The notes beneath the pieces were generated by a model. The model ran no database searches. It was not told the origin of the DNA and saw nothing but the letters and a program-made list of their open reading frames with translations. The position numbers and the translations under genes are program-made. A stretch of DNA of 64,000 bases. It comes from an uncultured Alphaproteobacteria bacterium. Lineage in GTDB: Bacteria > Pseudomonadota > Alphaproteobacteria > RF32 > CAG-239. Shown here one piece after another: positions 1 through 64,000 of the stretch (position 1 is the first letter of the stretch; the number at the start of each line of letters is the position of its first letter). Location of the stretch: positions 127 to 64,126 of the forward strand of contig CALXUO010000049.1 of the NCBI GenBank assembly GCA_944391695.1. The letters are read 5' to 3'.

Positions 1-412
1 ATGATTGTATCAATCCTGTCTAAATTACTCATAAAGAATTTATCTAGGTTCCTTATTCATACTTCAGACTTTATTATATCTTTTTTAAGTATCATATAAT
101 ACTGTCTGCGTATCCTTTTATATCTCTTATTTACTCTTTTCTATAACCACTACCGCTTTCCGCGCTAGTGAGCAGATGTATAATCCACACCTCCTTATTT
201 GTCAACACTATTTTTTATTTTTTTTATTTTTTTTGCAAATCATTTTAACTTGTTGAAAAAACAAGCCTTTATTGCGCCAAAAATTTTTTGCATATATGTT
301 TTTTTTGCTTTTATTTAACTTAAACGGCTTTATAATAGGTTTGATTTTGTGCGACTCCGTATTGAAATACGAGTCTTTTGTTGGTTGCTTTTTTATCTAT
401 AAGGCTTTTATA

Positions 413-1255
413 ATGAAAGATGATTTTTATACCATGGGCGGCGGTCATTTTTGGGAAGATGTCTTCTTCTATCAAAAATGGAGAATCCAGAGAAATTATG
501 TAACTAAAAAATGCCGCTTACTTGATAACTGGGATATCAGGCGCCATGAGGGAAGCTTTGAAGAATGCCGCAAAGCTTTTATTGCCTATATTGAGGCATA
601 TCAATTGGCCAGACAAAAAGGTCATATGATTATTATGATCCATTCTCTCGGGCAATCAAAAAATATTTTTAAACCTTTGTGGCGCAGAGCTCTGAAAAAC
701 GGGTTTATGGCGGCCGCCGTTAACTATCCTTCTACCCAAAAGGGATTGGATGCTCATGTTAAGCAGTTCCATTTCTTTTTGGATCATTTGGAAGATGTCG
801 ATACTATCTCTTTTGTTACTTATGGCATCGGAAGTGTTATACTGCAAAAGCTTTTTGCCGATAAAGCTCAATGGCAGAGCAGGCTTAAGCTAGCAAGAAT
901 CGTCGAGGTGGCTCCTTATACCTATGGTAGTGAACTGATGGAGTTTTTGGGCGATAATAAGCTTACAGGTTTCTTTGTCGGACCGATGGCTAAAGATTTG
1001 GCGCCGGATAAAGTGAAAAAGCTGCCGCAAATATCTGAAATGCCTCTCGGAATTATCTTGACCAATAAACCTTGGTGGAAAAAAATTTTGGAAACAATTA
1101 CCCTTTCTCTTATGCCCAAACCGCTTCCAAATGAAGTTAAGGATTTGACCAAAGCAAAAGATGTTGTTTATATCCGCTCGCATAGACTTAATATTTTTAA
1201 TAATAAAGAAATATGCCGAGCAACAGTCGATTTTTTGAAAAAAGGTAAATTTTAA
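413..1255 (+). CDS. hypothetical protein (weak alpha/beta-hydrolase-like pattern)
   Basis: ORF track gives 272..1255. The TTG-initiated first 47 codons are F/L-rich and look non-coding, so ATG at 413 (MKDDFYTMGGG) is the more plausible start. 'HMIIMIHSLGQS' resembles an alpha/beta-hydrolase oxyanion strand, but I see no clean GxSxG elbow. A strong hairpin follows the gene. Confidence 0.35.
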   Translation: MKDDFYTMGGGHFWEDVFFYQKWRIQRNYVTKKCRLLDNWDIRRHEGSFEECRKAFIAYIEAYQLARQKGHMIIMIHSLGQSKNIFKPLWRRALKNGFMAAAVNYPSTQKGLDAHVKQFHFFLDHLEDVDTISFVTYGIGSVILQKLFADKAQWQSRLKLARIVEVAPYTYGSELMEFLGDNKLTGFFVGPMAKDLAPDKVKKLPQISEMPLGIILTNKPWWKKILETITLSLMPKPLPNEVKDLTKAKDVVYIRSHRLNIFNNKEICRATVDFLKKGKF

Positions 1256-1261
1256 ATAATT

Positions 1262-1294
1262 AAAGAGCTAAACCGTTATATGGTTTAGCTCTTT
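1262..1294. terminator. bidirectional rho-independent terminator between convergent genes
   Basis: Perfect 13-bp stem: aaagagctaaacc (1262-1274) pairs with ggtttagctcttt (1282-1294) around a 7-nt loop. It is T-rich on the right and A-rich on the left, and sits between the stops at 1255 (+) and 1299 (-). Confidence 0.65.
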
Positions 1295-1298
1295 TGGT

Positions 1299-2027
1299 TT
1301 ATCTACCATCCAACTTGTCATAAAAATCCTCCCATATTTTGTAGGGAGTACTTTGCGTTGTTCCCATGAAAGAATATGGAGAATATCTTATATTTGCGTA
1401 TTTTTCTCCAAACTCTTCCACCGTTGCTACCGGAATGTTTGCGACCTTCTTAAACCTTTTTCCTTTATACTCGCATACAGAATATGTTTTTCCGTCTTCC
1501 GAAAAAAGATATTTGTCTGTCCAGGTTTTGATGATCGTAATTTTTTTATATTTCGGCGGAACAATGTCATTATACCCAAACAGGCCATCTTTTTCAAAAA
1601 TATATCCGCCAATCGCCGGATATACTTCATCAAACGGCTCATATCCGTTTGTTTTGCCAAAGACGGTTTTTTTACCGTTTTCGTCGGTCACAATTTTGAT
1701 ATAACTGAGACCGGTAAAAGCAAATTCTATCCGAGAACCTGAGGCCATCTCGCGTAACGGCGGGTTTTCTTCACCGCGTAAGTTAAATAACGTTTGCTTG
1801 TCTGGCTTGTAGGCGATGAACCAATTGTCATTGTATGAACCTATGATATTTGAAATAGAATCATACTCTATCGGCAAAGCCTCTCTGTAATTTATCTCTA
1901 CGCCGTAAAGACCTTTCCATTTGTTATGCAGGAGCGTCATGCTCTCGTTTACAGGTATTCGCTCGATTCGCGTACATGACACGCTTGCGATACAACAAAG
2001 CATCGCTAAGAATAAAATTTTTTTCAT
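1299..2027 (-). CDS. putative lipoprotein, function unknown
   Basis: 242-aa ORF. The N-terminus 'MKKILFLAMLCCIASVSC' is a signal peptide with a lipobox-like SVSC. 'EKDGLFGYNDIVPPKY' faintly recalls WG/KWG-type beta repeats. Confidence 0.5.
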   Translation of the reverse strand: MKKILFLAMLCCIASVSCTRIERIPVNESMTLLHNKWKGLYGVEINYREALPIEYDSISNIIGSYNDNWFIAYKPDKQTLFNLRGEENPPLREMASGSRIEFAFTGLSYIKIVTDENGKKTVFGKTNGYEPFDEVYPAIGGYIFEKDGLFGYNDIVPPKYKKITIIKTWTDKYLFSEDGKTYSVCEYKGKRFKKVANIPVATVEEFGEKYANIRYSPYSFMGTTQSTPYKIWEDFYDKLDGR

Positions 2028-2096
2028 ATAATATGTGTTTAATTGGTTTTTCGTTTCGTTATTAACACATTTTGTCTATTAAATCAACAAAAATTA

Positions 2097-4625
2097 TTAG
2101 TGGAAACTCCAACCCATTTCTGCTTTGCCCATCTCATTGCCTTTGCCGACATGGTAGGCATAACAAGCTTCTGCCTCTTCTTTTGAAAACATACCTTGAG
2201 CTATTTCTCTTGGATCTAAACCATGCTCAAGAGCATCGCGATACCATTTGGTATAGCCATAGGCCACCTTGCTCTTCTTTACCTTGCCGTCAGCGTCTTT
2301 TTCGCGTTTTGATGCGATATCAGCAAATTTATTGAGATTTTTAACTTGTTCTCTATCAATACGGAATTTTTCCAGCTTGTTATGAATTCCATCAGATGTA
2401 AAGATCGTAACTTTGCCTTTGGCCGATACGGTGGTTATTGAACCTTTGACAATATTGTTATTGCTATCAACTTCTATCTTTTCAAAAATTACTTCACCTT
2501 TGTTGGTGGTTTTCTTTATCTCGACATAGCCGGCTTCATAATCGCAAGCTATTACTTCTTGCGAGATTATTCGTCCTTTGCGGTTGTTGGCATTGATACG
2601 ATTCTTGTTTATTTTTTGGGCGACAGCGCTAAACGTAGATTCTTTTTGCTTATCCGTCATGCCTTTGGTCATGTTATCCAATTCTTGTTTTCTGAATTCC
2701 CCTGTTGGATTGGTTACCAGCCTATCTGCTGTCAAGGTATTGGCTTTTACTTTTGTCTCACCAACTTGGTTGCCTTTTTCATCATATCTTCGGGTTATGG
2801 TGAAATGTTGAGAACGCTCAACCTCTACTCTTGAGCCGTCTTTGCTGTGTTTTATATTGGTAACAACCCCATTTTCTTGTTTGACTTCGGATACCTTGCG
2901 ACCTTTTTTCATGGTAACAACTGAAGTGGTGTTGCCTTCGACATTGGTGATTACGGTTTTGCGTTTGTTGCTTTGAACGTCTGTTACCTGACCATTCTTA
3001 TTAGCTTTGGTTTGGTCGGCAGTTGACATTACCTGTCCTTGTCTACCCGAATTTGATGCATTATTGTTAATTGCTCTTTCTCGTGCATTATTGACAAATT
3101 CTTCCGCCTTGCTTCTGGTAATGCGTCTTATTCCGCGGGCCGCACCCTTAAAGGTCTCTTTGGTGGCATAACCGACTCCCTTTAAGGCTTTTGTTGCAAG
3201 CGGCTTACTTGCTTTAAGCGCCATACCTTTGGCGGTTGAGGCGGCCATGGTACCTATTGACGAACCAATTGATGTACTGCTCATTGATGATGCAAACTCA
3301 TTGGCAAATTCTTTGGCCATATTCATAACCGACCAGGCCAAAATGAATATAAATACAAGTTTGAGGAATGGAAATGTAAACCAACCAAACTGTTTTAGTA
3401 TTGCATCAAAAGCTGTATCACCTGCCGAACTGGCCAGAAACATGCTATCAAAATTAACCCCTGCCGCTGTTATGTTGCCGGCACCTTCTGTTACAGCGGA
3501 TTTAATTGTTCCCAAAAGAATCAGCACCACTATTGTTATGAACAAAAAGGCAAACATTGAATTGAGGAATGTTTCCCAAACTTTTTTGCAATATTGACGC
3601 GTGGATTTGAAGGCAAAGCAGCCGACTGCAAACGGCAATAATGCGCCGGCAACGCCTAGTTGTAAAACCGCATCAACCATAAGGAATGGAACACCTATGA
3701 TTAAAAGCATTGAAAATGCCCATAATGCCAGGCCGGTGAGCAAATAACTAAACTTGGGGATAAATAGAAAGCCCTCTTTCCACGATTGGCACATAAACGA
3801 GCTTCCTAATGCTTTGAATTTGCGTACATAATTTTCCATCATGGTCATGGTGTTGACTATGCTTATTCCCATCTCAGCGGGCAAACCGTTGGATTCATAT
3901 TTAACACCGCTGGTATCAACTTTGACAACTGCCTCATCTCCTTGAGGACAACTGCCGTTTTCGCAACTGCTAAACATTGTATCGGCCAGAGAAAGCCCCG
4001 TTTGATAGATGGGATTAACAAAAGTATTGAAAAATTTGACCACGCCGGTACTGAGGATGAAAAAGGCCAAAACAACTATAAATCCTTGAGTTATTATGGA
4101 TTGTATTAGGTCTTTGAGATCTCTGGTTTCGATTGAGGCAACAAAAGCCAAAATCTGAATGGCCAGCCATACACCAAACGCAACTATAACCACTTTGGCA
4201 ACCGAGGAAGAAAAAGCGCTGACCGCCGTGGCTGTAATGGTGCTTACGGTATTAAAGACAACAATAAACAACGGACAAAGCAAACATTGATCGGTGCTTT
4301 CATATTTGCAGTAGGGCGCACAAGCGTTGTCTGAATCGGTGCATTTTAATCTTTGGAAATATTTTTCTAAAGATTCGTTGAGAATTTGTTTACTGTTTCC
4401 TCCGGGATTAAGAGCTTCTGTAATTGCAAGATCTCTGTCTTGAATTTGTTGTAGCTGGCTCGGGCTTAAATTATCTCCATATATTTTATTATAATTGTTT
4501 TTTATTTTCATATCTATTCCAAAGTCTTCTAAACCGTCAGCAAAAGAGCATGACGGTGCAAGAACCGCGCAAAAGATTATTACGGCTAAGGCATATATGA
4601 TGTTATGTAAACTCAAATTTCTCAT
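2097..4625 (-). CDS. virB6: VirB6/TrbL-like polytopic membrane protein with a hydrophilic C-terminal extension of about 360 aa
   Basis: 842 aa with a signal peptide. The 'CLLCPL' CxxC motif directly precedes the first of many TM helices ('VVIVAFGVWLAIQILAFVASIE'). The post-TM motif 'IGTMAASTAKGMALKASKP' is shared with the paralogs at 7902 and 53388. It is the last gene of four tandem paralogs. The long K/T/V-rich tail resembles the extended RvhB6 proteins of Rickettsiales. Confidence 0.65.
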   Translation of the reverse strand: MRNLSLHNIIYALAVIIFCAVLAPSCSFADGLEDFGIDMKIKNNYNKIYGDNLSPSQLQQIQDRDLAITEALNPGGNSKQILNESLEKYFQRLKCTDSDNACAPYCKYESTDQCLLCPLFIVVFNTVSTITATAVSAFSSSVAKVVIVAFGVWLAIQILAFVASIETRDLKDLIQSIITQGFIVVLAFFILSTGVVKFFNTFVNPIYQTGLSLADTMFSSCENGSCPQGDEAVVKVDTSGVKYESNGLPAEMGISIVNTMTMMENYVRKFKALGSSFMCQSWKEGFLFIPKFSYLLTGLALWAFSMLLIIGVPFLMVDAVLQLGVAGALLPFAVGCFAFKSTRQYCKKVWETFLNSMFAFLFITIVVLILLGTIKSAVTEGAGNITAAGVNFDSMFLASSAGDTAFDAILKQFGWFTFPFLKLVFIFILAWSVMNMAKEFANEFASSMSSTSIGSSIGTMAASTAKGMALKASKPLATKALKGVGYATKETFKGAARGIRRITRSKAEEFVNNARERAINNNASNSGRQGQVMSTADQTKANKNGQVTDVQSNKRKTVITNVEGNTTSVVTMKKGRKVSEVKQENGVVTNIKHSKDGSRVEVERSQHFTITRRYDEKGNQVGETKVKANTLTADRLVTNPTGEFRKQELDNMTKGMTDKQKESTFSAVAQKINKNRINANNRKGRIISQEVIACDYEAGYVEIKKTTNKGEVIFEKIEVDSNNNIVKGSITTVSAKGKVTIFTSDGIHNKLEKFRIDREQVKNLNKFADIASKREKDADGKVKKSKVAYGYTKWYRDALEHGLDPREIAQGMFSKEEAEACYAYHVGKGNEMGKAEMGWSFH

Positions 4626-4634
4626 CTTGCACCT

Positions 4635-6560
4635 CTACTTTCCGTTGCCAGAACTTTTGCCCTTGAACTTGCTAGCTATATTGCGGGCTGTTTGTTGGGG
4701 GTGTCTTATGGCTCGTCCCGTTCCCTGCATCAATTTTTTTATGCCTATGCCCGCCTGATTGGCAACGATATCTTTGGCCAGATTAGCTCCGGTTATGCTG
4801 GTTACCATCTTACGGGTATAGTCCGTCATCATTGTGGCCGTACTGTGCATCGGCGAAGAATCGCCAAACGCATTGTCGGGGAAGAATTTGTTAACCAGAT
4901 CAGAACTTGTCTGCTGGACTAGCTTATAAAAGTATATCAGCGCAAATACCATTGTTACAAATATCGGAGAGAACAGATAAATTGCATCGTTAATCTCATT
5001 ATTTACTTGTTCTTCCATTTCTTCGGTGGCGGTGCCAAGCGTTATACTGTCAAGCTTTTCGAACAGGGCATCCAGTCCGCCCACAGTTGCACTCTCCCCA
5101 AACAAACTTAGGCCAAAGCCCGTCATTAGGGCCAAGAAGGCAAACAGCGCCGCCGATTTGGCTATAATGCTGATGATGATAAATAATTTTCCTTGCGTCA
5201 TATTAAACGGCCATAGTCCCATCACAATCGGAAAGGCCAAAACCGCAAAGCCAATCTTGAACGAAATGTCCAAAAAGTAGTATCCTACAGCCCAAATCAA
5301 TAAAAACCCCAAACACCAAATAATGCAACCGCTGATCCAAATGAAAAAGTTCGGCATAGACATAAGGGTTACATTAAATGCTTTTATGTTTATGGCTCCG
5401 CCGTTTTCAAGACCGGCATAGCACATTACCGAATTGCCCAAAACCATTATATCCGACATTTTGTACGTTATCGAGGCGATTGCTCCCAGCATTGAATCCA
5501 TGACTGATTTCGGAAAAATTGACGGATAGCCGCTGTCTGAGATTGAGCTCTCAATTTCTTTTGCTATTTCTTCATAGGTGGTATATTTGACGCCGCCTGT
5601 ATCGGTTTCTTCGGTTTCACTATTATAATCCGTGGTGAAAGATTTGGTATCTCCGTGCCAGAACATTTGGCCGATGGTTGATCCGACACTCATTATCGGT
5701 GTAATAAGATATTGGCTTAAGACATTGTTGCTATATATAATAACCCAATAGGCCAGCATTACTTTGAACAAAAATTTGAGAAGTTCGTTTAATATGTTGC
5801 CCAGCTGGATTTGGGTGAATGACGAAACATTTTTTAATCCCCAAAAAACAAGCCAAATACCTGTTCCAACCCATAAAACAACCAAACCTGCCTTTTTGGT
5901 TACGCCCATGCCGTTGTCGGCGGCGCCTAAAAATGCCTCGGTAAGATTTCCTATTACCAAACAGGACCAACACCCTGCTTCATATTTGGCGCGAAGTTGT
6001 TCGGTGGTGGGACAGCCTTGTAACACTTTGGTTATAGCTTTACTAATTTTTCTTTCATAACGATCTGCTTTATTTTCTTTTCCCTGATCAGTATAATATT
6101 CAACATTATAAGCCTTTGCATCTCTGGCTGCTTGCGCCAATGTGTTTTGAAGTTTCGTATATTCTTCTTCGCTTATATAATTGTTCTTTTTCATCCTCTC
6201 AAGATATTTATCAGCATTGTTAATTGCACTAGTAATATCCTTTTTATTATTCGTTTGCGTTTGGGTAAATGCACTTACTTGTCTTAGATAAGATTTAAAA
6301 TTATCAGATGCACTTTTGTACTGTCCTGAATTTTCGGCTTTGTCGGCTTTAGCCAAAATACTTTCTATTCCAGCTAGATAATCTTTTTTAGACTGAGTAT
6401 CAGAATTCTGGGGTGTTGCGGTAGTTGATTCTTCTTTGTTTTGAGTATCTAGAGTTTGAGCAGAAGAAACTTGCACAAACATCAGTATTATGACGGTTGT
6501 GAGCAACCATAAGCAAACATCCTTAAATATTTTTTTATATATATTGATTCGCTTTGTCAT
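4635..6560 (-). CDS. virB6: VirB6/TrbL-like membrane protein with a coiled-coil N-terminal extension of about 190 aa
   Basis: 641 aa with signal peptide 'LLTTVIILMFVQVSSAQ'. The K/E/Q-rich N-terminal domain is followed by the 'CWSCLV' CxxC motif, 'GIWLVFWGLKNVSSFT', and multiple TM helices. It sits in tandem with the other paralogs. Confidence 0.6.
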   Translation of the reverse strand: MTKRINIYKKIFKDVCLWLLTTVIILMFVQVSSAQTLDTQNKEESTTATPQNSDTQSKKDYLAGIESILAKADKAENSGQYKSASDNFKSYLRQVSAFTQTQTNNKKDITSAINNADKYLERMKKNNYISEEEYTKLQNTLAQAARDAKAYNVEYYTDQGKENKADRYERKISKAITKVLQGCPTTEQLRAKYEAGCWSCLVIGNLTEAFLGAADNGMGVTKKAGLVVLWVGTGIWLVFWGLKNVSSFTQIQLGNILNELLKFLFKVMLAYWVIIYSNNVLSQYLITPIMSVGSTIGQMFWHGDTKSFTTDYNSETEETDTGGVKYTTYEEIAKEIESSISDSGYPSIFPKSVMDSMLGAIASITYKMSDIMVLGNSVMCYAGLENGGAINIKAFNVTLMSMPNFFIWISGCIIWCLGFLLIWAVGYYFLDISFKIGFAVLAFPIVMGLWPFNMTQGKLFIIISIIAKSAALFAFLALMTGFGLSLFGESATVGGLDALFEKLDSITLGTATEEMEEQVNNEINDAIYLFSPIFVTMVFALIYFYKLVQQTSSDLVNKFFPDNAFGDSSPMHSTATMMTDYTRKMVTSITGANLAKDIVANQAGIGIKKLMQGTGRAIRHPQQTARNIASKFKGKSSGNGK

Positions 6561-6578
6561 AATCGTTCTCCGCTACCC

Positions 6579-7883
6579 CTACTTTCGGCCAGCCCATTGA
6601 TGCATCTTGGCGCGAATCGCCGAACCCTTTTGCAAGGTTTTTCCTATGCCCTGAATCAATTTAATATTGGAGCTTGCCATGGCCGATGTGCCAAACGTTG
6701 CCAGCATACCCAAACCGTGCAAAATACCCGAGCCAATGCCTTGAACTGCTGCTTTTAGATTCTTTTGGAAGTTGGACGATAGTCCGGTTCCCAAAAGCGC
6801 CGAGGTCAGCTGCTGCGATACCCCCATTGAACCATAGATGAGAAAACCTATTAGCAATAAGCACAAGAAACCTAGGCTTATGTCTCGCATGCTGCCTTCC
6901 AAATCTGGCGGGTTGAATATTGCTTGATTTTGATTAATCAGACTTATCATCGCTACCAAAACCATGGCGACTATAACCGAAAAACACATCATAAACGCCG
7001 ATGAGGCCAAAACATGGGCAAAGCCTTTTTTCGTCCAGGCCCGTGTCGGTCCAAAAGCATAGGATACAACATATATCGGAAGCAATAAAATTATTATCCC
7101 CATCTGAAAAATGGTGTCAACCAAATAAAAACTGAAACCAATTTTTACTACCCAGAAGAATAAAAACAGTATTATGGCCATAATCTTGCTGGTTAGGTTG
7201 TTTTCGGTTTGGCGCATAACCGTGATTGCTATGTCCCCGCCGATAGTAAGATAGGCTGACAACATCTCGACCATGCACCTCATTGCTTCGCCGATTGATA
7301 CCGGAAAGCTTTTGGCGTCAACAAATGGTTTGCCGCTGATTGAGCAGCTCATTTTTACCCCTTCGACTACAACATTAGTGCCAAAAACCTTGAAATCTGT
7401 CTGCTCTGCCGGGGTGAATGACGCATTTAATATCCTTATGCCTAACTCTAAAAAGGCATAGTAAATCGGGAAAATAAACGTGTTTATAACATATATAAGT
7501 CCTTCGGAAGAAGATGCCAACAGCCCGCAGAACAGGCAAAGCGCCGCTTTGCGCAAAATCTCGTTCCAGACTTCTCCGGGGTTGGTCTCGGTGACCGAAC
7601 TTACAAATTTGAGCAACCTTAGCGCCAGCCATATCGAAAAACCAACCATCATTATCGGCATGGCCGCTTGAGTTAGTTGCCCGTGCATCATCATAACGTT
7701 ATCGCCTACGCTGTTATATATCAATACCAATATTTTGCAACTCAAACACTCTTTATCATTGGTGTCGACACCTTCTATAACTATGGAGTCTTTGTTGTCC
7801 GAACAAGCACCAAGCATTAAAACCACTATTGCAATTATAAGTAGTTTTGAAAAAATTCGGGATATGTCGTTCCAATGTTTCAT
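6579..7883 (-). CDS. virB6: VirB6/TrbL-like membrane protein (core-only paralog, possible lipoprotein signal)
   Basis: 434 aa. The N-terminus 'LLIIAIVVLMLGAC' has a lipobox-like LGAC. The 'CLSCKI' CxxC motif is followed by 'FSIWLALRLLKFVSSVT' and at least 6 hydrophobic helices. There are no long extensions. Confidence 0.65.
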   Translation of the reverse strand: MKHWNDISRIFSKLLIIAIVVLMLGACSDNKDSIVIEGVDTNDKECLSCKILVLIYNSVGDNVMMMHGQLTQAAMPIMMVGFSIWLALRLLKFVSSVTETNPGEVWNEILRKAALCLFCGLLASSSEGLIYVINTFIFPIYYAFLELGIRILNASFTPAEQTDFKVFGTNVVVEGVKMSCSISGKPFVDAKSFPVSIGEAMRCMVEMLSAYLTIGGDIAITVMRQTENNLTSKIMAIILFLFFWVVKIGFSFYLVDTIFQMGIIILLLPIYVVSYAFGPTRAWTKKGFAHVLASSAFMMCFSVIVAMVLVAMISLINQNQAIFNPPDLEGSMRDISLGFLCLLLIGFLIYGSMGVSQQLTSALLGTGLSSNFQKNLKAAVQGIGSGILHGLGMLATFGTSAMASSNIKLIQGIGKTLQKGSAIRAKMHQWAGRK

Positions 7884-7901
7884 TGCTATATCCTTATCAT
7901 T

Positions 7902-10253
7902 TTAATCCATCTCATCAAGTTTCTTTCTGTCAATACGCGGACCAGATGGCTTGTTTGTTTTGTCCTTTTGCGGGCTTGTGCCTTGATCTAAAGGTTGTTG
8001 CGGCGAATCGCCCCTTGTTTGTTGCTCCTGATTGGTATCAGGTGTTGTTCTGTCTTGCGGCTTATTATTTTGCTCATCTTGCGGCAAACTGCCCCTTGCT
8101 TGCTGCTCCTGATTGGTATCAGGTGTTGTTCTGTCTTGCGGCTTGTTATTGTTTTGCTCATTTTGCGGCAAAGTTTTGCCGGGTTCTCTAGAGTTTAGGA
8201 CATTGTCTTTACGACCAATGGTTGCTTTTTTGTTTTGCTCCGTATTAAGCGGTTTGCCGGTTTTGTTGCCTTTGCCGACAACGGCTCTGTTGGCAGGATT
8301 TTGAGCCGATGCTTCGTTTCTTGCTACCGCTCCTGCTTTTCTGCCGGAATCTGAAGCCCTGGAAATTGCATCATCTATCTTGTTGTAGGCCCATCTCCTT
8401 ACCGGACGCATAGTAATGATATTGCCAACCATTCTTGTTCCTTTGATTGCTTTGTCTTCTGCCCAATTGCCAACTGCTTCTCTGGTCGGCGCTGTAGCTT
8501 TTTTGGCCACTCCTTTGATGGCCGAGGCTCCCATAGTGGCCAAAGACGGAGCAGAGGCTTTCATACCACCACTGGAGAAGCGATTAACCAACTCAGATAC
8601 TCGGGCAAGCAGCAAAAAGCCTAAGATATTGGCAAACAGAAATACCAAAAATCCTACGCTTAGGACATTTACCATAATCCTTAGCTTTTCGGTATCAATA
8701 TTGTCTATTGCCTGAACCAGCTCATAAAGACCACCACCCGAAATTGTTTGCTGTGAGGTCTCAATCTCGGTATTGAGCTCAACCGCCTTGCTTATAAGGC
8801 TTATGCTGATTTTTACAACCAATCCTATCATCATAAAGGTGAAAATGCTGTTTAGCAATATCTTAAAACCGGTCGAGGTATATTTTGAAGTAATCTTGAA
8901 CGGCCAACTGGCAATAAGAAACGGCAACAATGCGCCAACAACTCCGAGTTGAACCACCGCATCGAGTATGTAAAATATAAACGCCAGACAAGACAAGAAC
9001 CCAAAAAGCGAGAAGAATAGGCCGTAGATAACACAACCAAAACCAAGACCAATTTCCCATCCATTCTCTCCGAATATAAGTAAAATATATCTCCAGCCCA
9101 AACAGTTCAAACCGCTGCCAATGGCTTGCAATAATGAATAGTTAAGATTGATGTTGTAGGCCAAATTTTCTAAGCTGGAATAGGTAAAAATATTGTAATA
9201 GTTGTTGTCTAGGTTGCGCGCATAATCAAGAGGTAAATTCTCGCCCAAACCCTGTAATGATGCTACGCTCAAATTGCCTATCTCAAAACGCTTTTCAACC
9301 GATGTGCCGCTGGCAAAACTTAAACCAAACTCCAATCCCGCATTTAACAGCGGATTTATTATAAAAGTGAAAACATCATCGTAATAAAGCAACAAGAAAA
9401 AGGCGATTATAAATTTGTAGCTTTGTTTAAGCATTTCGGTAATGTATTTGGCCGCATCTTGACTGGTCATTGAGCTTACAAAAACAAAAGTTTTCATCGC
9501 CATCCATATCGCCATGCCCACCGCTATGACAATTGCGAATCCTGAGGCTAATGCGTTTCTTGAAATTGCGGCCACACTGTCGGCTGTTTTGAAGATAACT
9601 CCTATCAGCGAACAGAATCGACATTTGCTGTCGTTATATACCCTGACCGGAATAACATCACATCCACGCTCTTTGTCGTTGCCGCTGCGAATTATTATCT
9701 CGTTACCTACTGTCTTTGCACAATATTGCACCGTTTCACCAGTTGGTTCTTGGGCTGTATAACAGGTTTTATCTAGTTCATAAGATTTGCTTGAGGTGTT
9801 TCCTCCTTCTTTTGCGGTGACTGTACTTATGCTTCCTGATCCTCCTTCAATTTCGGACCAACCTTGAGATGTCATTGTAGCTACTTCATCTTTGGGAACA
9901 CAAATATATTCAATGCGCACGGTGGTGGCTGCTTTGCCGCGGTTAAGTATTGTATTGATGATGGTTCGCCCCGCGGATAAATTACCTTTTGATAAACACT
10001 TTGAGGTGGCAAGATTGCAGATTTCCGTGCCGCACTGGACTATGTTGGTGTTTTTCCACCCTTCCTTTTGCCCATAGTCCGATACAAACTGGCTGTAGCC
10101 TTCGGCTGTGGCGTTTTCTTGCATAAACTCCCAGGGATCTTGATTTAGCCTGACAATTTCGTCAGTTGAAAAAGCGACAGAAACCGGCAGACAAATGCTT
10201 AGTAACAGTCCGAAAAACAAAAAAGCAAATATTTTACTCGTCGCTTTTGTCAT
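7902..10253 (-). CDS. virB6: VirB6/TrbL-like membrane protein with a Cys-rich N-terminal ectodomain and a repeat-bearing P/Q/N-rich C-terminal tail
   Basis: 783 aa with a signal peptide. The N-terminal ectodomain is about 210 aa and Cys-rich ('VQCGTEICNLATSKC...KCRFCSL'), and it is alignable by eye to the N-terminus of the ORF at 53388. This is followed by 'MAIWMAMKTFVFVSSMT', many TM helices, and 'LATMGASAIKGVAKKATAPT'. The tail carries two 'PQDEQNNKPQDRTTPDTNQEQQ' units. Confidence 0.65.
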   Translation of the reverse strand: MTKATSKIFAFLFFGLLLSICLPVSVAFSTDEIVRLNQDPWEFMQENATAEGYSQFVSDYGQKEGWKNTNIVQCGTEICNLATSKCLSKGNLSAGRTIINTILNRGKAATTVRIEYICVPKDEVATMTSQGWSEIEGGSGSISTVTAKEGGNTSSKSYELDKTCYTAQEPTGETVQYCAKTVGNEIIIRSGNDKERGCDVIPVRVYNDSKCRFCSLIGVIFKTADSVAAISRNALASGFAIVIAVGMAIWMAMKTFVFVSSMTSQDAAKYITEMLKQSYKFIIAFFLLLYYDDVFTFIINPLLNAGLEFGLSFASGTSVEKRFEIGNLSVASLQGLGENLPLDYARNLDNNYYNIFTYSSLENLAYNINLNYSLLQAIGSGLNCLGWRYILLIFGENGWEIGLGFGCVIYGLFFSLFGFLSCLAFIFYILDAVVQLGVVGALLPFLIASWPFKITSKYTSTGFKILLNSIFTFMMIGLVVKISISLISKAVELNTEIETSQQTISGGGLYELVQAIDNIDTEKLRIMVNVLSVGFLVFLFANILGFLLLARVSELVNRFSSGGMKASAPSLATMGASAIKGVAKKATAPTREAVGNWAEDKAIKGTRMVGNIITMRPVRRWAYNKIDDAISRASDSGRKAGAVARNEASAQNPANRAVVGKGNKTGKPLNTEQNKKATIGRKDNVLNSREPGKTLPQNEQNNNKPQDRTTPDTNQEQQARGSLPQDEQNNKPQDRTTPDTNQEQQTRGDSPQQPLDQGTSPQKDKTNKPSGPRIDRKKLDEMD
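8010..8174 (-). repeat. in-frame tandem duplication (81/84 bp units) in the VirB6-like C-terminal tail
   Basis: 'gccccttg.ttg.tgctcctgattggtatcaggtgttgttctgtcttgcggctt' occurs at 8010 and again at 8091 with few mismatches. It encodes units of 27-28 aa. Confidence 0.8.
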
Positions 10254-10434
10254 CCTCTCTATCCTTCTTAAAAGGATTGCCTAAAATAATCCCTGCCGCC
10301 GATAATGCCAAAATAAGCAAAACTACTGCTATGTAATATACTGCCTTATCCGCCAAAAACGCAAATAAATCAATGCTGTAGGCTATAATAAGAAGTATTA
10401 ATATTATAAACGTCCCAAGCCATGCTTTTGCCAT
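10234..10434 (-). CDS. small two-TM membrane protein, first gene of the virB6 operon
   Basis: 66 aa: 'WLGTFIILILLIIAYSIDLFAFL' and 'YYIAVVLLILALSAAGIILG' followed by an acidic tail. Its 3' end overlaps the next gene's start by 20 nt. I recognise no family. Confidence 0.45.
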   Translation of the reverse strand: MAKAWLGTFIILILLIIAYSIDLFAFLADKAVYYIAVVLLILALSAAGIILGNPFKKDREDDKSDE

Positions 10435-10467
10435 TTTGAAATTATCCTCCTTTGATACTTATTCTAT

Positions 10468-10565
10468 CATAACATATAAATTACTTATAAAGTGTTACAG
10501 TTTTTTGATTTTTTTATAAAACGCCAAAAAAAATATCGCTTAACCTGTTTTTGTACACAAATTGT
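10468..10565. promoter_or_regulatory. conserved promoter/operator blocks in the divergent region between the virB6 operon and the XRE gene
   Basis: The stretch 10471-10521 (aacatataaattacttataaagtgttacagttttttgatttttttataaaa) recurs at 55393-55442 with 2 substitutions and a 1-nt indel. 'gtacacaaattgt' (10553-10565) matches half of the palindrome at 55486-55503. Confidence 0.55.
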
Positions 10566-10656
10566 CTTTTTTTGTACTATTTTCTTGATTAATCCGCCCC
10601 TTGTATTAATATCATAGGCAAAATATACTTAACTTTAATTTTTGAGGTAAGAAATC

Positions 10657-11628
10657 ATGGAAGAAATTATTTTCCCCAACCAGATACGTATGTACCGCCG
10701 CTTGAGAGGGCGCTCCATGCAAGAGCTGGCCGATCATCTCGGTGTCTCCTTGTCTGCCATATCCAAAATTGAAAAAGGATATCGCCGCGTTGATCAGGAA
10801 CAGTTGGTCAGGGTGGCTGAATTTCTTGATTGCCCTCTACAAGAGTTGTTCGTAAATGAGCAAAACTCCCAACAGGAAATCGTCTTGGCTTGGCGCAGAG
10901 AGCAAGAACGCCGAAATAAAATTAATGAAAAAAGCGGTTTGAAAACTTTGGGTGCCGGGTTGCGGCAAATCCGCAATGAAAAAAACCTTACCTTGATTGA
11001 AGTGGCCGAAAGTGCCGATATGACCTTGTCGGTTTATCACAGAATCGAGATGGGGCAACGCGAGGTTTCCGACAAAGAGATGAAAAATATTGCCAAAGCT
11101 CTTAAATTGCCCGTCGATGAGCTCAAAGCTCAGATTAAAGATTTGGATGAGAAAGGTTTCTTGGAAGAAATTATTCAACGTAATGATGCTAAATATAAAT
11201 TGTTGTCTACTCCCCGAGGTGCTATTGCTTCTTTTGCCGGAATAAATATGGAAAATAATCAGATTTCCGTTTTCGGAACTGCCGGCAAAAACGGCGATGT
11301 AATTATTGATCCGGAAGAGGAAGTTAAGAAAGTTCCTTGCCCTACATCTCTTATAAATAAAAAAGATGCCTATGCGGTTAATCTTTGTACCCGCAGATTA
11401 GGAAATTTGTTGCCGGCCAGAGCTATATTGTTTGTTGATCCTCAGGAGCCTGTCAGCGTAGGAGATATTGCCGTTTACTATTCTTCCGAGGAAGAGGCTA
11501 AGATATTGTCCGTCAGAGAAGATGATATGGGGCAGCTTTATGGTGTTCGTTGGAATCCTGATGAAAAAATAAATTTGAGCGATAATGATTTGCAAAAAGT
11601 TCACCGCGTGGTCTTTATTAGTTTGTAA
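10657..11628 (+). CDS. XRE-family transcriptional regulator with two HTH domains and a LexA/CI-like C-terminal beta domain
   Basis: 323 aa. HTH 1 is 'IRMYRRLRGRSMQELADHLGVSLSAISKIEKGYRRV'. HTH 2 is 'LRQIRNEKNLTLIEVAESADMTLSVYHRIEMGQREV'. The C-terminus 'ARAILFVDPQEPVSVGDIAVYY...VHRVVFI' has the spacing of an S24-like fold but lacks a G-D-S-M type catalytic Ser motif. A GAGGTAA RBS lies upstream and a terminator follows. Confidence 0.7.
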   Translation: MEEIIFPNQIRMYRRLRGRSMQELADHLGVSLSAISKIEKGYRRVDQEQLVRVAEFLDCPLQELFVNEQNSQQEIVLAWRREQERRNKINEKSGLKTLGAGLRQIRNEKNLTLIEVAESADMTLSVYHRIEMGQREVSDKEMKNIAKALKLPVDELKAQIKDLDEKGFLEEIIQRNDAKYKLLSTPRGAIASFAGINMENNQISVFGTAGKNGDVIIDPEEEVKKVPCPTSLINKKDAYAVNLCTRRLGNLLPARAILFVDPQEPVSVGDIAVYYSSEEEAKILSVREDDMGQLYGVRWNPDEKINLSDNDLQKVHRVVFISL

Positions 11629-11640
11629 ATATTTGCTCTT

Positions 11641-11667
11641 AAAAAAACCGCCAATTGGCGGTTTTTT
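11641..11667. terminator. bidirectional rho-independent terminator
   Basis: The sequence is aaaaaaa-ccgcc-aatt-ggcgg-tttttt. It lies between the convergent stops at 11628 (+) and 11669 (-). Confidence 0.7.
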
Positions 11668-11668
11668 A

Positions 11669-12352
11669 TTATAGCGGCGGAATATTAAGCTGGACTATTT
11701 CGCCGGGGCCTATTTTGCTGTTGGCATAACGCATATTGCCGGTTTCAATCATAAAACGCTGGCGGCCAGTCATTTGCGAGGCCAAATCATAAAAATCTTT
11801 GGCGCGCATATCTTGTCTTTGTGGATTCATAATATATAAAACACAGCCTTGCGCCCTTTCGGCAACGCCACAACGCGCGCGACCTCGCGGAACTTCGGCA
11901 TTGACAATAACCCCTTGCAAGCCGTTGCGCACAATCTTCGATTCTCCAAAAATAAATTTGCCGGCTACCATCCCTACAAACAAACTGACACTCAGTATTA
12001 AAAAGAAAACTTTCATCGTTAGCCAGTCAGGAAGACTTGAGACATAGCGGCTGCGACCATAGACTTCCTCTTCATATGCTTCTTCATCTATATATTGCGG
12101 CGATTGCGAGCTATTATCATTGGTGAGCCCTTGCCGTATTTCCGTGGAAGGAAGGTCTGCATCATCAAGATATCTGTCTATATCCGGTTTATCGTTTGCC
12201 GTTGCGGTATGAGACTTTCTCTCAGATTGATTATCAGTTTTAAACGGATTGGAATTTACTTCAACCCGTGATGCACTTTGCGGCGTTGAACGATTTATCG
12301 GACGCTTGATTTTTTTAAGTTGGGGATGTGTATTGCCTGACTGATTATCCAT
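11669..12352 (-). CDS. hypothetical single-pass membrane protein (last gene of the long minus-strand operon)
   Basis: 227 aa. A disordered N-terminal half is followed by the TM helix 'FFLILSVSLFVGMVAGKFIF' and a C-terminal domain of about 90 aa ('GVIVNAEVPRGRARCGVAERAQGCVLYI'). I recognise no family. Confidence 0.45.
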   Translation of the reverse strand: MDNQSGNTHPQLKKIKRPINRSTPQSASRVEVNSNPFKTDNQSERKSHTATANDKPDIDRYLDDADLPSTEIRQGLTNDNSSQSPQYIDEEAYEEEVYGRSRYVSSLPDWLTMKVFFLILSVSLFVGMVAGKFIFGESKIVRNGLQGVIVNAEVPRGRARCGVAERAQGCVLYIMNPQRQDMRAKDFYDLASQMTGRQRFMIETGNMRYANSKIGPGEIVQLNIPPL

Positions 12353-12371
12353 GACTTTATCCTAAACTAAA

Positions 12372-13646
12372 TTACAAATTATTTTCCAACACTTTGTCCG
12401 TCTTGGTGGTTTTTATAACCCGCGGAACCAACATAATAATGGCTTCGGACTGCGGAGATTTGGAAGCAAACGCTGTATTAGGCAAACCAATAATTAAAAA
12501 ATTTTCACCTAAACGATTATAAATTGAAAAGCTTGAAATCTCTCCGCCACGGCCCTCAATCGTAATATCAGAAAATATTTTACTGTTGCCCTCAAATGAT
12601 GCTTGGGTTAATATTGATAAATCTGCAAAAATGGATGAACGCGGTATACATTTACCAATATCAAAACGAGAATACCACAAATTTGGCACTACAAATTTGC
12701 CCTCTCCTGCTATTTCAACCCTGGCTTGTTGACTTAAAAAAGATGCTAGTGAATCAACATTGATATCATTGGAAGTTGTTAAAATCTTCCCTAATACGCC
12801 GTCTTTAGCGCTTTTTACAGAGCCAAAGCCAAACGCTCCTATAATCTGCTGCCATTCAATCCCTGAGGCATTATACGGATAAAGATTAAAAACTTTTACA
12901 TCATAGGCCAAAAGTAGAGGACTCTCTTCAAAATAATTTATCAGATTGACTATCTTGTTCTTGAGCTCAAAATCTGCATCAAACGTTATGGAATAATCAT
13001 CAAAATCCGGCGTAAAGTCTGTAATCCCGGAACCTCGCAAAACATCTAAAACTGCAAGCATAATGGTCTTGGAGCGCGGAATATAAAGACTGAAATTAGC
13101 TTTGCGGGAAATGCGCATCGTTTTGTTGGTCGAATTGTAGGTATAGTATATCTCGGCTGCATCTGTAATCATGGTTACCACTTCGGAAAAATCCCCTCGT
13201 AAGTTGTCCGCCGATATACTTGAATAGGGCGCGTCTTTAGCAACCAGCTTTATGCCGGCCTCTTTGGTCAGTTTTAACAATGCTTTTTCTGCCGGCATAG
13301 TTTCAAACGAAAGCCCATTCACTTCATAGCGCGGCAATGCATCGCTTTTACCGTTTCTTATCAGTTGAAACGCTTTTGTATTGTAGGGAATGGTTGATAT
13401 CATTTGCTGGGTGTCCCAGTTGACAAAACAGCGCAACGGAGTTTCCAAATCCAGCCTATTTGCCCCTTTGGGTGTCCTTATCTCTGGATATGCTTTCTTT
13501 TCAACCTTAGCCGTGTATACAGGGATTTGTGTTGTTGATGAGGATTCTCCTTTAATTTTTGATGTTAATGAATCAAAAATACCGCACGAGCTTAAAAGGC
13601 TTATGCTGGCAACTAGTATTATTTTTAAGCTTTGATGTGGTTTCAT
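12372..13646 (-). CDS. secretin-like outer-membrane lipoprotein (divergent and short)
   Basis: 424 aa with a lipoprotein signal 'ILVASISLLSSC'. 'AEIYYTYNSTNKTMRISRKANFSLYIP' parallels 'GVWWKYENKDIYFYKFITKTFVIYSLP' of the PilN-like secretin at 58042. 'LLAYDVKVFNLY' and the C-terminus 'ISSFSIYNRLGENFLIIGLPN...EAIIMLVPRVI' parallel the secretin motifs 'VSVKIMQVTV' and 'EVALASGESLILTGYEK...NILVIILTPVVL'. Confidence 0.45.
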   Translation of the reverse strand: MKPHQSLKIILVASISLLSSCGIFDSLTSKIKGESSSTTQIPVYTAKVEKKAYPEIRTPKGANRLDLETPLRCFVNWDTQQMISTIPYNTKAFQLIRNGKSDALPRYEVNGLSFETMPAEKALLKLTKEAGIKLVAKDAPYSSISADNLRGDFSEVVTMITDAAEIYYTYNSTNKTMRISRKANFSLYIPRSKTIMLAVLDVLRGSGITDFTPDFDDYSITFDADFELKNKIVNLINYFEESPLLLAYDVKVFNLYPYNASGIEWQQIIGAFGFGSVKSAKDGVLGKILTTSNDINVDSLASFLSQQARVEIAGEGKFVVPNLWYSRFDIGKCIPRSSIFADLSILTQASFEGNSKIFSDITIEGRGGEISSFSIYNRLGENFLIIGLPNTAFASKSPQSEAIIMLVPRVIKTTKTDKVLENNL

Positions 13647-13663
13647 TACCTATCCTTACTCCA

Positions 13664-14272
13664 TTAGTTCCCCGTTTGTGGATGCGGTTTCGGCTGTTGA
13701 CCACCCACTGATTGCGGTTGCGAAGGTTGGCGAGTGTTTGCCGCCGAATTTTGCGGCCGTGGCGGTGTAGTATTATCGGGCTTAAGCACTTGTTGAGGCT
13801 TTGTGTTATTGGCTTTCATCAACTTTTCTACCACTTCATCCATCGACATACCCGCCCCTATCGTGGGATCTTCAGACTTATCTATATCGCCTAATGCTGC
13901 TTTCATCTTGTTTAGCTCGTCTTTGTCTTGCTTTATCATCTCAGGTGAGGCATTATGCTCAAGCTCGGTCTTGAATTCTTGCAAATTTTTCTTCAGAGCA
14001 TTTATGCCGCCGGATACTTTCTTGTCAACATAATCATATAAGTCTGGATGCGAAACTATGTATTCTCCGGTTTCGGATATTTCCTCCAAAACATCTAAAA
14101 TATAGGCATAATGCTTGTATTCTTCCATTGCAATATTGCCACTACGAACACAACGTGCCGCAATACGGGAAATCGTCATATCATAGTATTCTTTAAGCAA
14201 AACATAATTGTCAACATACCAGGTGTCCCCTGCCATATTTTTGCCTGAGCTGAATGTCTTGTTTTGATCCAT
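13664..14272 (-). CDS. hypothetical soluble protein with a P/Q-rich C-terminal tail
   Basis: 202 aa with no signal peptide or TM helix. The C-terminus reads 'PPRPQNSAANTRQPSQPQSVGGQQPKPHPQ'. An AGGGAGAG RBS lies upstream. Confidence 0.45.
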   Translation of the reverse strand: MDQNKTFSSGKNMAGDTWYVDNYVLLKEYYDMTISRIAARCVRSGNIAMEEYKHYAYILDVLEEISETGEYIVSHPDLYDYVDKKVSGGINALKKNLQEFKTELEHNASPEMIKQDKDELNKMKAALGDIDKSEDPTIGAGMSMDEVVEKLMKANNTKPQQVLKPDNTTPPRPQNSAANTRQPSQPQSVGGQQPKPHPQTGN

Positions 14273-14347
14273 ATAATTCTCTCCCTTTCTTGCAAAAACC
14301 GCTTGTTTTTAATCTAGTGTAGCATTACCGCTTTGTAAATTATTATT

Positions 14348-16669
14348 TTAATCTTTTAGAACACTATTTTGATAAGGGTCCACAAAATCATTGTCATCTG
14401 TATTATCAAATATATGAAATCTGTCGGAAATTTCTAACGGCGCCGTTTGATAAATCGGCGGATTGTCATCAACTACCTTTTCTTGACCGTATAAGTCACT
14501 GCTGCAAATATAGCTGTTGTCGCCTATTGCTTCCATATACGGTATCTCTTCTTGTTCATCATTAACATATACCCATTCCCAATCCTCATCCGCATTATCA
14601 TTGCTATTATCCGTAGGTGCCTCAGGTTTTTCTGGAACAGGACTAAAACCCCAATCCTCGCCGCTTGATGATATGGAAGAATCTTGGGCAATATCCGATG
14701 TTTCTTCAGATGTTTCTTCGCCACTCATTGATTGCTCTTCTTGTAAAATATTCTCTGCTTTGTCCTCAGAGGACAAAATATCATCAACTTTATTGGTCTT
14801 AAACGGAGATGGCGAATCCGACTTTGCTTCTTCTTGAGACGATAGCTCAGCAGAAATTGTTTCCTCAACGGGGCTGATTTCTTCTTCTAAAAATTTTGGC
14901 TGCGGCATCTCTGAAATAATATCATCCAGTGGTACAGTATCTTCTTTGCTTTCTGACACCAAATTATTTACAATTTCGTCTGTTTGTTTTTTCTTCTTCT
15001 TTTTTTTCTTTTTCTTTTTGACAGGCGCTTCCGCTTCTGAAAAATTATCTGTCGCAACTATTTCATTTATCTTTGCCGGTGTTGATGTTTCTTCTTCTGT
15101 TTCCCGAGGGATAAAATTATCAACGGTTTCACTTATGTTTTCCTCATTAACAATCTCCGAATTATAATTAGCACTTTCATAACTGTCTTCTGCCACATTA
15201 TTTAACGAGGCCTCATCCGTAATAAATTCTGACCGATTTTGATTATAAACGGGCGGTGCTACATTATAAACCGGTAAGCTTATTTCTTTAAGACTTTGTG
15301 CAAATATTTCTGCCAATTCTTTGGTTTGACGAGCACTTATCCTATCATAGAGCTTGCTTTGCTCTTTTATGGCTTTGGATATGGCTTTCTCAAGATTTTG
15401 ATCATTGGCTGCTTGCAAAGCTGATATTTTGTCAACCAATAACAATATCTGCGCTGAATTATCCGTTGTATTGATTTGAATATTGTTGGCATTATTGTTG
15501 GCTTGCGATGTGTTGTTTTGTTGAATGTTGGCTGATAATACCGCTTGTACCAATTTTTCTTGCGAATCGCCTATCAGTTTTAGTAATTTTTCGTCATTGG
15601 CCTCAAATCTTGAAACATTTGATGTGCCGATATTGATATTGCTTAAGCTTTTTATTACCTCTGTTTGTGATTTTTCAAACGCGGCAATAAGCTCTTTATT
15701 ATCGTTGGCCCTGCTTAATGATGTTGCTTCAACTTTATCAAGGCGTAAGTTTAGCTGCTTTTGCCCCTCTAAAACAACTTCTATCAGTTTTTGTGCAACG
15801 GTATCATTTGACGCTACATTATCAGAAGAGAGGGATTTTGATGGAAATGCTTGCGCAAAAGCTGCCAACGAAGCATTTATGGAATTTTGGCTTTGAGCAA
15901 TGGTTTGACATAATGCGCTGATTTCTTGATGCTGCTCTTCGCGCTCAATGCGATAATTTTCGGTTATGGTTTGGCATATATTTTTTAGCTCTCTGCTTTG
16001 CAAAACTGCTCCTATTTTGCTGCTGTCAGCTATTGTCTTACACAACGTGTTAATTTCTTGCCGTTGATCTTCGCGATTTTTTTCCATGCTTTGAGCCAGA
16101 TAAAGCTGAACTTTGCTTAAATCGGCCGTTAGTTTATCTAATCCTTCTTTTTGTGTGTTTGTTTGCTCTTCGATTAATCCGCCTATAATTTTGGCAAATT
16201 CGGCAGCAAAATCTTTATCTAAGCTAAGTTTGGACGGAGCTGCAACAACACCTACTCCATTGGCTCCGGAAAAAGCTTGCGGCTGGGGTTGTACCTGTAC
16301 TTGCGGCTGTGCCTGCGCTTGCGCTTTGGCCAATGCTGTTGCTAATATTTGAGCCTGTTGATGCGCCTCTTCGCTCATCTTGGGAGATGTTGTCGTGGTA
16401 TGAACAGATCTTTGGACACCACTTTTTTCAGCTAACTCATCGGCATAATCTTGAAGCATTGCCCCACCAGGAAGCGAGGAAAAAAGCCCCCTTATCTCTG
16501 GCGACAACTCCAATAGCATCTTATTGAAGCCTTCTTTGCGCTCCGGACTTAGGATGTGCATTTGGCGATAGATATTTAAAAACCTTTGCGCCACAACGAC
16601 TGGATCTTCTTCGCCGTTGCGCAAGGCTTTTCTGCGTGCTTCTGTTGTTTTATCCGATTCTAACGCCAT
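14348..16669 (-). CDS. hypothetical large acidic coiled-coil protein (no signal peptide)
   Basis: 773 aa. It contains an internal duplicated segment ('REDQRQEINTLCKTIADS' and 'REEQHQEISALCQTIAQS'), an 11-Lys run, and a very acidic D/E/S-rich C-terminal third. I see no Walker A motif. It lies immediately downstream of virB11. Confidence 0.5.
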   Translation of the reverse strand: MALESDKTTEARRKALRNGEEDPVVVAQRFLNIYRQMHILSPERKEGFNKMLLELSPEIRGLFSSLPGGAMLQDYADELAEKSGVQRSVHTTTTSPKMSEEAHQQAQILATALAKAQAQAQPQVQVQPQPQAFSGANGVGVVAAPSKLSLDKDFAAEFAKIIGGLIEEQTNTQKEGLDKLTADLSKVQLYLAQSMEKNREDQRQEINTLCKTIADSSKIGAVLQSRELKNICQTITENYRIEREEQHQEISALCQTIAQSQNSINASLAAFAQAFPSKSLSSDNVASNDTVAQKLIEVVLEGQKQLNLRLDKVEATSLSRANDNKELIAAFEKSQTEVIKSLSNINIGTSNVSRFEANDEKLLKLIGDSQEKLVQAVLSANIQQNNTSQANNNANNIQINTTDNSAQILLLVDKISALQAANDQNLEKAISKAIKEQSKLYDRISARQTKELAEIFAQSLKEISLPVYNVAPPVYNQNRSEFITDEASLNNVAEDSYESANYNSEIVNEENISETVDNFIPRETEEETSTPAKINEIVATDNFSEAEAPVKKKKKKKKKKKQTDEIVNNLVSESKEDTVPLDDIISEMPQPKFLEEEISPVEETISAELSSQEEAKSDSPSPFKTNKVDDILSSEDKAENILQEEQSMSGEETSEETSDIAQDSSISSSGEDWGFSPVPEKPEAPTDNSNDNADEDWEWVYVNDEQEEIPYMEAIGDNSYICSSDLYGQEKVVDDNPPIYQTAPLEISDRFHIFDNTDDNDFVDPYQNSVLKD
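14987..15019 (-). repeat. poly-lysine tract (11 K) encoded by a pure pyrimidine run on the + strand
   Basis: The + strand reads ttttcttcttcttttttttctttttcttttt and includes a T8 homopolymer at 15000-15007. It encodes 'KKKKKKKKKKK'. Confidence 0.85.
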
Positions 16670-16759
16670 TTTTTACCAAAAGGTTATAATTTATCCATGC
16701 TAGCCTATGGTAAAACAATCTTGTAAATTTAGGGTTAATAAATATAAAAAAACCTTAAC

Positions 16760-17728
16760 TTAGGTGATTTCAGTAACCGCACGGAGGTTGCCGTCTCGAT
16801 TAATTTGGACAACTCTTAATTTTTGACGCATTTCTTCAATAGTTTTTTTGCGGTCAATAGTCGGATATGTATGCAAAATACGGTCCGTAAAGGCTTGATA
16901 GGCTGCCTCTGAGCTTTCGGCATGGATGGTGGCTAAACAGTTATCGTGACCTGATCCCATAAGCTCCCATATCGCTCCGGCATTGCTCGTGGATATTTCG
17001 CCTCCGATAATTGCATCGGGGGTAAAACGCACAACCAAGTCAATAACTTTGGCATAGGTTAAGGCGTTTGTTTGTTCGGTACGTGAAAGAGTAATATGAA
17101 CCCTGTTCTTATGCGGAACTATCAGCTCTCTGGTATCTTCTATAGTTAAAATACGTTTGTTGATATCAAGTATCTTCAATAAATTGTTTAAAAAAGTGGT
17201 CTTGCCGGTTGATGTAGCCCCTGATACTAAAATGTGATCCCCGCGCTTGATGCTTAGCAATAAGCGCTCGTATGGATCTTCGGGCTCTTTAATATCTTTA
17301 AGCGGGTTAATTTTATGCAATTTTTCACCCTGCAACAATCCATAATCTCCAAGACCAAAGGCTACGTCATCGGCATGGACACGAATCGTTAACGCTATGC
17401 CTCCGGTTAGGTCTTTATTGTCATACATTACATTCTTTCCGCAAATTGCCGAAAAGCGATGCTCGCCAGGAATAGTAGCATAAACAACCGGATTGCCTTG
17501 TATCGGGTCAAATGGAAGCTCATAGGTGTTGGCTATGATATACAGCAAATCAGTAAGGTATTCTTTACTTAGTTTTTCATCTTTATAAGCCATCCACGGA
17601 TAAGCTCTCTTGCCTCGCAATCTTAGCCATACCTCTCCGGCGTGATTAATTGCTACTTCTTCTATTCCCTCTTGTCCATACCAATAAGCAAGCGGCCTTA
17701 AAATTGATTCCAAAACGGTAAAACTCAT
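16760..17728 (-). CDS. virB11: VirB11-family secretion ATPase
   Basis: 322 aa. The Walker A is 'VSGATSTGKTTFLNNLL'. 'ILTIEDTRELI' is also present. The His-box region reads 'GSGHDNCLATIHAES'. The gene sits directly after virB10. Confidence 0.9.
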   Translation of the reverse strand: MSFTVLESILRPLAYWYGQEGIEEVAINHAGEVWLRLRGKRAYPWMAYKDEKLSKEYLTDLLYIIANTYELPFDPIQGNPVVYATIPGEHRFSAICGKNVMYDNKDLTGGIALTIRVHADDVAFGLGDYGLLQGEKLHKINPLKDIKEPEDPYERLLLSIKRGDHILVSGATSTGKTTFLNNLLKILDINKRILTIEDTRELIVPHKNRVHITLSRTEQTNALTYAKVIDLVVRFTPDAIIGGEISTSNAGAIWELMGSGHDNCLATIHAESSEAAYQAFTDRILHTYPTIDRKKTIEEMRQKLRVVQINRDGNLRAVTEIT

Positions 17729-17740
17729 TTGCTTAACTCC

Positions 17741-20700
17741 TTAAAATAATGCCGGTATGCTGCTATCTGCATTGTTTGATGCTGAAGATTCCGATGAAGT
17801 GCTGCCTGCGGCCGGAATACTACCCGATGCCGGAGGAGGCGGGGGAACTATAGTATTGGTTGTCTTTTTTGGCGCCGTATCAACAATTAAAGGCGTTGTG
17901 CCAGAACTTGCTGCCTCTACTTTTACTTCATCCGGATCATATACGACTTGGCCTCCTGATGCTTTGGCTACATCTTCTCGTTTACGCTTATCAATCTCTT
18001 GTCCCGTTTTAACATCGTCTATAAATACCTCAGGTTTTTGGAATTTTTGAGATTCTTCACTATCCCGTTCAACGCTTCTTAACCACAAATCAACATTGGG
18101 ATAAACTATAATTCTAGTTCCGGCCGGAACATAGGTCATCGCCTTGACATCCGTCTTATCGGCTAAAATATCATCAAATAAACTTTCCATATCATCTAGG
18201 AAATTTTGTCGGGCGTCACTTGCCGCTTGTTGCTTTGATGTTTCAACTTCGCCGGCAGCATCATCGGCTGAAGCTATAAAATATGACGCCCCAGACGTTA
18301 ATACGGTTGTTACAACTGGCAAAGTATATTTCTTAAACAACTGCTGATCTACATAACCCAACGCTCCGGCTCTGCCTTGCGCATCTGCTGTTTGTCCGCT
18401 AAAGACAAAAATTGATCCATCTGGACGAATTAAACGCTCCCAAGTGATTTGAACGCGCGCCGATTCCGATGTCGCTTCCGCCGCTGCCGTAATACTGCCA
18501 AAAGTCCCTATCATTCGCGAACCTGCCGGAATAATCACATTACGCCCTTCTTCGGCATAAACATTTCGCTCGACGTAGGCAGTAATAGGTGCTGGATTAT
18601 TGGTATCTATTGCGCGGGCTATAACTGCAGGTATAGGTTTATCAGAGAAAATCATCTCGCTCATATCTACTCGCCATGATGAAATTGACTTCGGTATCCC
18701 TTGCTCCGACCAATCCTTTTGATAACCGTCAAACGCTTCTTTACGATAACCTGAGCTAATCTTTCCGACACTAATATTTTGCCGGCGCTCAAGCATGGCT
18801 GCATTTAAGGCGGCTTGACGTGTCGGATCATATCTTTCTCCAGGTCCATATCCGCCGCCGGGTCCCAAATTACCCGCCGGTCCGTTACCTACTCCATAAG
18901 CTCCACCGGGACCAAATGTTCCTGCCGGAATAAATACATCCTTCCCTTTTGAACCATCTGCTCTTTTTGACTTTCCTGAGTCTCCATAACTAAAATCTTC
19001 TGTGCCAATTACGTTGCCGTCATCATCTATAATCATGCCATCAGACATGCGATATCCTACTATATTGCCGTCTTTATCTATAACCACGTCATTTTCTAAA
19101 ATATCACCCAAATATTCTCCATCCGGTGTCAATGCTATACCTAAAGATTTATAATACTTTGAGCCTTCTAATAACTTTAGCGATGATGAAGCACCATCTT
19201 TTGTGCTGGGCCGGCTTTTGGTTGTTGACATAACTGAGCTTTTGGCAAACCAATTTTTATCTCTGCCCCCAATTATGTTGCCCTTGGAATCTACTAGCTC
19301 TCCTTTTTCGTTAAGACTACCAATAATTTTTCCCTGAGCATCAACAACATTACCTTCCCTATCAACATAGCCTATAATGTTACCATCTTTGTCATATATA
19401 TTGTCTTTGCCGCTGGTAGCACCATCCACCCGACCTATTATGTTACCATTGGCATCAATAAAATTCCCATTCTCATCTATACGCCCAATTATATTTCCGT
19501 TGGCGTCTATAATATTACCGTTTTCATCTACTCGGCCTATAATATTGCCATTGGCGTCAAGAAAGTTTCCATTTTCATCTATATAGCCTATGAGATTGCC
19601 GTTAGCATCATAGATGGCTTTTAAATTTTTATCCAATAGCGGAGAACCTTTGGGCGCAACACGCCCTATGATATTGCCATTAGCATCAATAAAATTCCCA
19701 TTCTCATCTATGCGGCCTATTATATTTCCGTTGGCGTCTATAATATTACCGTTTTCATCTACCCTACCTATGATGTTGCCATTGAGATCAAGAAAATTTC
19801 CGTCTTCATCTATATAGCCTATGAGATTGCCATTGGCATCATAGACTGCCCTTAAGTTTTTATCCGCCAAAGGAGAGCCTTTCTTGGCTACTCTCCCTAT
19901 TATGTTGCCGTTAAGATCGACTATGTTACCATTTTCGTCGATACGCCCGATTATATTACCGTTAGCGTCTACAATATTGCCGTTTTCATCCAAAAACCCT
20001 ATAAAATTGCCATTTTCATCAAAAATCATTTGACGCTTTAGCTGTGGTGACGATAAAGAACTGTAATATTGCAACGGTGTAGCCGTTGCTATAACTTCAG
20101 AATTGGCATTGAGTATCCTACCGGTAGCGCTGTCTAATGTCCCTACAACATTATTAAGATTGTCTAAAACTTTGCCGTCCAGTTTAAGTTGCCCTATCAC
20201 TAGTTTTGAGGCATCTCTTATGTTATAATCTCGATTGCCTCGGGCAACTACCTTCCCGCCTTTTATAACAAAACCTCTTTCAAAATCACCTAAATTTTGA
20301 TTGGTAAAACTTGAAACCTCTCCGTTACGATTTATGATACCGACAACTTTGCCGTCGTTGTCATAAACATAAAAATCATACAAAGCATATCCAATCTTTT
20401 GTTTGGATGATACAACATACCCATCAAAGTCAACTTGACCAATTTCTTTATGTTGACTATCTAAAACGCGCCCTTCTTTTGAAACATAGCCCATAAATTT
20501 GTTTTCAAGATCAAACGCTACTTTGTATTTCAACAAACTCCCCAGCGGTATACCGGAATTTGAATTTATATTGTCATTGGGTTGTTGATAGCCAATCAGC
20601 TTAGAGTTGATATCAACAACCAACCCGTTAACCACACTATAACCTATTATATTGCCATCGAAATCTATTGCCGCCTCGTATTCTATCGCTTTACCAATAA

Positions 20701-22786
20701 GTGCTTTATCTGCATTGCGCAATTGACCTTGTTTGTCTATACAACCTATTGTTTCTCCTCGTTCATTGCTTACTTTTCCGCTGTAATCTATGAAACCTAT
20801 TATCCTGCCGTTAAAATCTATTACCGGCGTCTTTTTTGCTTTATAGCCTAATAAAGACCCGCTGTCGCTGATGACATTTCCGTTTGCAAGAACTTTGCCG
20901 ATATATACACCGCGATAATTGTAAACCCCTCCGTTTGACGCTACCACTCCGACATTTTCACATTTGTCGTCTATAACACCCCCGTAGCTTGCCAGATATC
21001 CCATGATAATGCCTGAATTATCAAAAACATAACCTCTTTCCGCAACTTGACCGATTTTGGCTCCGCTTGAGTTGTTGACATTTCCTAATACATCGGCATA
21101 GCCTAAAAAATTACCTGAAAAATCCAATGCAATTATCTCTGAATAGGCCTCTCCTACTTTGGGAACATAATTTAAATTGCCAGAACTTATCTCGCTGACG
21201 CTGCCATCCGGCAAAATTTTGGCTACAGCATTAAATGACTTATTTAGCAATATGTTTTCTTCACTTACGCTCCCGATTTGCTCCCCTTTGGCATTAACTG
21301 CAAAAAATTCCGAAATATTTTTAGAAACCATTTGATTTTGGGAATTAAGAACATACCCCTCACCAACAACTCTTCCAAATTCCTCCCCTTTGGATGTTAC
21401 GGCTGAACCATTAAGACCTTGATATGCCGCCACACTACCAAATGGTGTATAGAAAGTGCTTAAATTGAGAGCTCGCCCTTCTATAGTACCTGATTGCCCA
21501 AAAACATACCCTTGTGGTGAAACAGATAACTTATTGCCCTTGTTATCTATGCTCGTATTTATACCGCTAACACCTAAAAATGCGCCGTCATTAGAAAAAA
21601 TAACCTTGGTATCCAATATCTTCCCTATTGAAATCCCTGAAAGATTATAGGCTATCTCTCCTATCATATAGCCAATCGTAGTGCCGCTTAAAGATATTAC
21701 CGATCCATTACTTAAGGCGTGACCTTTAAGCTCTCCTTTGTAGTCAAAAACAGGCCCGGTTTTTATCAAGTTGCCTATTATTTCTCCTGAGGCGTTGCTC
21801 ACTTGTCCTCGCGCACCCAAAATGCCGTTAGAACTGGTCCCTTTGGCTATTTCTCCTTCCGGAAGAAGACGCCCAAAATACCGTCCGGTTAAATCCGTTG
21901 CCGTCGAAGAGAAGTCTACTGTATAGCCTATTATGGCGTCGCTTATGTCAATTACTCTCCCATCGGCCCTTATCTTGCCAACGACTTTATTATTATTGAT
22001 GACCTCTCCGTTATAGCTGACAACGCCAAGATAAAATCCTTTATTATCAAACGCATAACCACTAACAACTATTTTGCCAATAATCGCTCCATTGCCATCA
22101 TAAACAAATCCGTTGGCTTTGATTTGACCTATGACTTTAGAATCAAAGTCCGTAACCTGGCCACCGGGAACAACACTACCTATAAATTCGCCGCTTAATG
22201 ATACAACCATCTTGGAAGAAATCAGACGTCCATCCAACAAATAATCACTGCCTATTTTCCTGTAGGCATAGCCATCCGGCGTTACAATTCCTATCTCTTG
22301 TCCACCCAAATTGGTGTACAAACCATCGCCGGTAACACGTCCAGCGATTTTTCCTTCATCATTATAGACTAGCCCCGGAAATATTACCTGCCCTAAAACA
22401 TCAAAATATTCATTAACAACTAACCCATTAGGCAAAGCCCGCCCTAAAACTTGCCCCGCAGCACTTAAAATAGAACCATCGCTGCTGACTTTACCCAAAA
22501 GACGCGCATCATTGCCTATGGCAACGCCCTGCGGCACAACGCCTCCAATAATTTCACCATCTGTATTAATTATAAGACTGTCTGCTGTAACGTTGCCTAA
22601 CAATTTATTATCAAAGCTTACGACCTTGCCGTCAGGTATTACTTTACCCAACGGCTCTCCATTGAAATTAATTGCCGTAATTTCTTGGGCATTGGCAAAA
22701 ACACTTGTAAACAACAACGCCAAAATAACCAGCATAATGTTGTTTAATAAAGAAAAATATTTTTTACAAGCCCTATATAAGCCCAT
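17741..22786 (-). CDS. virB10: giant VirB10 homolog: N-terminal TM anchor, a repeat array of about 1150 aa, a G/P-rich linker, and a VirB10 C-terminal barrel domain
   Basis: 1681 aa. The C-terminus 'ARVQITWERLIRPDGSIFVFSGQTADAQGRAGALGYVDQQLFKKY' and 'VIIPAGSRMIGTFGS' are VirB10/TrbI-like. The N-terminal anchor is 'MLVILALLFTSVFANA'. The body is a degenerate module of about 10 aa (for example 'DANGNIIGRIDENGNIVDLNGNIIGRV'). The linker reads 'GPGGAYGVGNGPAGNLGPGGGYGPG'. The gene lies between virB9 and virB11. Confidence 0.85.
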   Translation of the reverse strand: MGLYRACKKYFSLLNNIMLVILALLFTSVFANAQEITAINFNGEPLGKVIPDGKVVSFDNKLLGNVTADSLIINTDGEIIGGVVPQGVAIGNDARLLGKVSSDGSILSAAGQVLGRALPNGLVVNEYFDVLGQVIFPGLVYNDEGKIAGRVTGDGLYTNLGGQEIGIVTPDGYAYRKIGSDYLLDGRLISSKMVVSLSGEFIGSVVPGGQVTDFDSKVIGQIKANGFVYDGNGAIIGKIVVSGYAFDNKGFYLGVVSYNGEVINNNKVVGKIRADGRVIDISDAIIGYTVDFSSTATDLTGRYFGRLLPEGEIAKGTSSNGILGARGQVSNASGEIIGNLIKTGPVFDYKGELKGHALSNGSVISLSGTTIGYMIGEIAYNLSGISIGKILDTKVIFSNDGAFLGVSGINTSIDNKGNKLSVSPQGYVFGQSGTIEGRALNLSTFYTPFGSVAAYQGLNGSAVTSKGEEFGRVVGEGYVLNSQNQMVSKNISEFFAVNAKGEQIGSVSEENILLNKSFNAVAKILPDGSVSEISSGNLNYVPKVGEAYSEIIALDFSGNFLGYADVLGNVNNSSGAKIGQVAERGYVFDNSGIIMGYLASYGGVIDDKCENVGVVASNGGVYNYRGVYIGKVLANGNVISDSGSLLGYKAKKTPVIDFNGRIIGFIDYSGKVSNERGETIGCIDKQGQLRNADKALIGKAIEYEAAIDFDGNIIGYSVVNGLVVDINSKLIGYQQPNDNINSNSGIPLGSLLKYKVAFDLENKFMGYVSKEGRVLDSQHKEIGQVDFDGYVVSSKQKIGYALYDFYVYDNDGKVVGIINRNGEVSSFTNQNLGDFERGFVIKGGKVVARGNRDYNIRDASKLVIGQLKLDGKVLDNLNNVVGTLDSATGRILNANSEVIATATPLQYYSSLSSPQLKRQMIFDENGNFIGFLDENGNIVDANGNIIGRIDENGNIVDLNGNIIGRVAKKGSPLADKNLRAVYDANGNLIGYIDEDGNFLDLNGNIIGRVDENGNIIDANGNIIGRIDENGNFIDANGNIIGRVAPKGSPLLDKNLKAIYDANGNLIGYIDENGNFLDANGNIIGRVDENGNIIDANGNIIGRIDENGNFIDANGNIIGRVDGATSGKDNIYDKDGNIIGYVDREGNVVDAQGKIIGSLNEKGELVDSKGNIIGGRDKNWFAKSSVMSTTKSRPSTKDGASSSLKLLEGSKYYKSLGIALTPDGEYLGDILENDVVIDKDGNIVGYRMSDGMIIDDDGNVIGTEDFSYGDSGKSKRADGSKGKDVFIPAGTFGPGGAYGVGNGPAGNLGPGGGYGPGERYDPTRQAALNAAMLERRQNISVGKISSGYRKEAFDGYQKDWSEQGIPKSISSWRVDMSEMIFSDKPIPAVIARAIDTNNPAPITAYVERNVYAEEGRNVIIPAGSRMIGTFGSITAAAEATSESARVQITWERLIRPDGSIFVFSGQTADAQGRAGALGYVDQQLFKKYTLPVVTTVLTSGASYFIASADDAAGEVETSKQQAASDARQNFLDDMESLFDDILADKTDVKAMTYVPAGTRIIVYPNVDLWLRSVERDSEESQKFQKPEVFIDDVKTGQEIDKRKREDVAKASGGQVVYDPDEVKVEAASSGTTPLIVDTAPKKTTNTIVPPPPPASGSIPAAGSTSSESSASNNADSSIPALF
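19400..20030 (-). repeat. in-frame tandem repeat of about 231 bp (77 aa), about 2.7 copies, inside virB10
   Basis: 'atatagcctatgagattgcc' occurs at 19581 and 19812, an offset of 231. The flanking sequence aligns with few mismatches (not tallied). The protein units read 'YDANGNLIGYIDE[DN]GNFLD...GRVAPKGSPLLDKNLKAI'. Confidence 0.8.
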
Positions 22787-22788
22787 CT

Positions 22789-25700
22789 CTAATTCCTTTT
22801 GTTTTTGGCTACTTCGCCCAAAACATAACCTGAAACATTCTTATCCAAATCAATAAATGACCCATTGTTCTTAATGTAGCCAATATTCTCTCCTTGGGAA
22901 TTAATAACCGTTCCGTCTTGAGACAGCCTTCCTAAATACTGCCCGTCATTGCCCAAAACAGTAGCCCCTATTTTATAGACCTTGCCTAAAATACGGTTGT
23001 TTAAGTCTATTGCCAAGCCTCCGGATAATGTCTTGCCTATTATACTAGCATCTTTGCCTATAATTTTACCATCAAAATCTACATAACCCACAACTTTATC
23101 ATCGTTGGATATAATTATATCCCCAAAGACAACCTCTCCTATAAGCTTACCACTTATGCTCATCACATTGCCGTCTGATAAAACTTTGCCTAATGCTACA
23201 CCTGACATATCAGAAACAATACCGTCCGGAGCTACCGCCCCTATAACATTGCCTCCAAAATCTATAACAAACCCAGGATATAGTAAACTTAAATTCTTAT
23301 CACTGCTGCCGCCGGGAAGAACCGCTGTAATAATGTTGCCGTTTAGATCTATAACATCTCCCAATGAGTTCAAAAGCCCTTTATAGTTTCCCATGGCATC
23401 TACCATTATGCCCTCGGGGATTACTTCACCTATAATTTCGTCATCGCTGTTGACAACTTTTTTATCATGCGTTACCGAACCGATATTTTGTCCATCCAGA
23501 TTAATAACCCGACCATCAGATACCGCATATCCTAAGTATGATCCGTCATAACCTATGGCCGCTCCTCTGGCCACTATTCCGCCTTGATACTCACCCTTGA
23601 AATTAAAAAATTCACCTTTGGCATTGACCTTTCCCAACGTATCACCATAGCGACTAAATACCATGCCGTCTTCAACCGCCACTCCGACAACATCTCCTTT
23701 AAGGTTTATCACTTCTCCTACCGGAGAAAGAGCTCCATATATGTTGTTATATGCGCCAAATCCGCCATTCTTGATTAGTCCTTGAGATACGCCTTTATTA
23801 TCATAAATCTGACCATCGGGGAATAAACGCCCAATTAAATTACCTGATGAGCCTACAATTGCGGTTTTTGCCGGTACAGCGCTTCCGAGTATTCGATTTT
23901 TCTCGCCTAAAACCAAGTTGCTAGCAGAAAGTGTGGCTGACGGTTTTCCATAAATCCTAACTTGTGCTTTGTTATCAACCCGATTAATATATTCTCCAAC
24001 AGAAGTATAAGCATATCGCTCACCCAATACTCTGCCAATGTATGCTCCTTTGCTGTTAAATACATCGCCTAACAAACCAACACATCCAACCGGAAGCTTG
24101 GCGTCATTTACCACAACATTGTTAGCATTAACTTCTCCGAGATATTCGCCAGAAAGTCCCACCGCTGCTCCGGTTTTGCCTACAGCTCCTATAAAATTCC
24201 CTTTTTCATCTAAGACACTTCCGTCTGGGTTAACACAACCGATGTAACGGTTGTTTATATCTTTTACAATACCTGAATTGTCAACAATTCCTAAAAAATT
24301 ACAATCATTATCAAATACTCGTCCGACTTTTAGGGTTTCTCCCAAATATGTACCTTCAGAATTTATAACCGTACCCTCTGGAGTTATTTTATAGTTGGTT
24401 TCCTCATTGCCTTTTTTTATCTTTCCGTCTTTGTCAAGATAGCCTATTTGATTGCAGCCGTATCCTATAATGCTGCCAGCTCTTACCATCTTGGCAATCA
24501 CTTTTGATCCGTTGGCATCTTTAACCAATCCGTTGGGCAAAGCTCGGCCGACCACCTGTTTCTTATCATTTTCTATTGAGCCATCATTTTGCAACTCGCC
24601 TAAAAGCGTGCCTTGCGGAGTGATTGCTATTTTTTCAAAACTAACTAATTTACCGATGATGTTTCCGTCCTCATCAAAAAGTACTTCCTCCCCGACATAA
24701 CCTATAACATTTCCATTCAAATCAACCACTGTGCCATCAGGCAACATTTTGCCTATAATGTTACCGTTGGCATCTAACAGGTTGCCGTTTTCATCAACAT
24801 ACCCTATGATATTGCCGTATTTATCGTAAGCTACTCTGAGTTTCTTACCTTCAAGCGGAGAGTTTTTGGTTATAACGTTGCCGTTTTCATCAACATGGCC
24901 TATGATATTACCATCAGCATCAACAACACTGCCGTCCGGCAATACCACACCTAAAACTTTGCCGTTCTCATCCACCGCTACACGCCCCGGCTTGGTTACC
25001 GATCCAATAACGTTACCATTTAAATCTACAACTGTGCCATCAGGCAAAACTCTACCTATAACATTTCCATTTAAATCTACAACTGTGCCATCGGGTAAAA
25101 CACGCCCAATAATATTGCCGTTTTCATCATAAACAAATCCGGTTTCAACTGCCCGCCCAATAGGCTTTCCGTCCAAATCTACAACCGTGCCGTCAGGTAA
25201 CATTCGTCCAATGATATTGCCATCTAAATCTACAACCGTACCATCAGGATTAACATATCCTATCAAGTTTCCAAATTCATCATAAACCGCACGGCGATTC
25301 TCGGCAACCCCCATCACATTTCCGTCTTTATCCAAAATTAGGCCATCAGGACTTACTCGGCCTATGATGTTTCCATTGGCATCTCTTGCATATCCATCCT
25401 CATCTATAATTCCTATAGTCTTCCCATCAGGACCTATAGCATAACGTGTTGCTTTGTGTTGCCCTCCGGAATCGCCGGGTGAAACAGGTTCGCAGTAATT
25501 ACAATCTTCTTTGGTTACTGCCGAACCTGTAACCGGAACCTTGGCCGCCTTAACACTTTCTTTGCCCAAATTAAGTTCATGCCAAGATACTATGAAGTTA
25601 TTTTGCACATTGCCCGCAACAACCGGAGTCCAACTCATTGTAATATGGCAGGTTTCATCTCCGGTTAGTGTCCTACTTGTGCAATTATCATTATATGTAA

Positions 25701-26088
25701 ATCCTGCCGCAGGAGGATCTGCCAACTCAACCGAAACTATTTTGATAGACGCTTTGCCGTTGGTTCCCAATGTTAAAACATTTTTTGCCTCTGTACCTAA
25801 AACAACCTCTCCCATCGGAACAGGATCCGGTGTGGTCGTAAGCGGTATTTCACCCTCTACGGTAGAAAATTCTATACTTTGCGTTGTTGTCGTTGTCGGA
25901 ATATCGCCAAAAACATCCGCATTATCGGTAAATATCGGCTCTTCATATTCCTCAACATCATTTCCACTTTTGATAAGCAAAATTAAACCGAAAATAAAAA
26001 TAAACAACGAGGAAAGACCAATCATCAAAATGATGTTATTGGTCTTTTTTACGTATTTTTCGGAATGTGTTAACGGCTCTTTGCTCAT
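22789..26088 (-). CDS. membrane-anchored repeat protein that shares the VirB10 repeat module but has no VirB10 barrel
   Basis: 1099 aa with TM helix 'IILMIGLSSLFIFIFGLILLI'. A beta-rich segment 'KASIKIVSVELADPPAAGFTYNDNCTSRTLTGDETCHITMSWTP' looks Ig/PapD-like. About 850 aa of 'PDGTVVDLNGNVIGRVL'-type repeats follow. It is inserted between virB9 and virB10, with a stop-to-start gap of 2 nt. Confidence 0.7.
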   Translation of the reverse strand: MSKEPLTHSEKYVKKTNNIILMIGLSSLFIFIFGLILLIKSGNDVEEYEEPIFTDNADVFGDIPTTTTTQSIEFSTVEGEIPLTTTPDPVPMGEVVLGTEAKNVLTLGTNGKASIKIVSVELADPPAAGFTYNDNCTSRTLTGDETCHITMSWTPVVAGNVQNNFIVSWHELNLGKESVKAAKVPVTGSAVTKEDCNYCEPVSPGDSGGQHKATRYAIGPDGKTIGIIDEDGYARDANGNIIGRVSPDGLILDKDGNVMGVAENRRAVYDEFGNLIGYVNPDGTVVDLDGNIIGRMLPDGTVVDLDGKPIGRAVETGFVYDENGNIIGRVLPDGTVVDLNGNVIGRVLPDGTVVDLNGNVIGSVTKPGRVAVDENGKVLGVVLPDGSVVDADGNIIGHVDENGNVITKNSPLEGKKLRVAYDKYGNIIGYVDENGNLLDANGNIIGKMLPDGTVVDLNGNVIGYVGEEVLFDEDGNIIGKLVSFEKIAITPQGTLLGELQNDGSIENDKKQVVGRALPNGLVKDANGSKVIAKMVRAGSIIGYGCNQIGYLDKDGKIKKGNEETNYKITPEGTVINSEGTYLGETLKVGRVFDNDCNFLGIVDNSGIVKDINNRYIGCVNPDGSVLDEKGNFIGAVGKTGAAVGLSGEYLGEVNANNVVVNDAKLPVGCVGLLGDVFNSKGAYIGRVLGERYAYTSVGEYINRVDNKAQVRIYGKPSATLSASNLVLGEKNRILGSAVPAKTAIVGSSGNLIGRLFPDGQIYDNKGVSQGLIKNGGFGAYNNIYGALSPVGEVINLKGDVVGVAVEDGMVFSRYGDTLGKVNAKGEFFNFKGEYQGGIVARGAAIGYDGSYLGYAVSDGRVINLDGQNIGSVTHDKKVVNSDDEIIGEVIPEGIMVDAMGNYKGLLNSLGDVIDLNGNIITAVLPGGSSDKNLSLLYPGFVIDFGGNVIGAVAPDGIVSDMSGVALGKVLSDGNVMSISGKLIGEVVFGDIIISNDDKVVGYVDFDGKIIGKDASIIGKTLSGGLAIDLNNRILGKVYKIGATVLGNDGQYLGRLSQDGTVINSQGENIGYIKNNGSFIDLDKNVSGYVLGEVAKNKRN

Positions 26089-26096
26089 CTTGATTT

Positions 26097-27743
26097 TTAT
26101 TGTGTCCTTACTACGCTGCAGAATATACCGTTACGTCCAAGTCTACTGCATATCCTATCCCCTTCGCTAAGATTTTTAATCGGCCCTACACGTAAATGAA
26201 AAAGCTCTTTACCTTTGCCGTCAGCTGGTGCGTCCACCGAGAAAAACGGCGTAAGTCCATTTAATTCTCCGCTATAGGTTGATGATAAGCGGCTCCACAG
26301 AGATTCCAGATTGCTCACATCTCCATCTGCGCCAAGCTCTATTGAAATAGTCGAATTATCTCCATCGCTAAATCCTTTGCCATAGCCATATTGCGACAAG
26401 CCTGAATTTTTATACTGCGATTGGTCAAAGCTTTGTTGCTGGTTTGCCGTTGTATTACTGATACGCTGCATCTTAGAATAGTCAAAACTATCTGCAATAT
26501 TGCCATTTTGCGGATAATTATCGTTGGTGTATTCTGGAACAATAATCTGGCTTTGCCCCATCTGGATATCAACCTGGCCGGGCATAGCACTCATCCCTTG
26601 ACCGCCACCTAAGGATGCACCGCCCCCCATCATTTGAGCTCCGAAAGCGGACGAGTTTATCCCCATCGTCTGCTGATTGGGAATTGTCGGACCAACTTGC
26701 CATGTCGGCGGCATATAATCGCTTGAGTCAATAGCAAATTCCAAACCGCTCTCATTAGAACGGCGCATCTTAATACAAATTATGCGTTTACCGTTACGAA
26801 GCACCATATCACCCACGCCCTCAACTATAATCAATCTGTTATCCGGACCTTTGGTTCTAAATCCTACCGGCACTTCAACCCTCTCAACAATCATGCTAAC
26901 AACAGGCCTTTGGGTCATGTTAAGCGCTTTTTTGCCTAAATCAATATAGGTAAAGATATTATCGCGCCATACTCTTTCAGGGGCAATTACCACATCATCA
27001 GGATTGGGAACATATACCTCCAAATCAAACCTAAACTCACTCGGATCAACAGGTATTGTCTTGAGCCAATCTGATTTTTGCAAGCGCCTAGTATAGGTTG
27101 CATCAACTGACTTATTACCACTTGAAGAACCTCCGCTTGAGCCACCAGCAAACGGTGTTGACCCACCGGAGCCTGATGGCGCATATTCGTCAACGACATC
27201 TATATCAATGATGGCGTTAGTTAGACGCTCGGTATTTACAGCCTCTGATTTAACATAAAACACATAACGATTACCTGAGCGCCCAAAAACGATAACATTA
27301 GTATCAACCCCTACATTGGCTCCTCTTTTAGGGTATAATAACAAAGTGCTGGGACCTGATATCTGTCCGTCAAATGTAGCACTATCTCCAATAAAAATAT
27401 CCTCTATCAGCTCCCATTCAGGGAAGTTTACCATGGTGATCATCCCCTCGCGCACACGAATCGGCAAAACCAAATCAGGCGTCCAGTAATACCTCGAATA
27501 TGCAGGCTTGCTTTGTCCCTCGCCCAGATTTTGCAACGGATCAAGCCAGGCCGCCTGTGTCATACCCAAAGAATTGAAACCAGCGTACCCCATATTCATC
27601 GGCGTATAGTTACCCTGCGCTTGCTCAGCGCTGGCGTCCATCATTTGCTGATCCACTTGCGCTAAAACCGACTGCGTTAATACCAAAAGAACCGTCGCCA
27701 CCAATAATAAAATTTTTATTTTTACTCTATCTCTCACGTTCAA
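26097..27743 (-). CDS. virB9: VirB9 homolog fused to a low-complexity linker and a C-terminal SPOR-like domain
   Basis: 548 aa with signal peptide 'LLLVATVLLVLTQSVLAQ'. The N-domain 'LPIRVREGMITMVNFPEWELIEDIFIGDS...NRYVFYVKS' and the C-domain 'PERVWRDNIFTYIDLGKK...PVVSMIV' are VirB9-like. The G/Q/M/S-rich linker is about 170 aa. The last 85 aa, 'LFHLRVGPIKNLSEGDRICSRLGRNGIFCSVVR', match the SPOR consensus pattern. Confidence 0.8.
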   Translation of the reverse strand: MNVRDRVKIKILLLVATVLLVLTQSVLAQVDQQMMDASAEQAQGNYTPMNMGYAGFNSLGMTQAAWLDPLQNLGEGQSKPAYSRYYWTPDLVLPIRVREGMITMVNFPEWELIEDIFIGDSATFDGQISGPSTLLLYPKRGANVGVDTNVIVFGRSGNRYVFYVKSEAVNTERLTNAIIDIDVVDEYAPSGSGGSTPFAGGSSGGSSSGNKSVDATYTRRLQKSDWLKTIPVDPSEFRFDLEVYVPNPDDVVIAPERVWRDNIFTYIDLGKKALNMTQRPVVSMIVERVEVPVGFRTKGPDNRLIIVEGVGDMVLRNGKRIICIKMRRSNESGLEFAIDSSDYMPPTWQVGPTIPNQQTMGINSSAFGAQMMGGGASLGGGQGMSAMPGQVDIQMGQSQIIVPEYTNDNYPQNGNIADSFDYSKMQRISNTTANQQQSFDQSQYKNSGLSQYGYGKGFSDGDNSTISIELGADGDVSNLESLWSRLSSTYSGELNGLTPFFSVDAPADGKGKELFHLRVGPIKNLSEGDRICSRLGRNGIFCSVVRTQ

Positions 27744-28484
27744 CTACTCCACCTTGTTGCGGCTTAACGCATATCTTAACACCGTAAATCCGACCGGATT
27801 TTTTAACCTGTCGTCATACTTAACCTTTTTGCGACGATAGCCGACATTCAATGATGCCGTCCAATAACCTATCTCCGGCTCAGTAGAATCCGGATACATA
27901 TCCCTTGTTTCATATTCAACCTGCCAAATACCGTCTGTCAACTCATTAACTGACAAAATCTTTACCGTGCGTTCAAAACCTTTATTCTTGATAAGACTAA
28001 TCGCTTTGGTCGCAACATTATCCAAAAAATCCTGATAAACACGATTATCCGACATCTCTTGTATAGGGCCGCCCGGCATCCATCTGGCCTCAACCTCAGA
28101 AACATCGCTACTGAAAGTACTGCGCAAGAGAACATACTCCCTTACAAACACCTCGGTAATCGCTTTACGATTGCGCAATTCCGTCGTGAGTGGCTGAATA
28201 TTATAAACTTGTTCGGAACGATTTTGAAACGTAAGCAAAAACGGCTCAACCCTATATAGCGGAACAACTTGGAAAATAGCCAGAATCAACACGATATTGC
28301 AACACAAACTAACCGCCGTAATTACTGCAAACGCTCTAGCTGTCCACAAATAGCGTTTTTCAGCAATGTTGGCAACAAAAATATCCTCACCTGCGCTTTT
28401 TGATGAAGAGCCACGCCCAGGTATGCGGCGACGCCCCTCCAAAAGCCTTGACTGCGGTTTATCCTGTCCGATTTCTTCCACCAT
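27744..28484 (-). CDS. virB8: VirB8 homolog (paralog 2)
   Basis: 246 aa. An N-terminal cytoplasmic stretch is followed by the TM helix 'AFAVITAVSLCCNIVLILAIFQVVPL', then 'VEPFLLTFQNRSEQVYNIQPL' and 'ITEVFVREYVLLRSTF', which are typical VirB8 periplasmic-domain motifs. Confidence 0.8.
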   Translation of the reverse strand: MVEEIGQDKPQSRLLEGRRRIPGRGSSSKSAGEDIFVANIAEKRYLWTARAFAVITAVSLCCNIVLILAIFQVVPLYRVEPFLLTFQNRSEQVYNIQPLTTELRNRKAITEVFVREYVLLRSTFSSDVSEVEARWMPGGPIQEMSDNRVYQDFLDNVATKAISLIKNKGFERTVKILSVNELTDGIWQVEYETRDMYPDSTEPEIGYWTASLNVGYRRKKVKYDDRLKNPVGFTVLRYALSRNKVE

Positions 28485-28505
28485 AACAGCCTTTCTTATA
28501 AAAAA

Positions 28506-28694
28506 CTATATCGTTGCGACAAACCAATCAGGCAGAGTCTTCGGCAACTCTACCTCCATACAGGCGCACGGCGATAATTTAAGCTCATCGTTGCCGGAAC
28601 CTATACCTATAGGCTCAGGCTCGTAATAAGAACCATAGCAGCCCGATAACACAAATAAAACAAACAGAATCAATATTTTACATCTTGTTTTCAT
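28506..28694 (-). CDS. virB7: VirB7-like small lipoprotein
   Basis: I trimmed the ORF to the ATG at 28694 (AGGAGG upstream). It is 62 aa, with 'MKTRCKILILFVLFVLSGC' carrying an LSGC lipobox. It sits between two virB8 paralogs and upstream of virB9, as rvhB7 does in Rickettsiales. Confidence 0.6.
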   Translation of the reverse strand: MKTRCKILILFVLFVLSGCYGSYYEPEPIGIGSGNDELKLSPCACMEVELPKTLPDWFVATI

Positions 28695-28799
28695 GAGAAA
28701 CAACCCTCCTTAAGGGGTTAATATATAGCACTATAGATAGTATGAAATTATACCGTTTTATTTTAAATGTCTAACAGCTTAGATATACTTATCAACAAA

Positions 28800-29555
28800 T
28801 TAGAACACTTCTACTTCGGTTTGAGAATAACGTGTAACCGTAAAACCCAGTGGATTAATCAACCGCGGGACAACAAATGATCTTTCAGGTATAAAATACG
28901 CCGTTATAGATGATGTCCAATATCTGACGCGCAAGGTAGATTCTTGTTGCGCTTGATTCTTGCCTTGCTCGTTATATAAATCATAAGTTTTAAAATCAAC
29001 TTTCCATACCGCTGAACGATTGCCCCCTTGGCGAGTAACCGAAATAATCTCTACCTCACGAACTAAAACTTGTTTGAATATTGTTTCCCATATTGTTTTG
29101 GTGGTTCGACCAAATTCATTATATGTATCGGGTGAAGAAAGATAATCAACCATACCTCCGCCCATCCAACGCGTGCGCATCTCTACCGGGTCATTGATGA
29201 TGGTATTGCGAATGATAACATATTGCCGAATAAACATTTCCAATAATTTGTCTTTTGAGGCCATATCCTGGGCTATGGCCTCATTACGAACAATATTGTC
29301 GGATTCACTTTGATTTATCAGTAAAAATGGCTCAACCGTAACTAATGGCGCCAGCCTAAACAATGATAATGACGCCAAAACTAGGAAAATCATTGATATC
29401 GTCGCGGTTAGGATAAAAAAACGCGAAACCCATAAATAATAAATCTGCTTAAAGGTGGTGCGCTCTTTCTCCAAATATTCTATATATTGTGGAGCGTCAA
29501 CCGCCCCAGAAATAGCCAATCTTTGAGTTCCGCCAGATATTTGTTTTGCCTCCAT
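28800..29555 (-). CDS. virB8: VirB8 homolog (paralog 1)
   Basis: 251 aa with TM helix 'FFILTATISMIFLVLASLSLFRLAPL', then 'VEPFLLINQSESDNIV' and 'LEMFIRQYVIIRNTI'. It is colinear with the paralog at 27744. Confidence 0.8.
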   Translation of the reverse strand: MEAKQISGGTQRLAISGAVDAPQYIEYLEKERTTFKQIYYLWVSRFFILTATISMIFLVLASLSLFRLAPLVTVEPFLLINQSESDNIVRNEAIAQDMASKDKLLEMFIRQYVIIRNTIINDPVEMRTRWMGGGMVDYLSSPDTYNEFGRTTKTIWETIFKQVLVREVEIISVTRQGGNRSAVWKVDFKTYDLYNEQGKNQAQQESTLRVRYWTSSITAYFIPERSFVVPRLINPLGFTVTRYSQTEVEVF

Positions 29556-29573
29556 CTTTTATGCCCCGGATAA

Positions 29574-32500
29574 TTAATAGTTTGCACAGTAGGGATCTTC
29601 TGAGTCATTATAATCTTTAGAATCTTCTTTTAAACTATTTTTATATTTATCTACAACGGCGCTGTCGGCTTCAGCCTTTTTTAGATCTGCATCAATATCG
29701 TTGCTGTCGGCCGTGGTGGGTGATATACGCATCAAACCTTCGGTGTCTTTTTTCATGGTGGAGATAAGCTTATCTAGTATCTCTACTTTCTCTTTAGCCG
29801 GCTCATTATCTGTTTGATCTACCCCCGACAAATCTTTTGAAGCTTTGTCTATTTGCTTATTTTTAATTTCTTTTATCTTTTTTACTGCCAATTGATAATC
29901 GGAATCATTGCGCAAATCAAAATCATCCGACGGTGTAAAGCCATAGCTTATAAGCGTTTCTTTTAGCTCGTCTAGGCTCTCGTTATATTTTTTTCTGTAT
30001 TCTTCCAGATTTTCCCGTTGCAGCTTCTCATTCTCGACAAAGTACAAGAAATCTCCTATCTGATTGCGCGACAATGCCGCAAAATTTGCCGAGGCAACTT
30101 CGTCTTTCTTGTTATCGTTAAGATCTTCTCCTTCATCTTCGCCCAAATGTCTATATGCCTCAAAAGCCCTTTTCCTAAATTGCAAATTGTTATTATCATC
30201 AGCTTCAAGCAACATCCCGAGTTCGCTGTAAGTGCACTCCGGATCTGCTGCTTCTTCATTTGAAAAAAATGTTGATCCGAATTTCACCGGAGAATCAAAT
30301 ATCGTATGATATGGTTTGCCGTTTTCCATCTTTATCAGCATACAATCAGATAATTCTGATACATTTAAATCCGTGCGATACAAAAATTCACCCTTACTGT
30401 TTACATCCAAAACTTTTGACGTGCCTTTAATCTTACACGGCATTATGCCTCCACGAGAAAAAGCAACATCCACACAGCCGTTATCCAGCGCTTCTTTCAG
30501 GTTATACTCTGCCTCAATAAAAGCATGATCTTTTAGCATATACTGCCAAATAAGCGGTATGTCGCCACCATAGTTCAAAAAGTCGGAAGCGGTTATATTG
30601 CGGTCTTTTTTATTTTTGATAACCGGTTTGACGTTGGCAAAATCGGTGGCGTCAAAGTGAAAAACCTCTCGAACATGCGGAAGATTAAAGTTTGGAATGG
30701 CAAACGGCGCTTTCAAATCTCTTTCTTTGGCCGTGGCTCCGATAAAGAAACCTTCCGTTTCGGCTTTAGTGTCTGCAGATAGTAATGCCGCATAAACTGC
30801 TATATTACTCAACCTGGCAAAGCCTGCAACATTGTAGCTGATGGTTAAAGCCTTAATCCTGTCAATCATCTGCTGATGTATTCTTACAACCTCTGAATGT
30901 GTTGCCGGATTGTATAACTTGTCTTTAAGCCCCAGTATTTCGTTATAGCCTTCATCAACAACAACATCTACCATTTCATAAAGATTAACCAAGGCTCTGT
31001 CGGCCTCTTCTCTGGCCTTTTTTATTAATGCATCGGGATCTATTAAAGGATTGTCTTCAACCATTTCGGCAATTATGGCTCGCAAATTTTTTGAAACATC
31101 CTCCGAATATTGCTGAGAACTTTTTTGTATGCTCTCGTTCCATTCTGCCTGAAGCGAGAGGACGTTTGACAAACCTGCTGCCATACTTGAGGTGGCTGCA
31201 TCTTGAGCTGCCAATTTTGCCAGGGCTATTTCTTCATCAATTGCATCAAGCTGAGCCTGATACCCGTCAAGTTGGGCTTTGTTTGATGTTATTGTCGCTT
31301 CCAGTCCGGAAATCTTACTCTCATCAGTTTCATCTTTTTTTGCCTCGGAAACAGCTGTGTTTAGCTCCTCAACTCCCAAAATCTTGTCTTCAACCGTATC
31401 CGTAGTGTTTTCACTATCAGAGTATACAACCTTGGCGGTTACTTTAGCTTCTATTGCCTGTGTTGCTTTGTTTTCGGCAACGGATCTGATATCGGCAATT
31501 TCATTACTGCTGTCGCTTATAACTTTATTAACAGCATCCATTTGGGCAATTATTTGTGAACGTTGGGCTTCCAGCCCGGAAACTGCTTCTTGCCCCGAAC
31601 TGCTGCTTTGCGCGTTAGATATAACTTCGCCTCTGGCTTGAACTATTTCGGCCGATGCTTTATCCCTGGCCTCTTGGAGCTGTTGTTGATATTTGGTTTT
31701 TGATATATCTTGACTTTCACCCTTGAGTTTGGCCACAACAAGAGCTAAAACATCATCGCTGGTATAGCCTTTGAGATAGGATTTAATATTTTCATATTTG
31801 CGCCGCAAATATTGCTGATAAAAATTTTTGGTGTCCGTCCAAACAAGTGATTTTTTGCCTTGTTCTCCCCATTGAGAAGCATTTTCTCCAAGTGTTTTGG
31901 CGGCCTCAGCTCCGATTTGCCAAGCAAGTAACGCTGATTCTCTCCCCTCTTTTTGGGATTCTTCCTGTTTGCTTGCATCTACCGAAACCTTAACTGCTTG
32001 GCCTTCTTTCTCTGCTTTGCTCATGTCTGGATCATCCAAAAGATCTGCTTTCTTTTCATCATCAATTGAGGTTTGTGCTATATCTTCTGCCGTTATGGTT
32101 GATGTCTCGGCGGCTTTGGCTGTTTCGTATGCTTCTATCGCCCAAGCCGAAATCCCGCTTCGTAAATCATGATTGTTTACATTTTCTCCCAAATTGCCTC
32201 CGGACCATACATCCGCCGAATTATTAAAATATTCTCCGATATAGTTAGCGGCACATTGATCGGAAATAGATAATTTTTGTAGTACCGTTTCATGGTCTCT
32301 TTCCATCTCGGCAAGTTGATCTGCCACTTGTTTATAGCCTTTTAGGGAGCTGAGAATATTGTGTATTTGCATTGCTACATTAACTTCATCTTCAATTTCT
32401 TTAAGATTATCAAGTGTTTCCAGCTTGCTCTCAGCCTTTATAAGCGGATGTTCATTATCGGGCTCTTCGGGAGAGACGAATTCTACCGTTTGTTTAACAA

Positions 32501-33500
32501 TTGTTGCTCCGGAGCTTGAACCTGCGGAAACCGAACTTGTCGTCGCAGCCGATGCGGCCTGAGCCGAGGCCTTTTGGACAATTCTCATCGCTTCTGATTT
32601 ATTACCGGAAACCGCAGCTTCCATATTGGATAATGATGAAGCAACATCTTTATAAGCAACTTGCGCAAATGCCAATTGTTCTGATTGATGCTTAAAAATC
32701 GGCGGAAGCCTCAAATAGGCCTCGGTTGCACTATCCGAACCCTCTGATGCTTCTTCGGTATCAAGCTGCGGGGTTATCCTTTGCATACTTTTAACTGCTT
32801 TAAGCTGAGCCTTAAGGGCTACAACATTCTCCCATAACCTTATGACACTATCAAACGCTTTTAATGTTTGGCCATAGGCAAATAAGACTTCATTATTGCC
32901 TCCGGATTCTTCATCTTCCTCTGAATCGGTGCTTGGGATATTACACAATGATCCGTCGCCTTCGGCACAATCTTTGGCTAGTTCTATCTTGGCTCTGATG
33001 TCATTGCTTACTTTTTCTTGAAGAATTCTTGCGGCCTGATAAATGGCATAAACGTTTTCAATATAAAACTTGTTGCGTTGGTCTATTGAATAATTTACAT
33101 CGGCTATTTTGTTGGATTTGTAGGTAAAAAAGACTTTGCGCATTTTTTTGGCAATTTTTTTGACCTTTACATTTTTGAGGTCTTGGCCGCAAAAAGTTGC
33201 ACCAATATCATCGGGACCGACGTCTTCATCAAATATCGCACCGCTTTTAATATTGTTAAAAGTTGCCGTTAACGCCGATTGGAGGCTGGTTATATCTGAT
33301 TTGGCTTGTAAAACAATCTCGTTTCCCTGTTGAATACCACTTTGAATATTAGCCGCAAATTGCGGAATTTCTTCTGGAATATCAAATGTTATAGATGGAC
33401 CTAGACCATGATATATCAAATCCCACGGCATTTGAGCATATGCCAGAGACGACAACGCCAACATAATACTTATTAAGACTATAAATATCTGCTTTCTCAT
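29574..33500 (-). CDS. secreted 1308-aa coiled-coil protein, unknown family
   Basis: Signal peptide 'IVLISIMLALSSLAYAQ'. The N-terminus 'ITFDIPEEIPQFAANIQSGIQQGNEIV' follows, then very long A/E/K/Q/S-rich predicted helices. The C-terminal globular part contains Cys residues and the protein ends 'DPYCANY'. Confidence 0.6.
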   Translation of the reverse strand: MRKQIFIVLISIMLALSSLAYAQMPWDLIYHGLGPSITFDIPEEIPQFAANIQSGIQQGNEIVLQAKSDITSLQSALTATFNNIKSGAIFDEDVGPDDIGATFCGQDLKNVKVKKIAKKMRKVFFTYKSNKIADVNYSIDQRNKFYIENVYAIYQAARILQEKVSNDIRAKIELAKDCAEGDGSLCNIPSTDSEEDEESGGNNEVLFAYGQTLKAFDSVIRLWENVVALKAQLKAVKSMQRITPQLDTEEASEGSDSATEAYLRLPPIFKHQSEQLAFAQVAYKDVASSLSNMEAAVSGNKSEAMRIVQKASAQAASAATTSSVSAGSSSGATIVKQTVEFVSPEEPDNEHPLIKAESKLETLDNLKEIEDEVNVAMQIHNILSSLKGYKQVADQLAEMERDHETVLQKLSISDQCAANYIGEYFNNSADVWSGGNLGENVNNHDLRSGISAWAIEAYETAKAAETSTITAEDIAQTSIDDEKKADLLDDPDMSKAEKEGQAVKVSVDASKQEESQKEGRESALLAWQIGAEAAKTLGENASQWGEQGKKSLVWTDTKNFYQQYLRRKYENIKSYLKGYTSDDVLALVVAKLKGESQDISKTKYQQQLQEARDKASAEIVQARGEVISNAQSSSSGQEAVSGLEAQRSQIIAQMDAVNKVISDSSNEIADIRSVAENKATQAIEAKVTAKVVYSDSENTTDTVEDKILGVEELNTAVSEAKKDETDESKISGLEATITSNKAQLDGYQAQLDAIDEEIALAKLAAQDAATSSMAAGLSNVLSLQAEWNESIQKSSQQYSEDVSKNLRAIIAEMVEDNPLIDPDALIKKAREEADRALVNLYEMVDVVVDEGYNEILGLKDKLYNPATHSEVVRIHQQMIDRIKALTISYNVAGFARLSNIAVYAALLSADTKAETEGFFIGATAKERDLKAPFAIPNFNLPHVREVFHFDATDFANVKPVIKNKKDRNITASDFLNYGGDIPLIWQYMLKDHAFIEAEYNLKEALDNGCVDVAFSRGGIMPCKIKGTSKVLDVNSKGEFLYRTDLNVSELSDCMLIKMENGKPYHTIFDSPVKFGSTFFSNEEAADPECTYSELGMLLEADDNNNLQFRKRAFEAYRHLGEDEGEDLNDNKKDEVASANFAALSRNQIGDFLYFVENEKLQRENLEEYRKKYNESLDELKETLISYGFTPSDDFDLRNDSDYQLAVKKIKEIKNKQIDKASKDLSGVDQTDNEPAKEKVEILDKLISTMKKDTEGLMRISPTTADSNDIDADLKKAEADSAVVDKYKNSLKEDSKDYNDSEDPYCANY

Positions 33501-33512
33501 CTCTTGCCCTCC

Positions 33513-35462
33513 TTAAAACATTCCGCCAAGGAAATTAGATATTGCCGAAGATGAATCTTCGTCTTCTGTTGCGCTTTCTTCATCTGACGATAATTCCTTA
33601 TCCTGCTTTTCAGCTTCTGTTGCAAGTGTTGGCGATTTATTCTTTGTCGCTTCTTGCATCTCTTCATCCGCCAAAGGAGTTTTTGCCCCCTCTTCTTGAG
33701 AAGACAACAAACTTTCTGCTTCGGACTTTTTATCTGTCACGGCTGATTTTGCTTCATCATCAGTCTCTTTTATGTCTTTAGCTTCCGCGGCTGAAGTAGC
33801 TAAACTTTCTTTGGATGCGGCAACATCGGTTGTTTCGGGATATAAAATGTCATATATGGAAGAAGCCATCGTTTCCGCAGCTGACGGCGAGCTGCTTGTT
33901 GCAGCCACGCTCGGAGTTATTGCCTGCTTTGTCTGGGTGCTTGCCTTTGATGACGAGCTATTGCTTGTTGCTCCGCTTAAAGTTTTGCTTTTACTTGCTC
34001 CTTGAGAGCCGGATGAGGTTGATGCCGATCCATCATTTGAAGAGCCGCTTGTTTTACTGTCTGTATTGTCGGCATCTTCATCGCTTGATGATGAGCCTGT
34101 TGTTCCACCGGATGAACCGCTACCAGATAAGCTTCCACCGGATGAACCGCCAAAGCCGGCGCCGATGCCACCCAGACTATCGCCCAATTCACCGATATCC
34201 CCCATAATGTCTTTAACATCATCTACTTTGTCTTGCAGGTTGTTGATTCCGTCCTTGGCATCATTTATCATGTCTGATATATTCATTCCGTCATCGTCAT
34301 CTCCCGTGTAACTGCAAATATCAATTACCGTTTTGGCATCAGTTACCGGTATTTGACTGTTGGCAATAATATTAATCGTTTCGGTCTCTATTGCTAAAAG
34401 TTCCATTGTCAGATACTTTTGCAAGGCCTCCATTTGATAAATAATGTTATTGATGGCAAACTGCGCGGCCTCGGATTTTCCGTTTACGGTTTCGGAAGTA
34501 TCGGAAACTGTTTCCTGCTCATCTTTGGTGTCTTCTGTTAAGGCTAGTACCATAACGGCACCCGACGAAGCATCTATGGCCGATTTTCTGGATTTTGCTC
34601 TTCTGCTTTCGGAACGTTTTTTCTTATCTTTTAGTGAAATACTTTCCCCTTCTTTAACCGCCATTTCTTCCATCATTTCTTCTATTCCCTGCTCAGGACT
34701 AACCTCGGAAACCGAAGAATTTTCTTTCTTTTGCGTTATTTCGCTCAACTCTTTGGTCAGCTCGGCAATCTTTTTGGTTTGGTTAACAATGCTTTCTGCA
34801 AACTCTTGATTTGTCGCATTTACCTGATCACTAAGCTTGCTTTCTACAGAATCTATTTCTGATTGAATTGCTGCTAAGTCTTTCTCGCTGGTGGTTTCAA
34901 AATCAGCTATCTTTTTTTCTATGGACGCCTTTTCCTCATCAGAAGAAGCGGCGGCAAGCTCTTCTTCATAGATGGAGTACCTGGCATCCAAATTGCTTTT
35001 GACCTGTTTGAGTTTTTCTTCCAATGTGGTACGTTCAACCTCAGATGCAGATTGAATTTCACTTAGTTTTGTCTCTTTTTGGCTTTGTAAATCTTGCAAA
35101 ACTTTGGTTTCTTGAGCTATCTCCTTGGATTTGAGTGCAATCTTATAGGTGTCAGAATCTTTGACCGTATCCTGAACATCGTTGTAAATTTCAACTATTT
35201 CGGCATATTTTTCTTTGGCAAATTCCATACCTTCTTTGGCCGCCTTTATCCCATCTCCGATAAAAGTGGCAAACTGCGATTCACTGATTTGCTCCATCAC
35301 ATTCTGATAATTCTCTTGTTGTTTTTGAATCCAATCAGCAAATTTGCCGCCTGTTTTGCCGGGGTCAATCTTAAAAATATCTTGCGCCAAAACATCGGTG
35401 CTGATAAAAGACATCGCCAAAAAAACAATCAGAAAATAATTTAATTTAGATGGCTTATTCAT
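33513..35462 (-). CDS. secreted 649-aa coiled-coil and S/T/G-rich low-complexity protein
   Basis: Signal peptide 'FLIVFLAMSFISTDVLAQ'. The N-terminal half is coiled coil. The C-terminal half is low complexity ('GGSSGGSLSGSGSSGGTTGSSSSDEDADN'). Its start overlaps the upstream gene's stop by 1 nt (TAATG). Confidence 0.6.
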   Translation of the reverse strand: MNKPSKLNYFLIVFLAMSFISTDVLAQDIFKIDPGKTGGKFADWIQKQQENYQNVMEQISESQFATFIGDGIKAAKEGMEFAKEKYAEIVEIYNDVQDTVKDSDTYKIALKSKEIAQETKVLQDLQSQKETKLSEIQSASEVERTTLEEKLKQVKSNLDARYSIYEEELAAASSDEEKASIEKKIADFETTSEKDLAAIQSEIDSVESKLSDQVNATNQEFAESIVNQTKKIAELTKELSEITQKKENSSVSEVSPEQGIEEMMEEMAVKEGESISLKDKKKRSESRRAKSRKSAIDASSGAVMVLALTEDTKDEQETVSDTSETVNGKSEAAQFAINNIIYQMEALQKYLTMELLAIETETINIIANSQIPVTDAKTVIDICSYTGDDDDGMNISDMINDAKDGINNLQDKVDDVKDIMGDIGELGDSLGGIGAGFGGSSGGSLSGSGSSGGTTGSSSSDEDADNTDSKTSGSSNDGSASTSSGSQGASKSKTLSGATSNSSSSKASTQTKQAITPSVAATSSSPSAAETMASSIYDILYPETTDVAASKESLATSAAEAKDIKETDDEAKSAVTDKKSEAESLLSSQEEGAKTPLADEEMQEATKNKSPTLATEAEKQDKELSSDEESATEDEDSSSAISNFLGGMF

Positions 35463-36025
35463 TATTTTCCTCCTGCCTTATTTAGATATTCACAATCGCT
35501 GACATAGTCATAATTACCATTATCCAACGCAAGAAACTCGGAATAAATACCGGGGGCCATATTATCAAGCTCTTCCAAAGCATCAAGCATGGCTATACCC
35601 GCCTCAAACGAATTAATGATATTAATGCGCCTGGCTATGTCAGCCGTGCTTTGAATAATGCCCTCTTCAATAATGGCTATTTCGTTTGATATATCGGCCG
35701 ATAAAGAATCGTCTTCCTCATCTTCTTCCTCTTCGGCAATGTATGCTGATATCTTAATCGACTGAGCATATAAATTAGATATATAATTTGAAAAAATATC
35801 ATAAAGATTCTTGGTGGTAGTTGAAGTTTGACCTACCCCGGGCTTAATCGATTTAATAATGCGACACATATTGTAGGGGGTCTCCTCTATATCTTCGTCT
35901 CCTAACGGTGAAAGCCACAAGAGCTCAGGATCGCCCTTGACTTTGGCATAGGCATCGGTCAGCATTATAAAAAAGCTGCAGATAAAACACATAACCAATA
36001 CAAAATATTTACTATTTTGCAGCAT
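35462..36025 (-). CDS. secreted 187-aa protein, unknown family
   Basis: I trimmed the ORF to the ATG at 36025 (AAGGAG RBS). The product begins 'MLQNSKYFVLVMCFICSFFIMLTDAYA'. The annotated upstream 47 codons are the K/R-rich out-of-frame 3' end of the preceding gene. Confidence 0.55.
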   Translation of the reverse strand: MLQNSKYFVLVMCFICSFFIMLTDAYAKVKGDPELLWLSPLGDEDIEETPYNMCRIIKSIKPGVGQTSTTTKNLYDIFSNYISNLYAQSIKISAYIAEEEEDEEDDSLSADISNEIAIIEEGIIQSTADIARRINIINSFEAGIAMLDALEELDNMAPGIYSEFLALDNGNYDYVSDCEYLNKAGGK

Positions 36026-37544
36026 TGATTCTCTCCTTAATTGTTTGCGATGATGTGGCATCCGTTGCTGTTGCCGATGAAATGCCTTTTTTCGCCGTAT
36101 CTGAAAGTTTGCCTTTTTCCTCATCATCAACAACCTTTTCTTTGGCCTTTGAGGCTGCCTGCTCATCAGCTGTGGCTACCGCTTCTTTTGCCTGGTTTTC
36201 AGCCTCTTTGGCCTTTGAGCCTGCCTGCTCATCAGCTGTGGCTACCCCGTCTTTTGCCTGGTTTTCAGCCTCTTTGGCCTTTGAGCCTGCCTGCATATCA
36301 GCTGTGGCGGATATAATACCTGCCGATGTTACTTGAGGCATAGCCACCGCTGAGGCAGATTGTAAACCCAAAGATGTTTGCGCCGAAGTTGCTTGTTGGT
36401 TTGAAGGTACTGTTTGTTGAACAACGGCCGAGGTCTGAGCTGCGCTTGCGGTATTTGAGGTTATGGTTCTGATTGTTGAATTTTGAACATTAAAATCAAC
36501 CAACCTCTCTGCCGACGTGCTACTTACTCGATTATCTGAATTATGAGAACGATTTGATACCTCGGCAAGTTGTTGACTGATATTGAGTTGGCTTACAACC
36601 GGTGTTTGGGTTACGCTTGCTTCTTTTGAAGTATTGGAAATTGCCGTCATAACGTCGGAGACACTAACCTCTTGTTTCTTTTCTACCGTAGGAAGCGAAA
36701 CAACAGAAGCAACTTTATCGGCCGAAACGGCGCTTGAAGAGGCTAATGCCGATGCCGACATAATTGCCGAGGCTTTGTTTAATGCTTCTTTATTCGTTGT
36801 CGATGCTACAGCAGATGTTGCTGTTTTCAAACTTTTATCAGCAGATGTTGATGTTGCTGTTGTCAATTGCTTGGACGCACTTGTTTCTTTATTGCTGCTG
36901 CCTGAGGAAACATCTTTACTGCTACTAGAGGAAACTCCTTTATTGCTGCTGCCGGAGGAAGCATCTTTACTGCTACTAGAGGAAACTCCTTTATTGCTGC
37001 TGCCGGAGGAAGCATTATCATTTGTGCCTTCTGCAGATGTAGAATCTGATGTCTCTTTATTATCGCCGATTAAATCCGAAACAGTACCATCAATATCTTC
37101 TTTAATTTCTTGTGCCTGTTCATAATATGACATCATCTCTTCTTTGATGGATTGGCCTTGGGCAATGGCTTCTTGCGCTTTATCCCTATATTCTTGTGCC
37201 TTGGCATTAAGCTCTTGATATTTGGCCATTAGTTCTTCTTTGCGTTCTTGAGCTGTTTCAATACGTTCCTTAAGATTCTCTGCTTTTTCTTTGAGATTCT
37301 CAGCCTTTTCTTTTAATTTTTCTAGTTTTCCTAAGTTTAGTTTTTCAGGGTCTAGACTAACCTTGGTGGTTACCAGTTTTCGTGCAACGCCAGAATATTT
37401 TTTTTGAACCAAACTTGCTTGTTTTAAAAAACTATTGCTTTGGGTTAGGACATTTGACAATAAGTCGGTGCCACCATAAGCTAAATTGATATTTAGATTT
37501 ATGGTCACTAAGATAACTAAAAATATTTGCACCATCTTAGTCAT
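36012..37544 (-). CDS. secreted 510-aa coiled-coil and S/A/T-rich repeat protein
   Basis: I trimmed the ORF to the ATG at 37544 (AAGGAAA RBS). The product begins 'MTKMVQIFLVILVTINLNINLAYG'. It contains 'KEKAENLKEKAENLKERIE', 17-aa 'SSGSSNKGVSSSSSKD[AV]' repeats, and 22-aa 'ADEQAGSKAKEAENQAKEAVAT' repeats. Confidence 0.6.
   Translation of the reverse strand: MTKMVQIFLVILVTINLNINLAYGGTDLLSNVLTQSNSFLKQASLVQKKYSGVARKLVTTKVSLDPEKLNLGKLEKLKEKAENLKEKAENLKERIETAQERKEELMAKYQELNAKAQEYRDKAQEAIAQGQSIKEEMMSYYEQAQEIKEDIDGTVSDLIGDNKETSDSTSAEGTNDNASSGSSNKGVSSSSSKDASSGSSNKGVSSSSSKDVSSGSSNKETSASKQLTTATSTSADKSLKTATSAVASTTNKEALNKASAIMSASALASSSAVSADKVASVVSLPTVEKKQEVSVSDVMTAISNTSKEASVTQTPVVSQLNISQQLAEVSNRSHNSDNRVSSTSAERLVDFNVQNSTIRTITSNTASAAQTSAVVQQTVPSNQQATSAQTSLGLQSASAVAMPQVTSAGIISATADMQAGSKAKEAENQAKDGVATADEQAGSKAKEAENQAKEAVATADEQAASKAKEKVVDDEEKGKLSDTAKKGISSATATDATSSQTIKERINAAK
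36135..36310 (-). repeat. in-frame tandem repeat, 66-bp unit, about 2.7 copies
   Basis: 'tttggcctttgag.ctgcctgc' recurs at 36141, 36207 and 36273. Confidence 0.8.
36880..37020 (-). repeat. in-frame tandem repeat, 51-bp unit, about 2.7 copies
   Basis: 'attgctgctgcc' recurs at 36891, 36942 and 36993. Confidence 0.8.
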
Positions 37545-37560
37545 AATTGTTTCCTTTCCG

Positions 37561-38133
37561 CTACGATGGAGGCATTCCCCACGAAGTATCTTCTGTATCA
37601 ACATCTGTTTCTTTAACTATGTTGTTTAAGATGTTGTTTATGTTGTCAAAATTAATAATAGACGATCTCATGTCTATTGCTTGCAAAAATACGCTTGAAT
37701 TATCTGAAGACAGCTTGTTATTAAACTCCATTTTTTCGCGGCTATCATTATCAAGCTCAACCGAAACGGTAGGATCTTGCTTGATAAGTTCGTCAATCCT
37801 GTCTTCATAGCCTCCGGATAAAACTTTTTGATTTATGGCCTTAAATAAATAGGCTCTTGCATAGTCATTAATAATCGCTTTCTTTTCCGATTCATAATTT
37901 TCATATCCGGGAGGTAAGTCGGTTTTATAATCATAGGCTAAGCGCCTTATGCAATCTTCCGTTATACCGGGATCGCTGGAATCCAAGCCGCAACGTAACG
38001 CCAAAATCTCGGAAACAATTAATGTATTGTTGGCGTCTCTTCCGTTGTCTTTATTTTCTGCCAGGGAAATCTGACAAAATAAAACATTTGCCAATAAAAC
38101 AATTAAAAGATATTTTAGCGTTCTTTTCATCAT
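37561..38133 (-). CDS. secreted 190-aa protein that appears homologous to the C-terminal domain of the 721-aa protein upstream
   Basis: I trimmed the ORF to the ATG at 38133, immediately after the upstream stop. The product begins 'MMKRTLKYLLIVLLANVLFCQISLA'. 'CGLDSSDPGITEDCIRRL...INDYARAYLFKAINQK' aligns by eye with 'CDLDYEKAIEDEENFDECLKK...HAEYIAMAYLKAFNIY' of the 38135..40300 product. Confidence 0.55.
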   Translation of the reverse strand: MMKRTLKYLLIVLLANVLFCQISLAENKDNGRDANNTLIVSEILALRCGLDSSDPGITEDCIRRLAYDYKTDLPPGYENYESEKKAIINDYARAYLFKAINQKVLSGGYEDRIDELIKQDPTVSVELDNDSREKMEFNNKLSSDNSSVFLQAIDMRSSIINFDNINNILNNIVKETDVDTEDTSWGMPPS

Positions 38134-38134
38134 T

Positions 38135-40300
38135 TTATTCTCCCAAAACGTTTTCATTGTCCTCGTCAGTTTCCTTAATCGCTTCCGTAACATAAGCCCT
38201 GAAAGCTTTTATACTTAAGGTATCGGCCCATATATTGTTTAGTGCATTATAGCGGGTTCCCAAAATACGTGTCACCTCTTTGGCATAGCTCCAAGCATCG
38301 TCAACCGTGCTAATGTTTGAAGTAAGAATCGGGTCAATCATGTTGTTTTTGAATGTCATACTATCGTTATAGATGTTAAAAGCTTTCAAATATGCCATTG
38401 CAATGTATTCTGCATGACTGTTATTTATGTTTCTTTTGGAATTAGAGATGTCTTGCTTGCTTATATCTTCGGTTACTTCGCTTGCAGCGACGGTGTTAGT
38501 TTTTTTTAAGCACTCGTCAAAATTTTCTTCATCTTCAATAGCCTTTTCATAGTCTAAGTCGCAACTTATGGCCAAACTGTCAGGAATGATTAAAGCTTTG
38601 TCTTGCGTATAACCGCTTTTGCTGCCGGTTATCTCTGATAATAAACTAGCAAATGCCAACGGATAGCTTTGATGTATGCTTCCAAAGCCATAAGAAGTCT
38701 TAAAGGCTCTGCGTGTAGGCTTATTTGAGGAGGTAGATTGGGGGACCTGTGCTGAAGACGAGGTTTCATTTTTTTCATAAGCAGACGTCGTTGCTTTGGA
38801 CGTTGCTGCTTTGGTATTACTTACGGTGGTTGCTCTTGTTCCTACACTTGCACCCTCTTTTGCGGCAGAAACAGCGGTTTGAGCGGTTGCCGCTTTGGCA
38901 TTACTTACGGCGGTTGCTCTTGTTCCTACACTTGCGCCCTCTTTTGCGGCAGAAACAGCTGTTTGAGCGGTTGCTTCTTTGGCATCGCTTACGGCGGCAT
39001 CACCTGGTTTGTCTGCCCCCTCACCCTCTTTTGCGGCAGAATCGGCGGTTTGAGATGTTGCCGCTTTGGCATCGCTTACGGCGGCATCACCTGGTTTGTC
39101 TGCTCCCTCACCCTCTTTTGCGGCAGAATCGGCGGTTTGAGACGTTGCCATGGCAGTGTCGGCAGGTGTTGTAATTTGACTTGACATCGCGGGAGAAACC
39201 TCTGTCGAAGCCATATTACCTGTCATAGTAGGAACTGTTTCAACAGCTGTTGCCATTTGGGCAGATGAAGTAGCCGTAGTATTAGCAGCTGAACTTTGAT
39301 TATCAACCGTAACAAAAGCCGTTCTGGTGGGACTTGCTGCTTGGACTGACGGAATTGCCGCCACCACTTGAGAAACGCTGTTATTGGCAACTGCAGAAAC
39401 TGCTTTGGTTGCGGCGGTCGCTTGGATTGCCGGAGTTGCAGAAACTGCTTTGGTTGCGGCGGTCGCTTGGACTGCCGGAGGTGCAGAAACTGCTTTGGTT
39501 GCGGCGGTTGCTTGGACTGCCGGAGGTGCAGAAACTGCTTTGGTCGAGGCGGTTGCTTGGATTGCCGGAGTTGCAGAAACTGCTTTGGTTGCGGCGGTCG
39601 TTTTTTCTGCCGAGGTTGCAGCAGTTGCCTTAGAAACCTTACTATTAGCACTGGCAGAAACTGCTTTGGTTGAGGCTGTCGTTTTTTCTGCCGAGGTTGT
39701 TGCTTTACTAGCCGAAATTTTTGCCTTGGATGTTCCTTTTGCTGTATTCTCCGCTGTTTCTTGTGAACTTTCTTTATATTGAGAACTTCCGGTTGTTACG
39801 TTTCCGTCAGCCGCGCTATATGCTTCGCCATTGTTATCATTTCCACCGGTAAAATCATCAACATAGCCTTTGGCATCGTCAATATAGCCTTTGGCTTCGT
39901 CAATATAGCCTTTGGCTTCGTCAACATACCCTTTGGCATCATCAATATAGCCTTTGGCCTGTTCTATTTTGGCTTCGGCTTCCGCCTTATAGGCCATGGC
40001 TTTGGCTTTGAATTCTTCAACATCTTCTTTATACTGATTAAATTTATCAATTTTTTTTTGCAACTTTTCTTTTTGATCGGTAATAAATTCCGTCACACTC
40101 TTTTTGGCCGTACCAATAGCTGCCATCGTTTTTTGATATTGTGTAACCTGCGTTACACTTTCCTTAAAATTATTTATGGTGTTTTGAACCTCGGTTCCGG
40201 CTTGAAGAGTTCCCGGAATGTCAAATGTGGGGACAAACGCAAGGCTAAGTGAAGGAAATAACATAATTCCAAATAATGCTGATAAAAAATGCTTTTTCAT
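38135..40300 (-). CDS. secreted 721-aa protein with a VirB5/TrbJ-like N-terminus, a large A/T/S-rich repeat core, and a conserved C-terminal domain
   Basis: Signal peptide 'LSALFGIMLFPSLSLA'. The mature N-terminus 'FVPTFDIPGTLQAGTEVQNTINNFKESVTQVTQYQ' resembles the xVPVxD...Q start of VirB5/TrbJ proteins. The gene lies directly downstream of virB4. It contains 7-aa 'KGY[IV]D[DE]A' repeats, 15-aa 'KAVSAPPAVQATAAT' repeats, and 28/29-aa repeats. Confidence 0.55.
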   Translation of the reverse strand: MKKHFLSALFGIMLFPSLSLAFVPTFDIPGTLQAGTEVQNTINNFKESVTQVTQYQKTMAAIGTAKKSVTEFITDQKEKLQKKIDKFNQYKEDVEEFKAKAMAYKAEAEAKIEQAKGYIDDAKGYVDEAKGYIDEAKGYIDDAKGYVDDFTGGNDNNGEAYSAADGNVTTGSSQYKESSQETAENTAKGTSKAKISASKATTSAEKTTASTKAVSASANSKVSKATAATSAEKTTAATKAVSATPAIQATASTKAVSAPPAVQATAATKAVSAPPAVQATAATKAVSATPAIQATAATKAVSAVANNSVSQVVAAIPSVQAASPTRTAFVTVDNQSSAANTTATSSAQMATAVETVPTMTGNMASTEVSPAMSSQITTPADTAMATSQTADSAAKEGEGADKPGDAAVSDAKAATSQTADSAAKEGEGADKPGDAAVSDAKEATAQTAVSAAKEGASVGTRATAVSNAKAATAQTAVSAAKEGASVGTRATTVSNTKAATSKATTSAYEKNETSSSAQVPQSTSSNKPTRRAFKTSYGFGSIHQSYPLAFASLLSEITGSKSGYTQDKALIIPDSLAISCDLDYEKAIEDEENFDECLKKTNTVAASEVTEDISKQDISNSKRNINNSHAEYIAMAYLKAFNIYNDSMTFKNNMIDPILTSNISTVDDAWSYAKEVTRILGTRYNALNNIWADTLSIKAFRAYVTEAIKETDEDNENVLGE
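38806..39150 (-). repeat. in-frame tandem repeats, 2 x 84 bp followed by 2 x 87 bp
   Basis: The anchor 'ctttgg' occurs at 38809, 38893, 38977 and 39064, with long near-identical flanks. The encoded units are 'ATAQTAVSAAKEGASVGTRATAVSNAKA' and 'ATSQTADSAAKEGEGADKPGDAAVSDAKA'. Confidence 0.85.
39393..39620 (-). repeat. in-frame tandem repeat, 45-bp unit, about 5 copies
   Basis: 'gcagaaactgctttgg' occurs at 39393, 39438, 39483, 39528 and 39573, with a degenerate copy near 39654. Confidence 0.9.
39857..39962 (-). repeat. in-frame tandem repeat, 21-bp unit, 5 copies
   Basis: 'ata[gc]cctttggc' occurs at 39863, 39884, 39905, 39926 and 39947. It encodes 'KGY[IV]D[DE]A' heptads. Confidence 0.85.
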
Positions 40301-40378
40301 GGCTCTTCTCCCAATCGCCTTACCTTATTCTATAATATCACAAATTCGCCCTCTGATAAACGAATTAAAGCTTTTATT

Positions 40379-42862
40379 TTAAATATTTAAATATTTTGTA
40401 ACAAAATTATTCTCACCATATTCTTTTATAAGCTCTTCAACCAATAATACATTTTTACGGCCGGAATTATACAGCTTAAGATATGGCCCTAATCCGCTTA
40501 AATCTACATCCAAAATAACCGATTCTCCCGTGGCCGGCCTTGATAATAGAATGGCATACGGAAAATCACGGTATGATTTACCAAAAATGAAATCCGTTTC
40601 CGCCTCGGTCAAATTCCAGTTAACATAGTCTTCCGGCATTGCCTGTGGATTGCGGAAGAAAATAACCGTTTGACATTGCCCCCTGATAACCTCGCCAACA
40701 CCAAGTTTATCAATGATATTGGGCTGTTGAAACGCACAAAGATACGCCTGGCGCTTTTTTCGTCCTTCTTGCAGACCAATTGCAAAATAGTCTCTAAACA
40801 TCGGGTGCTTAAGCATTGGCGCAGTTTCATCAATCATAATCAATGAGGGAACACCCGTCTCGCCGGTTTCTGACTGAATGCGGTGCATAATATAACTGAT
40901 TACCGCCGGGGCCAAAGTTTCGTCTTCAAAAATATGCGTAAAATCAAACGCCATAAATCGCTTGCTCTTTAAATCAAGATTGTCATCCTGCGCGTTGAAA
41001 ATATTTCCGTATTGGTCGGGGTTAACCCACTTAAAAAGCTCGCGGCGCATATTGCCTGTTGGAGAAAAACAGCTCTTGTAAAGATTTTTCATCATTCGCT
41101 CTTCCGGACGAAGGTAATCAAATGCCGTGGTAACTGCTCGGGCTATCTCTTTTTCCGATACAGCATCGTCAACTAATGTAATCGCTCTCATCCAACGTCT
41201 TAAAAAGGCTCGGTTGTTTGGAGTGTTTTCACAATCAAACGGATTTAACGATACATTTTTTTCATCACCTTCAAAGCCAACATATGCCCCGCCAATAGCG
41301 CGAGTGAAAATTTCTGCGCCTCGATGGCGGTCAAAGAAGAACACTTTTAAGTCTGCATGACGCATGGCTTGGCCGGCCAAAAATGTTAATAATGTGGTTT
41401 TACCTTGTCCGGTTGGACCTATAATACAACAGTGCGCCACCGCTGAATCTTCAGACGAAACGTGAAATTGAAAGCGATATGCCGAACCTGCCGTGGTACG
41501 GAAAACAGATATTGCTCCCGGACCCCAATCTGATTTGGAAAAACCTTCCGACGGTTTGTCAAAGGATATCGCCGTAGCTACAACTCTTGAAAGATAACGA
41601 TAGGTCCTGGGAAGAGTTTCATATGTGGGAAACTGATTAAAAAATGTCGCTTGCGCAACCCAACCTTCGCGAACCGGTGTTACACCAAACAAACGACATA
41701 TTCGCTGAACCTCTCCCTCAGCAAAGTCTATCTCTTCTTTGCTTTCTCCTCTCAGTAATATCGCCATGGCATATTCGGTCAAGGCCTGATGATTGCTATC
41801 GCTTTCTTCTATCGCGGCCAAAACTTCACCATACTGATCTATAACATCTCCGGAAAAACTCGTCATCGACGCCATGCGCTGTTGTTGCATCAGCAAAGCT
41901 CTTGCTTGAGGCTTAAATATCGGTCGAATATTATGCAGCAAAACTAATTCGCAATCTATTGCCAATAACGATGAGACCATCGCCTCATCCATATAATCAC
42001 CGGAAGAACGTATGCCCATAACAATTTCATACAGTTCTTTATCGCCGGAGAAAAATTTTATAAGACCATCCTCTCCGGTAAAGTGAATATGATCCGAGGT
42101 CAACAACTGATTTAATTGTGCTCCCGTCGCACCATGTACTTTCGGCATGGGGCGAGATATAGGCGAGCAAAGTTTTGAATACACACTAAAAGGACTGTCT
42201 TCGGCTGAGCTTCCCTCTTCCTCTATTAATGTCTTTATGCCATAATCATTTAATGTGGCTATTAACGACTGGGAAGCATAGTTTAAGTCTTTGAGATTGT
42301 TATCGCGATCCGCAACTGATAAAACTATGTAATGCGTATTAAAGAAAACTCGGTTAATGTTCTCTTGCCATATATCCGATATTTTCTCTAATAACGGATT
42401 GTTGAAATTATGCACGTTTTCTTCCAACGGCACTTTTTCTCTTATTGTAATGACCCGACAGACAACTTGCAAATCTGACATACCGTCGATCCAAGATTTG
42501 CGAGCCTCTAGCATTGATGCTACTTTTTCCTCTGTAGCAAATGCCAAATCTACACCTTCAACCTTAAAAACCCTTGCCAATGAGCCATTATAACAACTTA
42601 TGGTCATGCCGTCTGATAAGAGCTTTTCAAACGGCATAAAATCAGAAACCCTAGACTCCCTTGGATGCGGTAAAACCAAATGTCCAAATTTGGTAGCCCA
42701 AAATCCGGCAAATGCCGCTGCCGATATAAAACCAATCGCCGCAACAATTACTTCAAAACTGGACAGACCTTCTACGAAGATCGAAAAAAAATCATAATCA
42801 GGGTGCAAATTTGTTCCCCTTTGCTTTATAAAGATTGTTTGTCTTTTTAGCCGATTGGCCAT
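40379..42862 (-). CDS. virB4: VirB4-family T4SS ATPase
   Basis: The Walker A is 'IIGPTGQGKTTLLTFLAG' and the Walker B is 'PSLIMIDETAPML'. 'AYLCAFQQP' and the overall length are also consistent. The gene follows virB3. The start is uncertain: the ORF track begins at 42910, I chose the ATG at 42862 (MANRLKRQ), and either choice overlaps the virB3 3' end. Confidence 0.9.
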   Translation of the reverse strand: MANRLKRQTIFIKQRGTNLHPDYDFFSIFVEGLSSFEVIVAAIGFISAAAFAGFWATKFGHLVLPHPRESRVSDFMPFEKLLSDGMTISCYNGSLARVFKVEGVDLAFATEEKVASMLEARKSWIDGMSDLQVVCRVITIREKVPLEENVHNFNNPLLEKISDIWQENINRVFFNTHYIVLSVADRDNNLKDLNYASQSLIATLNDYGIKTLIEEEGSSAEDSPFSVYSKLCSPISRPMPKVHGATGAQLNQLLTSDHIHFTGEDGLIKFFSGDKELYEIVMGIRSSGDYMDEAMVSSLLAIDCELVLLHNIRPIFKPQARALLMQQQRMASMTSFSGDVIDQYGEVLAAIEESDSNHQALTEYAMAILLRGESKEEIDFAEGEVQRICRLFGVTPVREGWVAQATFFNQFPTYETLPRTYRYLSRVVATAISFDKPSEGFSKSDWGPGAISVFRTTAGSAYRFQFHVSSEDSAVAHCCIIGPTGQGKTTLLTFLAGQAMRHADLKVFFFDRHRGAEIFTRAIGGAYVGFEGDEKNVSLNPFDCENTPNNRAFLRRWMRAITLVDDAVSEKEIARAVTTAFDYLRPEERMMKNLYKSCFSPTGNMRRELFKWVNPDQYGNIFNAQDDNLDLKSKRFMAFDFTHIFEDETLAPAVISYIMHRIQSETGETGVPSLIMIDETAPMLKHPMFRDYFAIGLQEGRKKRQAYLCAFQQPNIIDKLGVGEVIRGQCQTVIFFRNPQAMPEDYVNWNLTEAETDFIFGKSYRDFPYAILLSRPATGESVILDVDLSGLGPYLKLYNSGRKNVLLVEELIKEYGENNFVTKYLNI

Positions 42863-43088
42863 AAGCCTGAACCATTGCCGAAATATGCGGCTCTCTTGCC
42901 CCCATCGCAATACAGACTATATGCCCTAAAATAATTGACGCCATAAACCAAAGAGGATTAATTTCTAATGTCCCTAAAAACATGAACATCATCGGAAATT
43001 GTATTCCCATGTTAACCATCACCGGCAAAAACGGCCCCCATAAAATCTTTGGGGGATTGGCTACGGCTTTCAAAATAACTTCCCTCAT
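42798..43088 (-). CDS. virB3: VirB3-like small inner-membrane protein
   Basis: 96 aa. 'LKAVANPPKILWGPFLPVMVNMGIQFPMMFMF' fits the VirB3 pattern (xxRPxxxxGVP followed by two hydrophobic helices). The gene is immediately upstream of, and overlaps, virB4. Confidence 0.7.
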   Translation of the reverse strand: MREVILKAVANPPKILWGPFLPVMVNMGIQFPMMFMFLGTLEINPLWFMASIILGHIVCIAMGAREPHISAMVQAYGQSAKKTNNLYKAKGNKFAP

Positions 43089-43183
43089 CTATTTCCTCTT
43101 TGCTATTTTACGGTGTTATGATAGCCTAAATCTTTTTTTTCGCAACATTGCTTGTTATTTTATCCTATACCATTTGTTTTTAT

Positions 43184-43220
43184 AAAAAAACAGAGATATA
43201 CTTTTTATTTCAAGTATATC
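43184..43220 (-). terminator. hairpin plus T-run after the giant pilin-domain gene (putative intra-operon attenuator)
   Basis: On the minus strand, GATATACTT-gaaataaa-AAGTATATC is followed by TCTGTTTTTTT. The 9-bp stem is perfect but AT-rich. It sits between the stop at 43247 and the virB3 start at 43088. Confidence 0.4.
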
Positions 43221-43246
43221 CCGTTTTTATGAATAATGAGTTAATT

Positions 43247-51069: not shown

Positions 51070-51736
51070 ATGAAAATCGGTCTGATTGTGGCTATGGACA
51101 AAGAATTTGAGCTGATTTGCAAAACTTTGAAAAATATGCTAACCTAAAAAATCGAACATCTAACTTTTGCAGAAGGAAGGCTTGGGCAAAATCAGATAAT
51201 TTTGGTGCAATCAGGTATCGGGAAAGTGTGTTCAGCCGTGGCTACAATGGAAATGATTAAGAATTTTGCACCAGAATATATAATAAGCACCGGAGTTGCC
51301 GGCGGGTTTGCGAAAAAAATTAAAATTGCAGATATTGTGGCCGCAAAACAGATATCTTATCATGACGTGTGGTGCGGAAACGGTAATGAGCTTGGCCAAA
51401 TACAAGGTTTTCCGGCAAAATTTGACGGAGATAAAACCTTGTTGAAGAAACTATCCAATATCAAACTTGGCAACAAAATACATTGCGGACTAATCGTCAG
51501 CGGCGACAGATTTATTGATTGTAAAGACGAACTTAAAAAAATTAAAAAATGTTTTCCGACAGCGTTGGCGGTCGATATGGAATCGGCTTCTATTGCCCAA
51601 GTATGCCATTTGTATAACATACCATTTATGGCGCTTCGTATTATAAGTGATGCTCCAGATAGTTTATCAATATAAAAAATTTTGGCAAACCGCTCCCGCA
51701 GAGTCCCTGGAGATTATAAAAAAATTGCTTAATTAG
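51070..51736 (+). pseudogene. mtnN: 5'-methylthioadenosine/S-adenosylhomocysteine nucleosidase (mtnN/pfs) disrupted by an in-frame TAA and a 3' frameshift
   Basis: The ATG at 51070 gives 'MKIGLIVAMDKEFELICKTLKNMLT', then TAA at 51145-51147. The same frame continues 'KIEHLTFAEGRLGQNQIILVQSGIGKVCSA...MESASIAQVCH...LRIISDAPD'. The expected C-terminus 'VYQYKKFWQTAPAESLEIIKKLLN' is readable only in the +1 frame after about 51655. Confidence 0.75.
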
Positions 51737-52271
51737 TATTGCTCAAGAAAACTTTTAAGGCGGCAAAAACCCGGTTTACCGTGTCGTTTACGCTTTCTTC
51801 TTTGCTTTCAACCACAATATCGGCCTCCGAATAATAGGGGTACTCCTCTTTTATATATGATTCTAATTTGTTTTTGAGCTCAGCATCATCCCCGTTTAGA
51901 AACGGACGACGCTGACGCCCGGCCGTGCGATTATATAATATGTCAACATCTGCTTTGAGCCAAATGGTTATGGCTCTTTCATGCGCAAAATGCCTGGTTT
52001 GCTCGCTGACAAAAGACCCACCGCCAGAGGCTAAAACGCAAGGTGTGCCGCAAAGTAATCTTTTCATAACCCTGGCCTCTCCCGAACGATATTCTTCAAG
52101 GCCAAAACACTTAAATATGTCTATAAGGCTTAGACCTGCCGCCTTTTCGACCTCTTGATCGCCGTCAACAAACGGCAAATCAAGCTTTTGCGCCAGCCTT
52201 TTGCCCACAGAAGTTTTGCCACTGCCCATAAGGCCGACAAGTAAGATTATTTTATCTGTTTGTATGTTCAT
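51729..52271 (-). CDS. aroK: shikimate kinase
   Basis: I trimmed the ORF to the ATG at 52271 (MNIQTDKIILLVGLMGSGKTSVGKRLA). The P-loop is followed by 'FVDGD', and the size is about 180 aa. Confidence 0.8.
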   Translation of the reverse strand: MNIQTDKIILLVGLMGSGKTSVGKRLAQKLDLPFVDGDQEVEKAAGLSLIDIFKCFGLEEYRSGEARVMKRLLCGTPCVLASGGGSFVSEQTRHFAHERAITIWLKADVDILYNRTAGRQRRPFLNGDDAELKNKLESYIKEEYPYYSEADIVVESKEESVNDTVNRVFAALKVFLSNTN

Positions 52272-52359
52272 TTTTAATTTATCTTTCAATTTTGTTGTGC
52301 TAAATATATAAATAACATCTGTTTTTAGCAACATATTTTTTTAAGAAAGGTTTTGAAAA

Positions 52360-52491
52360 ATGCGACGCGAAAAATCAAATTTGATTTACTATGTGGTTGC
52401 CGTTGTGATTGTTGCTGCCTTGGGATTGGTTATGTTTCATGAAATTCCGCTGCATCAAGAACATGTTGAAGAAGTTGTAAAACAGCTATGA
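52360..52491 (+). CDS. possible 43-aa single-TM micro-protein translationally coupled to xerD
   Basis: Not in the ORF track because it is under 60 aa. The product is 'MRREKSNLIYYVVAVVIVAALGLVMFHEIPLHQEHVEEVVKQL'. Its TGA overlaps the xerD ATG as ATGA (52488-52491). Confidence 0.35.
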   Translation: MRREKSNLIYYVVAVVIVAALGLVMFHEIPLHQEHVEEVVKQL

Positions 52492-53387
52492 CGCGCGATT
52501 TTGTTGCCGATTTTTTGAATATGATGGCGGCCGAACGCGGGGCGGCAACAAACACTATTGCGTCATATGATACCGATTTGCAACAATTTGTTGAGTTTTA
52601 TGGCAATGATTTGACCAAAGTTACAGAAACTGATGTGCAAAATTTTGTTCGACATCTTAGTTCTTGTGGATATGCCTCAAAGTCAATTGCCAGGAAAATT
52701 TCGACACTAAAAGATTTTTTTAAGTTTTTACTTACGGAAAAAGAAATTGCTCAGAATCCGATGATTAATATATCGGCCCCAAAACAAGGACGCTCTTTGC
52801 CTAAATTTTTGACCAGAGAGGATGTTAAGCTTTTGATTGAGGCGGCCGAACACAACCCTGATTTGCGGCACAAACGCACTGCCATTATGCTTAGGCTTAT
52901 GTATGCTTGCGGTCTAAGGGTGTCTGAATTGGTTTCTTTGCCGCTTAATTGTATCAATTTTGACCGCAGGCATATTCTGGTTAAAGGTAAAGGTGCCAAA
53001 GAGCGCTTAATTCCTGTTGCCGAGAGCGTAATAAAAAGCGTGATTGAATATTTGCCCATAAGAGAAAAGCTGCTTGGCAGTTCGGAAAAACCTTTTTTGT
53101 TTCCATCGACTTTGGGCAAATGCGGTCATTTGGGACGTGACGGTTTCTTTAAAAATCTAAAAAATCTGGCGGTATTGGCCGGCATAGACCCTCAAAAAGT
53201 ATCCCCTCATGTTTTAAGGCACTCGTTTGCCACTCATTTATTAAACGGAAAGGCCGATTTGCGTTCGGTTCAGATGATGCTGGGGCATGAGGATATCACC
53301 ACAACCGAAATCTATACCCATATCTTATCCCAAGAGTTGCTGGAAGAAGTTAAAACTAAACATCCTTTGGCCAAGTTTAAGATATAA
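52488..53387 (+). CDS. xerD: tyrosine recombinase XerD
   Basis: 299 aa. 'FLNMMAAERGAATNTIASYDTDL', 'ACGLRVSELVSL', 'GKGAKERLIPV', 'SPHVLRHSFATHLL' and 'LGHEDITTTEIYTHI' together give the R..HxxR..Y catalytic set. Confidence 0.85.
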   Translation: MTRDFVADFLNMMAAERGAATNTIASYDTDLQQFVEFYGNDLTKVTETDVQNFVRHLSSCGYASKSIARKISTLKDFFKFLLTEKEIAQNPMINISAPKQGRSLPKFLTREDVKLLIEAAEHNPDLRHKRTAIMLRLMYACGLRVSELVSLPLNCINFDRRHILVKGKGAKERLIPVAESVIKSVIEYLPIREKLLGSSEKPFLFPSTLGKCGHLGRDGFFKNLKNLAVLAGIDPQKVSPHVLRHSFATHLLNGKADLRSVQMMLGHEDITTTEIYTHILSQELLEEVKTKHPLAKFKI

Positions 53388-55340
53388 TTATCCTTTTGGC
53401 TTGCGATAGACACTATGTACTTTTTTGGCGGCCGCCCGCGGTGCGCCGGTAACTCTTTTGACAGCCGCCCCAACTTTGCCGCGAAATGATTTGTCTCGCC
53501 AGGCCTTGTTTTCTTGATCGGCACCACCGATTGCTTTGCCGGCAAGCTGACCCAAACCGGCAACCGGAGCAGATACAATACCAACAATTCCTCCGGCGGC
53601 GTGATATTGATCGGCCAACGCTTTGCCGGTAGGAGCCGAGGCCTTTTTGGCCAGACCTTTGATTGTTGATGCCCCCATGGTACCAATTCTGCCGGCAAGA
53701 CCTCCTTTGAAACCACCCGATGATAGGTTTGAGGCCAAAGGTGATACTTGGGCAACAAATTTAAATCCTAATAAACAAGAGAAAATCAGCAGCATAAATC
53801 CCATGCCTCCGATATCAGACGCCTCTTTCAGCTCGGCAACATTTTGGTTGTTAATGGCTTCTTCTATGCCGCTTAAACCTGCATTTACAGCTGCTCTTAA
53901 TCCGCCCCCGTCTTGAGAGGATTGCTGGTTTTGTGAATAGGCAAGCGATTCATTAACCAGATTGATGCAAACGCTGACAACAAATCCGGTGAAAAATAGG
54001 ACAAAAAACGTATTAAGCAACATTTTGAAACCGGTAGAGGCATATTGCGCCGTGGCTTTTAGCGGCCAGCCGGCTATCATAAATGGCAACATGGCGCCGA
54101 TAACCGCCAGTTGGAGCAGACCGTCCACAAAGTAAAAAGCAAACGAAATTGTCAACAAAAAGCCAAAGACTGCCAAAATACCCCCTAAAAGCATCATTGA
54201 CATTCCGTCTTTCATTTGCGTTTTATCAATTGTTATTATTTCGTGCCCCCCGACACAGAACAGCGTTGTACCGATGGCCTGCATTCGGGCAAGCTGCATT
54301 TGCAACGATGCCAAATATATTTCTATGTGTGTGTATAAAGATGTGCTGCTTTTGCTGCCATCGCTTTTGATTGTGGATGAGACAGGCAAGTTAAAATATT
54401 GATTGGGAGTGTTTATCTCGGTAGGCGTCCAATTTTGAGGCTGAGGCGTAGGCGTGCTTTGAATATAGGTTCCCATTTGCAAGCCGCCCTCTAACAACGG
54501 AATTATGAAATATCTGAAAATATCGTTGGAATATGATAACAGCAGAAAAGCAACCATAACCTTAAAACCTTGTTTTATGATTGCTGACAAAAATTTGGGG
54601 GCATCTTGTTTGGTCATGGGGAAAACCTGTTGCAGAGCAAGAACGGCCAGCCATACGGCAAAAACCACCACCATTACAATCTGAAAACTCTTGGAAAAAG
54701 CACTAAAAGATGTTGTGGTAACATCATTGGCGGCTCCAAAAATCAGCGCGGCCAACGGACAGAAAAAGCAGCTTTGCATATTATATAATTTTACCGGCAA
54801 AACCTCACAGCCTGCAAAACTTTCATTTTCCTTACCGTTGTTACCATATTGAATGGTAGGTTGTTCACCCAGAAATAAAATATATTTTTTTCCATCTGTG
54901 CCTGTCAGTTCACCCCTATTAACGGTTACATTTCCTTTGGTATCCATAGCGGTTGTATCAACGTTATGTTCTACTTTCCAGCAATTGATTCCTGATACGT
55001 TCCTTCTTTCTGTGCCTTTAGGATAACATCTGCCGACAGTTTTTGAGGCGGCTCCCCCAGAATAGCCTGTTCCGGCATCAATTATTTGACCACTTTCTCT
55101 GCACATCCAACATTCCTGCGTTTGTTTATCACAAAACTCATCGCCGCATTTCATAAGTGAGCTACCTTCATAATCTTTTTGAAGTATGCTCTCCCATTCA
55201 CTTAGCCCTTTTTCTCTAGCAAATTCGGCGGCTGACATGGGATTATAAAAGTTTTGGGCGGCGGCAATATTAAGACTGCATGCCCAAAATAGGCCTGTTA
55301 TTAAAAATAGAATTGATATGTTCTTTGCCTGCTTAAACAT
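53388..55340 (-). CDS. virB6: fifth VirB6/TrbL-like membrane protein (orphan paralog with a Cys-rich N-terminal ectodomain)
   Basis: 650 aa with a signal peptide. The N-terminal domain 'MKCGDEFCDKQTQECWMC...SCFFCPL' is colinear with that of the 7902..10253 product. 'FAVWLAVLALQQVFPMT', many TM helices, and 'IGTMGASTIKGLAKKASAPT' follow. Its stop abuts the xerD stop with 0 nt between them. Confidence 0.65.
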   Translation of the reverse strand: MFKQAKNISILFLITGLFWACSLNIAAAQNFYNPMSAAEFAREKGLSEWESILQKDYEGSSLMKCGDEFCDKQTQECWMCRESGQIIDAGTGYSGGAASKTVGRCYPKGTERRNVSGINCWKVEHNVDTTAMDTKGNVTVNRGELTGTDGKKYILFLGEQPTIQYGNNGKENESFAGCEVLPVKLYNMQSCFFCPLAALIFGAANDVTTTSFSAFSKSFQIVMVVVFAVWLAVLALQQVFPMTKQDAPKFLSAIIKQGFKVMVAFLLLSYSNDIFRYFIIPLLEGGLQMGTYIQSTPTPQPQNWTPTEINTPNQYFNLPVSSTIKSDGSKSSTSLYTHIEIYLASLQMQLARMQAIGTTLFCVGGHEIITIDKTQMKDGMSMMLLGGILAVFGFLLTISFAFYFVDGLLQLAVIGAMLPFMIAGWPLKATAQYASTGFKMLLNTFFVLFFTGFVVSVCINLVNESLAYSQNQQSSQDGGGLRAAVNAGLSGIEEAINNQNVAELKEASDIGGMGFMLLIFSCLLGFKFVAQVSPLASNLSSGGFKGGLAGRIGTMGASTIKGLAKKASAPTGKALADQYHAAGGIVGIVSAPVAGLGQLAGKAIGGADQENKAWRDKSFRGKVGAAVKRVTGAPRAAAKKVHSVYRKPKG

Positions 55341-55389
55341 GATGTTGGGCGCCTTACATGTTGGTCTTATGATTAATCAATAAAATTAT

Positions 55390-55503
55390 TGTAACACATA
55401 AATTACTTAAAAAGTGTTACAGTTTTTTGATTTTTTATAAAAAGACGGATTATGACGCATATTTAATCATAAAAATTTAAAAATCATACACAAATTTGTG
55501 TAT
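55390..55503. promoter_or_regulatory. conserved promoter/operator blocks in the divergent region between the orphan virB6 gene and the pilus cluster
   Basis: A perfect 8-bp inverted repeat TGTAACAC-N16-GTGTTACA spans 55390-55421. It lies inside the block of about 50 nt shared with 10471-10521. A perfect 18-bp palindrome ATACACAAATTTGTGTAT lies at 55486-55503. Confidence 0.55.
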
Positions 55504-55568
55504 ATTTTTTCGCGAGTCTTGCCAAGAGTCGCATTTTGATTTATCTAGGGTTTAGAGGGGTTTAATTT

Positions 55569-57260
55569 ATGCATAAAACAGTTATCAAAGCTTTTGTATG
55601 CAGTTTTTCGGTATCTTTGCTTGCCATTTTGACGGCAAACAGAGCTTTTTATCATACTCCTCAAAATGATCAAGAACCCCTTGAAATAAGCAAAAAAAAT
55701 ATTGTTTTATTCTTAAAAAATAGCGGAGCAGCAAAATTTCCGATTAAAAAAATCGCTTTGAATACTTTGCCCGAAATACAAAAGCAAAACAAAGACGTTG
55801 TCAATCCCGAGCCTGAGGTTATTTTGGCTGGAGTTGATGATAATTTGATTTTTCCGCTTGAAGTTGATGATTATGCAAACGAAACCGCCCCGATTCAAGA
55901 TTTGGTCTTAACTGATGTATTATATGCCCCAGATAAGCCTTTGCCTCTGCCAGAAATTGAGGCAGAAGCCGTTTATGAACCCAAAGATGAAATAAAAATC
56001 GCCGAAAGCTCAGGCGATAAAGATATCGGAGAACAGAAAATCGTTTATTCCGCCGCGGCTGATAAAAAGATTACCCCTCCTTTAATCGCCGAGGTCGCAG
56101 CTGAGAGCAGTCAAGAAGAACAAGCCTTGATACTGTCCAGGCAAGAACAGGTCGGAATTATTCCTTTGCAAAAATCTGCAAATCAGGCTCCGAAAAATGT
56201 TACCATCGGCAATCCGGAAAATTTGAACCATATTGCCATGGATAAGCCGGATGTTCCCATCCAAAGTTTGGAAAAAGAAATTGCTCAAACAATTGATAGC
56301 GAAGATGCGGAACAACAATGGCAGAAAATGAGCGACAATCCTTGGGTTATTGCTCAAAGCAAGGGCGCAAAAAACAAGATGCTTAATAAGGATTTGACCG
56401 GTAAACCGACCAAAGAAATAGATGCTACTTTTAACCCCCAACCAGCGCGCGCAGGAATTGAGGTTGCTTCAGAGACGGTTAAAAATCTTATTATCCCAAT
56501 TCCCGGAGATATTATGGATGATGATGATTTGACACCAAAACTGGCCTACCCCCCATCATCTGAAGATGCAATTAAAGAAAAAATTATTGATGCTGAGATA
56601 AAAAGACAGGAAAAATTGTCGGCTCAAGAAGAGACAAACAAAGAACTGCTCACTCCGATAGAAGAAGAGATTGTGCTTGATGTTGAAAAAAATCCTCTTG
56701 AAGAAGATATTGCCACCCAAAAAGACTCAGAGCAGCAGAAAAAAGCTGAGAGCAAAGGCGGGACTATTGTTAAGGCTTTAACATCTATTTTTTCAAAACC
56801 CCAAGATGACAAAGGTAGTACAGACACTTCTGATGCCATAAACAAGGCTAAAGAACGGGCTATTGCCAAAGCCAAAGCCAAACGTGCGGCATTAAAAGAT
56901 TATGAGATGTCAAAACCTGTTTCTATAATGCCTACGGAAATACGCTTATCTTTTCAACCCAACAGGGCAGAAATATCCGGACAGACGTTGCGCTGGGTTC
57001 AAGCTTTTGCTTCAAAAGCCGCCGAAACCCCCGAAACAGCCTTGGAAATAAGAATAGACGGAACAAGCTCGACAGCACTCCAACAAAAAAGATTAAATTT
57101 GCTGCATAACATTTTAACCAACAAAGGTGTCGAATACTCGAAAATAAACATAGTATTTACGGCAAGAGAGCCAAACAGCTTTGTTTTGCGGACCATTAAT
57201 ACAAAAAGAGAGACGGATAAAATAAATGAAACTTACCAGACGCAGTACATACAATGGTAA
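55569..57260 (+). CDS. hypothetical membrane-anchored acidic protein, first gene of the pilus-side operon
   Basis: 563 aa with a GAGGGG RBS and TM helix 'FVCSFSVSLLAILTANRAF'. A long E/K/P-rich region follows. The C-terminal segment of about 100 aa, 'IRLSFQPNRAEISGQTLRWVQAF...LEIRIDGTSS...RLNLLHNILTNKGV', has the spacing of an OmpA-C/MotB-like fold, but I cannot confirm the family. Confidence 0.45.
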   Translation: MHKTVIKAFVCSFSVSLLAILTANRAFYHTPQNDQEPLEISKKNIVLFLKNSGAAKFPIKKIALNTLPEIQKQNKDVVNPEPEVILAGVDDNLIFPLEVDDYANETAPIQDLVLTDVLYAPDKPLPLPEIEAEAVYEPKDEIKIAESSGDKDIGEQKIVYSAAADKKITPPLIAEVAAESSQEEQALILSRQEQVGIIPLQKSANQAPKNVTIGNPENLNHIAMDKPDVPIQSLEKEIAQTIDSEDAEQQWQKMSDNPWVIAQSKGAKNKMLNKDLTGKPTKEIDATFNPQPARAGIEVASETVKNLIIPIPGDIMDDDDLTPKLAYPPSSEDAIKEKIIDAEIKRQEKLSAQEETNKELLTPIEEEIVLDVEKNPLEEDIATQKDSEQQKKAESKGGTIVKALTSIFSKPQDDKGSTDTSDAINKAKERAIAKAKAKRAALKDYEMSKPVSIMPTEIRLSFQPNRAEISGQTLRWVQAFASKAAETPETALEIRIDGTSSTALQQKRLNLLHNILTNKGVEYSKINIVFTAREPNSFVLRTINTKRETDKINETYQTQYIQW

Positions 57261-57314
57261 TAACTGTTTTACGGTGCTTGATTATTTATTTTTCAATAGT
57301 ATGATAGGGAAAAT

Positions 57315-58061
57315 ATGATGAAAAATTCTATTCAAAGGATTGCAAAAATGAACTTAAGAAAAATATACGGAGTATCTTTGCTGTGTTTTCTACTTGTTGG
57401 ATGCGGCAAACATTATACTTTGTGGGGTACGTCGGATGATACAAATGCAACAGGAGCGGAAGAAATTTCTTATGTTCAAGAAACTCAGGTAGTGCCGGTA
57501 ATTGTTCCACCGGAGCAGATGGCTCAGTCTTATGACAATTTTGTTCAATACCGCACAGGCGCGGCGGATTATCGCGAGTTTGGCGAAAGGACACCTCAGG
57601 ATCAATATATAATTACCAACGGTGCCGGGAGCAATATGTCGGCGGCAATTCCACCAACGATAGATGAAGAGGTTACAGATTATGAAATTGCTGTGAGCGA
57701 AGCTTTCAGCGAAGCTGTTGCGGAAAGCGGCAATGGTGAAGGCGCCAGCACTAGCAGCAATAGTAATGAAACCATAGATTCAGAAGATGATGCCGTGGAA
57801 GATTGGTTGGCCGAAGAAGGAAACACCTTAAAAGGGCTTTTGTCTGAGTGGAGCGATAGGGCTGGCTGGAGATTGGTTTGGAACTCGAACCGGAATTATA
57901 CTTTGGGCGCTGGAGCTATGTTCAGAGGAAGATTTGCTGATGTTGCTTCAGCTTTGATACGTAATTTTGCCAGAGCGCAGCCTGCGCCGATGGCCACATT
58001 TTATAAAGGCAACCGAGTATTAGTTGTTGAAACGAGGGAGGATGAGAATGCGTATAACTAA
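57315..58061 (+). CDS. pilL: PilL-like type IVb pilus lipoprotein (TcpQ-like C-terminal domain)
   Basis: Lipoprotein signal 'VSLLCFLLVGC'. The C-terminus 'GNTLKGLLSEWSDRAGWRLVWNSNRNYTLGAGAMFRGRFADVASALIRNF' fits the PilL/TcpQ domain pattern. The gene lies directly upstream of the secretin gene. The start could instead be 57348. Confidence 0.55.
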   Translation: MMKNSIQRIAKMNLRKIYGVSLLCFLLVGCGKHYTLWGTSDDTNATGAEEISYVQETQVVPVIVPPEQMAQSYDNFVQYRTGAADYREFGERTPQDQYIITNGAGSNMSAAIPPTIDEEVTDYEIAVSEAFSEAVAESGNGEGASTSSNSNETIDSEDDAVEDWLAEEGNTLKGLLSEWSDRAGWRLVWNSNRNYTLGAGAMFRGRFADVASALIRNFARAQPAPMATFYKGNRVLVVETREDENAYN

Positions 58062-59646
58062 CTGGAAAAAAATCGGATTTGGCTTTTGCGCTCTTGCTTT
58101 TGCCGCTTCTTGCTCTATTTCAACAACGATGGACGCCTCGTTGGAAAAGGATGTCGACGCAGCGACAAAGCTACGCGAGGATGCAAAAATTCCGACCAAG
58201 GTGGCTAATCAAGATTTGGTAAAAGTTAAAGATGATATTTGGCTTGGAGATACCAGCAAAATAGAATATGAGGGAGAGCCTTTGCCGTCTTATCTGGAAG
58301 CAACCGACGGCATAACCTTGGTATCTAATCGCCCAATATCGCTTTATGAAATCGGCGACATGATTAACCGTACGACTGGATTGGGGGTTCGTTATGCCTC
58401 GGATTTGGAGGCAGATATCAGAGCCAAAGGTGAAAGCAACCGCCCGGGGGTTACGGCTCAAGTCGGCGATTGGGCTTCTCCGGATACGATGATGGTTTCT
58501 TATCAAGGGCCTTTGAGTAGCTTTTTGGATGAGGTATCTTCGCGTTTTGGTGTTTGGTGGAAATATGAAAATAAAGATATTTATTTTTATAAATTCATAA
58601 CTAAAACTTTTGTAATATATTCGCTGCCGACAAAGCCAAGTATGAATGTAAATATCGGTGGAAGCGCATCAGGTGGCGGAGCTTCGTCGGCTATTAGCTT
58701 GACTTCTTCGATTGATGTTGAGATGTGGGCGCAATTTGAGGCAACTATTACATCAATGATAAGCGAGGGAGCAAAGCTTACGGTATCTCCTGCGGACGGC
58801 ACGATTACACTAACGGCTACACCTAATGATATTAAATTGGTGGCTAAATATATTAATGAGCAAAACGTTCGTCTTTCAAGACAGGTTGCCATTTCGGTTA
58901 AGATTATGCAGGTTACCGTGGGGGATAGTGACAAATATGGCTTAGATCTTAAAGCGACGTTTAATGATGGCGTAAGCTCTATCGGTATTACCGGAACACA
59001 AGGTATTTCATCGGAAGATTTATCAAGCTCTTTAACTTGGGGAATTATAAAAAACAACTGGTCAGCCGATGCAATTATGCAGGCTATTTCTGAAAAGAAT
59101 CGCTCTTCATTGATAACCAGCGGCACGATTACCACTTTGAACAACAAACCGGCGCCGATTCAAGTTACTCAGAAGCAGAACTATATTTCTGAGATGACTA
59201 AGACCAATAACGGTACCGATGGTACAAACTACGATATATCGGTTACGACAGAAGAAATTGAGACCGGATTTACGCTTGATGTTTTGCCCCGTATTTTGGA
59301 GCATGGTAGAATGTTGGTAATGTTTAACATGACTTTATCTGATCTGTTGTCTTTGGAAAAAGTTTCTTTTGGTAACGATGATGAGAATCAATATATTCAA
59401 AATCCGATTATTGAATCCAGAGCCTTTACGCAAGAAGTTGCCTTGGCATCTGGGGAATCGTTAATTCTTACTGGTTATGAAAAAGTTTCATCGGAAACAG
59501 ACAAAACTGGTACGGGATCTGCAGATAATTCTTTGCTGGGCGGATCGGCCTCGGCCAGCAAAGATCGTAACATTTTGGTTATTATATTGACACCGGTTGT
59601 CTTGGAAACTCCTTTGTCGCCTGAAACCAGAATGAGTATGAATTAA
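58042..59646 (+). CDS. pilN: PilN-like type IVb pilus secretin lipoprotein
   Basis: ATG at 58042 follows GAGGGAGG. The lipobox is 'ALAFAASC'. The N0-like region reads 'GVWWKYENKDIYFYKFITKTFVIYSLP'. The secretin domain includes 'VAISVKIMQVTVGDSDKYGLDL', 'LNNKPAPIQVTQ', 'TGFTLDVLPRIL', 'GESLILTGYEK' and 'ILVIILTPVVLE'. Confidence 0.8.
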   Translation: MRMRITNWKKIGFGFCALAFAASCSISTTMDASLEKDVDAATKLREDAKIPTKVANQDLVKVKDDIWLGDTSKIEYEGEPLPSYLEATDGITLVSNRPISLYEIGDMINRTTGLGVRYASDLEADIRAKGESNRPGVTAQVGDWASPDTMMVSYQGPLSSFLDEVSSRFGVWWKYENKDIYFYKFITKTFVIYSLPTKPSMNVNIGGSASGGGASSAISLTSSIDVEMWAQFEATITSMISEGAKLTVSPADGTITLTATPNDIKLVAKYINEQNVRLSRQVAISVKIMQVTVGDSDKYGLDLKATFNDGVSSIGITGTQGISSEDLSSSLTWGIIKNNWSADAIMQAISEKNRSSLITSGTITTLNNKPAPIQVTQKQNYISEMTKTNNGTDGTNYDISVTTEEIETGFTLDVLPRILEHGRMLVMFNMTLSDLLSLEKVSFGNDDENQYIQNPIIESRAFTQEVALASGESLILTGYEKVSSETDKTGTGSADNSLLGGSASASKDRNILVIILTPVVLETPLSPETRMSMN

Positions 59647-59670
59647 TAAGTTTTACGGGAGATACCGGAG

Positions 59671-61002
59671 GTGCTGGAAGAAGCAAAACTTTTAGATGAT
59701 GATTATGATGACGGGGCAGGAAAAAGGTCTTGGGGTACCTCTATAAGTATTAGTGGTATTTCCTATGCTACCAGTTTGTTCTGGCAACCGCTACAAAACA
59801 CCAGCGATTATCTGCAAGAAGTTGAAGAGGCTTCTAACAGTATTTTGGAGGGGGCTGATTTATTTTGTATTAAGGGCGGAAAAGCTCCTCAATTTGGTAT
59901 TTGCGTTTCTCATGAAGGATATAGGAGCGGCGAGCTTGTTGCAGCGGTTTCTTTAGCGACTGCTTTGTCAAACGTGTCGTCTTTTGTTGCCGTATTTAAG
60001 ACCAGAGAAGGCTGGTGGTACACTTGCGTACGTAATGATATCATCTTGTCTGACGGTGATATGCTGTTTTTGACCGAAGAAGAGGCTAAAAACCAATTCT
60101 TGTCGATGATGGCCGTGCCTGATTGGGGCAAAAAAATTGCCCCGAAAGAATGGGGAATCGAAGATACCGAAGAAATAGACGTAGAAGATCTTTTGTCCCG
60201 AGGTGCAAAAGTTAAGCTACAAAAAATAAAAGGGCTGCGCGGATCTAAATTGATTTTGGTTATTGTCATTTCGGCGATTGTTGGTTTATGGTTGGTTTCG
60301 AGCTTAATTGATAAGCTGTTTTTTACTCCGGTAAAAAGACCAGTGGTGGTTCCAGTAAGGCCTAAGGTTGTTCAGCAGGTTGAAGTTAAAGAGGTGCCTA
60401 AACCTTGGGAAAAAGTTAAGAATCCGCAACAATTTATGCAAAACTGTTTCCAAGGAATAACCCAGCTGGTTACTATTATGCCTCCGGGATGGAATATAGG
60501 CTCGGTCAGTTGTGCGAATAATTCCGTGGCAACTTCTTGGCAAAGACAAGTCGGGCAAATGTCTTGGATGGAGACAGCTTTGAAAAATTCCGGATTACAA
60601 TTCAGCGGATATTCATTTGATGTTACGGGCAATACTTTGACGGCGTCTTTACCTTTGAATCCGGTGGAGGTGCTTTCTTCGCCTCCGGACAGGCAAATGA
60701 TTGATTTGAGAAACACCATCAATGATCAGTTTCAATCTTTGGGGTTGCCGATTACTTTGACGGAGAGTTCAATTACAACTCAAGTTCAGGCTCCGCAAAC
60801 TGTTGCTAAGGGGCCGGCAGCACGGAGAGCAGCCAGCGCACCTATAACTTTTAGAATGTTGAAATTCACATTTGACTCACCACACAATCCATTAGTTTGG
60901 TTGCCGTTGTTAACAAAATATTCAGGTCTTGATTTTAATATGATTACATATTCTCCAAGCGGAGACGTTTGGCATTATGAGGGAGTTATCTATGTTCTAT
61001 GA
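59671..61002 (+). CDS. pilO: PilO-like type IVb pilus biogenesis protein
   Basis: 443 aa with a GTG start after GGAG and one central TM helix 'LILVIVISAIVGLWLVSSLI'. The size and the position between the secretin and pilP/pilQ match R64 PilO and PAPI-1 PilO2. The family call rests mainly on synteny. Confidence 0.5.
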   Translation: MLEEAKLLDDDYDDGAGKRSWGTSISISGISYATSLFWQPLQNTSDYLQEVEEASNSILEGADLFCIKGGKAPQFGICVSHEGYRSGELVAAVSLATALSNVSSFVAVFKTREGWWYTCVRNDIILSDGDMLFLTEEEAKNQFLSMMAVPDWGKKIAPKEWGIEDTEEIDVEDLLSRGAKVKLQKIKGLRGSKLILVIVISAIVGLWLVSSLIDKLFFTPVKRPVVVPVRPKVVQQVEVKEVPKPWEKVKNPQQFMQNCFQGITQLVTIMPPGWNIGSVSCANNSVATSWQRQVGQMSWMETALKNSGLQFSGYSFDVTGNTLTASLPLNPVEVLSSPPDRQMIDLRNTINDQFQSLGLPITLTESSITTQVQAPQTVAKGPAARRAASAPITFRMLKFTFDSPHNPLVWLPLLTKYSGLDFNMITYSPSGDVWHYEGVIYVL

Positions 61003-62320
61003 TAAGAAAAATATTTTATTAATTATGTCATCTTGCATTTTAGCTTTTGCAGCTAATCCTGTGAACGCACAAGGATTGGTTTCTTTGTCGGAAGAGGCAA
61101 TGTTTGATGACGGATTGGAAACGTCTCCGGAAGTGCCTGATATTGAGGCTAAAAAATCTACTGAGGCAGACGCTTCGGTGCCAATTGCCGCAGCATCGGC
61201 ATCCGCTGGCGCTGACGCTAAATCCGAGACTTCGGTTATTACTACGCCTAAAACGGCTCCTAAAGCAAATGTTTTCGAAAGTCAATCTCTTTCCTCGGAT
61301 ATTGAAGACACCTCCGCAATTAATTTGTTCGGAAATTCCGGTGATGATGAAGCTTTGATAGATAAAGATTTGTTTACTCAGATGTCGGAATTAGAAAAAC
61401 GCACGGCTTTGCTTAACTTGGAGTTGCGCAGGGAAAAACTGCAAAATGATATTGAAGCCGTTAAGAATCAGAGACGACAAGCTATACAGCAAGAACAAGA
61501 AAGGATTGAAGCGCAGCGGTTGAAGAATCTTAAATTGGAAAAAGAGCAAGAGCAGAAGGTGTTGGTTGAACAACAGAAACTACGTGATTTGGATATCCAG
61601 TTTGAGAAATTACGTCAAGAGAAGGTGCTGACCGCTTATAAAAATCAGATGTTGGAAGAAAATCAGAGATGGATTGAGCATAATGCCAGTTTTTATAAAC
61701 AAATTGCCGCTTTGCAGCAATCTAAAAAAGACCTAATTTCAGAAAATAAGAAAAAAATGGAAACCTTGCAAAAAGAAGCCTTGGAAGCAAGTAAAGCTTA
61801 TAATAAGACCATCGAAAATCACAAACGCGAGGTTAGAGATTTGCAATCTCAGATTTCGGTCTTGAGAAATCGTATCAAGACTGTGGAACAGGAAAATGAA
61901 GAGATGAAAAAGAATCCGTTTGCCAATGCCGAAGGTGCTGTTTCGACAAGGGTTGATGAGATGGTTTCGGAAAAAAGCGGTAAATTTGATGATGAACCAG
62001 TGGAGACTGATTTGTCTAAATTGTATGCAGTTACAGAAATCAGAGGTCAAGGCAATGAGTTGATTGCTAAATTGATAAACAAAAATGGTACAACTTTCTA
62101 TGTAAAGAAAGGGACGGCTTTGCAATCAGGGCATATTATCGGAGATATTACTACAACTTATGTTACAGCTGAAAAAGATGGTGCCCCGACTTATTTATAC
62201 TTTGCTGCGGGCGGTATTGTTCCGGTTGAAACTACCGGATTTGAACTTGAGTCACAAACGCAAGATACAGTAAGTAAAAAAGAGCAAGCTATTGCTGCTC
62301 CGGTAGCTGGATCGTTGTAA
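60992..62320 (+). CDS. pilP: PilP-like type IVb pilus protein with an inserted coiled coil
   Basis: ATG at 60992 follows GAGGGAG. The signal peptide is 'ILLIMSSCILAFAANPVNAQ'. A long E/K/Q coiled coil follows. The C-terminus 'LYAVTEIRGQGNELIAKLINKNGTTFYVKKGTALQSGHIIGDIT' fits the PilP beta-domain pattern. Confidence 0.55.
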   Translation: MFYDKKNILLIMSSCILAFAANPVNAQGLVSLSEEAMFDDGLETSPEVPDIEAKKSTEADASVPIAAASASAGADAKSETSVITTPKTAPKANVFESQSLSSDIEDTSAINLFGNSGDDEALIDKDLFTQMSELEKRTALLNLELRREKLQNDIEAVKNQRRQAIQQEQERIEAQRLKNLKLEKEQEQKVLVEQQKLRDLDIQFEKLRQEKVLTAYKNQMLEENQRWIEHNASFYKQIAALQQSKKDLISENKKKMETLQKEALEASKAYNKTIENHKREVRDLQSQISVLRNRIKTVEQENEEMKKNPFANAEGAVSTRVDEMVSEKSGKFDDEPVETDLSKLYAVTEIRGQGNELIAKLINKNGTTFYVKKGTALQSGHIIGDITTTYVTAEKDGAPTYLYFAAGGIVPVETTGFELESQTQDTVSKKEQAIAAPVAGSL

Positions 62321-62331
62321 TGGATTAGTTG

Positions 62332-64000
62332 ATGGCAGATGAAAATGAAAAAGCCGAGGATACTCAAGCGGCAGCATCCGGTGCGGATGTGGATGCCGAA
62401 AGTGGGGCTGTGTCTTCGGCTCAGCTAGTTGCGGCAGCAAAAAAGGAAAGTGAAACCGAGGATAATCCATCAGAAAAACAATCTATTACCGAAGTTTATT
62501 TTTCTAATGGAAATAGATTATTGACTTTGCCGGGGTCTTCGTTGGCAGTAAATGATGATACCAGGCGTTTGTTGGCTTTGTTTTCCGACGGTCGCTTTTT
62601 GGTGGTTGAAACTCACAAATTTGACGGACGTGTTTTAAGTTTTGAAGTTTTGGCCAGAAAGAAAAAACTGGCAATTGCCAAACCGATTTATGTTTCGCAA
62701 AACGAATTAAACGCCATATATTCTATTGGTGAACGCGCACAAGCTGCCGAAGAAGTTTCGGCCGATACAGAGCTTGATCAACTACAGATGCAGAAAGACT
62801 TTGTTAACGTGGTAGCGCGTGCCGCGAGCCGCAAAGTTTCTGATATTCATGTTGTGGTTGCAGGCAGTACAACAATTATGTTCCGTGTTAACGGCATGAT
62901 GCAGGTTGAGATGGAATACAATAAAGAGTGGGGTGAATCTTTTGTGCGTGCGGCTTTTGCCTCGGCTGATATTTCGGATTCAAACTATGCCCAAAATGAA
63001 TTCCAAGGAGCACAAAAACTTGGTTCTACACCTTTGCGCGGCTCTAAAGGAAAGCTGATGTTACCGCATAATGTGTTGGCTATTCGTCTACAATTTAATC
63101 CGATTGCTTTTGGTTCGCAATATTTGGTTATGCGATTGTTGTATGCCGATGATAATCCTGATGGCTCGGGTGATTTGACAGCTTTAGGCTTTGGCGAATT
63201 TGAGGAGGATTTATTTTATCGCTTAAGAGCTGTACCGGTAGGTTTGAGTATTATTGCCGGACCTACGGGGTCGGGAAAATCTACTACTTTGCAGAGAAAC
63301 ATGATTAAATTGCTGCAAGAGAAGAATTATGAGCTAAACCTTTTGACGGTGGAAGATCCGCCGGAGTATCCTATCCCTGGGGCGAGACAGATGCCAGTTA
63401 CCAATGCCAACACCGAAGAAGAAAGAGCCGAACAATTTACCAAAGCTCTATCGGCGGCATTGCGATCTGACCCTGATGTGATTATGGTGGGCGAGATCAG
63501 GGCTTTGGCGGCGGCGCAATTGACTTTCCAGGGGGCGCTGTCCGGACACGGAATGTGGTCAACTTTGCATGCTAACTCTGCGCCGGCAATTATTAACCGT
63601 TTTCGTGATATGGGGGTTGAGACATTTAAACTGCTTGACCCTGAGCTTATTAAGGGATTGATATCTCAACGTCTTTTTCGTAAGATTTGTCCGCATTGCC
63701 GCATCTCGGTTAAAGAACGACAAAATGACCCGTCGTTTCAACGTTTGCAAACTGCTTTGGGAGATTTTGGTGTGGAAAACACCTATGTTCGCGGCCCGGG
63801 GTGTAAATTTTGCAATAACACCGGTATTAAAGGGCGTATGTGTGTGCCGGAAATTATTTTGCCGGACGCAACATTTTTGGAATTGATGATTAAAGGCGAG
63901 ACCAGAAAAGCAATTGATTATTGGACATCTGATCTGAACGGACGCACATTAAAAGAAGCGGCCATGGAGCGAATGCTTAAGGGCTTTATTGATTTGGACG
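62332..64000 (+). CDS. pilQ: PilQ/GspE-family type IVb pilus assembly ATPase (3' end beyond the window)
   Basis: Not in the ORF track because there is no stop within the window. My own translation from the ATG at 62332 stays open to 64000. It gives the Walker A 'IIAGPTGSGKSTTLQ', the Asp box 'RSDPDVIMVGEIR', the His box 'SGHGMWSTLHAN', and the tetra-Cys motif 'CPHC...CKFCNNTGIKGR'. Confidence 0.85.
   Translation, partial: MADENEKAEDTQAAASGADVDAESGAVSSAQLVAAAKKESETEDNPSEKQSITEVYFSNGNRLLTLPGSSLAVNDDTRRLLALFSDGRFLVVETHKFDGRVLSFEVLARKKKLAIAKPIYVSQNELNAIYSIGERAQAAEEVSADTELDQLQMQKDFVNVVARAASRKVSDIHVVVAGSTTIMFRVNGMMQVEMEYNKEWGESFVRAAFASADISDSNYAQNEFQGAQKLGSTPLRGSKGKLMLPHNVLAIRLQFNPIAFGSQYLVMRLLYADDNPDGSGDLTALGFGEFEEDLFYRLRAVPVGLSIIAGPTGSGKSTTLQRNMIKLLQEKNYELNLLTVEDPPEYPIPGARQMPVTNANTEEERAEQFTKALSAALRSDPDVIMVGEIRALAAAQLTFQGALSGHGMWSTLHANSAPAIINRFRDMGVETFKLLDPELIKGLISQRLFRKICPHCRISVKERQNDPSFQRLQTALGDFGVENTYVRGPGCKFCNNTGIKGRMCVPEIILPDATFLELMIKGETRKAIDYWTSDLNGRTLKEAAMERMLKGFIDLD

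Follow-up and report, generated by a model that had tools for sequence, protein, structure and literature searches.

Background

Sigma-70 promoters of Escherichia coli that carry an extended -10 element (TGn) and lack a -35 hexamer depend on an UP element or on a class II activator. The virB promoter of Brucella reportedly contains an IHF site. The scattered virB/virD loci of Rickettsiales are reportedly controlled by one small regulator (PMC3518464, PMC9657007, PMC13410764), namely EcxR in Ehrlichia, wBmxR1/2 in Wolbachia and Tr1/ApxR in Anaplasma. Promoters activated by CtrA usually carry a single TTAA-N7-TTAA(C) site at the -35 position (PMC11264516). Our literature search found no publication on type IV secretion or its regulation in RF32 Alphaproteobacteria, of which the uncultured CAG-495 / 'Candidatus Scatocola' gut bacteria carry a large and unusual type IV secretion system (T4SS). 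Here we describe a 50-nt block (block 1) that heads VirB6-type genes in a stretch of 64,000 nt from such an organism (the window), and that we consider likely to be their shared promoter. The source genome comprises 1,374,449 bp in 64 contigs (41% G+C, 83% complete); this genome and all those with which it was compared are metagenome-assembled and their source organisms uncultured.

Two copies of one block in the genome

Direct reading and alignment revealed a 50-nt block common to positions 10465-10514 and 55387-55436 of the window, which a repeat finder returned as a two-copy family at 10465-10521 and 55387-55443. The copies and their parts are as follows:

10465..10514, minus strand: block 1, copy A (weight-matrix score 84.8; conservation edges sharp at both ends)
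10466..10474, minus strand: extended -10 of copy A, TGT TATGAT, with the TGnTAnnnT signature
10493..10509, minus strand: upstream core ATCAAAAAACTGTAACA of copy A, approximately -50 to -34, a putative activator site, near-invariant in 57 copies
55387..55436, minus strand: block 1, copy B, at the head of a stand-alone VirB6-like gene (weight-matrix score 78.2)
55388-55396, minus strand: extended -10 of copy B, TGT TACAAT
55415-55421, minus strand: TGTAACA of copy B

An earlier note on this DNA had placed both copies 5' of minus-strand VirB6-like genes, where they indeed lie, and had counted two substitutions and a 1-nt indel between 10471-10521 and 55393-55442, which our alignment confirmed, the indel being one T in a T-run. 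The A-tract of copy A extends past the upstream core to 10515. When intergenic regions were compared with the whole genome (blastn-short), the 45-nt core proved 95.6% identical between the copies (E = 1.7e-14), and the next-best matches in the whole genome were low-complexity words of 13–18 nt. A weight matrix built from 57 unique copies, scanned across the whole genome, gave copy A the maximum of 84.8 bits and copy B 78.2 bits, and returned no third site, the next-best score in the genome being -12.6. The block occurs exactly twice in the 1.37-Mb genome, far beyond chance. A generic dispersed repeat, which the earlier note had named as a refuting outcome, or a MITE is rejected by this genome-wide result (two sites only), by the copy number in related genomes (1–5 each) and by the fixed gene context among the relatives.

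Gene context and conservation among relatives

Four features of the window define the surroundings of the two copies:

10234..10434, minus strand: 66-aa ORF with two hydrophobic stretches, the first gene behind copy A
2097..10253, minus strand: four tandem VirB6/TrbL-like genes behind copy A (Pfam PF04610 and paralogue search)
53388..55340, minus strand: stand-alone VirB6-like gene, 650 aa, behind copy B (PF04610 E = 5.6e-4)
10657..11628, plus strand: gene of an XRE-family regulator, a candidate binder of the block (two HTH_3 stretches, Pfam E = 2.4e-29)

Copy A lies between the 66-aa ORF (minus) and the gene of the 323-aa XRE regulator (plus), and copy B between the 650-aa VirB6-like gene and a type IVb pilus cluster that contains TcpQ, a secretin, PilO and a T2SSE-family ATPase. 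In the tandem array the PF04610 matches are weak and were obtained for three of the four genes. The ATG of the 66-aa ORF is preceded at 11 nt by AAGGAGG, and homologues of this ORF (31–82% identity) occupy the same position in many genomes; orthologues of the 650-aa VirB6-like gene also sit behind the block in other genomes. A gene for a tyrosine recombinase (Xer-type) abuts the stand-alone virB6 gene, and the window further encodes virB2, virB4, two virB8, virB9 and virB11.

The copy-A intergenic region was searched against 40 relatives, the matching loci were fetched and every copy was oriented. The loci belong to uncultured gut Alphaproteobacteria, including 'Proteobacteria bacterium CAG:495' and 'Candidatus Scatocola'. 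All 24 genomes of the same genus that were searched possess the block (85–100% identity, 1–4 copies each), and among the 40 relatives one genome of another family has a weaker copy; across the order, BLAST detects the block in 84 of 151 genomes and in 16 of 20 genera. In the oriented copies the 50 nt are nearly constant, and similarity is lost immediately beyond them, at the first flanking base. Of the 47 copies examined, 42 read into a VirB6/TrbL-like gene or into the 66-aa operon-leader ORF, on the strand opposite to the plus strand of the window, and the listed (longest-ORF) gene start is then no more than 86 nt away from the edge of the block; the remaining five comprise two copies at contig edges, one contig-end duplicate and two copies before giant VirB2-domain genes. 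The giant proteins behind the block are homologues of the 1486-aa VirB2-domain protein of the window (43247-47707). At loci L035 and L052 a cassette of the block 1 type heads such a homologue, a coiled-coil protein of approximately 1000 aa or more that includes a VirB2 pilin domain.

In five genomes that were searched in full, each virB6 transcription unit found (one operon and one or two stand-alone genes per genome) adjoins a copy of the block. The orientation of the block is fixed and the gene on its opposite side varies, being the XRE gene, the first gene of the pilus cluster, a homologue of the 327-aa ORF (272-1255 in the window) or others. The majority gene order runs from the 327-aa-ORF homologue through block 1, the virB6 operon and block 2 (the promoter of the XRE gene, described below) to the XRE gene, with all parts pointing the same way. 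In this order the 327-aa-ORF homologue has its stop codon between 7 nt inside and 7 nt before the block, so that the cassette is essentially the entire upstream region. Relative to this order, the virB6 operon is inverted in its entirety, together with its promoter, here and in some related species (window 1299-10521 compared with L017, L057-L068 and L151-L165); the inverted segment runs from block 1 to a 242-aa ORF and carries the block along. The head-to-head layout of virB6 and XRE in the window is due to this inversion, and only 18 of 81 XRE loci have a block within 260 nt; a functional meaning of copy A facing the XRE gene, a position that the earlier note had pointed out, is not supported.

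Two further observations concern the assemblies of the relatives. More than 20 of them break just past the 327-aa-ORF homologue, with contig starts 1.2–1.7 kb from block 1, which suggests a repeated sequence there, e.g. an rRNA operon. In genome G127, recently duplicated copies of the block precede lipoprotein genes or no gene at all: positions 4000-8000 of its locus L149 (G127:C5:76000-85850) contain four tandem duplications of 127–181 nt, with block 1 and the first virB6 codons, interleaved with three paralogous genes in both orientations that encode proteins of approximately 300 aa with N-terminal hydrophobic leaders.

The block read as a promoter

The consensus of the 57 unique copies, read on the virB6 strand, is AAAAAATCAAAAAACTGTAACACTTTwTAAGTAATTTaTrTGnTAtrATA, and its information profile falls off sharply at either end. 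An extended -10 element, TGnTAnnnT, occupies the final nine positions; in it T-12, A-11 and T-7 are present in each of the 57 copies and TG (-15/-14), one base 5' of the -10 hexamer, in 56. The base between TG and the hexamer is free (T41, G8, C4, A4), and the hexamer occurs as TATGAT, TACAAT, TATAAT, TATTAT, TATCAT, TATACT, TAAAGT and TAATAT. A -35 hexamer 16–18 nt upstream is absent from the 57-copy profile, CACTTT standing in that place. As judged from the aligned copies, the conservation pattern is that of a textbook extended -10 promoter reading on the minus strand toward the VirB6-type genes. Scans for sigma-70 consensus promoters and for terminators made no call at the block, and the promoter scan misses it because it demands a -35 hexamer.

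Other promoter types were rejected on inspection of the aligned copies, in which the spacings and key bases of sigma-54, ECF, sigma-28 and MerR-type promoters misfit. A plus-strand promoter with TTGATT as its -35 was rejected as well, since no -10 is conserved 16–18 nt downstream. Co-regulation of the pilus operon, a possibility raised in the earlier note, is not supported: the plus-strand side of the block has a varying gene and lacks a conserved -10.

Two features are retained throughout 20 genera: the extended -10 and, at a distance of exactly 22 nt on the 5' side of the hexamer, a GTAAC. Matches to ATCAAAAAACTGTAACA in other genera extend over 22–23 nt with 100% identity; in other genera of the family the 18-nt spacer is rewritten, and the distance from ATCAAAAAACTGTAACA/TGTAACA to TGnTAnnnT is exactly 18 nt. 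In the most distant genera (XRE protein 60–73% identical) the syntenic operon head keeps GTAAC or GTAAT at equal distance, with TTAA at N7 before it, e.g. TTTAACCATATTGTAATA and TTTAAAATTATTGTAACA. The 22 bp between GTAAC and the hexamer fit no standard sigma-70 -35/-10 spacing, and an activator is therefore assumed. The near-invariant stretch from approximately -55 to -34 consists of two A6 tracts and ATCAAAAAACTGTAACA. We compared AAAAAACTG at approximately -47 to -39, and the second A6 at -55 to -50, with an UP element (A/T-rich tract at -60 to -40, proximal subsite AAAAAARNR); the invariance of the stretch is greater than an UP element requires.

Conservation pattern, orientation and gene context agree with the proposal, made in the earlier note, of a shared promoter for the dispersed VirB6-type genes. 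We consider it likely that block 1 is the promoter of the VirB6-type units, composed of a sigma-70 extended -10 and a predicted activator/UP site at -55 to -34. The extended -10 (TGT TATGAT in copy A, TGT TACAAT in copy B) would be the recognition element for RNA polymerase and its housekeeping sigma factor, and the stretch from -55 to -34 would act as an UP-like element and as the site of an activator that touches the polymerase in the class II manner. Transcription is predicted to start near 10459 and near 55381, with predicted leaders of approximately 25 nt and 40 nt that would carry the ribosome-binding sites. Because every VirB6-type unit, as well as a few giant VirB2-type genes elsewhere, carries the same cassette, the dispersed genes would be switched together.

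The palindrome, the XRE promoter and other explanations

The earlier note had also read a palindromic operator into the block. As a rival to the promoter reading, the block would mainly be an operator at which a dimer of the neighbouring XRE/CI-like repressor binds TGTAACAC-N16-GTGTTACA and shuts off both divergent genes. The XRE protein is indeed single-copy in 148 of 151 genomes of the order (60–100% identity), strongly conserved wherever the T4SS occurs, its gene adjoins the virB6 operon in all arrangements seen, and copy B has perfect 8-bp arms. However, the perfect palindrome is found in few copies only: the left arm reads CATAACAT or TATAACAT in most of them, so the dyad is not under selection. 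The second arm coincides with the extended -10, and its symmetry depends on a position that is free to vary, the n of TGnTA, for which the counts were given above. The arm centres are 24 bp apart, and the spacer between them is unconserved outside the closest genera and rewritten in other genera. Moreover, as noted above, the block is near a minority of XRE loci, and the XRE gene's own promoter has no copy of the dyad. Thus, we regard an operator as the main function of the block as unlikely.

That promoter also accounts for part of a further claim, namely that a second element is shared by the two regions some distance from the block. The relevant features are:

10550..10612, plus strand: block 2, promoter of the XRE gene (93–100% identical in 23 loci)
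10585-10590, plus strand: -35 of block 2, TTGATT, followed by a 16-nt spacer
10607-10612, plus strand: -10 of block 2, TAATAT
55486..55503, no strand assigned: perfect palindrome of 18 bp, ATACACAAATTTGTGTAT, between copy B and the pilus cluster; eight orthologous regions conserve it only in part

The second element is present at both regions, but it is not a shared part of the block. On the side of copy A it reads GTACACAAATTGT (10553-10565) and belongs to a separate, independently conserved promoter, as it is contained in the invariant upstream part of block 2, TTTGTACACAAATTGTCTTTTTTTGTACTATTTTC; on the side of copy B it is the palindrome ATACACAAATTTGTGTAT. TACACAAATT occurs three times in the window (0.22 expected) and six times in the genome; for a 10-mer shared between two AT-rich regions of 130 nt we roughly estimate p ~0.03, which is much weaker than the main block. 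In the alignment of upstream regions, block 2 precedes all 81 XRE genes examined, and in many genomes it lies approximately 9.7 kb from block 1. Block 2 includes two TTTGTAC repeats 21 nt apart in its approximately 35 invariant upstream nt, and in distant genera it is replaced by TTTTTGTCTTGCA. The pilus side has a conserved 21-bp near-palindrome of its own, GCGAGTCTTGCCAAGAGTCGC at 55512-55532, followed by ATTTTGATTTATCTAG (region 55486-55545); this part is nearly invariant in seven of the eight orthologous regions aligned and could be an operator or a leader hairpin.

A role of the block as RNA, either as a hairpin in the virB6 5' leader or as an intrinsic terminator on the plus strand (hairpin followed by GTTTTTTGATTTTTTT), appears very unlikely to us. 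The arms of copy B could pair, a T-run follows the hairpin on the plus strand, and two of the three differences in copy A would be, by our own reading, G-U wobbles on the minus-strand RNA. Nevertheless, conservation stops exactly at the -10 and does not continue downstream, the variable positions follow the promoter pattern rather than pairing, and the stem would have 8 AT-rich pairs around a 16-nt loop. As for the terminator, the divergent layouts have no plus-strand gene that ends upstream of the block, and the terminator scan found none.

It is highly improbable that the block serves DNA rearrangement, whether as a target of the Xer-type tyrosine recombinase or as a place of inversion or excision at the borders of the 45-kb T4SS region. 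The copies are direct repeats 44.9 kb apart that bracket most of the T4SS, the recombinase gene abuts the stand-alone virB6 gene, and species differ in the orientation of the virB6 operon; yet the breakpoints of that inversion fall outside the block and the inversion involves a single copy, the copies (1–4 in number) are always tied to a gene start, and the spacer is unconserved between genera. A dif/Xer site in particular was rejected, since our own inspection found no CATAA-N6-TTATG core and the spacer is unconserved. Finally, a neutral leftover of a recent virB6 duplication with its upstream DNA is scarcely credible, even though the VirB6 genes are paralogues and the recent segmental duplications in G127 did copy the block, and this reading can be regarded as effectively refuted by the conservation data: the proteins behind the copies are approximately 34% identical as against 95.6% for the block, and different genera retain these 50 nt between randomised flanks.

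Candidate regulators of the predicted promoter

For block 1 as an activated promoter we propose, tentatively, that the activator is possibly CtrA or another response regulator of the OmpR family. A ctrA gene is present in the genome (NF045991, 402.9 bits against a cut-off of 350) and in 56 of 61 genomes of the family, with 83–95% conservation. Five of the seven operon-head loci of divergent genera read TTAA-N7-GTAAC or GTAAT, close to the CtrA box of two TTAA half-sites with 11-bp phasing (TTAA-N7-TTAAC); one more has a GTAA and one a GTCAT half-site. The genus of the window has ATCA-N7-GTAAC, which matches the CtrA half-sites of TTAA-N7-TTAAC at 2/4 and 4/5 positions. If the hexamer is counted as -12 to -7, this CtrA-like site lies at approximately -51 to -36 and abuts the -35 position without covering it. 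TTAA-N7-TTAAC shows no genome-wide enrichment (21 observed, 36 expected). If the proposal is true, the assembly of VirB6 channel paralogues would be tied to the cell cycle of a gut commensal.

Two further observations were set aside as evidence. The likeness of block 1 to the region upstream of ctrA (AAAAAACTGTTAA) is approximately at chance level (4 observed, ~2.5 expected by our own estimate) and is not kept upstream of ctrA in 29 other genomes. The enrichment of [TG]TAAC-N19-TGnTAnnnT (16 observed, 6.4 expected) is not independent support, because it stems mostly from one near-identical promoter family before flagellin and other genes. Nine near-identical promoter-like cassettes of the form TTAACTTTTTATTTAC-N8-rTGnTAnnnT, followed by ACTCGTGCGG, were found in the genome (C22:5640, C23:21375, C43:14801, C61:8844, C24:1411, C42:14276, C56:5478, C25:30910 and C11:61068); three of them precede flagellin genes, and the offset of their TTAAC from the extended -10 equals that of GTAAC in block 1. 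Separately, the regions upstream of ctrA in 30 genomes (L171-L200) contain a palindrome of 16 bp conserved family-wide, GTTAATAATTATTAAC, and a TATGAT/TATTAT promoter whose -35 position is taken by GTTAACAAAT; the palindrome and GTTAACAAAT are probably CtrA autoregulation sites with N6 spacing.

It is also possible, at a slightly lower probability, that the activator is the conserved tandem-HTH XRE protein encoded nearby, whose phylogenetic distribution and constant vicinity to the virB6 operon were described above. Beyond its two HTH stretches this protein has approximately 170 C-terminal residues without any family match, and searches of PDB, NCBIfam and Pfam returned nothing for it beyond generic HTH matches that fell short of the family cut-offs. 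With its two HTH domains in a single chain it would be suited to an asymmetric site, ATCAA and TGTAACA being separated here by one turn of the helix. On the opposite strand, over its -35, the promoter of the XRE gene has ATCAAGAAAATAGTACA, and block 1 and this promoter are alike at 12 of 17 positions (ATCAA-N5-T..ACA), a likeness no better than p ~0.06 by our own rough estimate. If this candidate is the right one, it would resemble lambda CI, activating P(virB6) from approximately -45 and repressing its own promoter.

IHF is a candidate helper at the block. Of the 13 positions of the IHF consensus WATCAANNNNTTR, AATCAAAAAACTG matches 12; it is preceded by an A-tract, and the genome has three genes of the HU/IHF family. 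Binding of IHF by itself would leave the invariance of the N4 bases and of TGTAACA unaccounted for.

The cassette may be the target of a dedicated master switch of the T4SS, with CtrA or the tandem-HTH XRE protein as candidates, which we put forward as a speculative idea. It bears on one more element of the window:

48912..48931, minus strand: 20-nt element CTGTGAATTTTTTGTTACAG, as read on the minus strand, upstream of virB2; unchanged in all 12 genomes of the genus that were aligned

The octamer 'ctgtaaca', which the earlier note had regarded as a related half-site near virB2, is found at 48912 on the plus strand (five occurrences of this 8-mer in the window, 1.24 expected). It does fall within the invariant 20-nt element, but the full block is absent there according to the weight-matrix scan, and the orientation of the octamer relative to the gene is reversed in comparison with the block. 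A recognition half-site shared with the virB2 element is possible. The 20-nt CTGTGAATTTTTTGTTACAG sits within a conserved region of 165 nt; this region upstream of virB2 (48793-48959) is 74–91% conserved across the genus, and it also includes a TAAACA-N5-TTAACCA stretch and a 15-bp palindrome, TGGCAAATTTTGCCA, at 48840-48854. If there is a master switch, the CTGTAAC common to block 1 and the virB2-upstream element would define a small T4SS regulon.

Whichever protein acts at the block, the cassette is a marker for transcription units of the VirB6 type, and some of the VirB2 type, in metagenomes, and it predicts co-expression of the dispersed channel paralogues. It is also a ready 50-bp probe with which the regulator could be pulled out by DNA-affinity capture or DAP-seq.

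Comparison with known systems

Like the extended -10 promoters of E. coli, block 1 has TG one base before TAnnnT and no -35 at 16–18 bp. Like promoters that depend on an UP element or a class II activator, it has an A-rich tract at approximately -55 to -42 and a specific conserved site that abuts the -35 position. Unlike generic UP promoters, its approximately 38 nt upstream are almost letter-perfect across the genus. The most divergent genera resemble CtrA-activated promoters in reading TTAA-N7-GTAAC or GTAAT with an end at approximately -36, and ctrA is present; in contrast to such promoters, the genus of the window has ATCA as the 5' half-site and the site lies approximately 5 bp further upstream.

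As in Rickettsiales, we deal with an alphaproteobacterial T4SS whose multiple VirB6 paralogues are spread over several loci and need joint control. In the reports cited in the Background, the Rickettsiales systems are defined by protein-DNA binding, without a single letter-perfect cassette, whereas here it is the cis-element that is read from the DNA; furthermore, Rickettsiales are obligate intracellular bacteria and the bacteria studied here are gut commensals. The IHF-like match AATCAAAAAACTG upstream of the predicted T4SS promoter recalls the Brucella virB promoter. Measured against these systems, the block is, in our reading, a real regulatory signal of a familiar kind rather than a new mechanism.

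Follow-up and report, generated by a model that had tools for sequence, protein, structure and literature searches.

A 424-residue lipoprotein encoded at 12372..13646 on the minus strand of the window, that is, of the whole 64,000-nucleotide stretch of DNA analysed here, is established by profile comparison and structure prediction as a true homologue of the secretins, and its gene occupies the fourth place in a conserved five-gene module rather than being a lone insert. The family of this protein (P0001, hereafter the mini-secretin) constitutes a monophyletic, hitherto undescribed branch within the secretin superfamily. We consider it about an even chance (probability near 0.5) that the mini-secretin forms an ungated, lipid-tethered ring serving the neighbouring VirB-type type IV secretion system (T4SS). 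Secretins are regarded as the portals through the outer membrane for type II and type III secretion systems, type IV pili and filamentous phage, and, to our knowledge, T4SSs get across it via VirB7/9/10 alone, borrowing at most an N0 domain. No description of a cut-down secretin homologue paired with a T4SS was found in the literature searched.

Secretin homology and domain layout

The original prediction had described a lipoprotein of 424 aa with the lipobox LSSC that shares three motif classes with a bona fide PilN-type secretin near position 58042. Its reading frame is real, lies on the minus strand and begins with a signal peptide and lipobox (Cys21), and the comparator (58024-59646, plus strand) is indeed a PilN-type secretin, matched by PF00263 at E 7e-15 and by the PilN model TIGR02520 at 280 bits. 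Since comparison of the mini-secretin with this PilN by BLASTP stays at chance level (best E 0.76), the motif resemblance alone is no proof of homology. The mini-secretin gave no match in Pfam at E<=10, in NCBIfam at E<=0.01 (including the PilN and MshL models TIGR02520 and TIGR02519) or in PHROGs at E<=1, and no PDB sequence was matched by phmmer or hmmsearch with the mini-secretin or two family profiles. A check with models of secretin families, proposed at the outset, gave a divided answer: PF00263 matched none of the 43 family members at E<=1 and, in a search of the whole genome, picked up only PilN, and the PilN models also failed, whereas Pfam STN matched four of the 43 members (best E 2.9e-4) and Secretin_N one (E 0.025).

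A phmmer search of 1.8 billion representatives returned distant matches (E 3e-12 to 1e-3) in proteins of 460-860 aa, and nine of the ten that were scanned carry PF00263. When the family (43 sequences) was aligned with those PF00263 secretins by hhalign, residues 83-418 were covered with a probability of 99.95% (E 1.3e-38), and the core strands and motifs still align with secretins to the C-terminal end by profile-profile comparison despite the PF00263 miss. This alignment puts KANFSLYIP over TKTFVIYSLP, AYDVKVFNLY over AISVKIMQVT, and GENFLIIG...IIMLVPRVI over GESLILTG...LVIILTPVVL, and all three of the motif classes noticed earlier thus fall in homologous columns. The AlphaFold2 model of the monomer (pLDDT 87.9, pTM 0.77) points in the same direction, as all 36 Foldseek matches in the PDB at E<=1e-3 are secretins, headed by BfpB (9u5s_A, E 1.1e-9).

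As read from the sequence and a lipobox scan, aa 1-21 (13584..13646, minus strand) form the signal peptide and lipobox (LLSS followed by C), in which Cys21, invariant in an alignment of 26 sequences, is presumed to be the acylated residue. A linker (aa 22-55), of low confidence in the AlphaFold2 model, and a conserved pre-N0 segment (aa 56-107) with an invariant Cys73 follow; the two span 13326..13583 (minus strand) and were delimited by pLDDT, secondary structure and invariant columns. The pre-N0 segment occupies the position of the LG domain of BfpB (PMC12531336), to which it may be equivalent. Residues 108-188 (13083..13325, minus strand) show in the model the beta-alpha-beta-beta-alpha-beta-beta-beta order of an N0 (STN-like) domain, consistent with the Pfam STN matches and with Foldseek matches that include N0-N1 crystal structures of XcpQ, GspD and EscC, plus DotD. 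Two predicted ring-building domains of the secretin N1/N3 type (aa 189-241 and 244-305; 12732..13082, minus strand), each modelled as beta-alpha-beta-beta-alpha, align by hhalign with the N-domains of PilN-type secretins, and the reduced secretin core (aa 308-415; 12402..12725, minus strand) was delimited by hhalign and by segment lengths between anchors.

This layout resembles that of the lipoprotein secretins of type IVb pili (T4bP), namely BfpB of EPEC (PDB 9u5s), PilN of R64 (TIGR02520), TcpC and MshL-like proteins (TIGR02519), which have in common with the mini-secretin a lipobox, a linker, N0, ring-building domain(s), a C-terminal core and no S domain. The lipobox before N0 of PilN, BfpB and TcpC is also present in the mini-secretin (LSS before C21), and for the nearest sequence relatives of the family the best-scoring models are those of MshL and PilN. 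However, BfpB has a single N3 domain where the mini-secretin has two ring-building domains, and T4bP secretins depend on pilus genes encoded alongside (a TcpQ/BfpG/PilL-type partner, PilO, PilP and an ATPase). No such partner, PilO or ATPase is adjacent to the mini-secretin, whose neighbours are the genes here designated u773, u202 and u227.

Shortened gate and AHL regions

Segment lengths were measured between conserved anchors in 43 family members and 23 secretins. The GATE1 region has 11 residues (9-11) in the family versus 33 (31-80) in secretins, the GATE2 region 15 (15-16) versus 33 (33-37), and the region of the amphipathic helical loop (AHL) 13 (7-20) versus 32 (25-35). Every one of the 43 members thus lacks approximately 20 residues in each region, whereas the flanking conserved strands are of equal length (family/secretins: 9/9, 10/10, 6/6 and 6/7); the names of the shortened segments derive from alignment position and a spacing that matches InvG, not from a solved structure. 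In the mini-secretin, what is left of the GATE1 region is an 11-residue segment around the invariant Cys333, a suspected disulfide partner of Cys73, and the AHL region is pared to LPNTAF. In secretins, the GATE1 hairpin of the inner barrel physically blocks the channel, and the GATE2 loop buttresses it. No secretin motif is better conserved than the AHL, for which a key part in associating with the membrane and inserting into it has been proposed (PMC6155069). Since all three regions are short throughout the family, the protein is unlikely to form a conventional pore that is gated and inserts by itself. On these grounds, the earlier suggestion of a second outer-membrane channel recruited to the T4SS is doubtful.

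It is very improbable, on these lengths, that the protein is a conventional secretin channel acting as an additional PilN of either the adjacent type IVb pilus or the T4SS pilus. The overall secretin fold, the position of the T4bP secretin BfpB as closest solved relative and the presence of a pilL-N-O-P-Q cluster in the same window would all suit such a role, but the shortening in 43 of 43 members largely refutes it. In addition, no family member is detected by PF00263, the pilus cluster includes an intact PilN already, and PilO, a marker of T4bP, is absent from six complete genomes that carry the family.

The other early proposal, a displaced remnant of a pilus system, here taken as a decaying pilus secretin gene with no present function, retains almost no credibility. 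No normal secretin is as short, and curated models fail to see the protein, as might be expected of a remnant, but conservation refutes this reading. The family comprises 909 proteins at E<=1e-3 and is monophyletic in the tree (support 100/100). A search for related loci, based on a closer alignment of the family, covered 65 species, in which the mini-secretin shares 52-81% identity with intact frames and many invariant residues, and frames are also intact in 26 genomes of 14 families (by taxonomic family labels), among them the six PilO-less ones. Furthermore, indels have constant lengths throughout the family, the predicted fold is confident, and the gene is tightly coupled with conserved neighbours.

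The five-gene module and its association with the T4SS

Upstream of the mini-secretin gene, at a distance of 17 nt, lies u202 (13664..14272, minus strand; 202 aa), which is found in 64 of the 65 loci and has homologous segments in proteins encoded upstream in distant modules. It is accompanied by u773 (14348..16669, minus strand), encoding an acidic, low-complexity, helical protein of 773 aa that occurs in 58 of the loci and whose N-terminal domain of ~60 aa is kept in distant modules; both products lack a signal peptide. On the other side, 19 nt downstream, u227 (11669..12352, minus strand; 64 of 65 loci) encodes a bitopic protein with a disordered N-terminus, one transmembrane helix (aa 109-135), and a very conserved C-terminal domain of ~90 aa (pLDDT 86-96 in AlphaFold2) that contains two conserved cysteines. 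The best 120 of its 715 homologues share 80-99% identity in the C-terminal domain. The u227 profile matched no PDB sequence, Foldseek returned nothing significant, and a Pfam scan of 13 members gave no match. A LysM-like wall-binding domain, considered in view of the beta-alpha-alpha-beta order of the C-terminal domain and of a few LysM-containing proteins at probability <=0.25, was set aside for want of sequence-model support, and a GspC/PilP-type HR domain was likewise considered and unsupported. The remaining member, at 10657..11628 on the plus strand, encodes a double-HTH (Xre-type) regulator with two Pfam HTH_3 matches, present in 55 of 65 loci. Neither an ATPase nor any other energy source was recognised in the module with Pfam and NCBIfam, and a scan for promoters and terminators yielded nothing above the shuffled background.

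The regulator and the gene order of the module are kept down to 25-30% identity, and full-length double-HTH homologues (30-44% identity) adjoin the module at three distant loci, L066, L071 and L073. In the last two, the module lies among housekeeping genes (tatC, rbfA, recR) and T4SS genes are absent from the surrounding 10 kb, and in L071 it adjoins LolCE/LolD-like genes; the genome of L071 carries virB10 and virB4 on contig C7, and no VirB gene was found in the 21-kb locus of the module. Separation from T4SS genes in these deeper relatives speaks against a collar around the T4SS, as does the possession of an own regulator and two cytoplasmic proteins, which a collar would not obviously need.

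The same features have a place in a different explanation, which we regard as rather unlikely, namely that the module is a self-contained envelope device mechanistically unrelated to the T4SS. An ungated ring together with u227 would then act as a conduit or anchoring ring under control of the double-HTH protein, either exporting or displaying the two acidic upstream proteins or tying the outer membrane to the cell wall, and the placement in T4SS loci of the gut clade would reflect co-regulation or chance. The own regulator, the gene order held to 25-30% identity and the surroundings in L071 and L073 are in its favour, and so are the family-positive genomes G082 (78% complete) and G002 (completeness unknown), in which neither VirB10 nor VirB4 was detected. 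On the other hand, the absence of a signal peptide from u773 and u202 and of an energy source from the module does not suit such a device.

The reading in which the ring serves the T4SS is favoured by gene placement. The mini-secretin gene has the same orientation as virB11 and follows downstream, with only the two upstream module genes intervening, which confirms the location inside a T4SS operon that had been reported initially. In all 65 related species, the T4SS locus includes the block u773-u202-mini-secretin-u227, with two gene orders represented, and in a relative at 25% identity the block stands beside a VirB6-like gene; orthologous T4SS loci do keep the gene, and its retention there despite rearrangement argues against a device independent of the T4SS. 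In a sample of 401 genomes of the class Alphaproteobacteria, 26 carry the family, and 25 of these have a VirB-type T4SS (22 with VirB10, three more with VirB4). VirB10 was found in 110 of the 375 family-negative genomes and in all 17 of the family-positive genomes with a completeness of 90% or more, the latter again at odds with an independent device, but all family-positive genomes may be one lineage, so that this co-occurrence could reflect shared ancestry and not function. Their T4SS usually includes a giant VirB10, and, among the matches listed, VirB10 reading frames of 1280-2838 aa are confined to family-positive genomes. From these observations we infer a functional link between the mini-secretin and the T4SS.

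The possibility that the mini-secretin is itself the VirB7 of this T4SS was set aside, as the canonical small lipoprotein, a separate VirB7 candidate of 65 aa, is encoded at 28506-28703 between two virB8 genes and matches (39% identity) an ORF between virB4 and virB8 in the alphaproteobacterial locus L087. VirB7-type lipoproteins contact the C-terminal domain of VirB9 through a short binding segment behind the lipid anchor, and no VirB9-binding motif was recognised in the mini-secretin.

Other Alphaproteobacteria encode secretins directly after virB9 (L078, L079 with P0227, L080, L087, and L090 with P0231), on which no paper was found. Like the mini-secretin, these are lipoproteins encoded inside VirB operons, and phmmer places them among the gated secretins closest to the family, a further point for a link with the T4SS and against a device independent of it. 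They differ in being full-size (466-662 aa); P0227 and P0231 match PF00263, and the gate and AHL regions were read residue by residue in the L087 protein. A T2SSE ATPase gene comes next in most of these operons, and prepilin-like genes are present in L078 and L079. These secretins form a clade of their own (98/94), separate from the mini-secretin family, and the tree, with its unresolved backbone, supports neither a sister relationship of the two groups nor descent of one from the other.

A putative ring at the T4SS and its significance

Secretins are homo-oligomeric outer-membrane rings of 12-17 subunits. As the AlphaFold model is of a monomer, we infer both ring formation and membrane topology. 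The mini-secretin may oligomerise via its N-domains and beta-core into a ring without a gate of its own and, since most of the AHL region is missing, it would probably punch no free-standing pore. An open ring of secretin size would be tolerable only if filled or capped, and its most likely occupant would be the section of the VirB-type T4SS that spans the envelope, including the giant beta-flower VirB10. The mini-secretin could then serve as an accessory collar or sleeve. The u227 protein would be a likely inner-membrane or periplasmic partner, and the double-HTH protein a likely regulator of the module.

A precedent is provided by the VirB7 of Xanthomonas citri (XAC2622), a lipoprotein of a type IVA system with a C-terminal N0 domain, which adds an extra ring around the core complex and is the nearest parallel to the role proposed here (PMC3093366); the original statement that only N0-like domains are known in T4BSS (DotD) and in F-type TraK was incomplete in this respect. 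DotD of the Dot/Icm system is also an N0-domain lipoprotein (PMC2951367). Xanthomonas VirB7 and the mini-secretin are both T4SS-encoded lipoproteins with a secretin-type N0, but VirB7 and DotD have the N0 domain only, whereas the mini-secretin adds two ring-building domains and a secretin beta-core.

At the least, several hundred protein clusters at 90% identity make up a family that escapes the curated secretin models tried (Pfam and NCBIfam); it retains the whole secretin scaffold and accompanies an atypical T4SS of bacteria that are common in gut and rumen but uncultured. Should the link with the T4SS prove functional, the parts list of T4SSs would change, a natural 'gate-deleted' secretin would be available for structural and biophysical study, and, together with the virB9-secretin-pilus-virB10 operons of relatives, the family would point to a bridge in evolution that connects type IV pili with type IV secretion. 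More tentatively, and with the odds somewhat against it, a small-genome lineage of Alphaproteobacteria may build its VirB-type T4SS with a secretin-derived, permanently open and lipid-tethered ring, either as part of the outer-membrane complex or as a sleeve around VirB10, descended from gated secretins that related bacteria encode between virB9 and virB10. Such a subunit would be the first case in which a type IVA system draws on more of the secretin architecture than an N0 domain alone.

Secretin ancestry of the lipoprotein

The mini-secretin gene (12372-13646, minus strand) is an intact ORF for a 424-aa lipoprotein whose N-terminus consists of a signal peptide and the lipobox LLSS-C (Cys21). 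It lies downstream of, and is co-directional with, a run composed of virB8a, a 65-aa lipoprotein gene, virB8b, virB9 (+SPOR), the genes for a 1099-aa beta-flower protein and a 1681-aa VirB10, and virB11, which bears out its original placement within a T4SS operon. Two ORFs without signal peptide, u773 (14348-16669, minus strand) and u202, lie between virB11 and the mini-secretin gene; u227, encoding a 227-aa bitopic protein, is found 19 nt downstream, and beyond it are a divergent double-HTH gene and four VirB6-like genes. The 65-aa lipoprotein (MKTRCKILILFVLFVLSGC..., 28506-28703, minus strand) is likely the canonical VirB7: it is encoded between the two virB8 genes, which we take to be the rvhB7 position of the Rickettsia rvh locus, and shares 39% identity with an ORF between virB4 and virB8 in L087, a locus of another genome. 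No virD4 was detected in the T4SS locus itself; two VirD4-like coupling-protein genes are located outside the window on other contigs of the same genome (C53:11461-13080 and C23:30035-31300), and u773 fills the slot after virB11 where virD4 usually sits. The u773 product has 12 consecutive lysines (AAA/AAG codons) within a long acidic, low-complexity region and is 25-58% identical between species, except for a conserved N-terminal domain of ~60 aa.

The secretin used as comparator in the original prediction (58024-59646, plus strand) is a genuine PilN type (PF00263, E 7e-15; TIGR02520, 280 bits). BLASTP between the mini-secretin and this PilN was insignificant (E 0.76), and sequence searches of the mini-secretin against Pfam (E<=10), NCBIfam, PHROGs and PDB returned zero matches. 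Among 1.8 billion cluster representatives, 149 proteins were matched by phmmer, of which the near matches (380-470 aa) are family members and the far matches (460-860 aa, E 3e-12 to 1e-3) cover query residues ~91-335; PF00263 was present in nine of ten far matches scanned, some of which also have STN, Secretin_N or a fused TcpQ domain. Profile-profile alignment of 43 family sequences (24-81% identity) with 23 secretins (the far matches and the PilN of the window) gave a probability of 99.95% (E 1.3e-38) over residues 83-418, a span extending well past the region that had recruited the phmmer matches, the N-terminal part of the score not being independent because the secretin set was drawn from the query's own matches. 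All three motif classes first noticed as shared with PilN fall in aligned columns. AlphaFold2 gave a confident model (mean pLDDT 87.9, pTM 0.77), and all 36 PDB structures matched at E<=1e-3 are secretins, the best being BfpB (9u5s_A, E 1.1e-9), followed by PilQ, InvG, GspD, XcpQ and pIV; weaker matches were isolated N0-N1 crystal structures and DotD. By these sensitive sequence, profile and structure tests, the mini-secretin is of secretin ancestry, as had been proposed.

A word-indexed search retrieved 909 proteins at E<=1e-3, and the named family proteins are all designated 'hypothetical protein' and originate from Alphaproteobacteria MAGs recovered from gut, rumen, digester or sediment. 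At the species level, 65 genomes encode a copy (52-81% identity), scores of residues are invariant in the close family and, when 31 gated relatives are included in a tree, family members form a single clade (100/100) on a long branch. These observations rule out a decaying gene, so that the alternative first offered, a displaced remnant of a pilus system, is not supported; the family is under strong selection.

Shortened gate and AHL regions

Based on the model and alignments, the protein comprises the lipobox (aa 1-21), a low-confidence linker (22-55), a conserved segment with an invariant Cys73 (56-107), an N0 domain (108-188), two beta-alpha-beta-beta-alpha ring-building domains (189-241 and 244-305) and a beta-rich core (308-415) that ends in secretin style (GENFLIIG ... 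IIMLVPRVIKT). In BfpB, a 'lipidation-BfpG-binding' (LG) domain lies between lipid anchor and N0 and returns the anchor up to the outer membrane (PMC12531336); its likeness to segment 22-107 is one of position.

Segments delimited by conserved anchor columns were measured in the 43 family members and 23 secretins. Four retained strands have family medians of 9, 10, 6 and 6 residues, compared with 9, 10, 6 and 7 in secretins, whereas three segments are much shorter: the one after the 'vG..(I/V)P' motif (median 11, range 9-11, versus 33, 31-80), the one before the 'GE....G' strand (15, 15-16, versus 33, 33-37) and the one between 'G(G)L' and the last strand (13, 7-20, versus 32, 25-35). From their alignment position, these segments probably correspond to GATE1, GATE2 and the amphipathic helical loop (AHL), each reduced by ~20 residues to a uniform extent throughout the family. 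Their order and spacing agree with InvG, in which GATE1 occupies residues ~384-411, a spacer ~20 residues and GATE2 430-451, with the AHL ahead of the last strand. GATE1 is the physical barrier across the lumen, which GATE2 buttresses, and the AHL, the best conserved motif of secretins, was proposed to have a central part in membrane association and insertion (PMC6155069). The three shortenings explain why PF00263, among the secretin HMMs proposed as a check, matches none of the 43 family members and retrieves only PilN in a whole-genome search; NCBIfam likewise has nothing for the mini-secretin. Cys73, which precedes N0, and Cys333, within the short stretch that stands in for GATE1, are both invariant in all 43 sequences, down to 24% identity, which suggests a disulfide that may staple the N-terminal segment to the beta-core.

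A conserved module associated with an atypical T4SS

The block u773-u202-mini-secretin-u227 is kept in 65 of 65 loci wherever the contig allows (the three neighbours in 64, 64 and 58). Two arrangements were found, virB10-virB11-block followed by the oppositely oriented HTH gene and then the VirB6 genes, as in the window, and VirB6 genes-HTH-block convergent with virB11-virB10-virB9; the block thus outlasts rearrangement yet remains within the T4SS island. The C-terminal 90 aa of u227 (11669-11938, minus strand) form a small periplasmic domain with two conserved Cys, preceded by a disordered N-terminal region and one TM helix. Among the best 120 of 715 homologues, this domain is 80-99% identical, more conserved than the mini-secretin and second in the locus only to VirB11 (83-98%). 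Its model (pLDDT 86-96) is beta-alpha-alpha-beta, and neither Pfam nor PDB yielded a significant match to its sequence or structure. Given the tight gene coupling, u227 may be a partner, in the inner membrane or the periplasm, of the proposed ring.

In a sample of 401 genomes drawn evenly from the class, 26 contain a full-length member, representing 14 families as labelled, all of 0.9-2.5 Mb. VirB10 (PF03743) occurs in 22 of these 26, including 17 of 17 at least 90% complete, and in 110 of 375 family-negative genomes; three of the four positive genomes without VirB10 have VirB4, leaving one (78% complete) with neither. Both are also missing from G002, a genome of unknown completeness reached through a locus. 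Among the matches listed, VirB10 frames of 1280-2838 aa are confined to family-positive genomes, whose other frames are 669-843 aa (one positive genome being outside this list), and family-negative frames are ~360-880 aa, bar a few short partial ones. The T4bP marker PilO was found in 19 of 28 genomes (the 26 plus G001 and G002) and is missing from six complete family-positive genomes. The family's distribution thus follows that of the T4SS more closely than that of the pilus; since all carriers could belong to a single lineage, this counts as support rather than proof.

Deeper loci differ in setting. L066 (25% identity) has the order VirB6-like, HTH, 192 aa, 405 aa, mini-secretin, 227 aa, and L071 and L073 (27-31% identity) have a 'double-HTH, small protein, mini-secretin' unit among housekeeping genes, with no T4SS gene within 10 kb. 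In L071 (11262-13269), which comes from a relative with a 0.9-Mb genome, the mini-secretin gene and the start of a MacB_PCD/FtsX permease gene overlap; an ABC ATPase comes after the permease, both being LolCE/LolD-like lipoprotein-sorting genes, with no T4SS gene nearby. BLAST revealed homology of the HTH protein, u773 N-domain, u202 and u227 C-domain across deeper modules; together with the loci lacking a T4SS, this indicates that the conserved unit is the five-gene module, whose placement in a T4SS locus characterizes certain lineages, among them the gut clade in its entirety. The main rival explanation, an independent envelope module, would suit the loci among housekeeping genes and sits less easily with the co-occurrence; we consider it rather unlikely.

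Secretins within VirB operons and a possible role

Examination of the regions around partial matches from the 401-genome search revealed five hybrid operons in which lipoprotein secretins of 466-662 aa come directly after virB9 (L078, L079, L080, L087 and L090), a T2SSE ATPase following in four. P0227 (the L079 protein) and P0231 (in L090) match PF00263, and both are in the secretin alignment. L078 (4984-19525) and L079 (741-15328) encode on one strand virB8, virB9, a full-length lipoprotein secretin, a T2SSE-type ATPase, 408-aa and 289-aa proteins, three prepilin-like genes, virB10 and virB11. In L080 (39-14030), virB11 and virB10 are downstream on the opposite strand; on the contig of L090 (101-6142; 6.6 kb), nothing beyond virB8, virB9, the secretin, a 152-aa protein and the ATPase is seen; and L087 (946-7648) has virB3-B4-B7-B8-B9 followed by a 466-aa gated secretin, the one protein whose gate and AHL regions were read residue by residue. 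Other relatives are within ordinary pilus clusters. Secretins therefore exist inside VirB operons of related bacteria, which makes a T4SS role of the cut-down family more plausible. The virB9-linked proteins form their own clade (98/94), which may or may not be sister to the family in the tree, and they hint at an origin of the cut-down family.

We give about even odds to the mini-secretin being a T4SS accessory. The lipid-anchored protein would assemble into a gateless ring by way of its ring-building domains and beta-core. Because most of the AHL region is missing, a collar, periplasmic or sub-membrane, is more probable than a free pore. Such an ungated ring would need an occupant, and the outer complex of the T4SS, or else its giant VirB10, is the obvious candidate, by analogy with DotD and with Xanthomonas VirB7, which forms an N0 ring (PMC3093366). 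In the literature on T4SSs, we found only N0-domain precedents (Xanthomonas VirB7, DotD and review mentions) and no secretin-core subunit. The family is a branch of the secretin superfamily whose architecture and context are both new.

What the first reader, a model, noticed from the sequence alone, without database searches (positions are those of the whole stretch)
17741..26088. A 1681-aa VirB10 and an adjacent 1099-aa partner are both built from the same degenerate module of about 10 residues (about 2000 aa in total)
Seen in the sequence: the last 330 aa or so of the 1681-aa ORF are clearly VirB10-like. After a single N-terminal TM helix, however, about 1150 aa consist of a degenerate module. 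It is roughly [DN]-x-x-G-x-[IVL]-[IVL]-G-x-[IVL], often paired into 17-20-aa units such as 'LPDGTVVDLNGNVIGRV'.

The ORF inserted between virB9 and virB10 has its own TM anchor and an Ig-like segment. It then has about 850 aa of the same module and no VirB10 barrel.

Established knowledge: repeat-expanded VirB10 homologs are known in H. pylori (CagY) and Legionella/Coxiella (DotG/IcmE, with pentapeptide repeats). This repeat is a different sequence type.

Inference: this is an independent elaboration of the envelope-spanning subunit. It comes with a dedicated paralogous partner that could co-assemble with it in the periplasm or on the surface. I do not recognise the repeat as a named family; it only loosely recalls WG/KWG-type or fungal DUF3659-type 'G-x-V-D-x-x-G-x-x-I-G' repeats.
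Basis: partly seen in the sequence, partly recalled or inferred. Interest (0 to 1): 0.88.

Follow-up and report, generated by a model that had tools for sequence, protein, structure and literature searches.

The report
Giant two-piece VirB10 of beta-hairpin repeats
In a type IV secretion system of uncultured gut Alphaproteobacteria, the subunit that normally links the inner and outer membranes is encoded as two adjacent genes, and about 2,100 residues of it consist of 17-residue beta-hairpin ("beta-flower") repeats; this layout is conserved across hundreds of species and I found no paper describing it.

Summary
Both ORFs, the C-terminal VirB10/TrbI domain and the shared repeat are real and far above chance. 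Three points need correcting.

1. The repeat belongs to named families: Pfam beta-flower (PF21785/PF21784) and DUF3659. Its unit is a 17-residue hairpin, not about 10 residues.
2. The VirB10 ORF most likely starts with a cleavable signal peptide (AxA|QEITA, seen in 76 of 80 orthologs), not a membrane anchor.
3. The "partner" is the detached N-terminal half of VirB10 rather than a new accessory protein. Its cytoplasmic tail, TM helix and Ig-like domain sit in one polypeptide with the TrbI domain in related unsplit forms of 1,500-2,400 aa. On a TrbI tree the split forms are a nested clade (94/100).

The gene order VirB9-partner-VirB10-VirB11 is the same in every related locus fetched that has enough flank. 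These come from gut and rumen MAGs of humans, ruminants, rabbit, chicken and mouse.

Each half pairs a fixed-length hairpin block next to the split (620 and 870 aa) with a variable-length block next to its membrane end.

My best inference is that the halves dock in the periplasm to rebuild the span between the two membranes as a very large scaffold.

This is a new variant of a known kind, repeat-expanded VirB10 such as CagY and DotG. Its function is untested.

The parts
22789..26088 (-). Partner, the N-terminal half of the split VirB10 (1099 aa, 115 kDa)
   Evidence: ORF. Orthologs sit between virB9 and virB10 in every fetched locus with enough flank. It aligns colinearly with residues 1 to about 1090 of the unsplit forms.
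25969..26088 (-). Partner residues 1-40: conserved cytoplasmic tail (MSKExLTHS[DE][KR]YV[KR]KTN) and a single TM helix
   Evidence: The tail is 78.5% identical on average across orthologs, the best-conserved part of the partner. A hydrophobic run of 21-25 residues is present in 73 of 73 orthologs. AF2 predicts a helix at 11-39. The same tail motif opens the unsplit VirB10 proteins.
25564..25806 (-). Partner residues 95-175: Ig-like (ASH/PapD/MSP-type) beta-sandwich with invariant Cys136 and Cys147, followed by an invariant CxxC at 196-199
   Evidence: Pfam ASH E = 5e-5, below the cut-off; NCBIfam choice-of-anchor D weak. Foldseek matches HYDIN, CEP192, MSP and VesC Ig domains with probability 1.0. 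Invariant columns are listed. The domain is homologous to the N-terminal domain of P0167 and P0181.
24649..25446 (-). Partner residues 215-480: variable-length array of 'clean' 17-aa hairpins (such as LPDGTVVDLNGNVIGRV)
   Evidence: The block is 264-729 aa long in orthologs. The local 17-mer HMM scores 14-23 bits per unit over most of it. pLDDT is about 70-80, with dips at the linkers.
22792..24648 (-). Partner residues 481-1099: fixed-length divergent hairpin block ending in the near-invariant EVAKN[RK]RN
   Evidence: The block is 618-630 aa in 27 of 28 aligned sequences. pLDDT is 85-93. Four Cys are invariant. The C-terminal octapeptide is the same in 66 of 73 orthologs.
17741..22786 (-). 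VirB10 proper, the C-terminal half (1681 aa; 174 kDa once mature)
   Evidence: ORF. TrbI and Bflower domains. It starts 2 nt after the partner's stop codon, with AAGGA upstream.
22688..22786 (-). VirB10 residues 1-33: predicted Sec signal peptide, cleaved at ANA|QE
   Evidence: The [AVTL]x[AS]|QEITA motif lies at position 27-36 in 76 of 80 orthologs. The n- and h-regions are only 28% identical, whereas the following residues are invariant. Cleavage is inferred, not shown.
20072..22687 (-). VirB10 residues 34-905: fixed-length divergent hairpin block (about 51 hairpins)
   Evidence: The block is 867-872 aa in all 16 split-form sequences of the alignment, SD 2 aa, at 49-92% overall identity. Residues 34-200 are 76.6% identical, close to the 80% of the TrbI core. 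pLDDT is about 90 for the modelled part, 541-911.
19142..20071 (-). VirB10 residues 906-1215: variable-length array of clean hairpins, including a recent 77-aa (231-bp) tandem unit
   Evidence: The block is 146-500 aa in orthologs. TRF finds 231 bp x 2.5 copies at 80% identity at 19434-20022. pLDDT dips at intervals of about 50-80 aa. I infer four-hairpin modules joined by short linkers.
18665..19141 (-). VirB10 residues 1216-1374: a last three-hairpin module, a conserved Gly-rich linker (FGPGGAYG...GPGGGYGPGERYDP) and the segment before the barrel
   Evidence: Nearly invariant columns 1287-1321. AF2 gives pLDDT of about 30 for the linker.
18068..18664 (-). VirB10 residues 1375-1573: TrbI/VirB10 beta-barrel domain with a two-helix antenna
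   Evidence: Pfam TrbI E = 2e-34. NCBIfam ComB10 and VirB10 models match but below their equivalog cut-offs. ComB10 in the PDB at 4.8e-19. Foldseek matches TrwE, X. citri VirB10, CagY, TraF and DotG. Long helices at protein residues 1481-1504 and 1517-1544.
17744..18067 (-). VirB10 residues 1574-1681: low-complexity Pro/Ser tail ending in the conserved P[AQ]LF
   Evidence: Orthologs end in PALF (39) or PQLF (38) out of 80. Most unsplit forms also end in an aromatic residue.
26097..27743 (-). VirB9/CagX homolog with a C-terminal SPOR domain (context)
   Evidence: Pfam CagX E = 6.6e-13; SPOR 22.1 bits against a cut-off of 21.
16760..17728 (-). VirB11 ATPase (context)
   Evidence: T2SSE E = 7e-22. 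TIGR02788 E = 1.7e-39. It is 80-99% identical across the fetched loci.

Best explanation
The two genes together encode one envelope-spanning VirB10 subunit of a chromosomal type IV secretion system. The subunit has been greatly enlarged by beta-hairpin ('beta-flower'/DUF3659) repeats and then divided into two polypeptides.

Proposed working:
- The upstream product keeps the N-terminal functions of VirB10. These are a short, highly conserved cytoplasmic tail, one inner-membrane helix and a periplasmic Ig-like domain.
- The downstream product is exported by Sec and its signal peptide is removed. Its C-terminal TrbI barrel, with the two-helix antenna, joins VirB9 and a VirB7-like lipoprotein in the outer-membrane core complex.
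- Between these ends lie about 124 hairpins of 17 residues, arranged symmetrically: inner-membrane anchor, variable-length array, fixed 620-aa block, then the break, then fixed 870-aa block, variable-length array, Gly-rich linker, outer-membrane barrel.
- I propose that the two fixed blocks dock non-covalently in the periplasm. This would restore the link between the membranes and, multiplied by the ring symmetry of the core complex (13-17 copies in solved systems), build a scaffold of several MDa around the channel. The variable arrays would act as spacers or tethers to each membrane.

Shown: the domain identities, the repeat, the synteny, the unsplit relatives, the direction of the split on the tree, the fixed and variable block lengths, and the conservation pattern.

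Inferred: signal-peptide cleavage, periplasmic location, docking of the two halves, copy number and the scaffold role.
For: Identity.
- TrbI domain by Pfam, PDB sequence search and Foldseek.
- Bflower_2 at 286 and 212 bits and DUF3659 at 91 and 85 bits, all above the Pfam cut-offs.

One protein in two pieces.
- P0167 and P0181 (about 1,500 aa) and the 1,930-2,406-aa representatives carry a partner-like tail, TM helix and Ig-like domain. Repeats and TrbI follow in the same chain.
- The partner aligns with residues 1 to about 1090 of the unsplit forms and VirB10 with about 370 to the end.
- Loci L081 and L082 read VirB8(-VirB8)-VirB9-long VirB10-VirB11 with no partner gene.

Direction of the change.
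- In a bootstrap neighbour-joining tree of TrbI cores, the repeat-bearing VirB10 proteins form one clade in 96 of 100 replicates.
- The split forms are a monophyletic group in 94 of 100 replicates. In the full neighbour-joining tree they sit inside the repeat-bearing clade, with the unsplit P0167 and P0181 at its base.

Co-inheritance and coupling.
- All 71 fetched loci that hold both genes complete show VirB9-partner-VirB10-VirB11. The gap between partner and VirB10 is mostly 1-3 nt.

Topology.
- AxA|QEITA in 76 of 80 VirB10 orthologs, with an unconserved leader (28% identity) ahead of an invariant mature N-terminus.
- The partner has a 21-25-residue TM run in 73 of 73 orthologs.
- Invariant Cys residues in the Ig-like domain and in the fixed blocks fit an oxidising compartment.

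An interface at the break.
- Both new termini are near-invariant: EVAKNRRN-COOH and QEITAI[DN]FNG.
- VirB10 34-200 is 76.6% identical, close to the TrbI core at 80%. Partner 900-1099 is more conserved than the middle of that protein.
- The block lengths are fixed to within a few residues (867-872 and 618-630 aa), whereas the membrane-proximal arrays vary from 146 to 729 aa.
- AF2 gives its highest confidence to the fixed blocks, pLDDT 85-93, and pTM 0.68 for the whole partner.
Against: - There is no direct evidence that the two proteins bind each other. I could not run a co-folding prediction.
- Signal-peptide cleavage is predicted from a motif only. If the leader is kept as an anchor, both proteins would be tethered to the inner membrane.
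I cannot say whether the hairpins close into beta-flower barrels or form a continuous superstructure, nor how long the assembly is.
- If extended, about 124 hairpins would probably exceed the width of a periplasm. The assembly must then be compact or partly outside the cell.
- The central block of the unsplit forms appears shorter, about 950 aa against 1,490 aa. Their repeat blocks cannot be mapped one-to-one onto the pair. Simple fission cannot therefore be told apart from tandem duplication followed by reciprocal loss.
- The tree is a distance tree of about 220 residues.
- No VirD4 or relaxase was found in the window, so what the machine transports is unknown.
Confidence: 0.6

Rival explanations
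1. Surface display. As proposed for the CagY repeats, the hairpin arrays, especially the variable-length ones, are exposed on the cell surface. There they would act as an adhesin or a host- or prey-contact structure, and their copy number would change by recombination.
For: - The variable arrays change length greatly between species: 146-500 aa in VirB10 and 264-729 aa in the partner.
- One array contains a recent 231-bp tandem duplication.
- Variable repeat regions of DotG and CagY have been argued to be exposed to the host (PMC6761968).
- The organisms live in animal guts.
Against: - All repeats lie on the N-terminal side of the TrbI barrel, and in the partner directly after an inner-membrane anchor. 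In solved VirB10 systems that position is periplasmic (established knowledge of VirB10 topology).
- Most of the repeat mass is in fixed-length blocks under purifying selection, not in hypervariable ones.
- At DNA level the arrays are too diverged for frequent recombination, apart from one 2.5-copy unit.
Confidence: 0.15
2. Two paralogous subunits, both anchored in the inner membrane, by analogy with DotF and DotG. The VirB10 leader is an uncleaved signal-anchor. The partner is then a duplicated periplasmic ring component that works beside a complete VirB10, not as its missing half.
For: - The VirB10 N-terminus has a basic n-region and a hydrophobic stretch.
- The total repeat length of the pair exceeds that of the unsplit forms. 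The start of VirB10's fixed block best matches position about 360 of four of the ten unsplit forms tested, a region that the partner's alignment also covers. This fits duplication.
- Dot/Icm has an inner-membrane partner (DotF) encoded next to DotG (my own knowledge).
Against: - The -3/-1 AxA motif is conserved directly before an invariant residue +1, while the hydrophobic core is short (about 10-14 residues) and unconserved. That is the signature of a cleaved signal peptide.
- The conserved cytoplasmic tail is present only in the partner and in the unsplit forms.
Confidence: 0.15
3. Cell-wall spacer or anchor. The hairpin arrays bind peptidoglycan or otherwise fix the machine in the sacculus, and bridging the two halves is secondary.
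For: [quoted passage not shown]
- The adjacent VirB9 carries a peptidoglycan-binding SPOR domain, which suggests the machine contacts the wall.
Against: - No peptidoglycan-binding activity has been shown for any beta-flower or DUF3659 protein in the papers I read.
- Thousands of residues per protomer would be far more than known wall anchors use.
- The idea does not explain the conserved termini at the break.
Confidence: 0.07
4. The partner is an Rhs/YD-repeat toxin or a secreted substrate that merely lies in the operon.
For: The RHS_repeat and YD_repeat_2x models score above their cut-offs: 59 bits against 22, and 62 bits against 15.8. One ortholog is named 'YD repeat-containing protein' by JGI.
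Against: - The partner has no Rhs core and no toxin domain, and ends in a conserved 8-residue tail.
- PDB Rhs cores match only at E of about 0.9, and there are no Rhs hits by Foldseek.
- It has an N-terminal membrane anchor.
- It keeps a fixed position between virB9 and virB10 in every fetched locus with enough flank.
- It is fused to TrbI in relatives.
Confidence: 0.03

Closest known systems
DotG/IcmE of the Legionella/Coxiella Dot/Icm type IVB system
   Same: It has a C-terminal TrbI/VirB10 domain preceded by a long repeat region of variable length, and an N-terminal membrane anchor. Protein length varies from about 1,000 to more than 1,500 aa between species (PMC6761968). The DotG C-terminal domain is a Foldseek hit of the model (9ngw, 7muq).
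   Different: The DotG repeats are pentapeptide repeats, whereas here they are 17-residue hairpins of the beta-flower/DUF3659 type. DotG is one polypeptide, whereas here the protein is split. The repeat mass here is several times larger, about 2,100 aa.
CagY (HP0527) of the Helicobacter pylori Cag system
   Same: It is a giant VirB10 homolog of 1,927 aa with repeats on the N-terminal side of the TrbI domain. It belongs to an 'expanded' outer-membrane core complex. Its C-terminal domain matches by sequence and by fold.
   Different: The CagY repeats are of a different sequence type and are remodelled by recombination within the gene (PMC6761968). Here most of the repeat region is fixed in length and positionally conserved. 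CagY is not split.
Canonical VirB10, TraF (pKM101), TrwE (R388) and ComB10
   Same: They share the TrbI barrel with a two-helix antenna and the gene position between virB9 and virB11.
   Different: The canonical proteins are 370-680 aa with a Pro-rich linker and no hairpin repeats. These are the 'plain' outgroup. Their anchor and barrel are in one chain. NCBIfam equivalog cut-offs are not reached here: 97 bits against 220, and 109 against 300.
Beta-flower proteins (Pfam PF21784, PF21785, PF21786; clan CL0395) and DUF3659 (PF12396)
   Same: They share the hairpin repeat with a [DNEQ]xxG tip, and the HMM scores are well above the cut-offs.
   Different: The described beta-flowers are small single domains of about 96-116 aa with 4, 5 or 6 hairpins, some of them lipoproteins. 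Here about 52 and about 72 hairpins are concatenated and attached to a secretion-system subunit. The papers I found do not mention such a context.

Membership tests
VirB10/TrbI (PF03743) | C-terminal TrbI beta-barrel domain | tested here: met
   Pfam E = 2e-34, 119.5 bits against a cut-off of 35, covering profile positions 2-188 of 188. ComB10 2bhv at 4.8e-19. Foldseek matches TrwE, X. citri VirB10, CagY and TraF at E = 3e-9 to 5e-7, TM-score 0.56-0.62 normalised to the target.
VirB10/TrbI (PF03743) | Two-helix antenna projection inserted in the barrel | tested here: met
   The AF2 model has helices at model residues 1000-1023 and 1036-1063, which are protein residues 1481-1504 and 1517-1544, inside the barrel. 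This is a prediction only, with pLDDT of 50-84.
VirB10/TrbI (PF03743) | Gene lies between virB9 and virB11 in a T4SS operon | tested here: met
   VirB9 is at 26097-27743 and VirB11 at 16760-17728. The order is the same in every related locus fetched that has enough flank.
VirB10/TrbI (PF03743) | N-terminal cytoplasmic tail and inner-membrane TM helix in the same polypeptide | tested here: not met
   The VirB10 ORF begins with a signal-peptide-like leader, AxA|QEITA in 76 of 80 orthologs. The tail and TM helix are in the upstream ORF, and they are joined to TrbI only in unsplit relatives.
VirB10 equivalogs (NCBIfam NF038091, NF038092) | Score above the curated equivalog cut-off | tested here: not met
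   97.4 bits against 220, and 108.7 bits against 300. This is a divergent family member, not an equivalog.
Beta-flower (PF21785, PF21784) | HMM score above the gathering threshold | tested here: met
   VirB10 scores 286.3 and 152.2 bits; the partner scores 212.3 and 85.1 bits. The cut-offs are 38 and 25.
Beta-flower (PF21785, PF21784) | Semi-conserved [DNEQ]xxG motif at the hairpin tips | tested here: met
   The motif is enriched 30- to 40-fold over shuffles with a period of 17 aa. AF2 shows alternating strands of 5 and 3 residues. The motif definition comes from PMC10584680.
Beta-flower (PF21785, PF21784) | Hairpins close into a shallow barrel of 8, 10 or 12 strands | tested here: inconclusive
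   No coordinates could be inspected. The 77-aa super-unit and the recurring pLDDT dips in the variable array suggest four-hairpin modules. The fixed blocks show no super-period. Foldseek finds no solved structure resembling the repeat part.
DUF3659 (PF12396) | HMM score above the gathering threshold | tested here: met
   91.5 and 84.8 bits against a cut-off of 24.8. NCBI names some orthologs 'DUF3659 domain-containing protein'.
Rhs/YD-repeat proteins | YD-repeat shell together with an Rhs core and a C-terminal toxin domain | tested here: not met
   Only the short repeat models match. There is no core or toxin domain. PDB Rhs cores match at E of about 0.9, and there is no structural match.
DotG-type or CagY-type expanded VirB10 | Pentapeptide repeats (DotG) or CagY-type repeats | tested here: not met
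   Pfam reports no pentapeptide-repeat or CagY-repeat family at E up to 1. Outside the C-terminal domain there is no match to CagY or DotG.

The most novel reading that the evidence does not exclude
This would be a third, independently evolved class of 'expanded' type IV secretion machine, alongside Cag and Dot/Icm. Its envelope-spanning subunit has been broken into an inner-membrane half and an outer-membrane half. The halves would reassemble through two fixed hairpin blocks of about 620 and 870 aa. Together they would form a multi-MDa beta-hairpin cage: about 290 kDa per pair, and about 4 MDa if there are 14 copies. Adjustable hairpin tethers would set the distance to each membrane. Separating the two halves could allow the outer-membrane complex to assemble on its own, or to engage the inner-membrane motor reversibly.
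Probability: 0.3. Interest if true: 0.8.

Novelty: new variant of a known kind. Interest (0 to 1): 0.66.

Why it matters
VirB10 is the only T4SS subunit known to reach from the inner to the outer membrane, and it is thought to pass energy-dependent signals to the outer-membrane pore.

- A natural version in which this connection is cut, and is conserved in that state across hundreds of gut and rumen species, tests whether covalent continuity is needed.
- It places the recently named beta-flower/DUF3659 repeat, whose function is unknown, inside a defined machine.
- It adds a third repeat type, after those of CagY and DotG, to the ways bacteria have enlarged this subunit.
- It points to a large and distinctive secretion apparatus in a widespread but uncultured lineage of animal-gut Alphaproteobacteria whose interactions with hosts or neighbours are unknown.

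Tried and rejected
1. **Assembly artefact.** Rejected. At DNA level the repeats are too diverged to collapse: there is only one 231-bp x 2.5 array. Independent assemblies also agree on block lengths.
2. **Rhs/YD toxin reading of the partner.** Rejected.
3. **Mapping each repeat block of the pair onto the unsplit proteins, to tell fission from duplication.** Window-by-window and block-by-block BLAST gave promiscuous off-register matches. Only the termini and the 'clean' arrays could be placed. This question is unresolved.
4. **Looking for a super-period of 4-6 hairpins in the fixed blocks.** Autocorrelation showed only the 17-aa period and its multiples.
5. **Finding the taxonomy of the unsplit forms.** A search with an unsplit N-terminus returned only 4 unnamed fragments.
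6. **Literature searches.** The terms RF32 + type IV secretion, RF32 + secretion system, and VirB10 + gut MAG Alphaproteobacteria found nothing relevant. A search on the Pfam names (DUF3659, PF12396, PF21785, Bflower) found only the beta-flower paper and one fungal lipid-droplet preprint.
7. **Exact-sequence look-up.** It gave no names or accessions for either protein, and the partner's exact sequence is not in the collection.
8. **Plasmid search with the partner.** Only 5 weak partial matches to Rhs and Ig proteins.
9. **VirD4 or relaxase in the window.** None found. The 773-aa ORF after virB11 has no Pfam hit, no Walker A motif and no TM segment.

Full report
**1. What is in the sequence**

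One is 17741-22786 (1681 aa) and the other is 22789-26088 (1099 aa). They are separated by 2 nt, and AAGGA lies shortly upstream of the second ATG.

They sit inside a long, same-strand type IV secretion island:
- two VirB2-like pilin genes and VirB4;
- several large unknown secreted proteins;
- two VirB8 paralogs with a 65-aa lipoprotein between them;
- VirB9 with a SPOR domain, then the two ORFs, then VirB11;
- several VirB6/TrbL-like proteins.

The island is flanked by housekeeping genes.

**2. The VirB10 identity**

- Residues 1379-1569 match Pfam TrbI over the whole profile (E = 2e-34).
- The last 402 residues match ComB10, CagY, TraF, TrwE and Xanthomonas VirB10 among solved structures.
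- An AF2 model of residues 482-1681 matches VirB10 C-terminal domains of six different systems by Foldseek (E = 3e-9 to 1e-4). It also contains the two long helices expected of the antenna.
- NCBIfam equivalog cut-offs are not reached, so this is a divergent member of the family.

**3. The repeat**

Shuffled sequences give fewer than one.
- It occurs nowhere else in either protein, and no other frame of the window carries the repeat.
- The true period is 17 residues. AF2 renders it as a 5-residue strand, a 4-residue turn, a 3-residue strand and a 5-residue turn.
- This gives about 72 hairpins in VirB10 and about 52 in the partner.

The repeat is not unnamed. Both proteins score far above threshold on Pfam Bflower_2 and Bflower and on DUF3659. 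The beta-flower fold was defined from AlphaFold models in 2023. It has a [DNEQ]xxG hairpin tip, no PDB relative and no known function (PMC10584680). Consistent with that, neither model finds a solved structure for its repeat part. The RHS/YD repeat models also fire, but no Rhs core or toxin domain is present.

**4. Distribution**

- The 1681-aa protein has more than 1,000 relatives. The best 120 all combine Bflower and TrbI domains, are 1,450-1,830 aa long and are 44-73% identical over the aligned part.
- A scan of one genome per species found 317 encoding stretches.
- Almost all of the 80 best loci are MAGs labelled Alphaproteobacteria, proteobacterium, Rhodospirillales or 'Azospirillum sp.'. 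They include CAG:495 and Candidatus Scatocola.
- Their sources are human, ruminant, rabbit, chicken and mouse gut. From my own knowledge these correspond to the gut lineage that GTDB calls RF32.
- Every locus with enough flank has the same order: 1,300-aa unknown protein, VirB8, VirB8, VirB9, partner, VirB10, VirB11.

This rules out an assembly artefact and shows that the pair is a feature of the whole clade.

**5. What the partner is**

Alignment of N-termini was decisive.
- VirB10 orthologs have unrelated basic and hydrophobic leaders. These end in a small-x-small motif directly before an invariant QEITAI[DN]FNG. The motif is present in 76 of 80 orthologs at position 27-36. That is the pattern of a cleaved Sec signal peptide, not of a conserved anchor.
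- The partner has a highly conserved 17-residue cytoplasmic tail and a 21-25-residue TM helix in all 73 orthologs.
- Two kinds of relatives carry that same tail, TM helix and Ig-like domain at the front of a single protein that ends in TrbI. One is P0167/P0181 at about 1,500 aa. The other is a group of 1,930-2,406-aa proteins found by searching with the TrbI domain.
- In those lineages the loci read VirB9, long VirB10, VirB11, with no separate partner.
- The partner aligns with the first 1,090 or so residues of these proteins and VirB10 with the rest.
- On a tree of TrbI cores the repeat-bearing proteins form one clade against ordinary VirB10 of 370-680 aa (96/100). The split forms are a monophyletic group within it (94/100).

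The split state is therefore derived. I could not decide between simple fission and tandem duplication with reciprocal loss, because repeat blocks align off-register.

**6. Internal anatomy**

Each half contains two kinds of repeat region.
- **Next to the break** lie blocks of nearly invariant length.
  - VirB10 34-905 is 867-872 aa in all 16 split-form sequences of the alignment.
  - Partner 481-1099 is 618-630 aa in 27 of 28 sequences.
  - These blocks have diverged hairpins, invariant cysteines and AF2 pLDDT of 85-93.
- **Next to the membrane-proximal domains** lie arrays of near-consensus hairpins whose length varies widely.
  - Partner 215-480 spans 264-729 aa.
  - VirB10 906-1215 spans 146-500 aa.
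  - The VirB10 array includes a recent 231-bp tandem unit.
- **The overall order** is: anchor, Ig-like domain, variable array, fixed block, break, fixed block, variable array, Gly-rich linker, barrel.
- **The unsplit forms** also have clean arrays at both ends.

Conservation peaks at the partner's cytoplasmic tail (78.5%), the first 170 mature residues of VirB10 (76.6%, against 80% for the TrbI core) and the termini created by the split.

**7. How it most likely works**

- I infer that the partner supplies the inner-membrane and cytoplasmic end of VirB10, and that the Sec-exported VirB10 supplies the outer-membrane pore.
- The two fixed blocks would dock in the periplasm, so that together they span the envelope. 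The variable arrays would serve as spacers.
- One pair weighs about 290 kDa. At the 13-17-fold symmetry of known core complexes (my own knowledge) the assembly would be about 4 MDa. That would make this an 'expanded' T4SS comparable in scale to Cag or Dot/Icm.
- The docking, the cleavage, the location and the copy number are all inferences. The rival readings are scored separately: surface display, two separately anchored paralogs, and wall anchoring.
- No VirD4 or relaxase is visible in the window, so the substrate is unknown.

**8. Comparison and novelty**

- The closest known cases are DotG (pentapeptide repeats) and CagY (its own repeats). Both are single polypeptides whose repeat regions vary between strains (PMC6761968).
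- This case shares the principle but differs in three ways: the repeat fold, its scale and the split.
- I found no paper on it. The proteins are unnamed or called 'hypothetical', 'DUF3659 domain-containing' or 'YD repeat-containing'. Nothing comparable is on plasmids.
- I rate it a new variant of a known kind. It is of real interest to T4SS structural biology, but the organisms are uncultured and function is untested.

Noticed in passing
window 26097-27743 (-): The VirB9/CagX homolog is 548 aa and carries a C-terminal SPOR domain, which binds peptidoglycan (22.1 bits against a cut-off of 21). This is unusual for VirB9 and suggests the core complex is tied to the cell wall.
   Followed up: no
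window 28506-28703 (-): A 65-aa ORF with a lipobox (LSGC) lies between the two VirB8 paralogs. It is probably a VirB7-like lipoprotein. Small genes of 63-65 aa sit at comparable positions in L081 and L082.
   Followed up: partly
window 2097-10253 and 53388-55340 (-): There are four weak VirB6/TrbL-like proteins (842, 434, 783 and 650 aa), a 641-aa multi-TM protein and duplicated VirB8. As I recall, this expansion resembles the Rickettsiales rvh system; I did not test that.
   Followed up: no
window 43247-48807 (-): Two VirB2/TrbC-like pilin genes (125 and 167 aa) sit upstream of a 1486-aa secreted protein that has a weak internal TrbC-like segment at residues 709-748.
   Followed up: no
window 14348-16669 (-): The 773-aa ORF in the position where virD4 usually follows virB11 has no Pfam or NCBIfam hit, no Walker A motif and no TM segment. 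No coupling protein or relaxase was found anywhere in the window. Its relatives are not always adjacent to virB11 in other genomes.
   Followed up: partly
window 29574-40300 (-): Several large ORFs with signal peptides and no family match (1308, 649 and 721 aa) lie between virB4 and virB8. The 1308-aa one keeps its position in every related locus but is only 25-66% identical. They may be extra structural parts or effectors.
   Followed up: partly
window 17744-17755 (-), and the orthologs: VirB10 ends in a conserved P[AQ]LF in 77 of 80 orthologs. Most unsplit relatives also end in an aromatic residue, after an unconserved Pro/Ser-rich tail. The role of this terminal motif is unknown.
   Followed up: partly
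window 57315-62320 (+): A cluster like that of a type IVb pilus (TcpQ-like protein, secretin, PilO-like accessory protein) lies a few kb from the T4SS island.
   Followed up: no
window 10657-11628 (+): A 323-aa protein with two HTH_3 domains is the only gene on the plus strand within about 46 kb of minus-strand genes. It may regulate the island.
   Followed up: no
window 18000-28000: GC skew on the plus strand is strongly negative (-0.20 to -0.32) across the two repeat genes. I suspect the cause is the G-rich coding strand (Gly, Asp and Val codons) rather than a replication signal.
   Followed up: no

What the first reader, a model, noticed from the sequence alone, without database searches (positions are those of the whole stretch)
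26097..26354. VirB9 carries a C-terminal SPOR-like (peptidoglycan-binding) domain
Seen in the sequence: a complete VirB9-like N-domain and C-domain are followed by a G/Q/M/S-rich linker of about 170 aa. After that, the 548-aa protein ends with 'SIELGADGDVSNLESLWSRLSS...ELFHLRVGPIKNLSEGDRICSRLGRNGIFCSVVR'. This matches the SPOR pattern (beta-alpha-beta-beta, '...yRvrvGPf.s..eA..lC.rL...g..C.vv').

Established knowledge: SPOR domains bind denuded glycan strands of peptidoglycan. Canonical VirB9 has no cell-wall-binding module, and T4SSs normally bring a lytic transglycosylase (VirB1). I do not see one in this window.

Inference: the outer-membrane core complex is tethered directly to the sacculus. 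This might compensate for, or cooperate with, a missing VirB1.
Basis: partly seen in the sequence, partly recalled or inferred. Interest (0 to 1): 0.65.

Follow-up and report, generated by a model that had tools for sequence, protein, structure and literature searches.

The report
VirB9 with a C-terminal SPOR-like domain
In a type IV secretion system of uncultured gut Alphaproteobacteria, the outer-membrane subunit VirB9 really does end in a conserved SPOR-type (cell-wall-glycan-binding) fold on a long floppy linker, but the glutamine that SPOR domains use to grip the glycan is replaced, so cell-wall binding is likely and not assured.

Summary
ORF 26097-27743 (- strand, 548 aa) has five parts:
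- a signal peptide
- a complete VirB9 core (Pfam CagX, residues 83-325)
- a disordered, hypervariable G/Q/S/N-rich linker of about 117 aa (not 170)
- two conserved islands inside that linker
- an 86-aa C-terminal domain

The C-terminal domain passes the Pfam SPOR threshold (22-28 bits against a cut-off of 21). AlphaFold2 folds it as beta-alpha-beta-beta-alpha-beta. Its best PDB matches are the SPOR domains of RlpA and CwlC.

The domain is as conserved as the VirB9 core across at least 60 intact orthologues. The gene order is the same in 80 of 80 species-level genomes of gut and rumen Alphaproteobacteria. A homologous two-cysteine tail also occurs on more distant VirB9 proteins, for example on a Microvirga plasmid. 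No source name among those shown and no paper found mentions it.

Two cautions apply. The invariant SPOR glutamine (FtsN Q251, RlpA Q270) is an invariant glutamate here. The domain is also acidic (pI 5.7, against 10 for FtsN).

My best reading is a flexible peptidoglycan tether or positioning module on the outer-membrane core complex. Its ligand is untested. The idea that it compensates for a missing VirB1 has no support. This is a new variant of a known kind, of moderate interest.

The parts
27660..27743 (-). Signal peptide of VirB9-SPOR (residues 1-28, MNVRDRVKIKILLLVATVLLVLTQSVLA|QV)
   Evidence: Read from the sequence: a hydrophobic core followed by an A-x-A-like site. It is poorly conserved across orthologues (0.34). 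The cleavage site is inferred.
27498..27659 (-). Conserved N-terminal extension (residues 29-82) before the Pfam VirB9 match
   Evidence: Column conservation is 0.86 across 60 orthologues. No family was assigned.
26769..27497 (-). VirB9 core: N-domain, a 30-aa G/S linker (residues 186-215) and C-domain (Pfam CagX, residues 83-325)
   Evidence: PF03524, E 6.6e-13. The family profile matches the solved X. citri VirB9 6gyb (N- and C-domains) and R388 TrwF 7o3j (C-domain), and both chains end where this C-domain ends. Conservation is 0.87-0.90.
26358..26708 (-). Disordered G/Q/S/N-rich linker (residues 346-462)
   Evidence: pLDDT is below 50. The length is hypervariable, 88-149 aa, with conservation of about 0.35. 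In the window protein the composition is G 18, Q 17, S 13, N 9 of 117 residues.
26529..26579 (-). Conserved linker island 1 (residues 389-405, GQVDIQMGQSQIIVPEY)
   Evidence: Conservation is 0.72 inside a linker at 0.35. Function is unknown. It is a candidate short docking motif (inference).
26454..26489 (-). Conserved linker island 2 (residues 419-430, SFDYSKMQRISN)
   Evidence: Conservation is 0.85. Function is unknown.
26100..26357 (-). SPOR-family domain (residues 463-548), beta-alpha-beta-beta-alpha-beta, followed by the stop codon at 26097-26099
   Evidence: Pfam SPOR scores 22.1-28.0 bits against a gathering score of 21. The AF2 model is confident and its top three PDB matches are SPOR domains. 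hhalign against the E. coli FtsN/DamX/RlpA/DedD SPOR alignment gives 92.8% probability, E 3.9e-7, 82 columns. Conservation is 0.83.
26337..26339 (-). Glu469 codon: the position of the invariant SPOR glutamine (FtsN Q251, RlpA Q270)
   Evidence: The hhalign alignment pairs ISIELGAD with WMVQCGSF. Pfam profile position 8 maps to this residue by coordinates. It is Glu in 60 of 60 orthologues and Glu, Asp or rarely Gln in more distant relatives.
26118..26150 (-). Cys532 (helix alpha2) to Cys542 (start of strand beta4): a probable disulfide
   Evidence: These are the only two invariant columns across all relatives, including the distant tails. Cys542 aligns with FtsN Cys312. The disulfide itself is inferred.
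27744..28484 (-). VirB8 paralogue directly upstream
   Evidence: PF04335, E 8.4e-25. The gene order is conserved in 80 of 80 loci.
28506..28703 (-). 65-aa lipoprotein-like ORF (lipobox LSGC) between the two virB8 genes; a candidate VirB7
   Evidence: Read from the sequence. It is present in 79 of 80 related loci. No family hit.
22789..26088 (-). 1099-aa beta-flower/YD-repeat protein directly downstream
   Evidence: PF21785, E 1.2e-63. It is conserved between virB9 and virB10 in 80 of 80 loci.
17741..22786 (-). Giant VirB10 (1681 aa): beta-flower repeats plus a TrbI domain at residues 1379-1569
   Evidence: PF03743, E 2.1e-34, and PF21785, E 1.3e-86.

Best explanation
The gene encodes the VirB9 subunit of a chromosomal VirB-type (type IVA-like) secretion system of uncultured gut Alphaproteobacteria. 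After a normal VirB9 core comes a disordered G/Q-rich tether of about 117 aa, then a compact, probably disulfide-stabilised SPOR-family domain.

In solved systems VirB9 is present in 14 or so copies, and its C-domain sits in the outer-membrane layer of the core complex (established knowledge of pKM101, R388 and X. citri structures). The machine would therefore carry a skirt of SPOR domains on leashes long enough to reach the peptidoglycan.

The most likely function is non-covalent attachment of the outer-membrane core complex to glycan strands of the sacculus. That would anchor or stabilise this unusually large machine. Because characterised SPOR domains prefer amidase-denuded strands, it could also bias assembly to sites where such strands occur, namely the septum and new pole.

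Shown here: the fusion, the fold, family membership by profile, strong purifying selection, and spread across hundreds of genomes.

Inferred: peptidoglycan as the ligand, the stoichiometry and geometry, and the disulfide. The ligand may differ from canonical denuded glycan, because the key Gln is Glu and the domain is acidic.
For: Family and fold:
- Pfam SPOR is above threshold, and 22 of 30 diverse relatives hit SPOR and nothing else.
- The AF2 model is confident, with a SPOR-like beta-alpha-beta-beta-alpha-beta topology.
- The top three Foldseek PDB hits are RlpA and CwlC SPOR domains, followed by a clear drop in score.
- hhalign against four E. coli SPOR domains gives 92.8% probability and E 3.9e-7 across the whole domain.

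Selection and spread:
- The domain is as conserved as the VirB9 core (0.83 against 0.87-0.90), while the tether is hypervariable in length and sequence.
- The best 80 of at least 571 species-level genome hits all match through residue 548, in identical gene order.
- The tail also occurs on VirB9 of an otherwise ordinary conjugative-type T4SS in Microvirga, which has no beta-flower protein. Any partner must therefore be common to different T4SS contexts, as the cell wall is.

Architecture and residues:
- A long Q-rich disordered linker followed by a C-terminal SPOR domain is also the FtsN layout (own knowledge).
- His516 and Arg518, both invariant, lie on strand beta3 at and near the FtsN R285 / RlpA R309 position.

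Precedent: the Dot/Icm outer-membrane complex carries OmpA-like peptidoglycan-binding subunits, DotK and Dis1 (PMC9302130).
Against: - The only residue highly conserved among characterised SPOR domains is the beta1 Gln. Its amide donates hydrogen bonds to the MurNAc lactyl carboxylate and the GlcNAc N-acetyl group. Here it is an invariant Glu, and the Phe four residues later is Asp (PMC6895207).
- The domain is acidic: pI 5.7, family median 5.1, against 10.0 for FtsN. The paper calls the basic patch 'strictly preserved' among the SPOR domains of known structure.
- There is no sequence-level hit to any solved SPOR chain.
- Pfam SPOR does not detect the distant tails.
- No binding or localisation data exist.
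Confidence: 0.55

Rival explanations
1. The SPOR-like fold has been re-used as a protein-protein docking module. It would bind another periplasmic T4SS component, such as VirB10, a VirB8 paralogue, VirB6-like proteins or the lipoprotein, and not peptidoglycan.
For: - The canonical glycan-contact Gln is replaced by Glu, Phe by Asp, and the surface is acidic.
- Two conserved short islands in the linker look like docking motifs.
- Within the gut clade the domain sequence is nearly frozen, as expected for a fixed protein interface.
Against: - Across the wider subfamily only the two Cys and the fold-defining pattern are conserved, while surface residues vary freely. That fits a conserved fold or ligand class better than a fixed protein interface.
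- The tail occurs in T4SS loci of very different composition.
- Every characterised SPOR domain binds peptidoglycan (PMC6895207 and the abstract of bioRxiv 10.1101/2022.07.01.498525).
Confidence: 0.25
2. The domain binds peptidoglycan, but its role is targeting rather than anchoring. It would recruit nascent VirB9 to amidase-processed septal wall, so that machines are built at division sites and inherited at new poles, using wall that is already being remodelled.
For: - Characterised SPOR domains recognise denuded glycans enriched at the septum (PMC6895207).
- No VirB1-type hydrolase was found among the window ORFs scanned.
- The long tether allows capture before assembly (inference).
Against: - The Gln-to-Glu change and the acidic surface question recognition of denuded glycan specifically.
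- There are no localisation data.
- Absence of VirB1 from the genome is unproven.
- The Microvirga relative has a cell wall hydrolase gene near its T4SS.
Confidence: 0.15
3. The SPOR resemblance is a chance or compositional match, and the tail is an unrelated lineage-specific domain.
For: - The whole-protein Pfam score is only 1 bit above threshold.
- There is no phmmer or profile hit to solved SPOR sequences.
Against: Four independent lines agree:
- Pfam hits in 22 of 30 relatives, best E 6e-8.
- Profile-profile E 3.9e-7 against E. coli SPOR domains.
- Matching topology.
- SPOR structures as the top three fold hits at probability 1.00.
Confidence: 0.03

Closest known systems
SPOR domains of cell-division proteins (E. 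coli FtsN, DamX, DedD, RlpA; P. aeruginosa RlpA; B. subtilis CwlC), Pfam PF05036
   Same: - The same RNP-like beta-alpha-beta-beta-alpha-beta fold.
- Profile-level homology and the GP motif after strand beta3.
- A C-terminal position after a long disordered Q-rich linker, as in FtsN.
- A Cys aligned with FtsN Cys312.
   Different: - The domain is fused to a secretion-system subunit instead of a divisome protein or lytic enzyme.
- The invariant Gln is Glu, Phe is Asp, and the FtsN R285 position is His.
- It is acidic rather than basic.
- The Cys pair links helix alpha2 to strand beta4, not beta1 to beta4 as in FtsN.
Canonical VirB9/TrbG (X. citri VirB9 6gyb, R388 TrwF 7o3j, pKM101 TraO)
   Same: - The N- and C-domains are homologous.
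- The gene sits between virB8 and virB10.
- It has a signal peptide.
   Different: - Solved VirB9 proteins are about 255-266 aa and stop at the end of the C-domain. This protein adds a 54-aa N-terminal extension and a 220-aa tether plus SPOR tail.
- The subfamily is small. Only 522 of 1.84 billion cluster representatives match at E <= 1e-3.
DotK and Dis1 (Lpg0657) of the Legionella Dot/Icm outer-membrane complex
   Same: They are peptidoglycan-binding-type domains that form stoichiometric parts of a T4SS outer-membrane complex (PMC9302130).
   Different: - They have an OmpA-like fold, not SPOR.
- They are separate lipoprotein subunits, not a fusion to the VirB9-like subunit.
- They belong to a type IVB system.
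VirB9 proteins of other Alphaproteobacteria with a two-Cys C-terminal tail (e.g. Microvirga spp. WP_262266973.1, WP_203447098.1 on plasmid pMVF16-3)
   Same: - The terminal domain is homologous: hhalign 96.4% probability, E 1.1e-9, 87 columns.
- It has the same invariant C-x(9-11)-C and the same position after a long low-complexity linker.
   Different: - Pfam SPOR does not detect it.
- The beta1 Glu is not conserved.
- It sits in a conjugative-type locus with a relaxase and VirD4, and has a P/A-rich rather than G/Q-rich linker.

Membership tests
SPOR domain (Pfam PF05036) | The profile HMM score reaches the curated gathering threshold | tested here: met
   Scores are 22.1 bits (whole protein), 27.4 bits (last 107 aa) and 28.0 bits (last 93 aa) against a cut-off of 21. 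Of 30 diverse relatives, 22 also match.
SPOR domain (Pfam PF05036) | RNP-like beta-alpha-beta-beta-alpha-beta fold with a four-stranded sheet backed by two helices | tested here: met
   The AF2 model has strands at 25-32, 57-63, 73-79 and 102-105, helices at 35-48 and 84-96, and pLDDT above 90. The top Foldseek hits are 6i09 and 6i05 (RlpA SPOR) and 1x60 (CwlC SPOR), with target-normalised TM-scores of 0.70-0.77. This rests on a predicted structure, not an experimental one.
SPOR domain (Pfam PF05036) | Conserved glutamine in strand beta1 (profile position 8; RlpA Q270, FtsN Q251, DamX Q351) that contacts MurNAc and GlcNAc | tested here: not met
   Glu469 aligns with the Gln that is invariant in all four E. 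coli SPOR domains. It is Glu in 60 of 60 orthologues. The role of the Gln comes from PMC6895207.
SPOR domain (Pfam PF05036) | Basic patch on the sheet that binds the free lactyl carboxylate (RlpA R302/R309/R311; FtsN R285) | tested here: inconclusive
   His516 aligns with FtsN R285, and Arg518 is invariant two residues on. Overall, though, the domain is acidic, with pI 5.7 against 10.0 for FtsN.
SPOR domain (Pfam PF05036) | Binds amidase-denuded peptidoglycan glycan strands and localises to the septum | not testable with these tools
   This needs sacculus pull-down or ITC, and localisation of a periplasmic fluorescent fusion.
VirB9/TrbG/CagX (Pfam PF03524) | Profile match over both VirB9 domains, above threshold | tested here: met
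   49.4 bits against a cut-off of 34.2, covering profile positions 4-196 of 198. The family profile hits the solved X. citri VirB9 (both domains) and the TrwF C-domain. The NCBIfam VirB9 equivalog score is far below its cut-off (30 against 218), so this is a divergent subfamily.
VirB9/TrbG/CagX (Pfam PF03524) | Encoded within a T4SS operon between virB8 and virB10, with virB4 and virB11 present | tested here: met
   VirB2 (two copies), VirB4, VirB8 (two copies), VirB10/TrbI and VirB11 are all on the same strand. The local order (orf1308-virB8-lipoprotein ORF-virB8-virB9-beta-flower) holds in 78-80 of 80 related loci. virB10 is detected in 78, virB11 in 69 and orf773 in 18, partly because the loci are cut at +-10 kb.
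VirB9/TrbG/CagX (Pfam PF03524) | Forms the outer-membrane core complex with VirB7 and VirB10 | not testable with these tools
   This is inferred from homology only. The full-length AF2 model was unusable (pLDDT 38).

The most novel reading that the evidence does not exclude
The VirB9-linked SPOR domains would be a functionally distinct SPOR subclass. The invariant Gln-to-Glu swap and the acidic sheet would retune the domain to a different wall feature, for example N-deacetylated (cationic) glycan, which canonical SPOR domains are predicted not to bind. Alternatively, they would couple T4SS assembly to septal wall remodelling, so that machines are built at division sites without a dedicated VirB1. 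Either way, a whole order of gut Alphaproteobacteria, and some plasmid T4SSs, would position their secretion machines by reading a chemical mark in the cell wall.
Probability: 0.15. Interest if true: 0.7.

Novelty: new variant of a known kind. Interest (0 to 1): 0.42.

Why it matters
How type IV secretion machines cross and attach to the peptidoglycan layer is poorly defined for VirB-type systems. Only the VirB1 hydrolase is usually invoked. Here a wall-binding-type domain is built into the core outer-membrane subunit, in probably 14 or more copies per machine. It is conserved across hundreds of gut-associated species and also occurs in cultured relatives. That gives a concrete, testable handle on anchoring or positioning of the machine. 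The Gln-to-Glu SPOR variant is also a natural test of how strict SPOR ligand specificity is. The practical weight is limited. Fusing wall-binding modules to envelope machines is a familiar theme, and the host organisms are uncultured.

Tried and rejected
- Sequence searches of the tail against PDB chains, as a single sequence and as a 30-sequence profile, found no SPOR chain. Only weak coiled-coil noise came back. The link to solved SPOR domains therefore rests on Pfam, hhalign and fold comparison.
- hhalign against FtsN alone aligned only the second half of the domain, at low probability. A four-sequence E. coli SPOR alignment was needed to align the whole domain.
- The full-length AF2 model built on a 16-sequence, low-diversity alignment was unusable (mean pLDDT 38). 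Only the SPOR part folded, so there is no model of domain arrangement and no Cys-Cys distance.
- Pfam on ten distant VirB9 proteins with long tails, and on ten distant tails alone, gave a SPOR hit for only one protein, P0139. Their homology to the window's tail is shown only by profile-profile comparison and by the shared two-Cys signature.
- A lenient Pfam scan (E <= 1) and an NCBIfam scan of the unassigned large ORFs of the locus found no SLT, amidase or other wall-hydrolase domain. They also gave no identity for orf773, which sits where VirD4 would be.
- Literature searches found nothing linking a SPOR domain to a T4SS subunit. The searches were 'VirB9' + 'SPOR domain' (0 papers), 'type IV secretion' + 'SPOR domain' (16 papers, none of the 14 listed relevant by title), 'VirB9' + 'peptidoglycan-binding' (11 papers, unrelated apart from the DotK/Dis1 review) and 'RF32' + 'Alphaproteobacteria' + 'type IV secretion' (0 papers).
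- Two papers on FtsN and DamX mutagenesis were not held. The residue roles are therefore cited through PMC6895207.
- The beta-flower protein was considered as the tail's specific partner and rejected, because the Microvirga locus has the tail but no such protein.
Full report
**What is at the coordinates.**
The finding lies in the last 85 codons of a 548-aa ORF on the minus strand (26097-27743, TTG start). Independent gene callers call the same 548-aa product on other metagenome contigs.

Pfam places a complete VirB9/CagX match at residues 83-325, covering profile positions 4-196 of 198 with E 6.6e-13. It places a SPOR match at residues 466-546. The SPOR score is 22.1 bits in the whole protein, 27.4 bits for the last 107 aa and 28.0 bits for the last 93 aa, against a gathering score of 21.

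The N-terminus reads as a Sec signal peptide (MNVRDRVKIKILLLVATVLLVLTQSVLA|QV; sequence), so the protein is periplasmic. The NCBIfam VirB9 equivalog scores far below its cut-off. This is therefore a divergent VirB9.

**Is the tail really a SPOR domain?**
Four independent lines agree.
- In an alignment of 30 diverse relatives of the tail (A3, 23-65% identical to the window's), 22 hit Pfam SPOR on their own. The best E-value is 6e-8, and no other family is hit.
- AlphaFold2 on the last 107 aa gives pLDDT above 90 over most of the domain and the order beta-alpha-beta-beta-alpha-beta.
- A Foldseek search of the PDB returns exactly three hits with E <= 0.001, and all three are SPOR domains. They are P. 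aeruginosa RlpA with and without denuded glycan (6i09, 6i05; target-normalised TM-scores 0.77 and 0.76, rmsd 2.3-2.4 A) and B. subtilis CwlC (1x60; 0.70). Below them are generic ferredoxin-like folds at E >= 9e-3.
- A profile-profile comparison of A3 with an alignment of the four E. coli SPOR domains (FtsN, DamX, RlpA, DedD) gives 92.8% probability and E 3.9e-7 over 82 columns spanning the whole domain.

Plain sequence searches against PDB chains find nothing. This is therefore a distant SPOR subfamily and not a close copy of a known one.

**Where it departs from canonical SPOR.**
The hhalign alignment pairs ISIELGAD of the window with WMVQCGSF of FtsN. Four differences follow.
- Glu469 occupies the position of the glutamine that is invariant in all four E. 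coli domains. The RlpA co-crystal study names this as the only highly conserved side chain among SPOR domains of known structure. Its amide donates hydrogen bonds to the MurNAc lactyl carboxylate and the GlcNAc N-acetyl group (PMC6895207).
- Asp473 replaces the preferred Phe at profile position 12.
- His516 sits at the FtsN R285 / RlpA R309 position, with Arg518 two residues later.
- The domain is acidic: pI 5.7, with a family median of 5.1, against 10.0 for the FtsN SPOR domain. The paper describes the basic patch as strictly preserved among the SPOR domains of known structure.

Across 60 intact orthologues, Glu469, Gly471, Trp483, His516, Arg518, Gly520, Cys532 and Cys542 are all invariant. 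The substitution is therefore selected and is not decay.

The two cysteines are the only columns invariant across every relative, including very distant ones. Cys542 aligns with FtsN Cys312. A disulfide is likely but inferred, and it would link helix alpha2 to strand beta4, not beta1 to beta4 as in FtsN.

**Anatomy of the rest of the protein.**
Column conservation across the 60 orthologues:

| Segment | Conservation |
|---|---|
| N-terminal extension (29-82) | 0.86 |
| VirB9 N-domain | 0.90 |
| G/S inter-domain linker (186-215) | 0.48 |
| VirB9 C-domain | 0.87 |
| Tether (346-462) | about 0.35 |
| SPOR domain | 0.83 |

The tether varies from 88 to 149 aa in length. It contains two conserved islands: GQVDIQMGQSQIIVPEY (389-405, conservation 0.72) and SFDYSKMQRISN (419-430, 0.85).

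The family profile matches the solved X. citri VirB9 (6gyb, 255 aa) and R388 TrwF (7o3j, 266 aa). Both chains end within a few residues of where this C-domain ends. The last ~220 residues are therefore an addition to the canonical protein. The full-length AlphaFold2 model was unusable outside the SPOR part.

**Context.**
The gene sits in a large T4SS locus, all on the minus strand. It contains:
- two VirB2 genes, VirB4 and several TrbL/VirB6-like and unassigned large ORFs
- VirB8, then a 65-aa lipoprotein-like ORF, then a second VirB8
- VirB9-SPOR
- a 1099-aa beta-flower/YD-repeat protein
- a 1681-aa VirB10 with beta-flower repeats
- VirB11
- an unassigned 773-aa ORF

None of the 48 ORFs of >=120 aa scanned hits a lytic transglycosylase, amidase or other wall-hydrolase family. 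For the ten unassigned large ORFs rescanned, this holds even at E <= 1. Nothing can be said about the rest of the genome.

**Distribution.**
- The 5.8-billion-protein search returned 1930 relatives. The best 120 are 66-94% identical and cover 95-100% of the query. The few that carry names are 'Proteobacteria bacterium CAG:495', 'MAG Alphaproteobacteria TrbG/VirB9' and 'VirB9-like'.
- The scan of one genome per GTDB species found at least 571 genomes with a relative. The best 80 are all uncultured gut or rumen Alphaproteobacteria from human, mouse, deer, sheep and rabbit. All 80 match through residue 548. All 80 keep virB8-lipoprotein ORF (79 of 80)-virB8-virB9-beta-flower, and 78 keep orf1308 and virB10. 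virB11 is seen in 69 and orf773 in 18, partly because the loci are cut at +-10 kb.
- In the exhaustive search of 1.84 billion 50%-identity representatives, only 522 proteins match at E <= 1e-3. This is a small VirB9 subfamily.
- Among the best 150 representatives, 121 have an intact VirB9 C-domain end, and 62 of those have tails of >=70 aa. A combined HMM detects a terminal SPOR-like domain in 42 of the 121. The terminal C-x(8-14)-C signature is present in 53 of the 121, 52 of them with long tails.
- The distant tails are not detected by Pfam SPOR. They are homologous to the window's tail by profile-profile comparison: 96.4% probability, E 1.1e-9, 87 columns.
- One such protein comes from cultured Microvirga species (WP_262266973.1 and relatives). 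On plasmid pMVF16-3 of Microvirga sp. VF16 it lies in a conjugative-type locus with a MobA/MobL relaxase, VirB2, VirB3, VirB8, VirB9, VirB10, an ATPase and a VirD4-type coupling protein. That locus has no beta-flower protein, and an annotated cell wall hydrolase lies about 13 kb upstream.

**Is it already known?**
The source names that are given call these proteins TrbG/VirB9, VirB9-like, ComB9 or hypothetical. Most entries carry no name at all. Only 1 of the 120 precomputed Pfam strings carries PF05036.

No paper in the library holds both 'VirB9' and 'SPOR domain'. The 14 listed of the 16 papers holding 'type IV secretion' and 'SPOR domain' looked unrelated by title, and the one opened did not link the two.

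The nearest described analogues are DotK and Dis1 of the Legionella Dot/Icm outer-membrane complex. These are separate subunits with OmpA-like peptidoglycan-binding domains (PMC9302130). Wall-binding modules on other envelope machines are also familiar, for example LysM on TsaP, AMIN on PilQ and OmpA-like domains on MotB (own knowledge).

**How it most likely works.**
- Shown: a complete VirB9 carries a flexible tether and a conserved SPOR-family fold, under purifying selection, in hundreds of species.
- Established knowledge: the VirB9 C-domain lies in the outer-membrane layer of a roughly 14-fold core complex, and all characterised SPOR domains bind peptidoglycan glycan strands that lack stem peptides.
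- Inference: the machine carries a ring of tethered SPOR domains that reach the sacculus. They would anchor or position the outer-membrane complex, possibly at sites of amidase activity.

I give this reading 0.55. Several points favour it. The tail occurs in T4SS loci of very different composition, which favours a universal partner such as the wall. The layout copies FtsN, with a Q-rich linker followed by a C-terminal SPOR domain. His516 and Arg518 keep part of the basic site.

The Gln-to-Glu change and the acidic surface count against it. They could mean a changed wall ligand or a protein partner (rival, 0.25). A targeting role at the septum is a variant of the main reading (0.15). A chance resemblance is very unlikely (0.03).

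**Verdict.**
This is a new variant of a known kind: a SPOR-family module fused to a T4SS core subunit, unannotated and, in the papers searched, undescribed. Interest is moderate. The most interesting open point is what the invariant glutamate does to ligand specificity.

Noticed in passing
window 14348-48807 (- strand); also 2097-4625, 6579-7883, 7902-10253, 53388-55340: The T4SS locus has duplicated VirB2 and VirB8, many TrbL/VirB6-like paralogues and a small lipoprotein ORF between the two virB8 genes. From memory, this layout resembles the Rickettsiales vir homolog (rvh) system. Here it is in gut Alphaproteobacteria, and the virB8-virB11 part is conserved across the 80 related species-level loci (virB11 was detected in 69).
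   Followed up: partly
window 22789-26088 and 17741-22786 (- strand): A 1099-aa beta-flower/YD-repeat protein with an N-terminal hydrophobic segment sits between virB9 and virB10. VirB10 itself is a 1681-aa giant with about 11 beta-flower repeats ahead of its TrbI domain. Both are conserved in the related loci (80 and 78 of 80). I know of no described T4SS with such repeats.
   Followed up: partly
window 14348-16669 (- strand): A 773-aa ORF sits directly after virB11, where a VirD4 coupling protein would be expected. It has no Pfam, NCBIfam or PDB sequence match. It is less conserved than its neighbours (37-90% identity).
   Followed up: partly
window 43247-47707 (- strand): A 1486-aa ORF between the VirB2 genes and VirB4 has only a weak, sub-threshold TrbC/VirB2-like stretch (residues 709-748, E 0.007).
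   Followed up: no
window 57315-62320 (+ strand): A separate pilus-type cluster encodes a TcpQ-like protein, a secretin and a PilO-like accessory protein (type IVb pilus-like).
   Followed up: no
window 26454-26579 (- strand), residues 389-405 and 419-430 of VirB9-SPOR: Two short conserved islands lie inside the otherwise hypervariable tether (GQVDIQMGQSQIIVPEY and SFDYSKMQRISN). They look like linear docking motifs and have no assigned partner.
   Followed up: partly
window 27498-27659 (- strand), residues 29-82 of VirB9-SPOR: A highly conserved 54-aa extension (conservation 0.86) lies between the signal peptide and the start of the Pfam VirB9 match. The solved VirB9 proteins compared here do not have it.
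   Followed up: no
L082 (Microvirga sp. VF16 plasmid pMVF16-3, NZ_CP069357.1) 1394-1744 and 15001-16653: A 730-kb plasmid typed 'non-mobilizable' carries a full conjugative-type T4SS with a relaxase. Its VirB9 has the homologous two-Cys tail, and a small annotated cell wall hydrolase gene lies about 13 kb upstream.
   Followed up: partly
window 49024-53387: Housekeeping genes flank the T4SS locus: a ROK kinase, LuxS, a phosphoribosyltransferase, a nucleoside phosphorylase and shikimate kinase, plus a XerC/D-type tyrosine recombinase. This suggests the locus is chromosomal and not on a plasmid.
   Followed up: no
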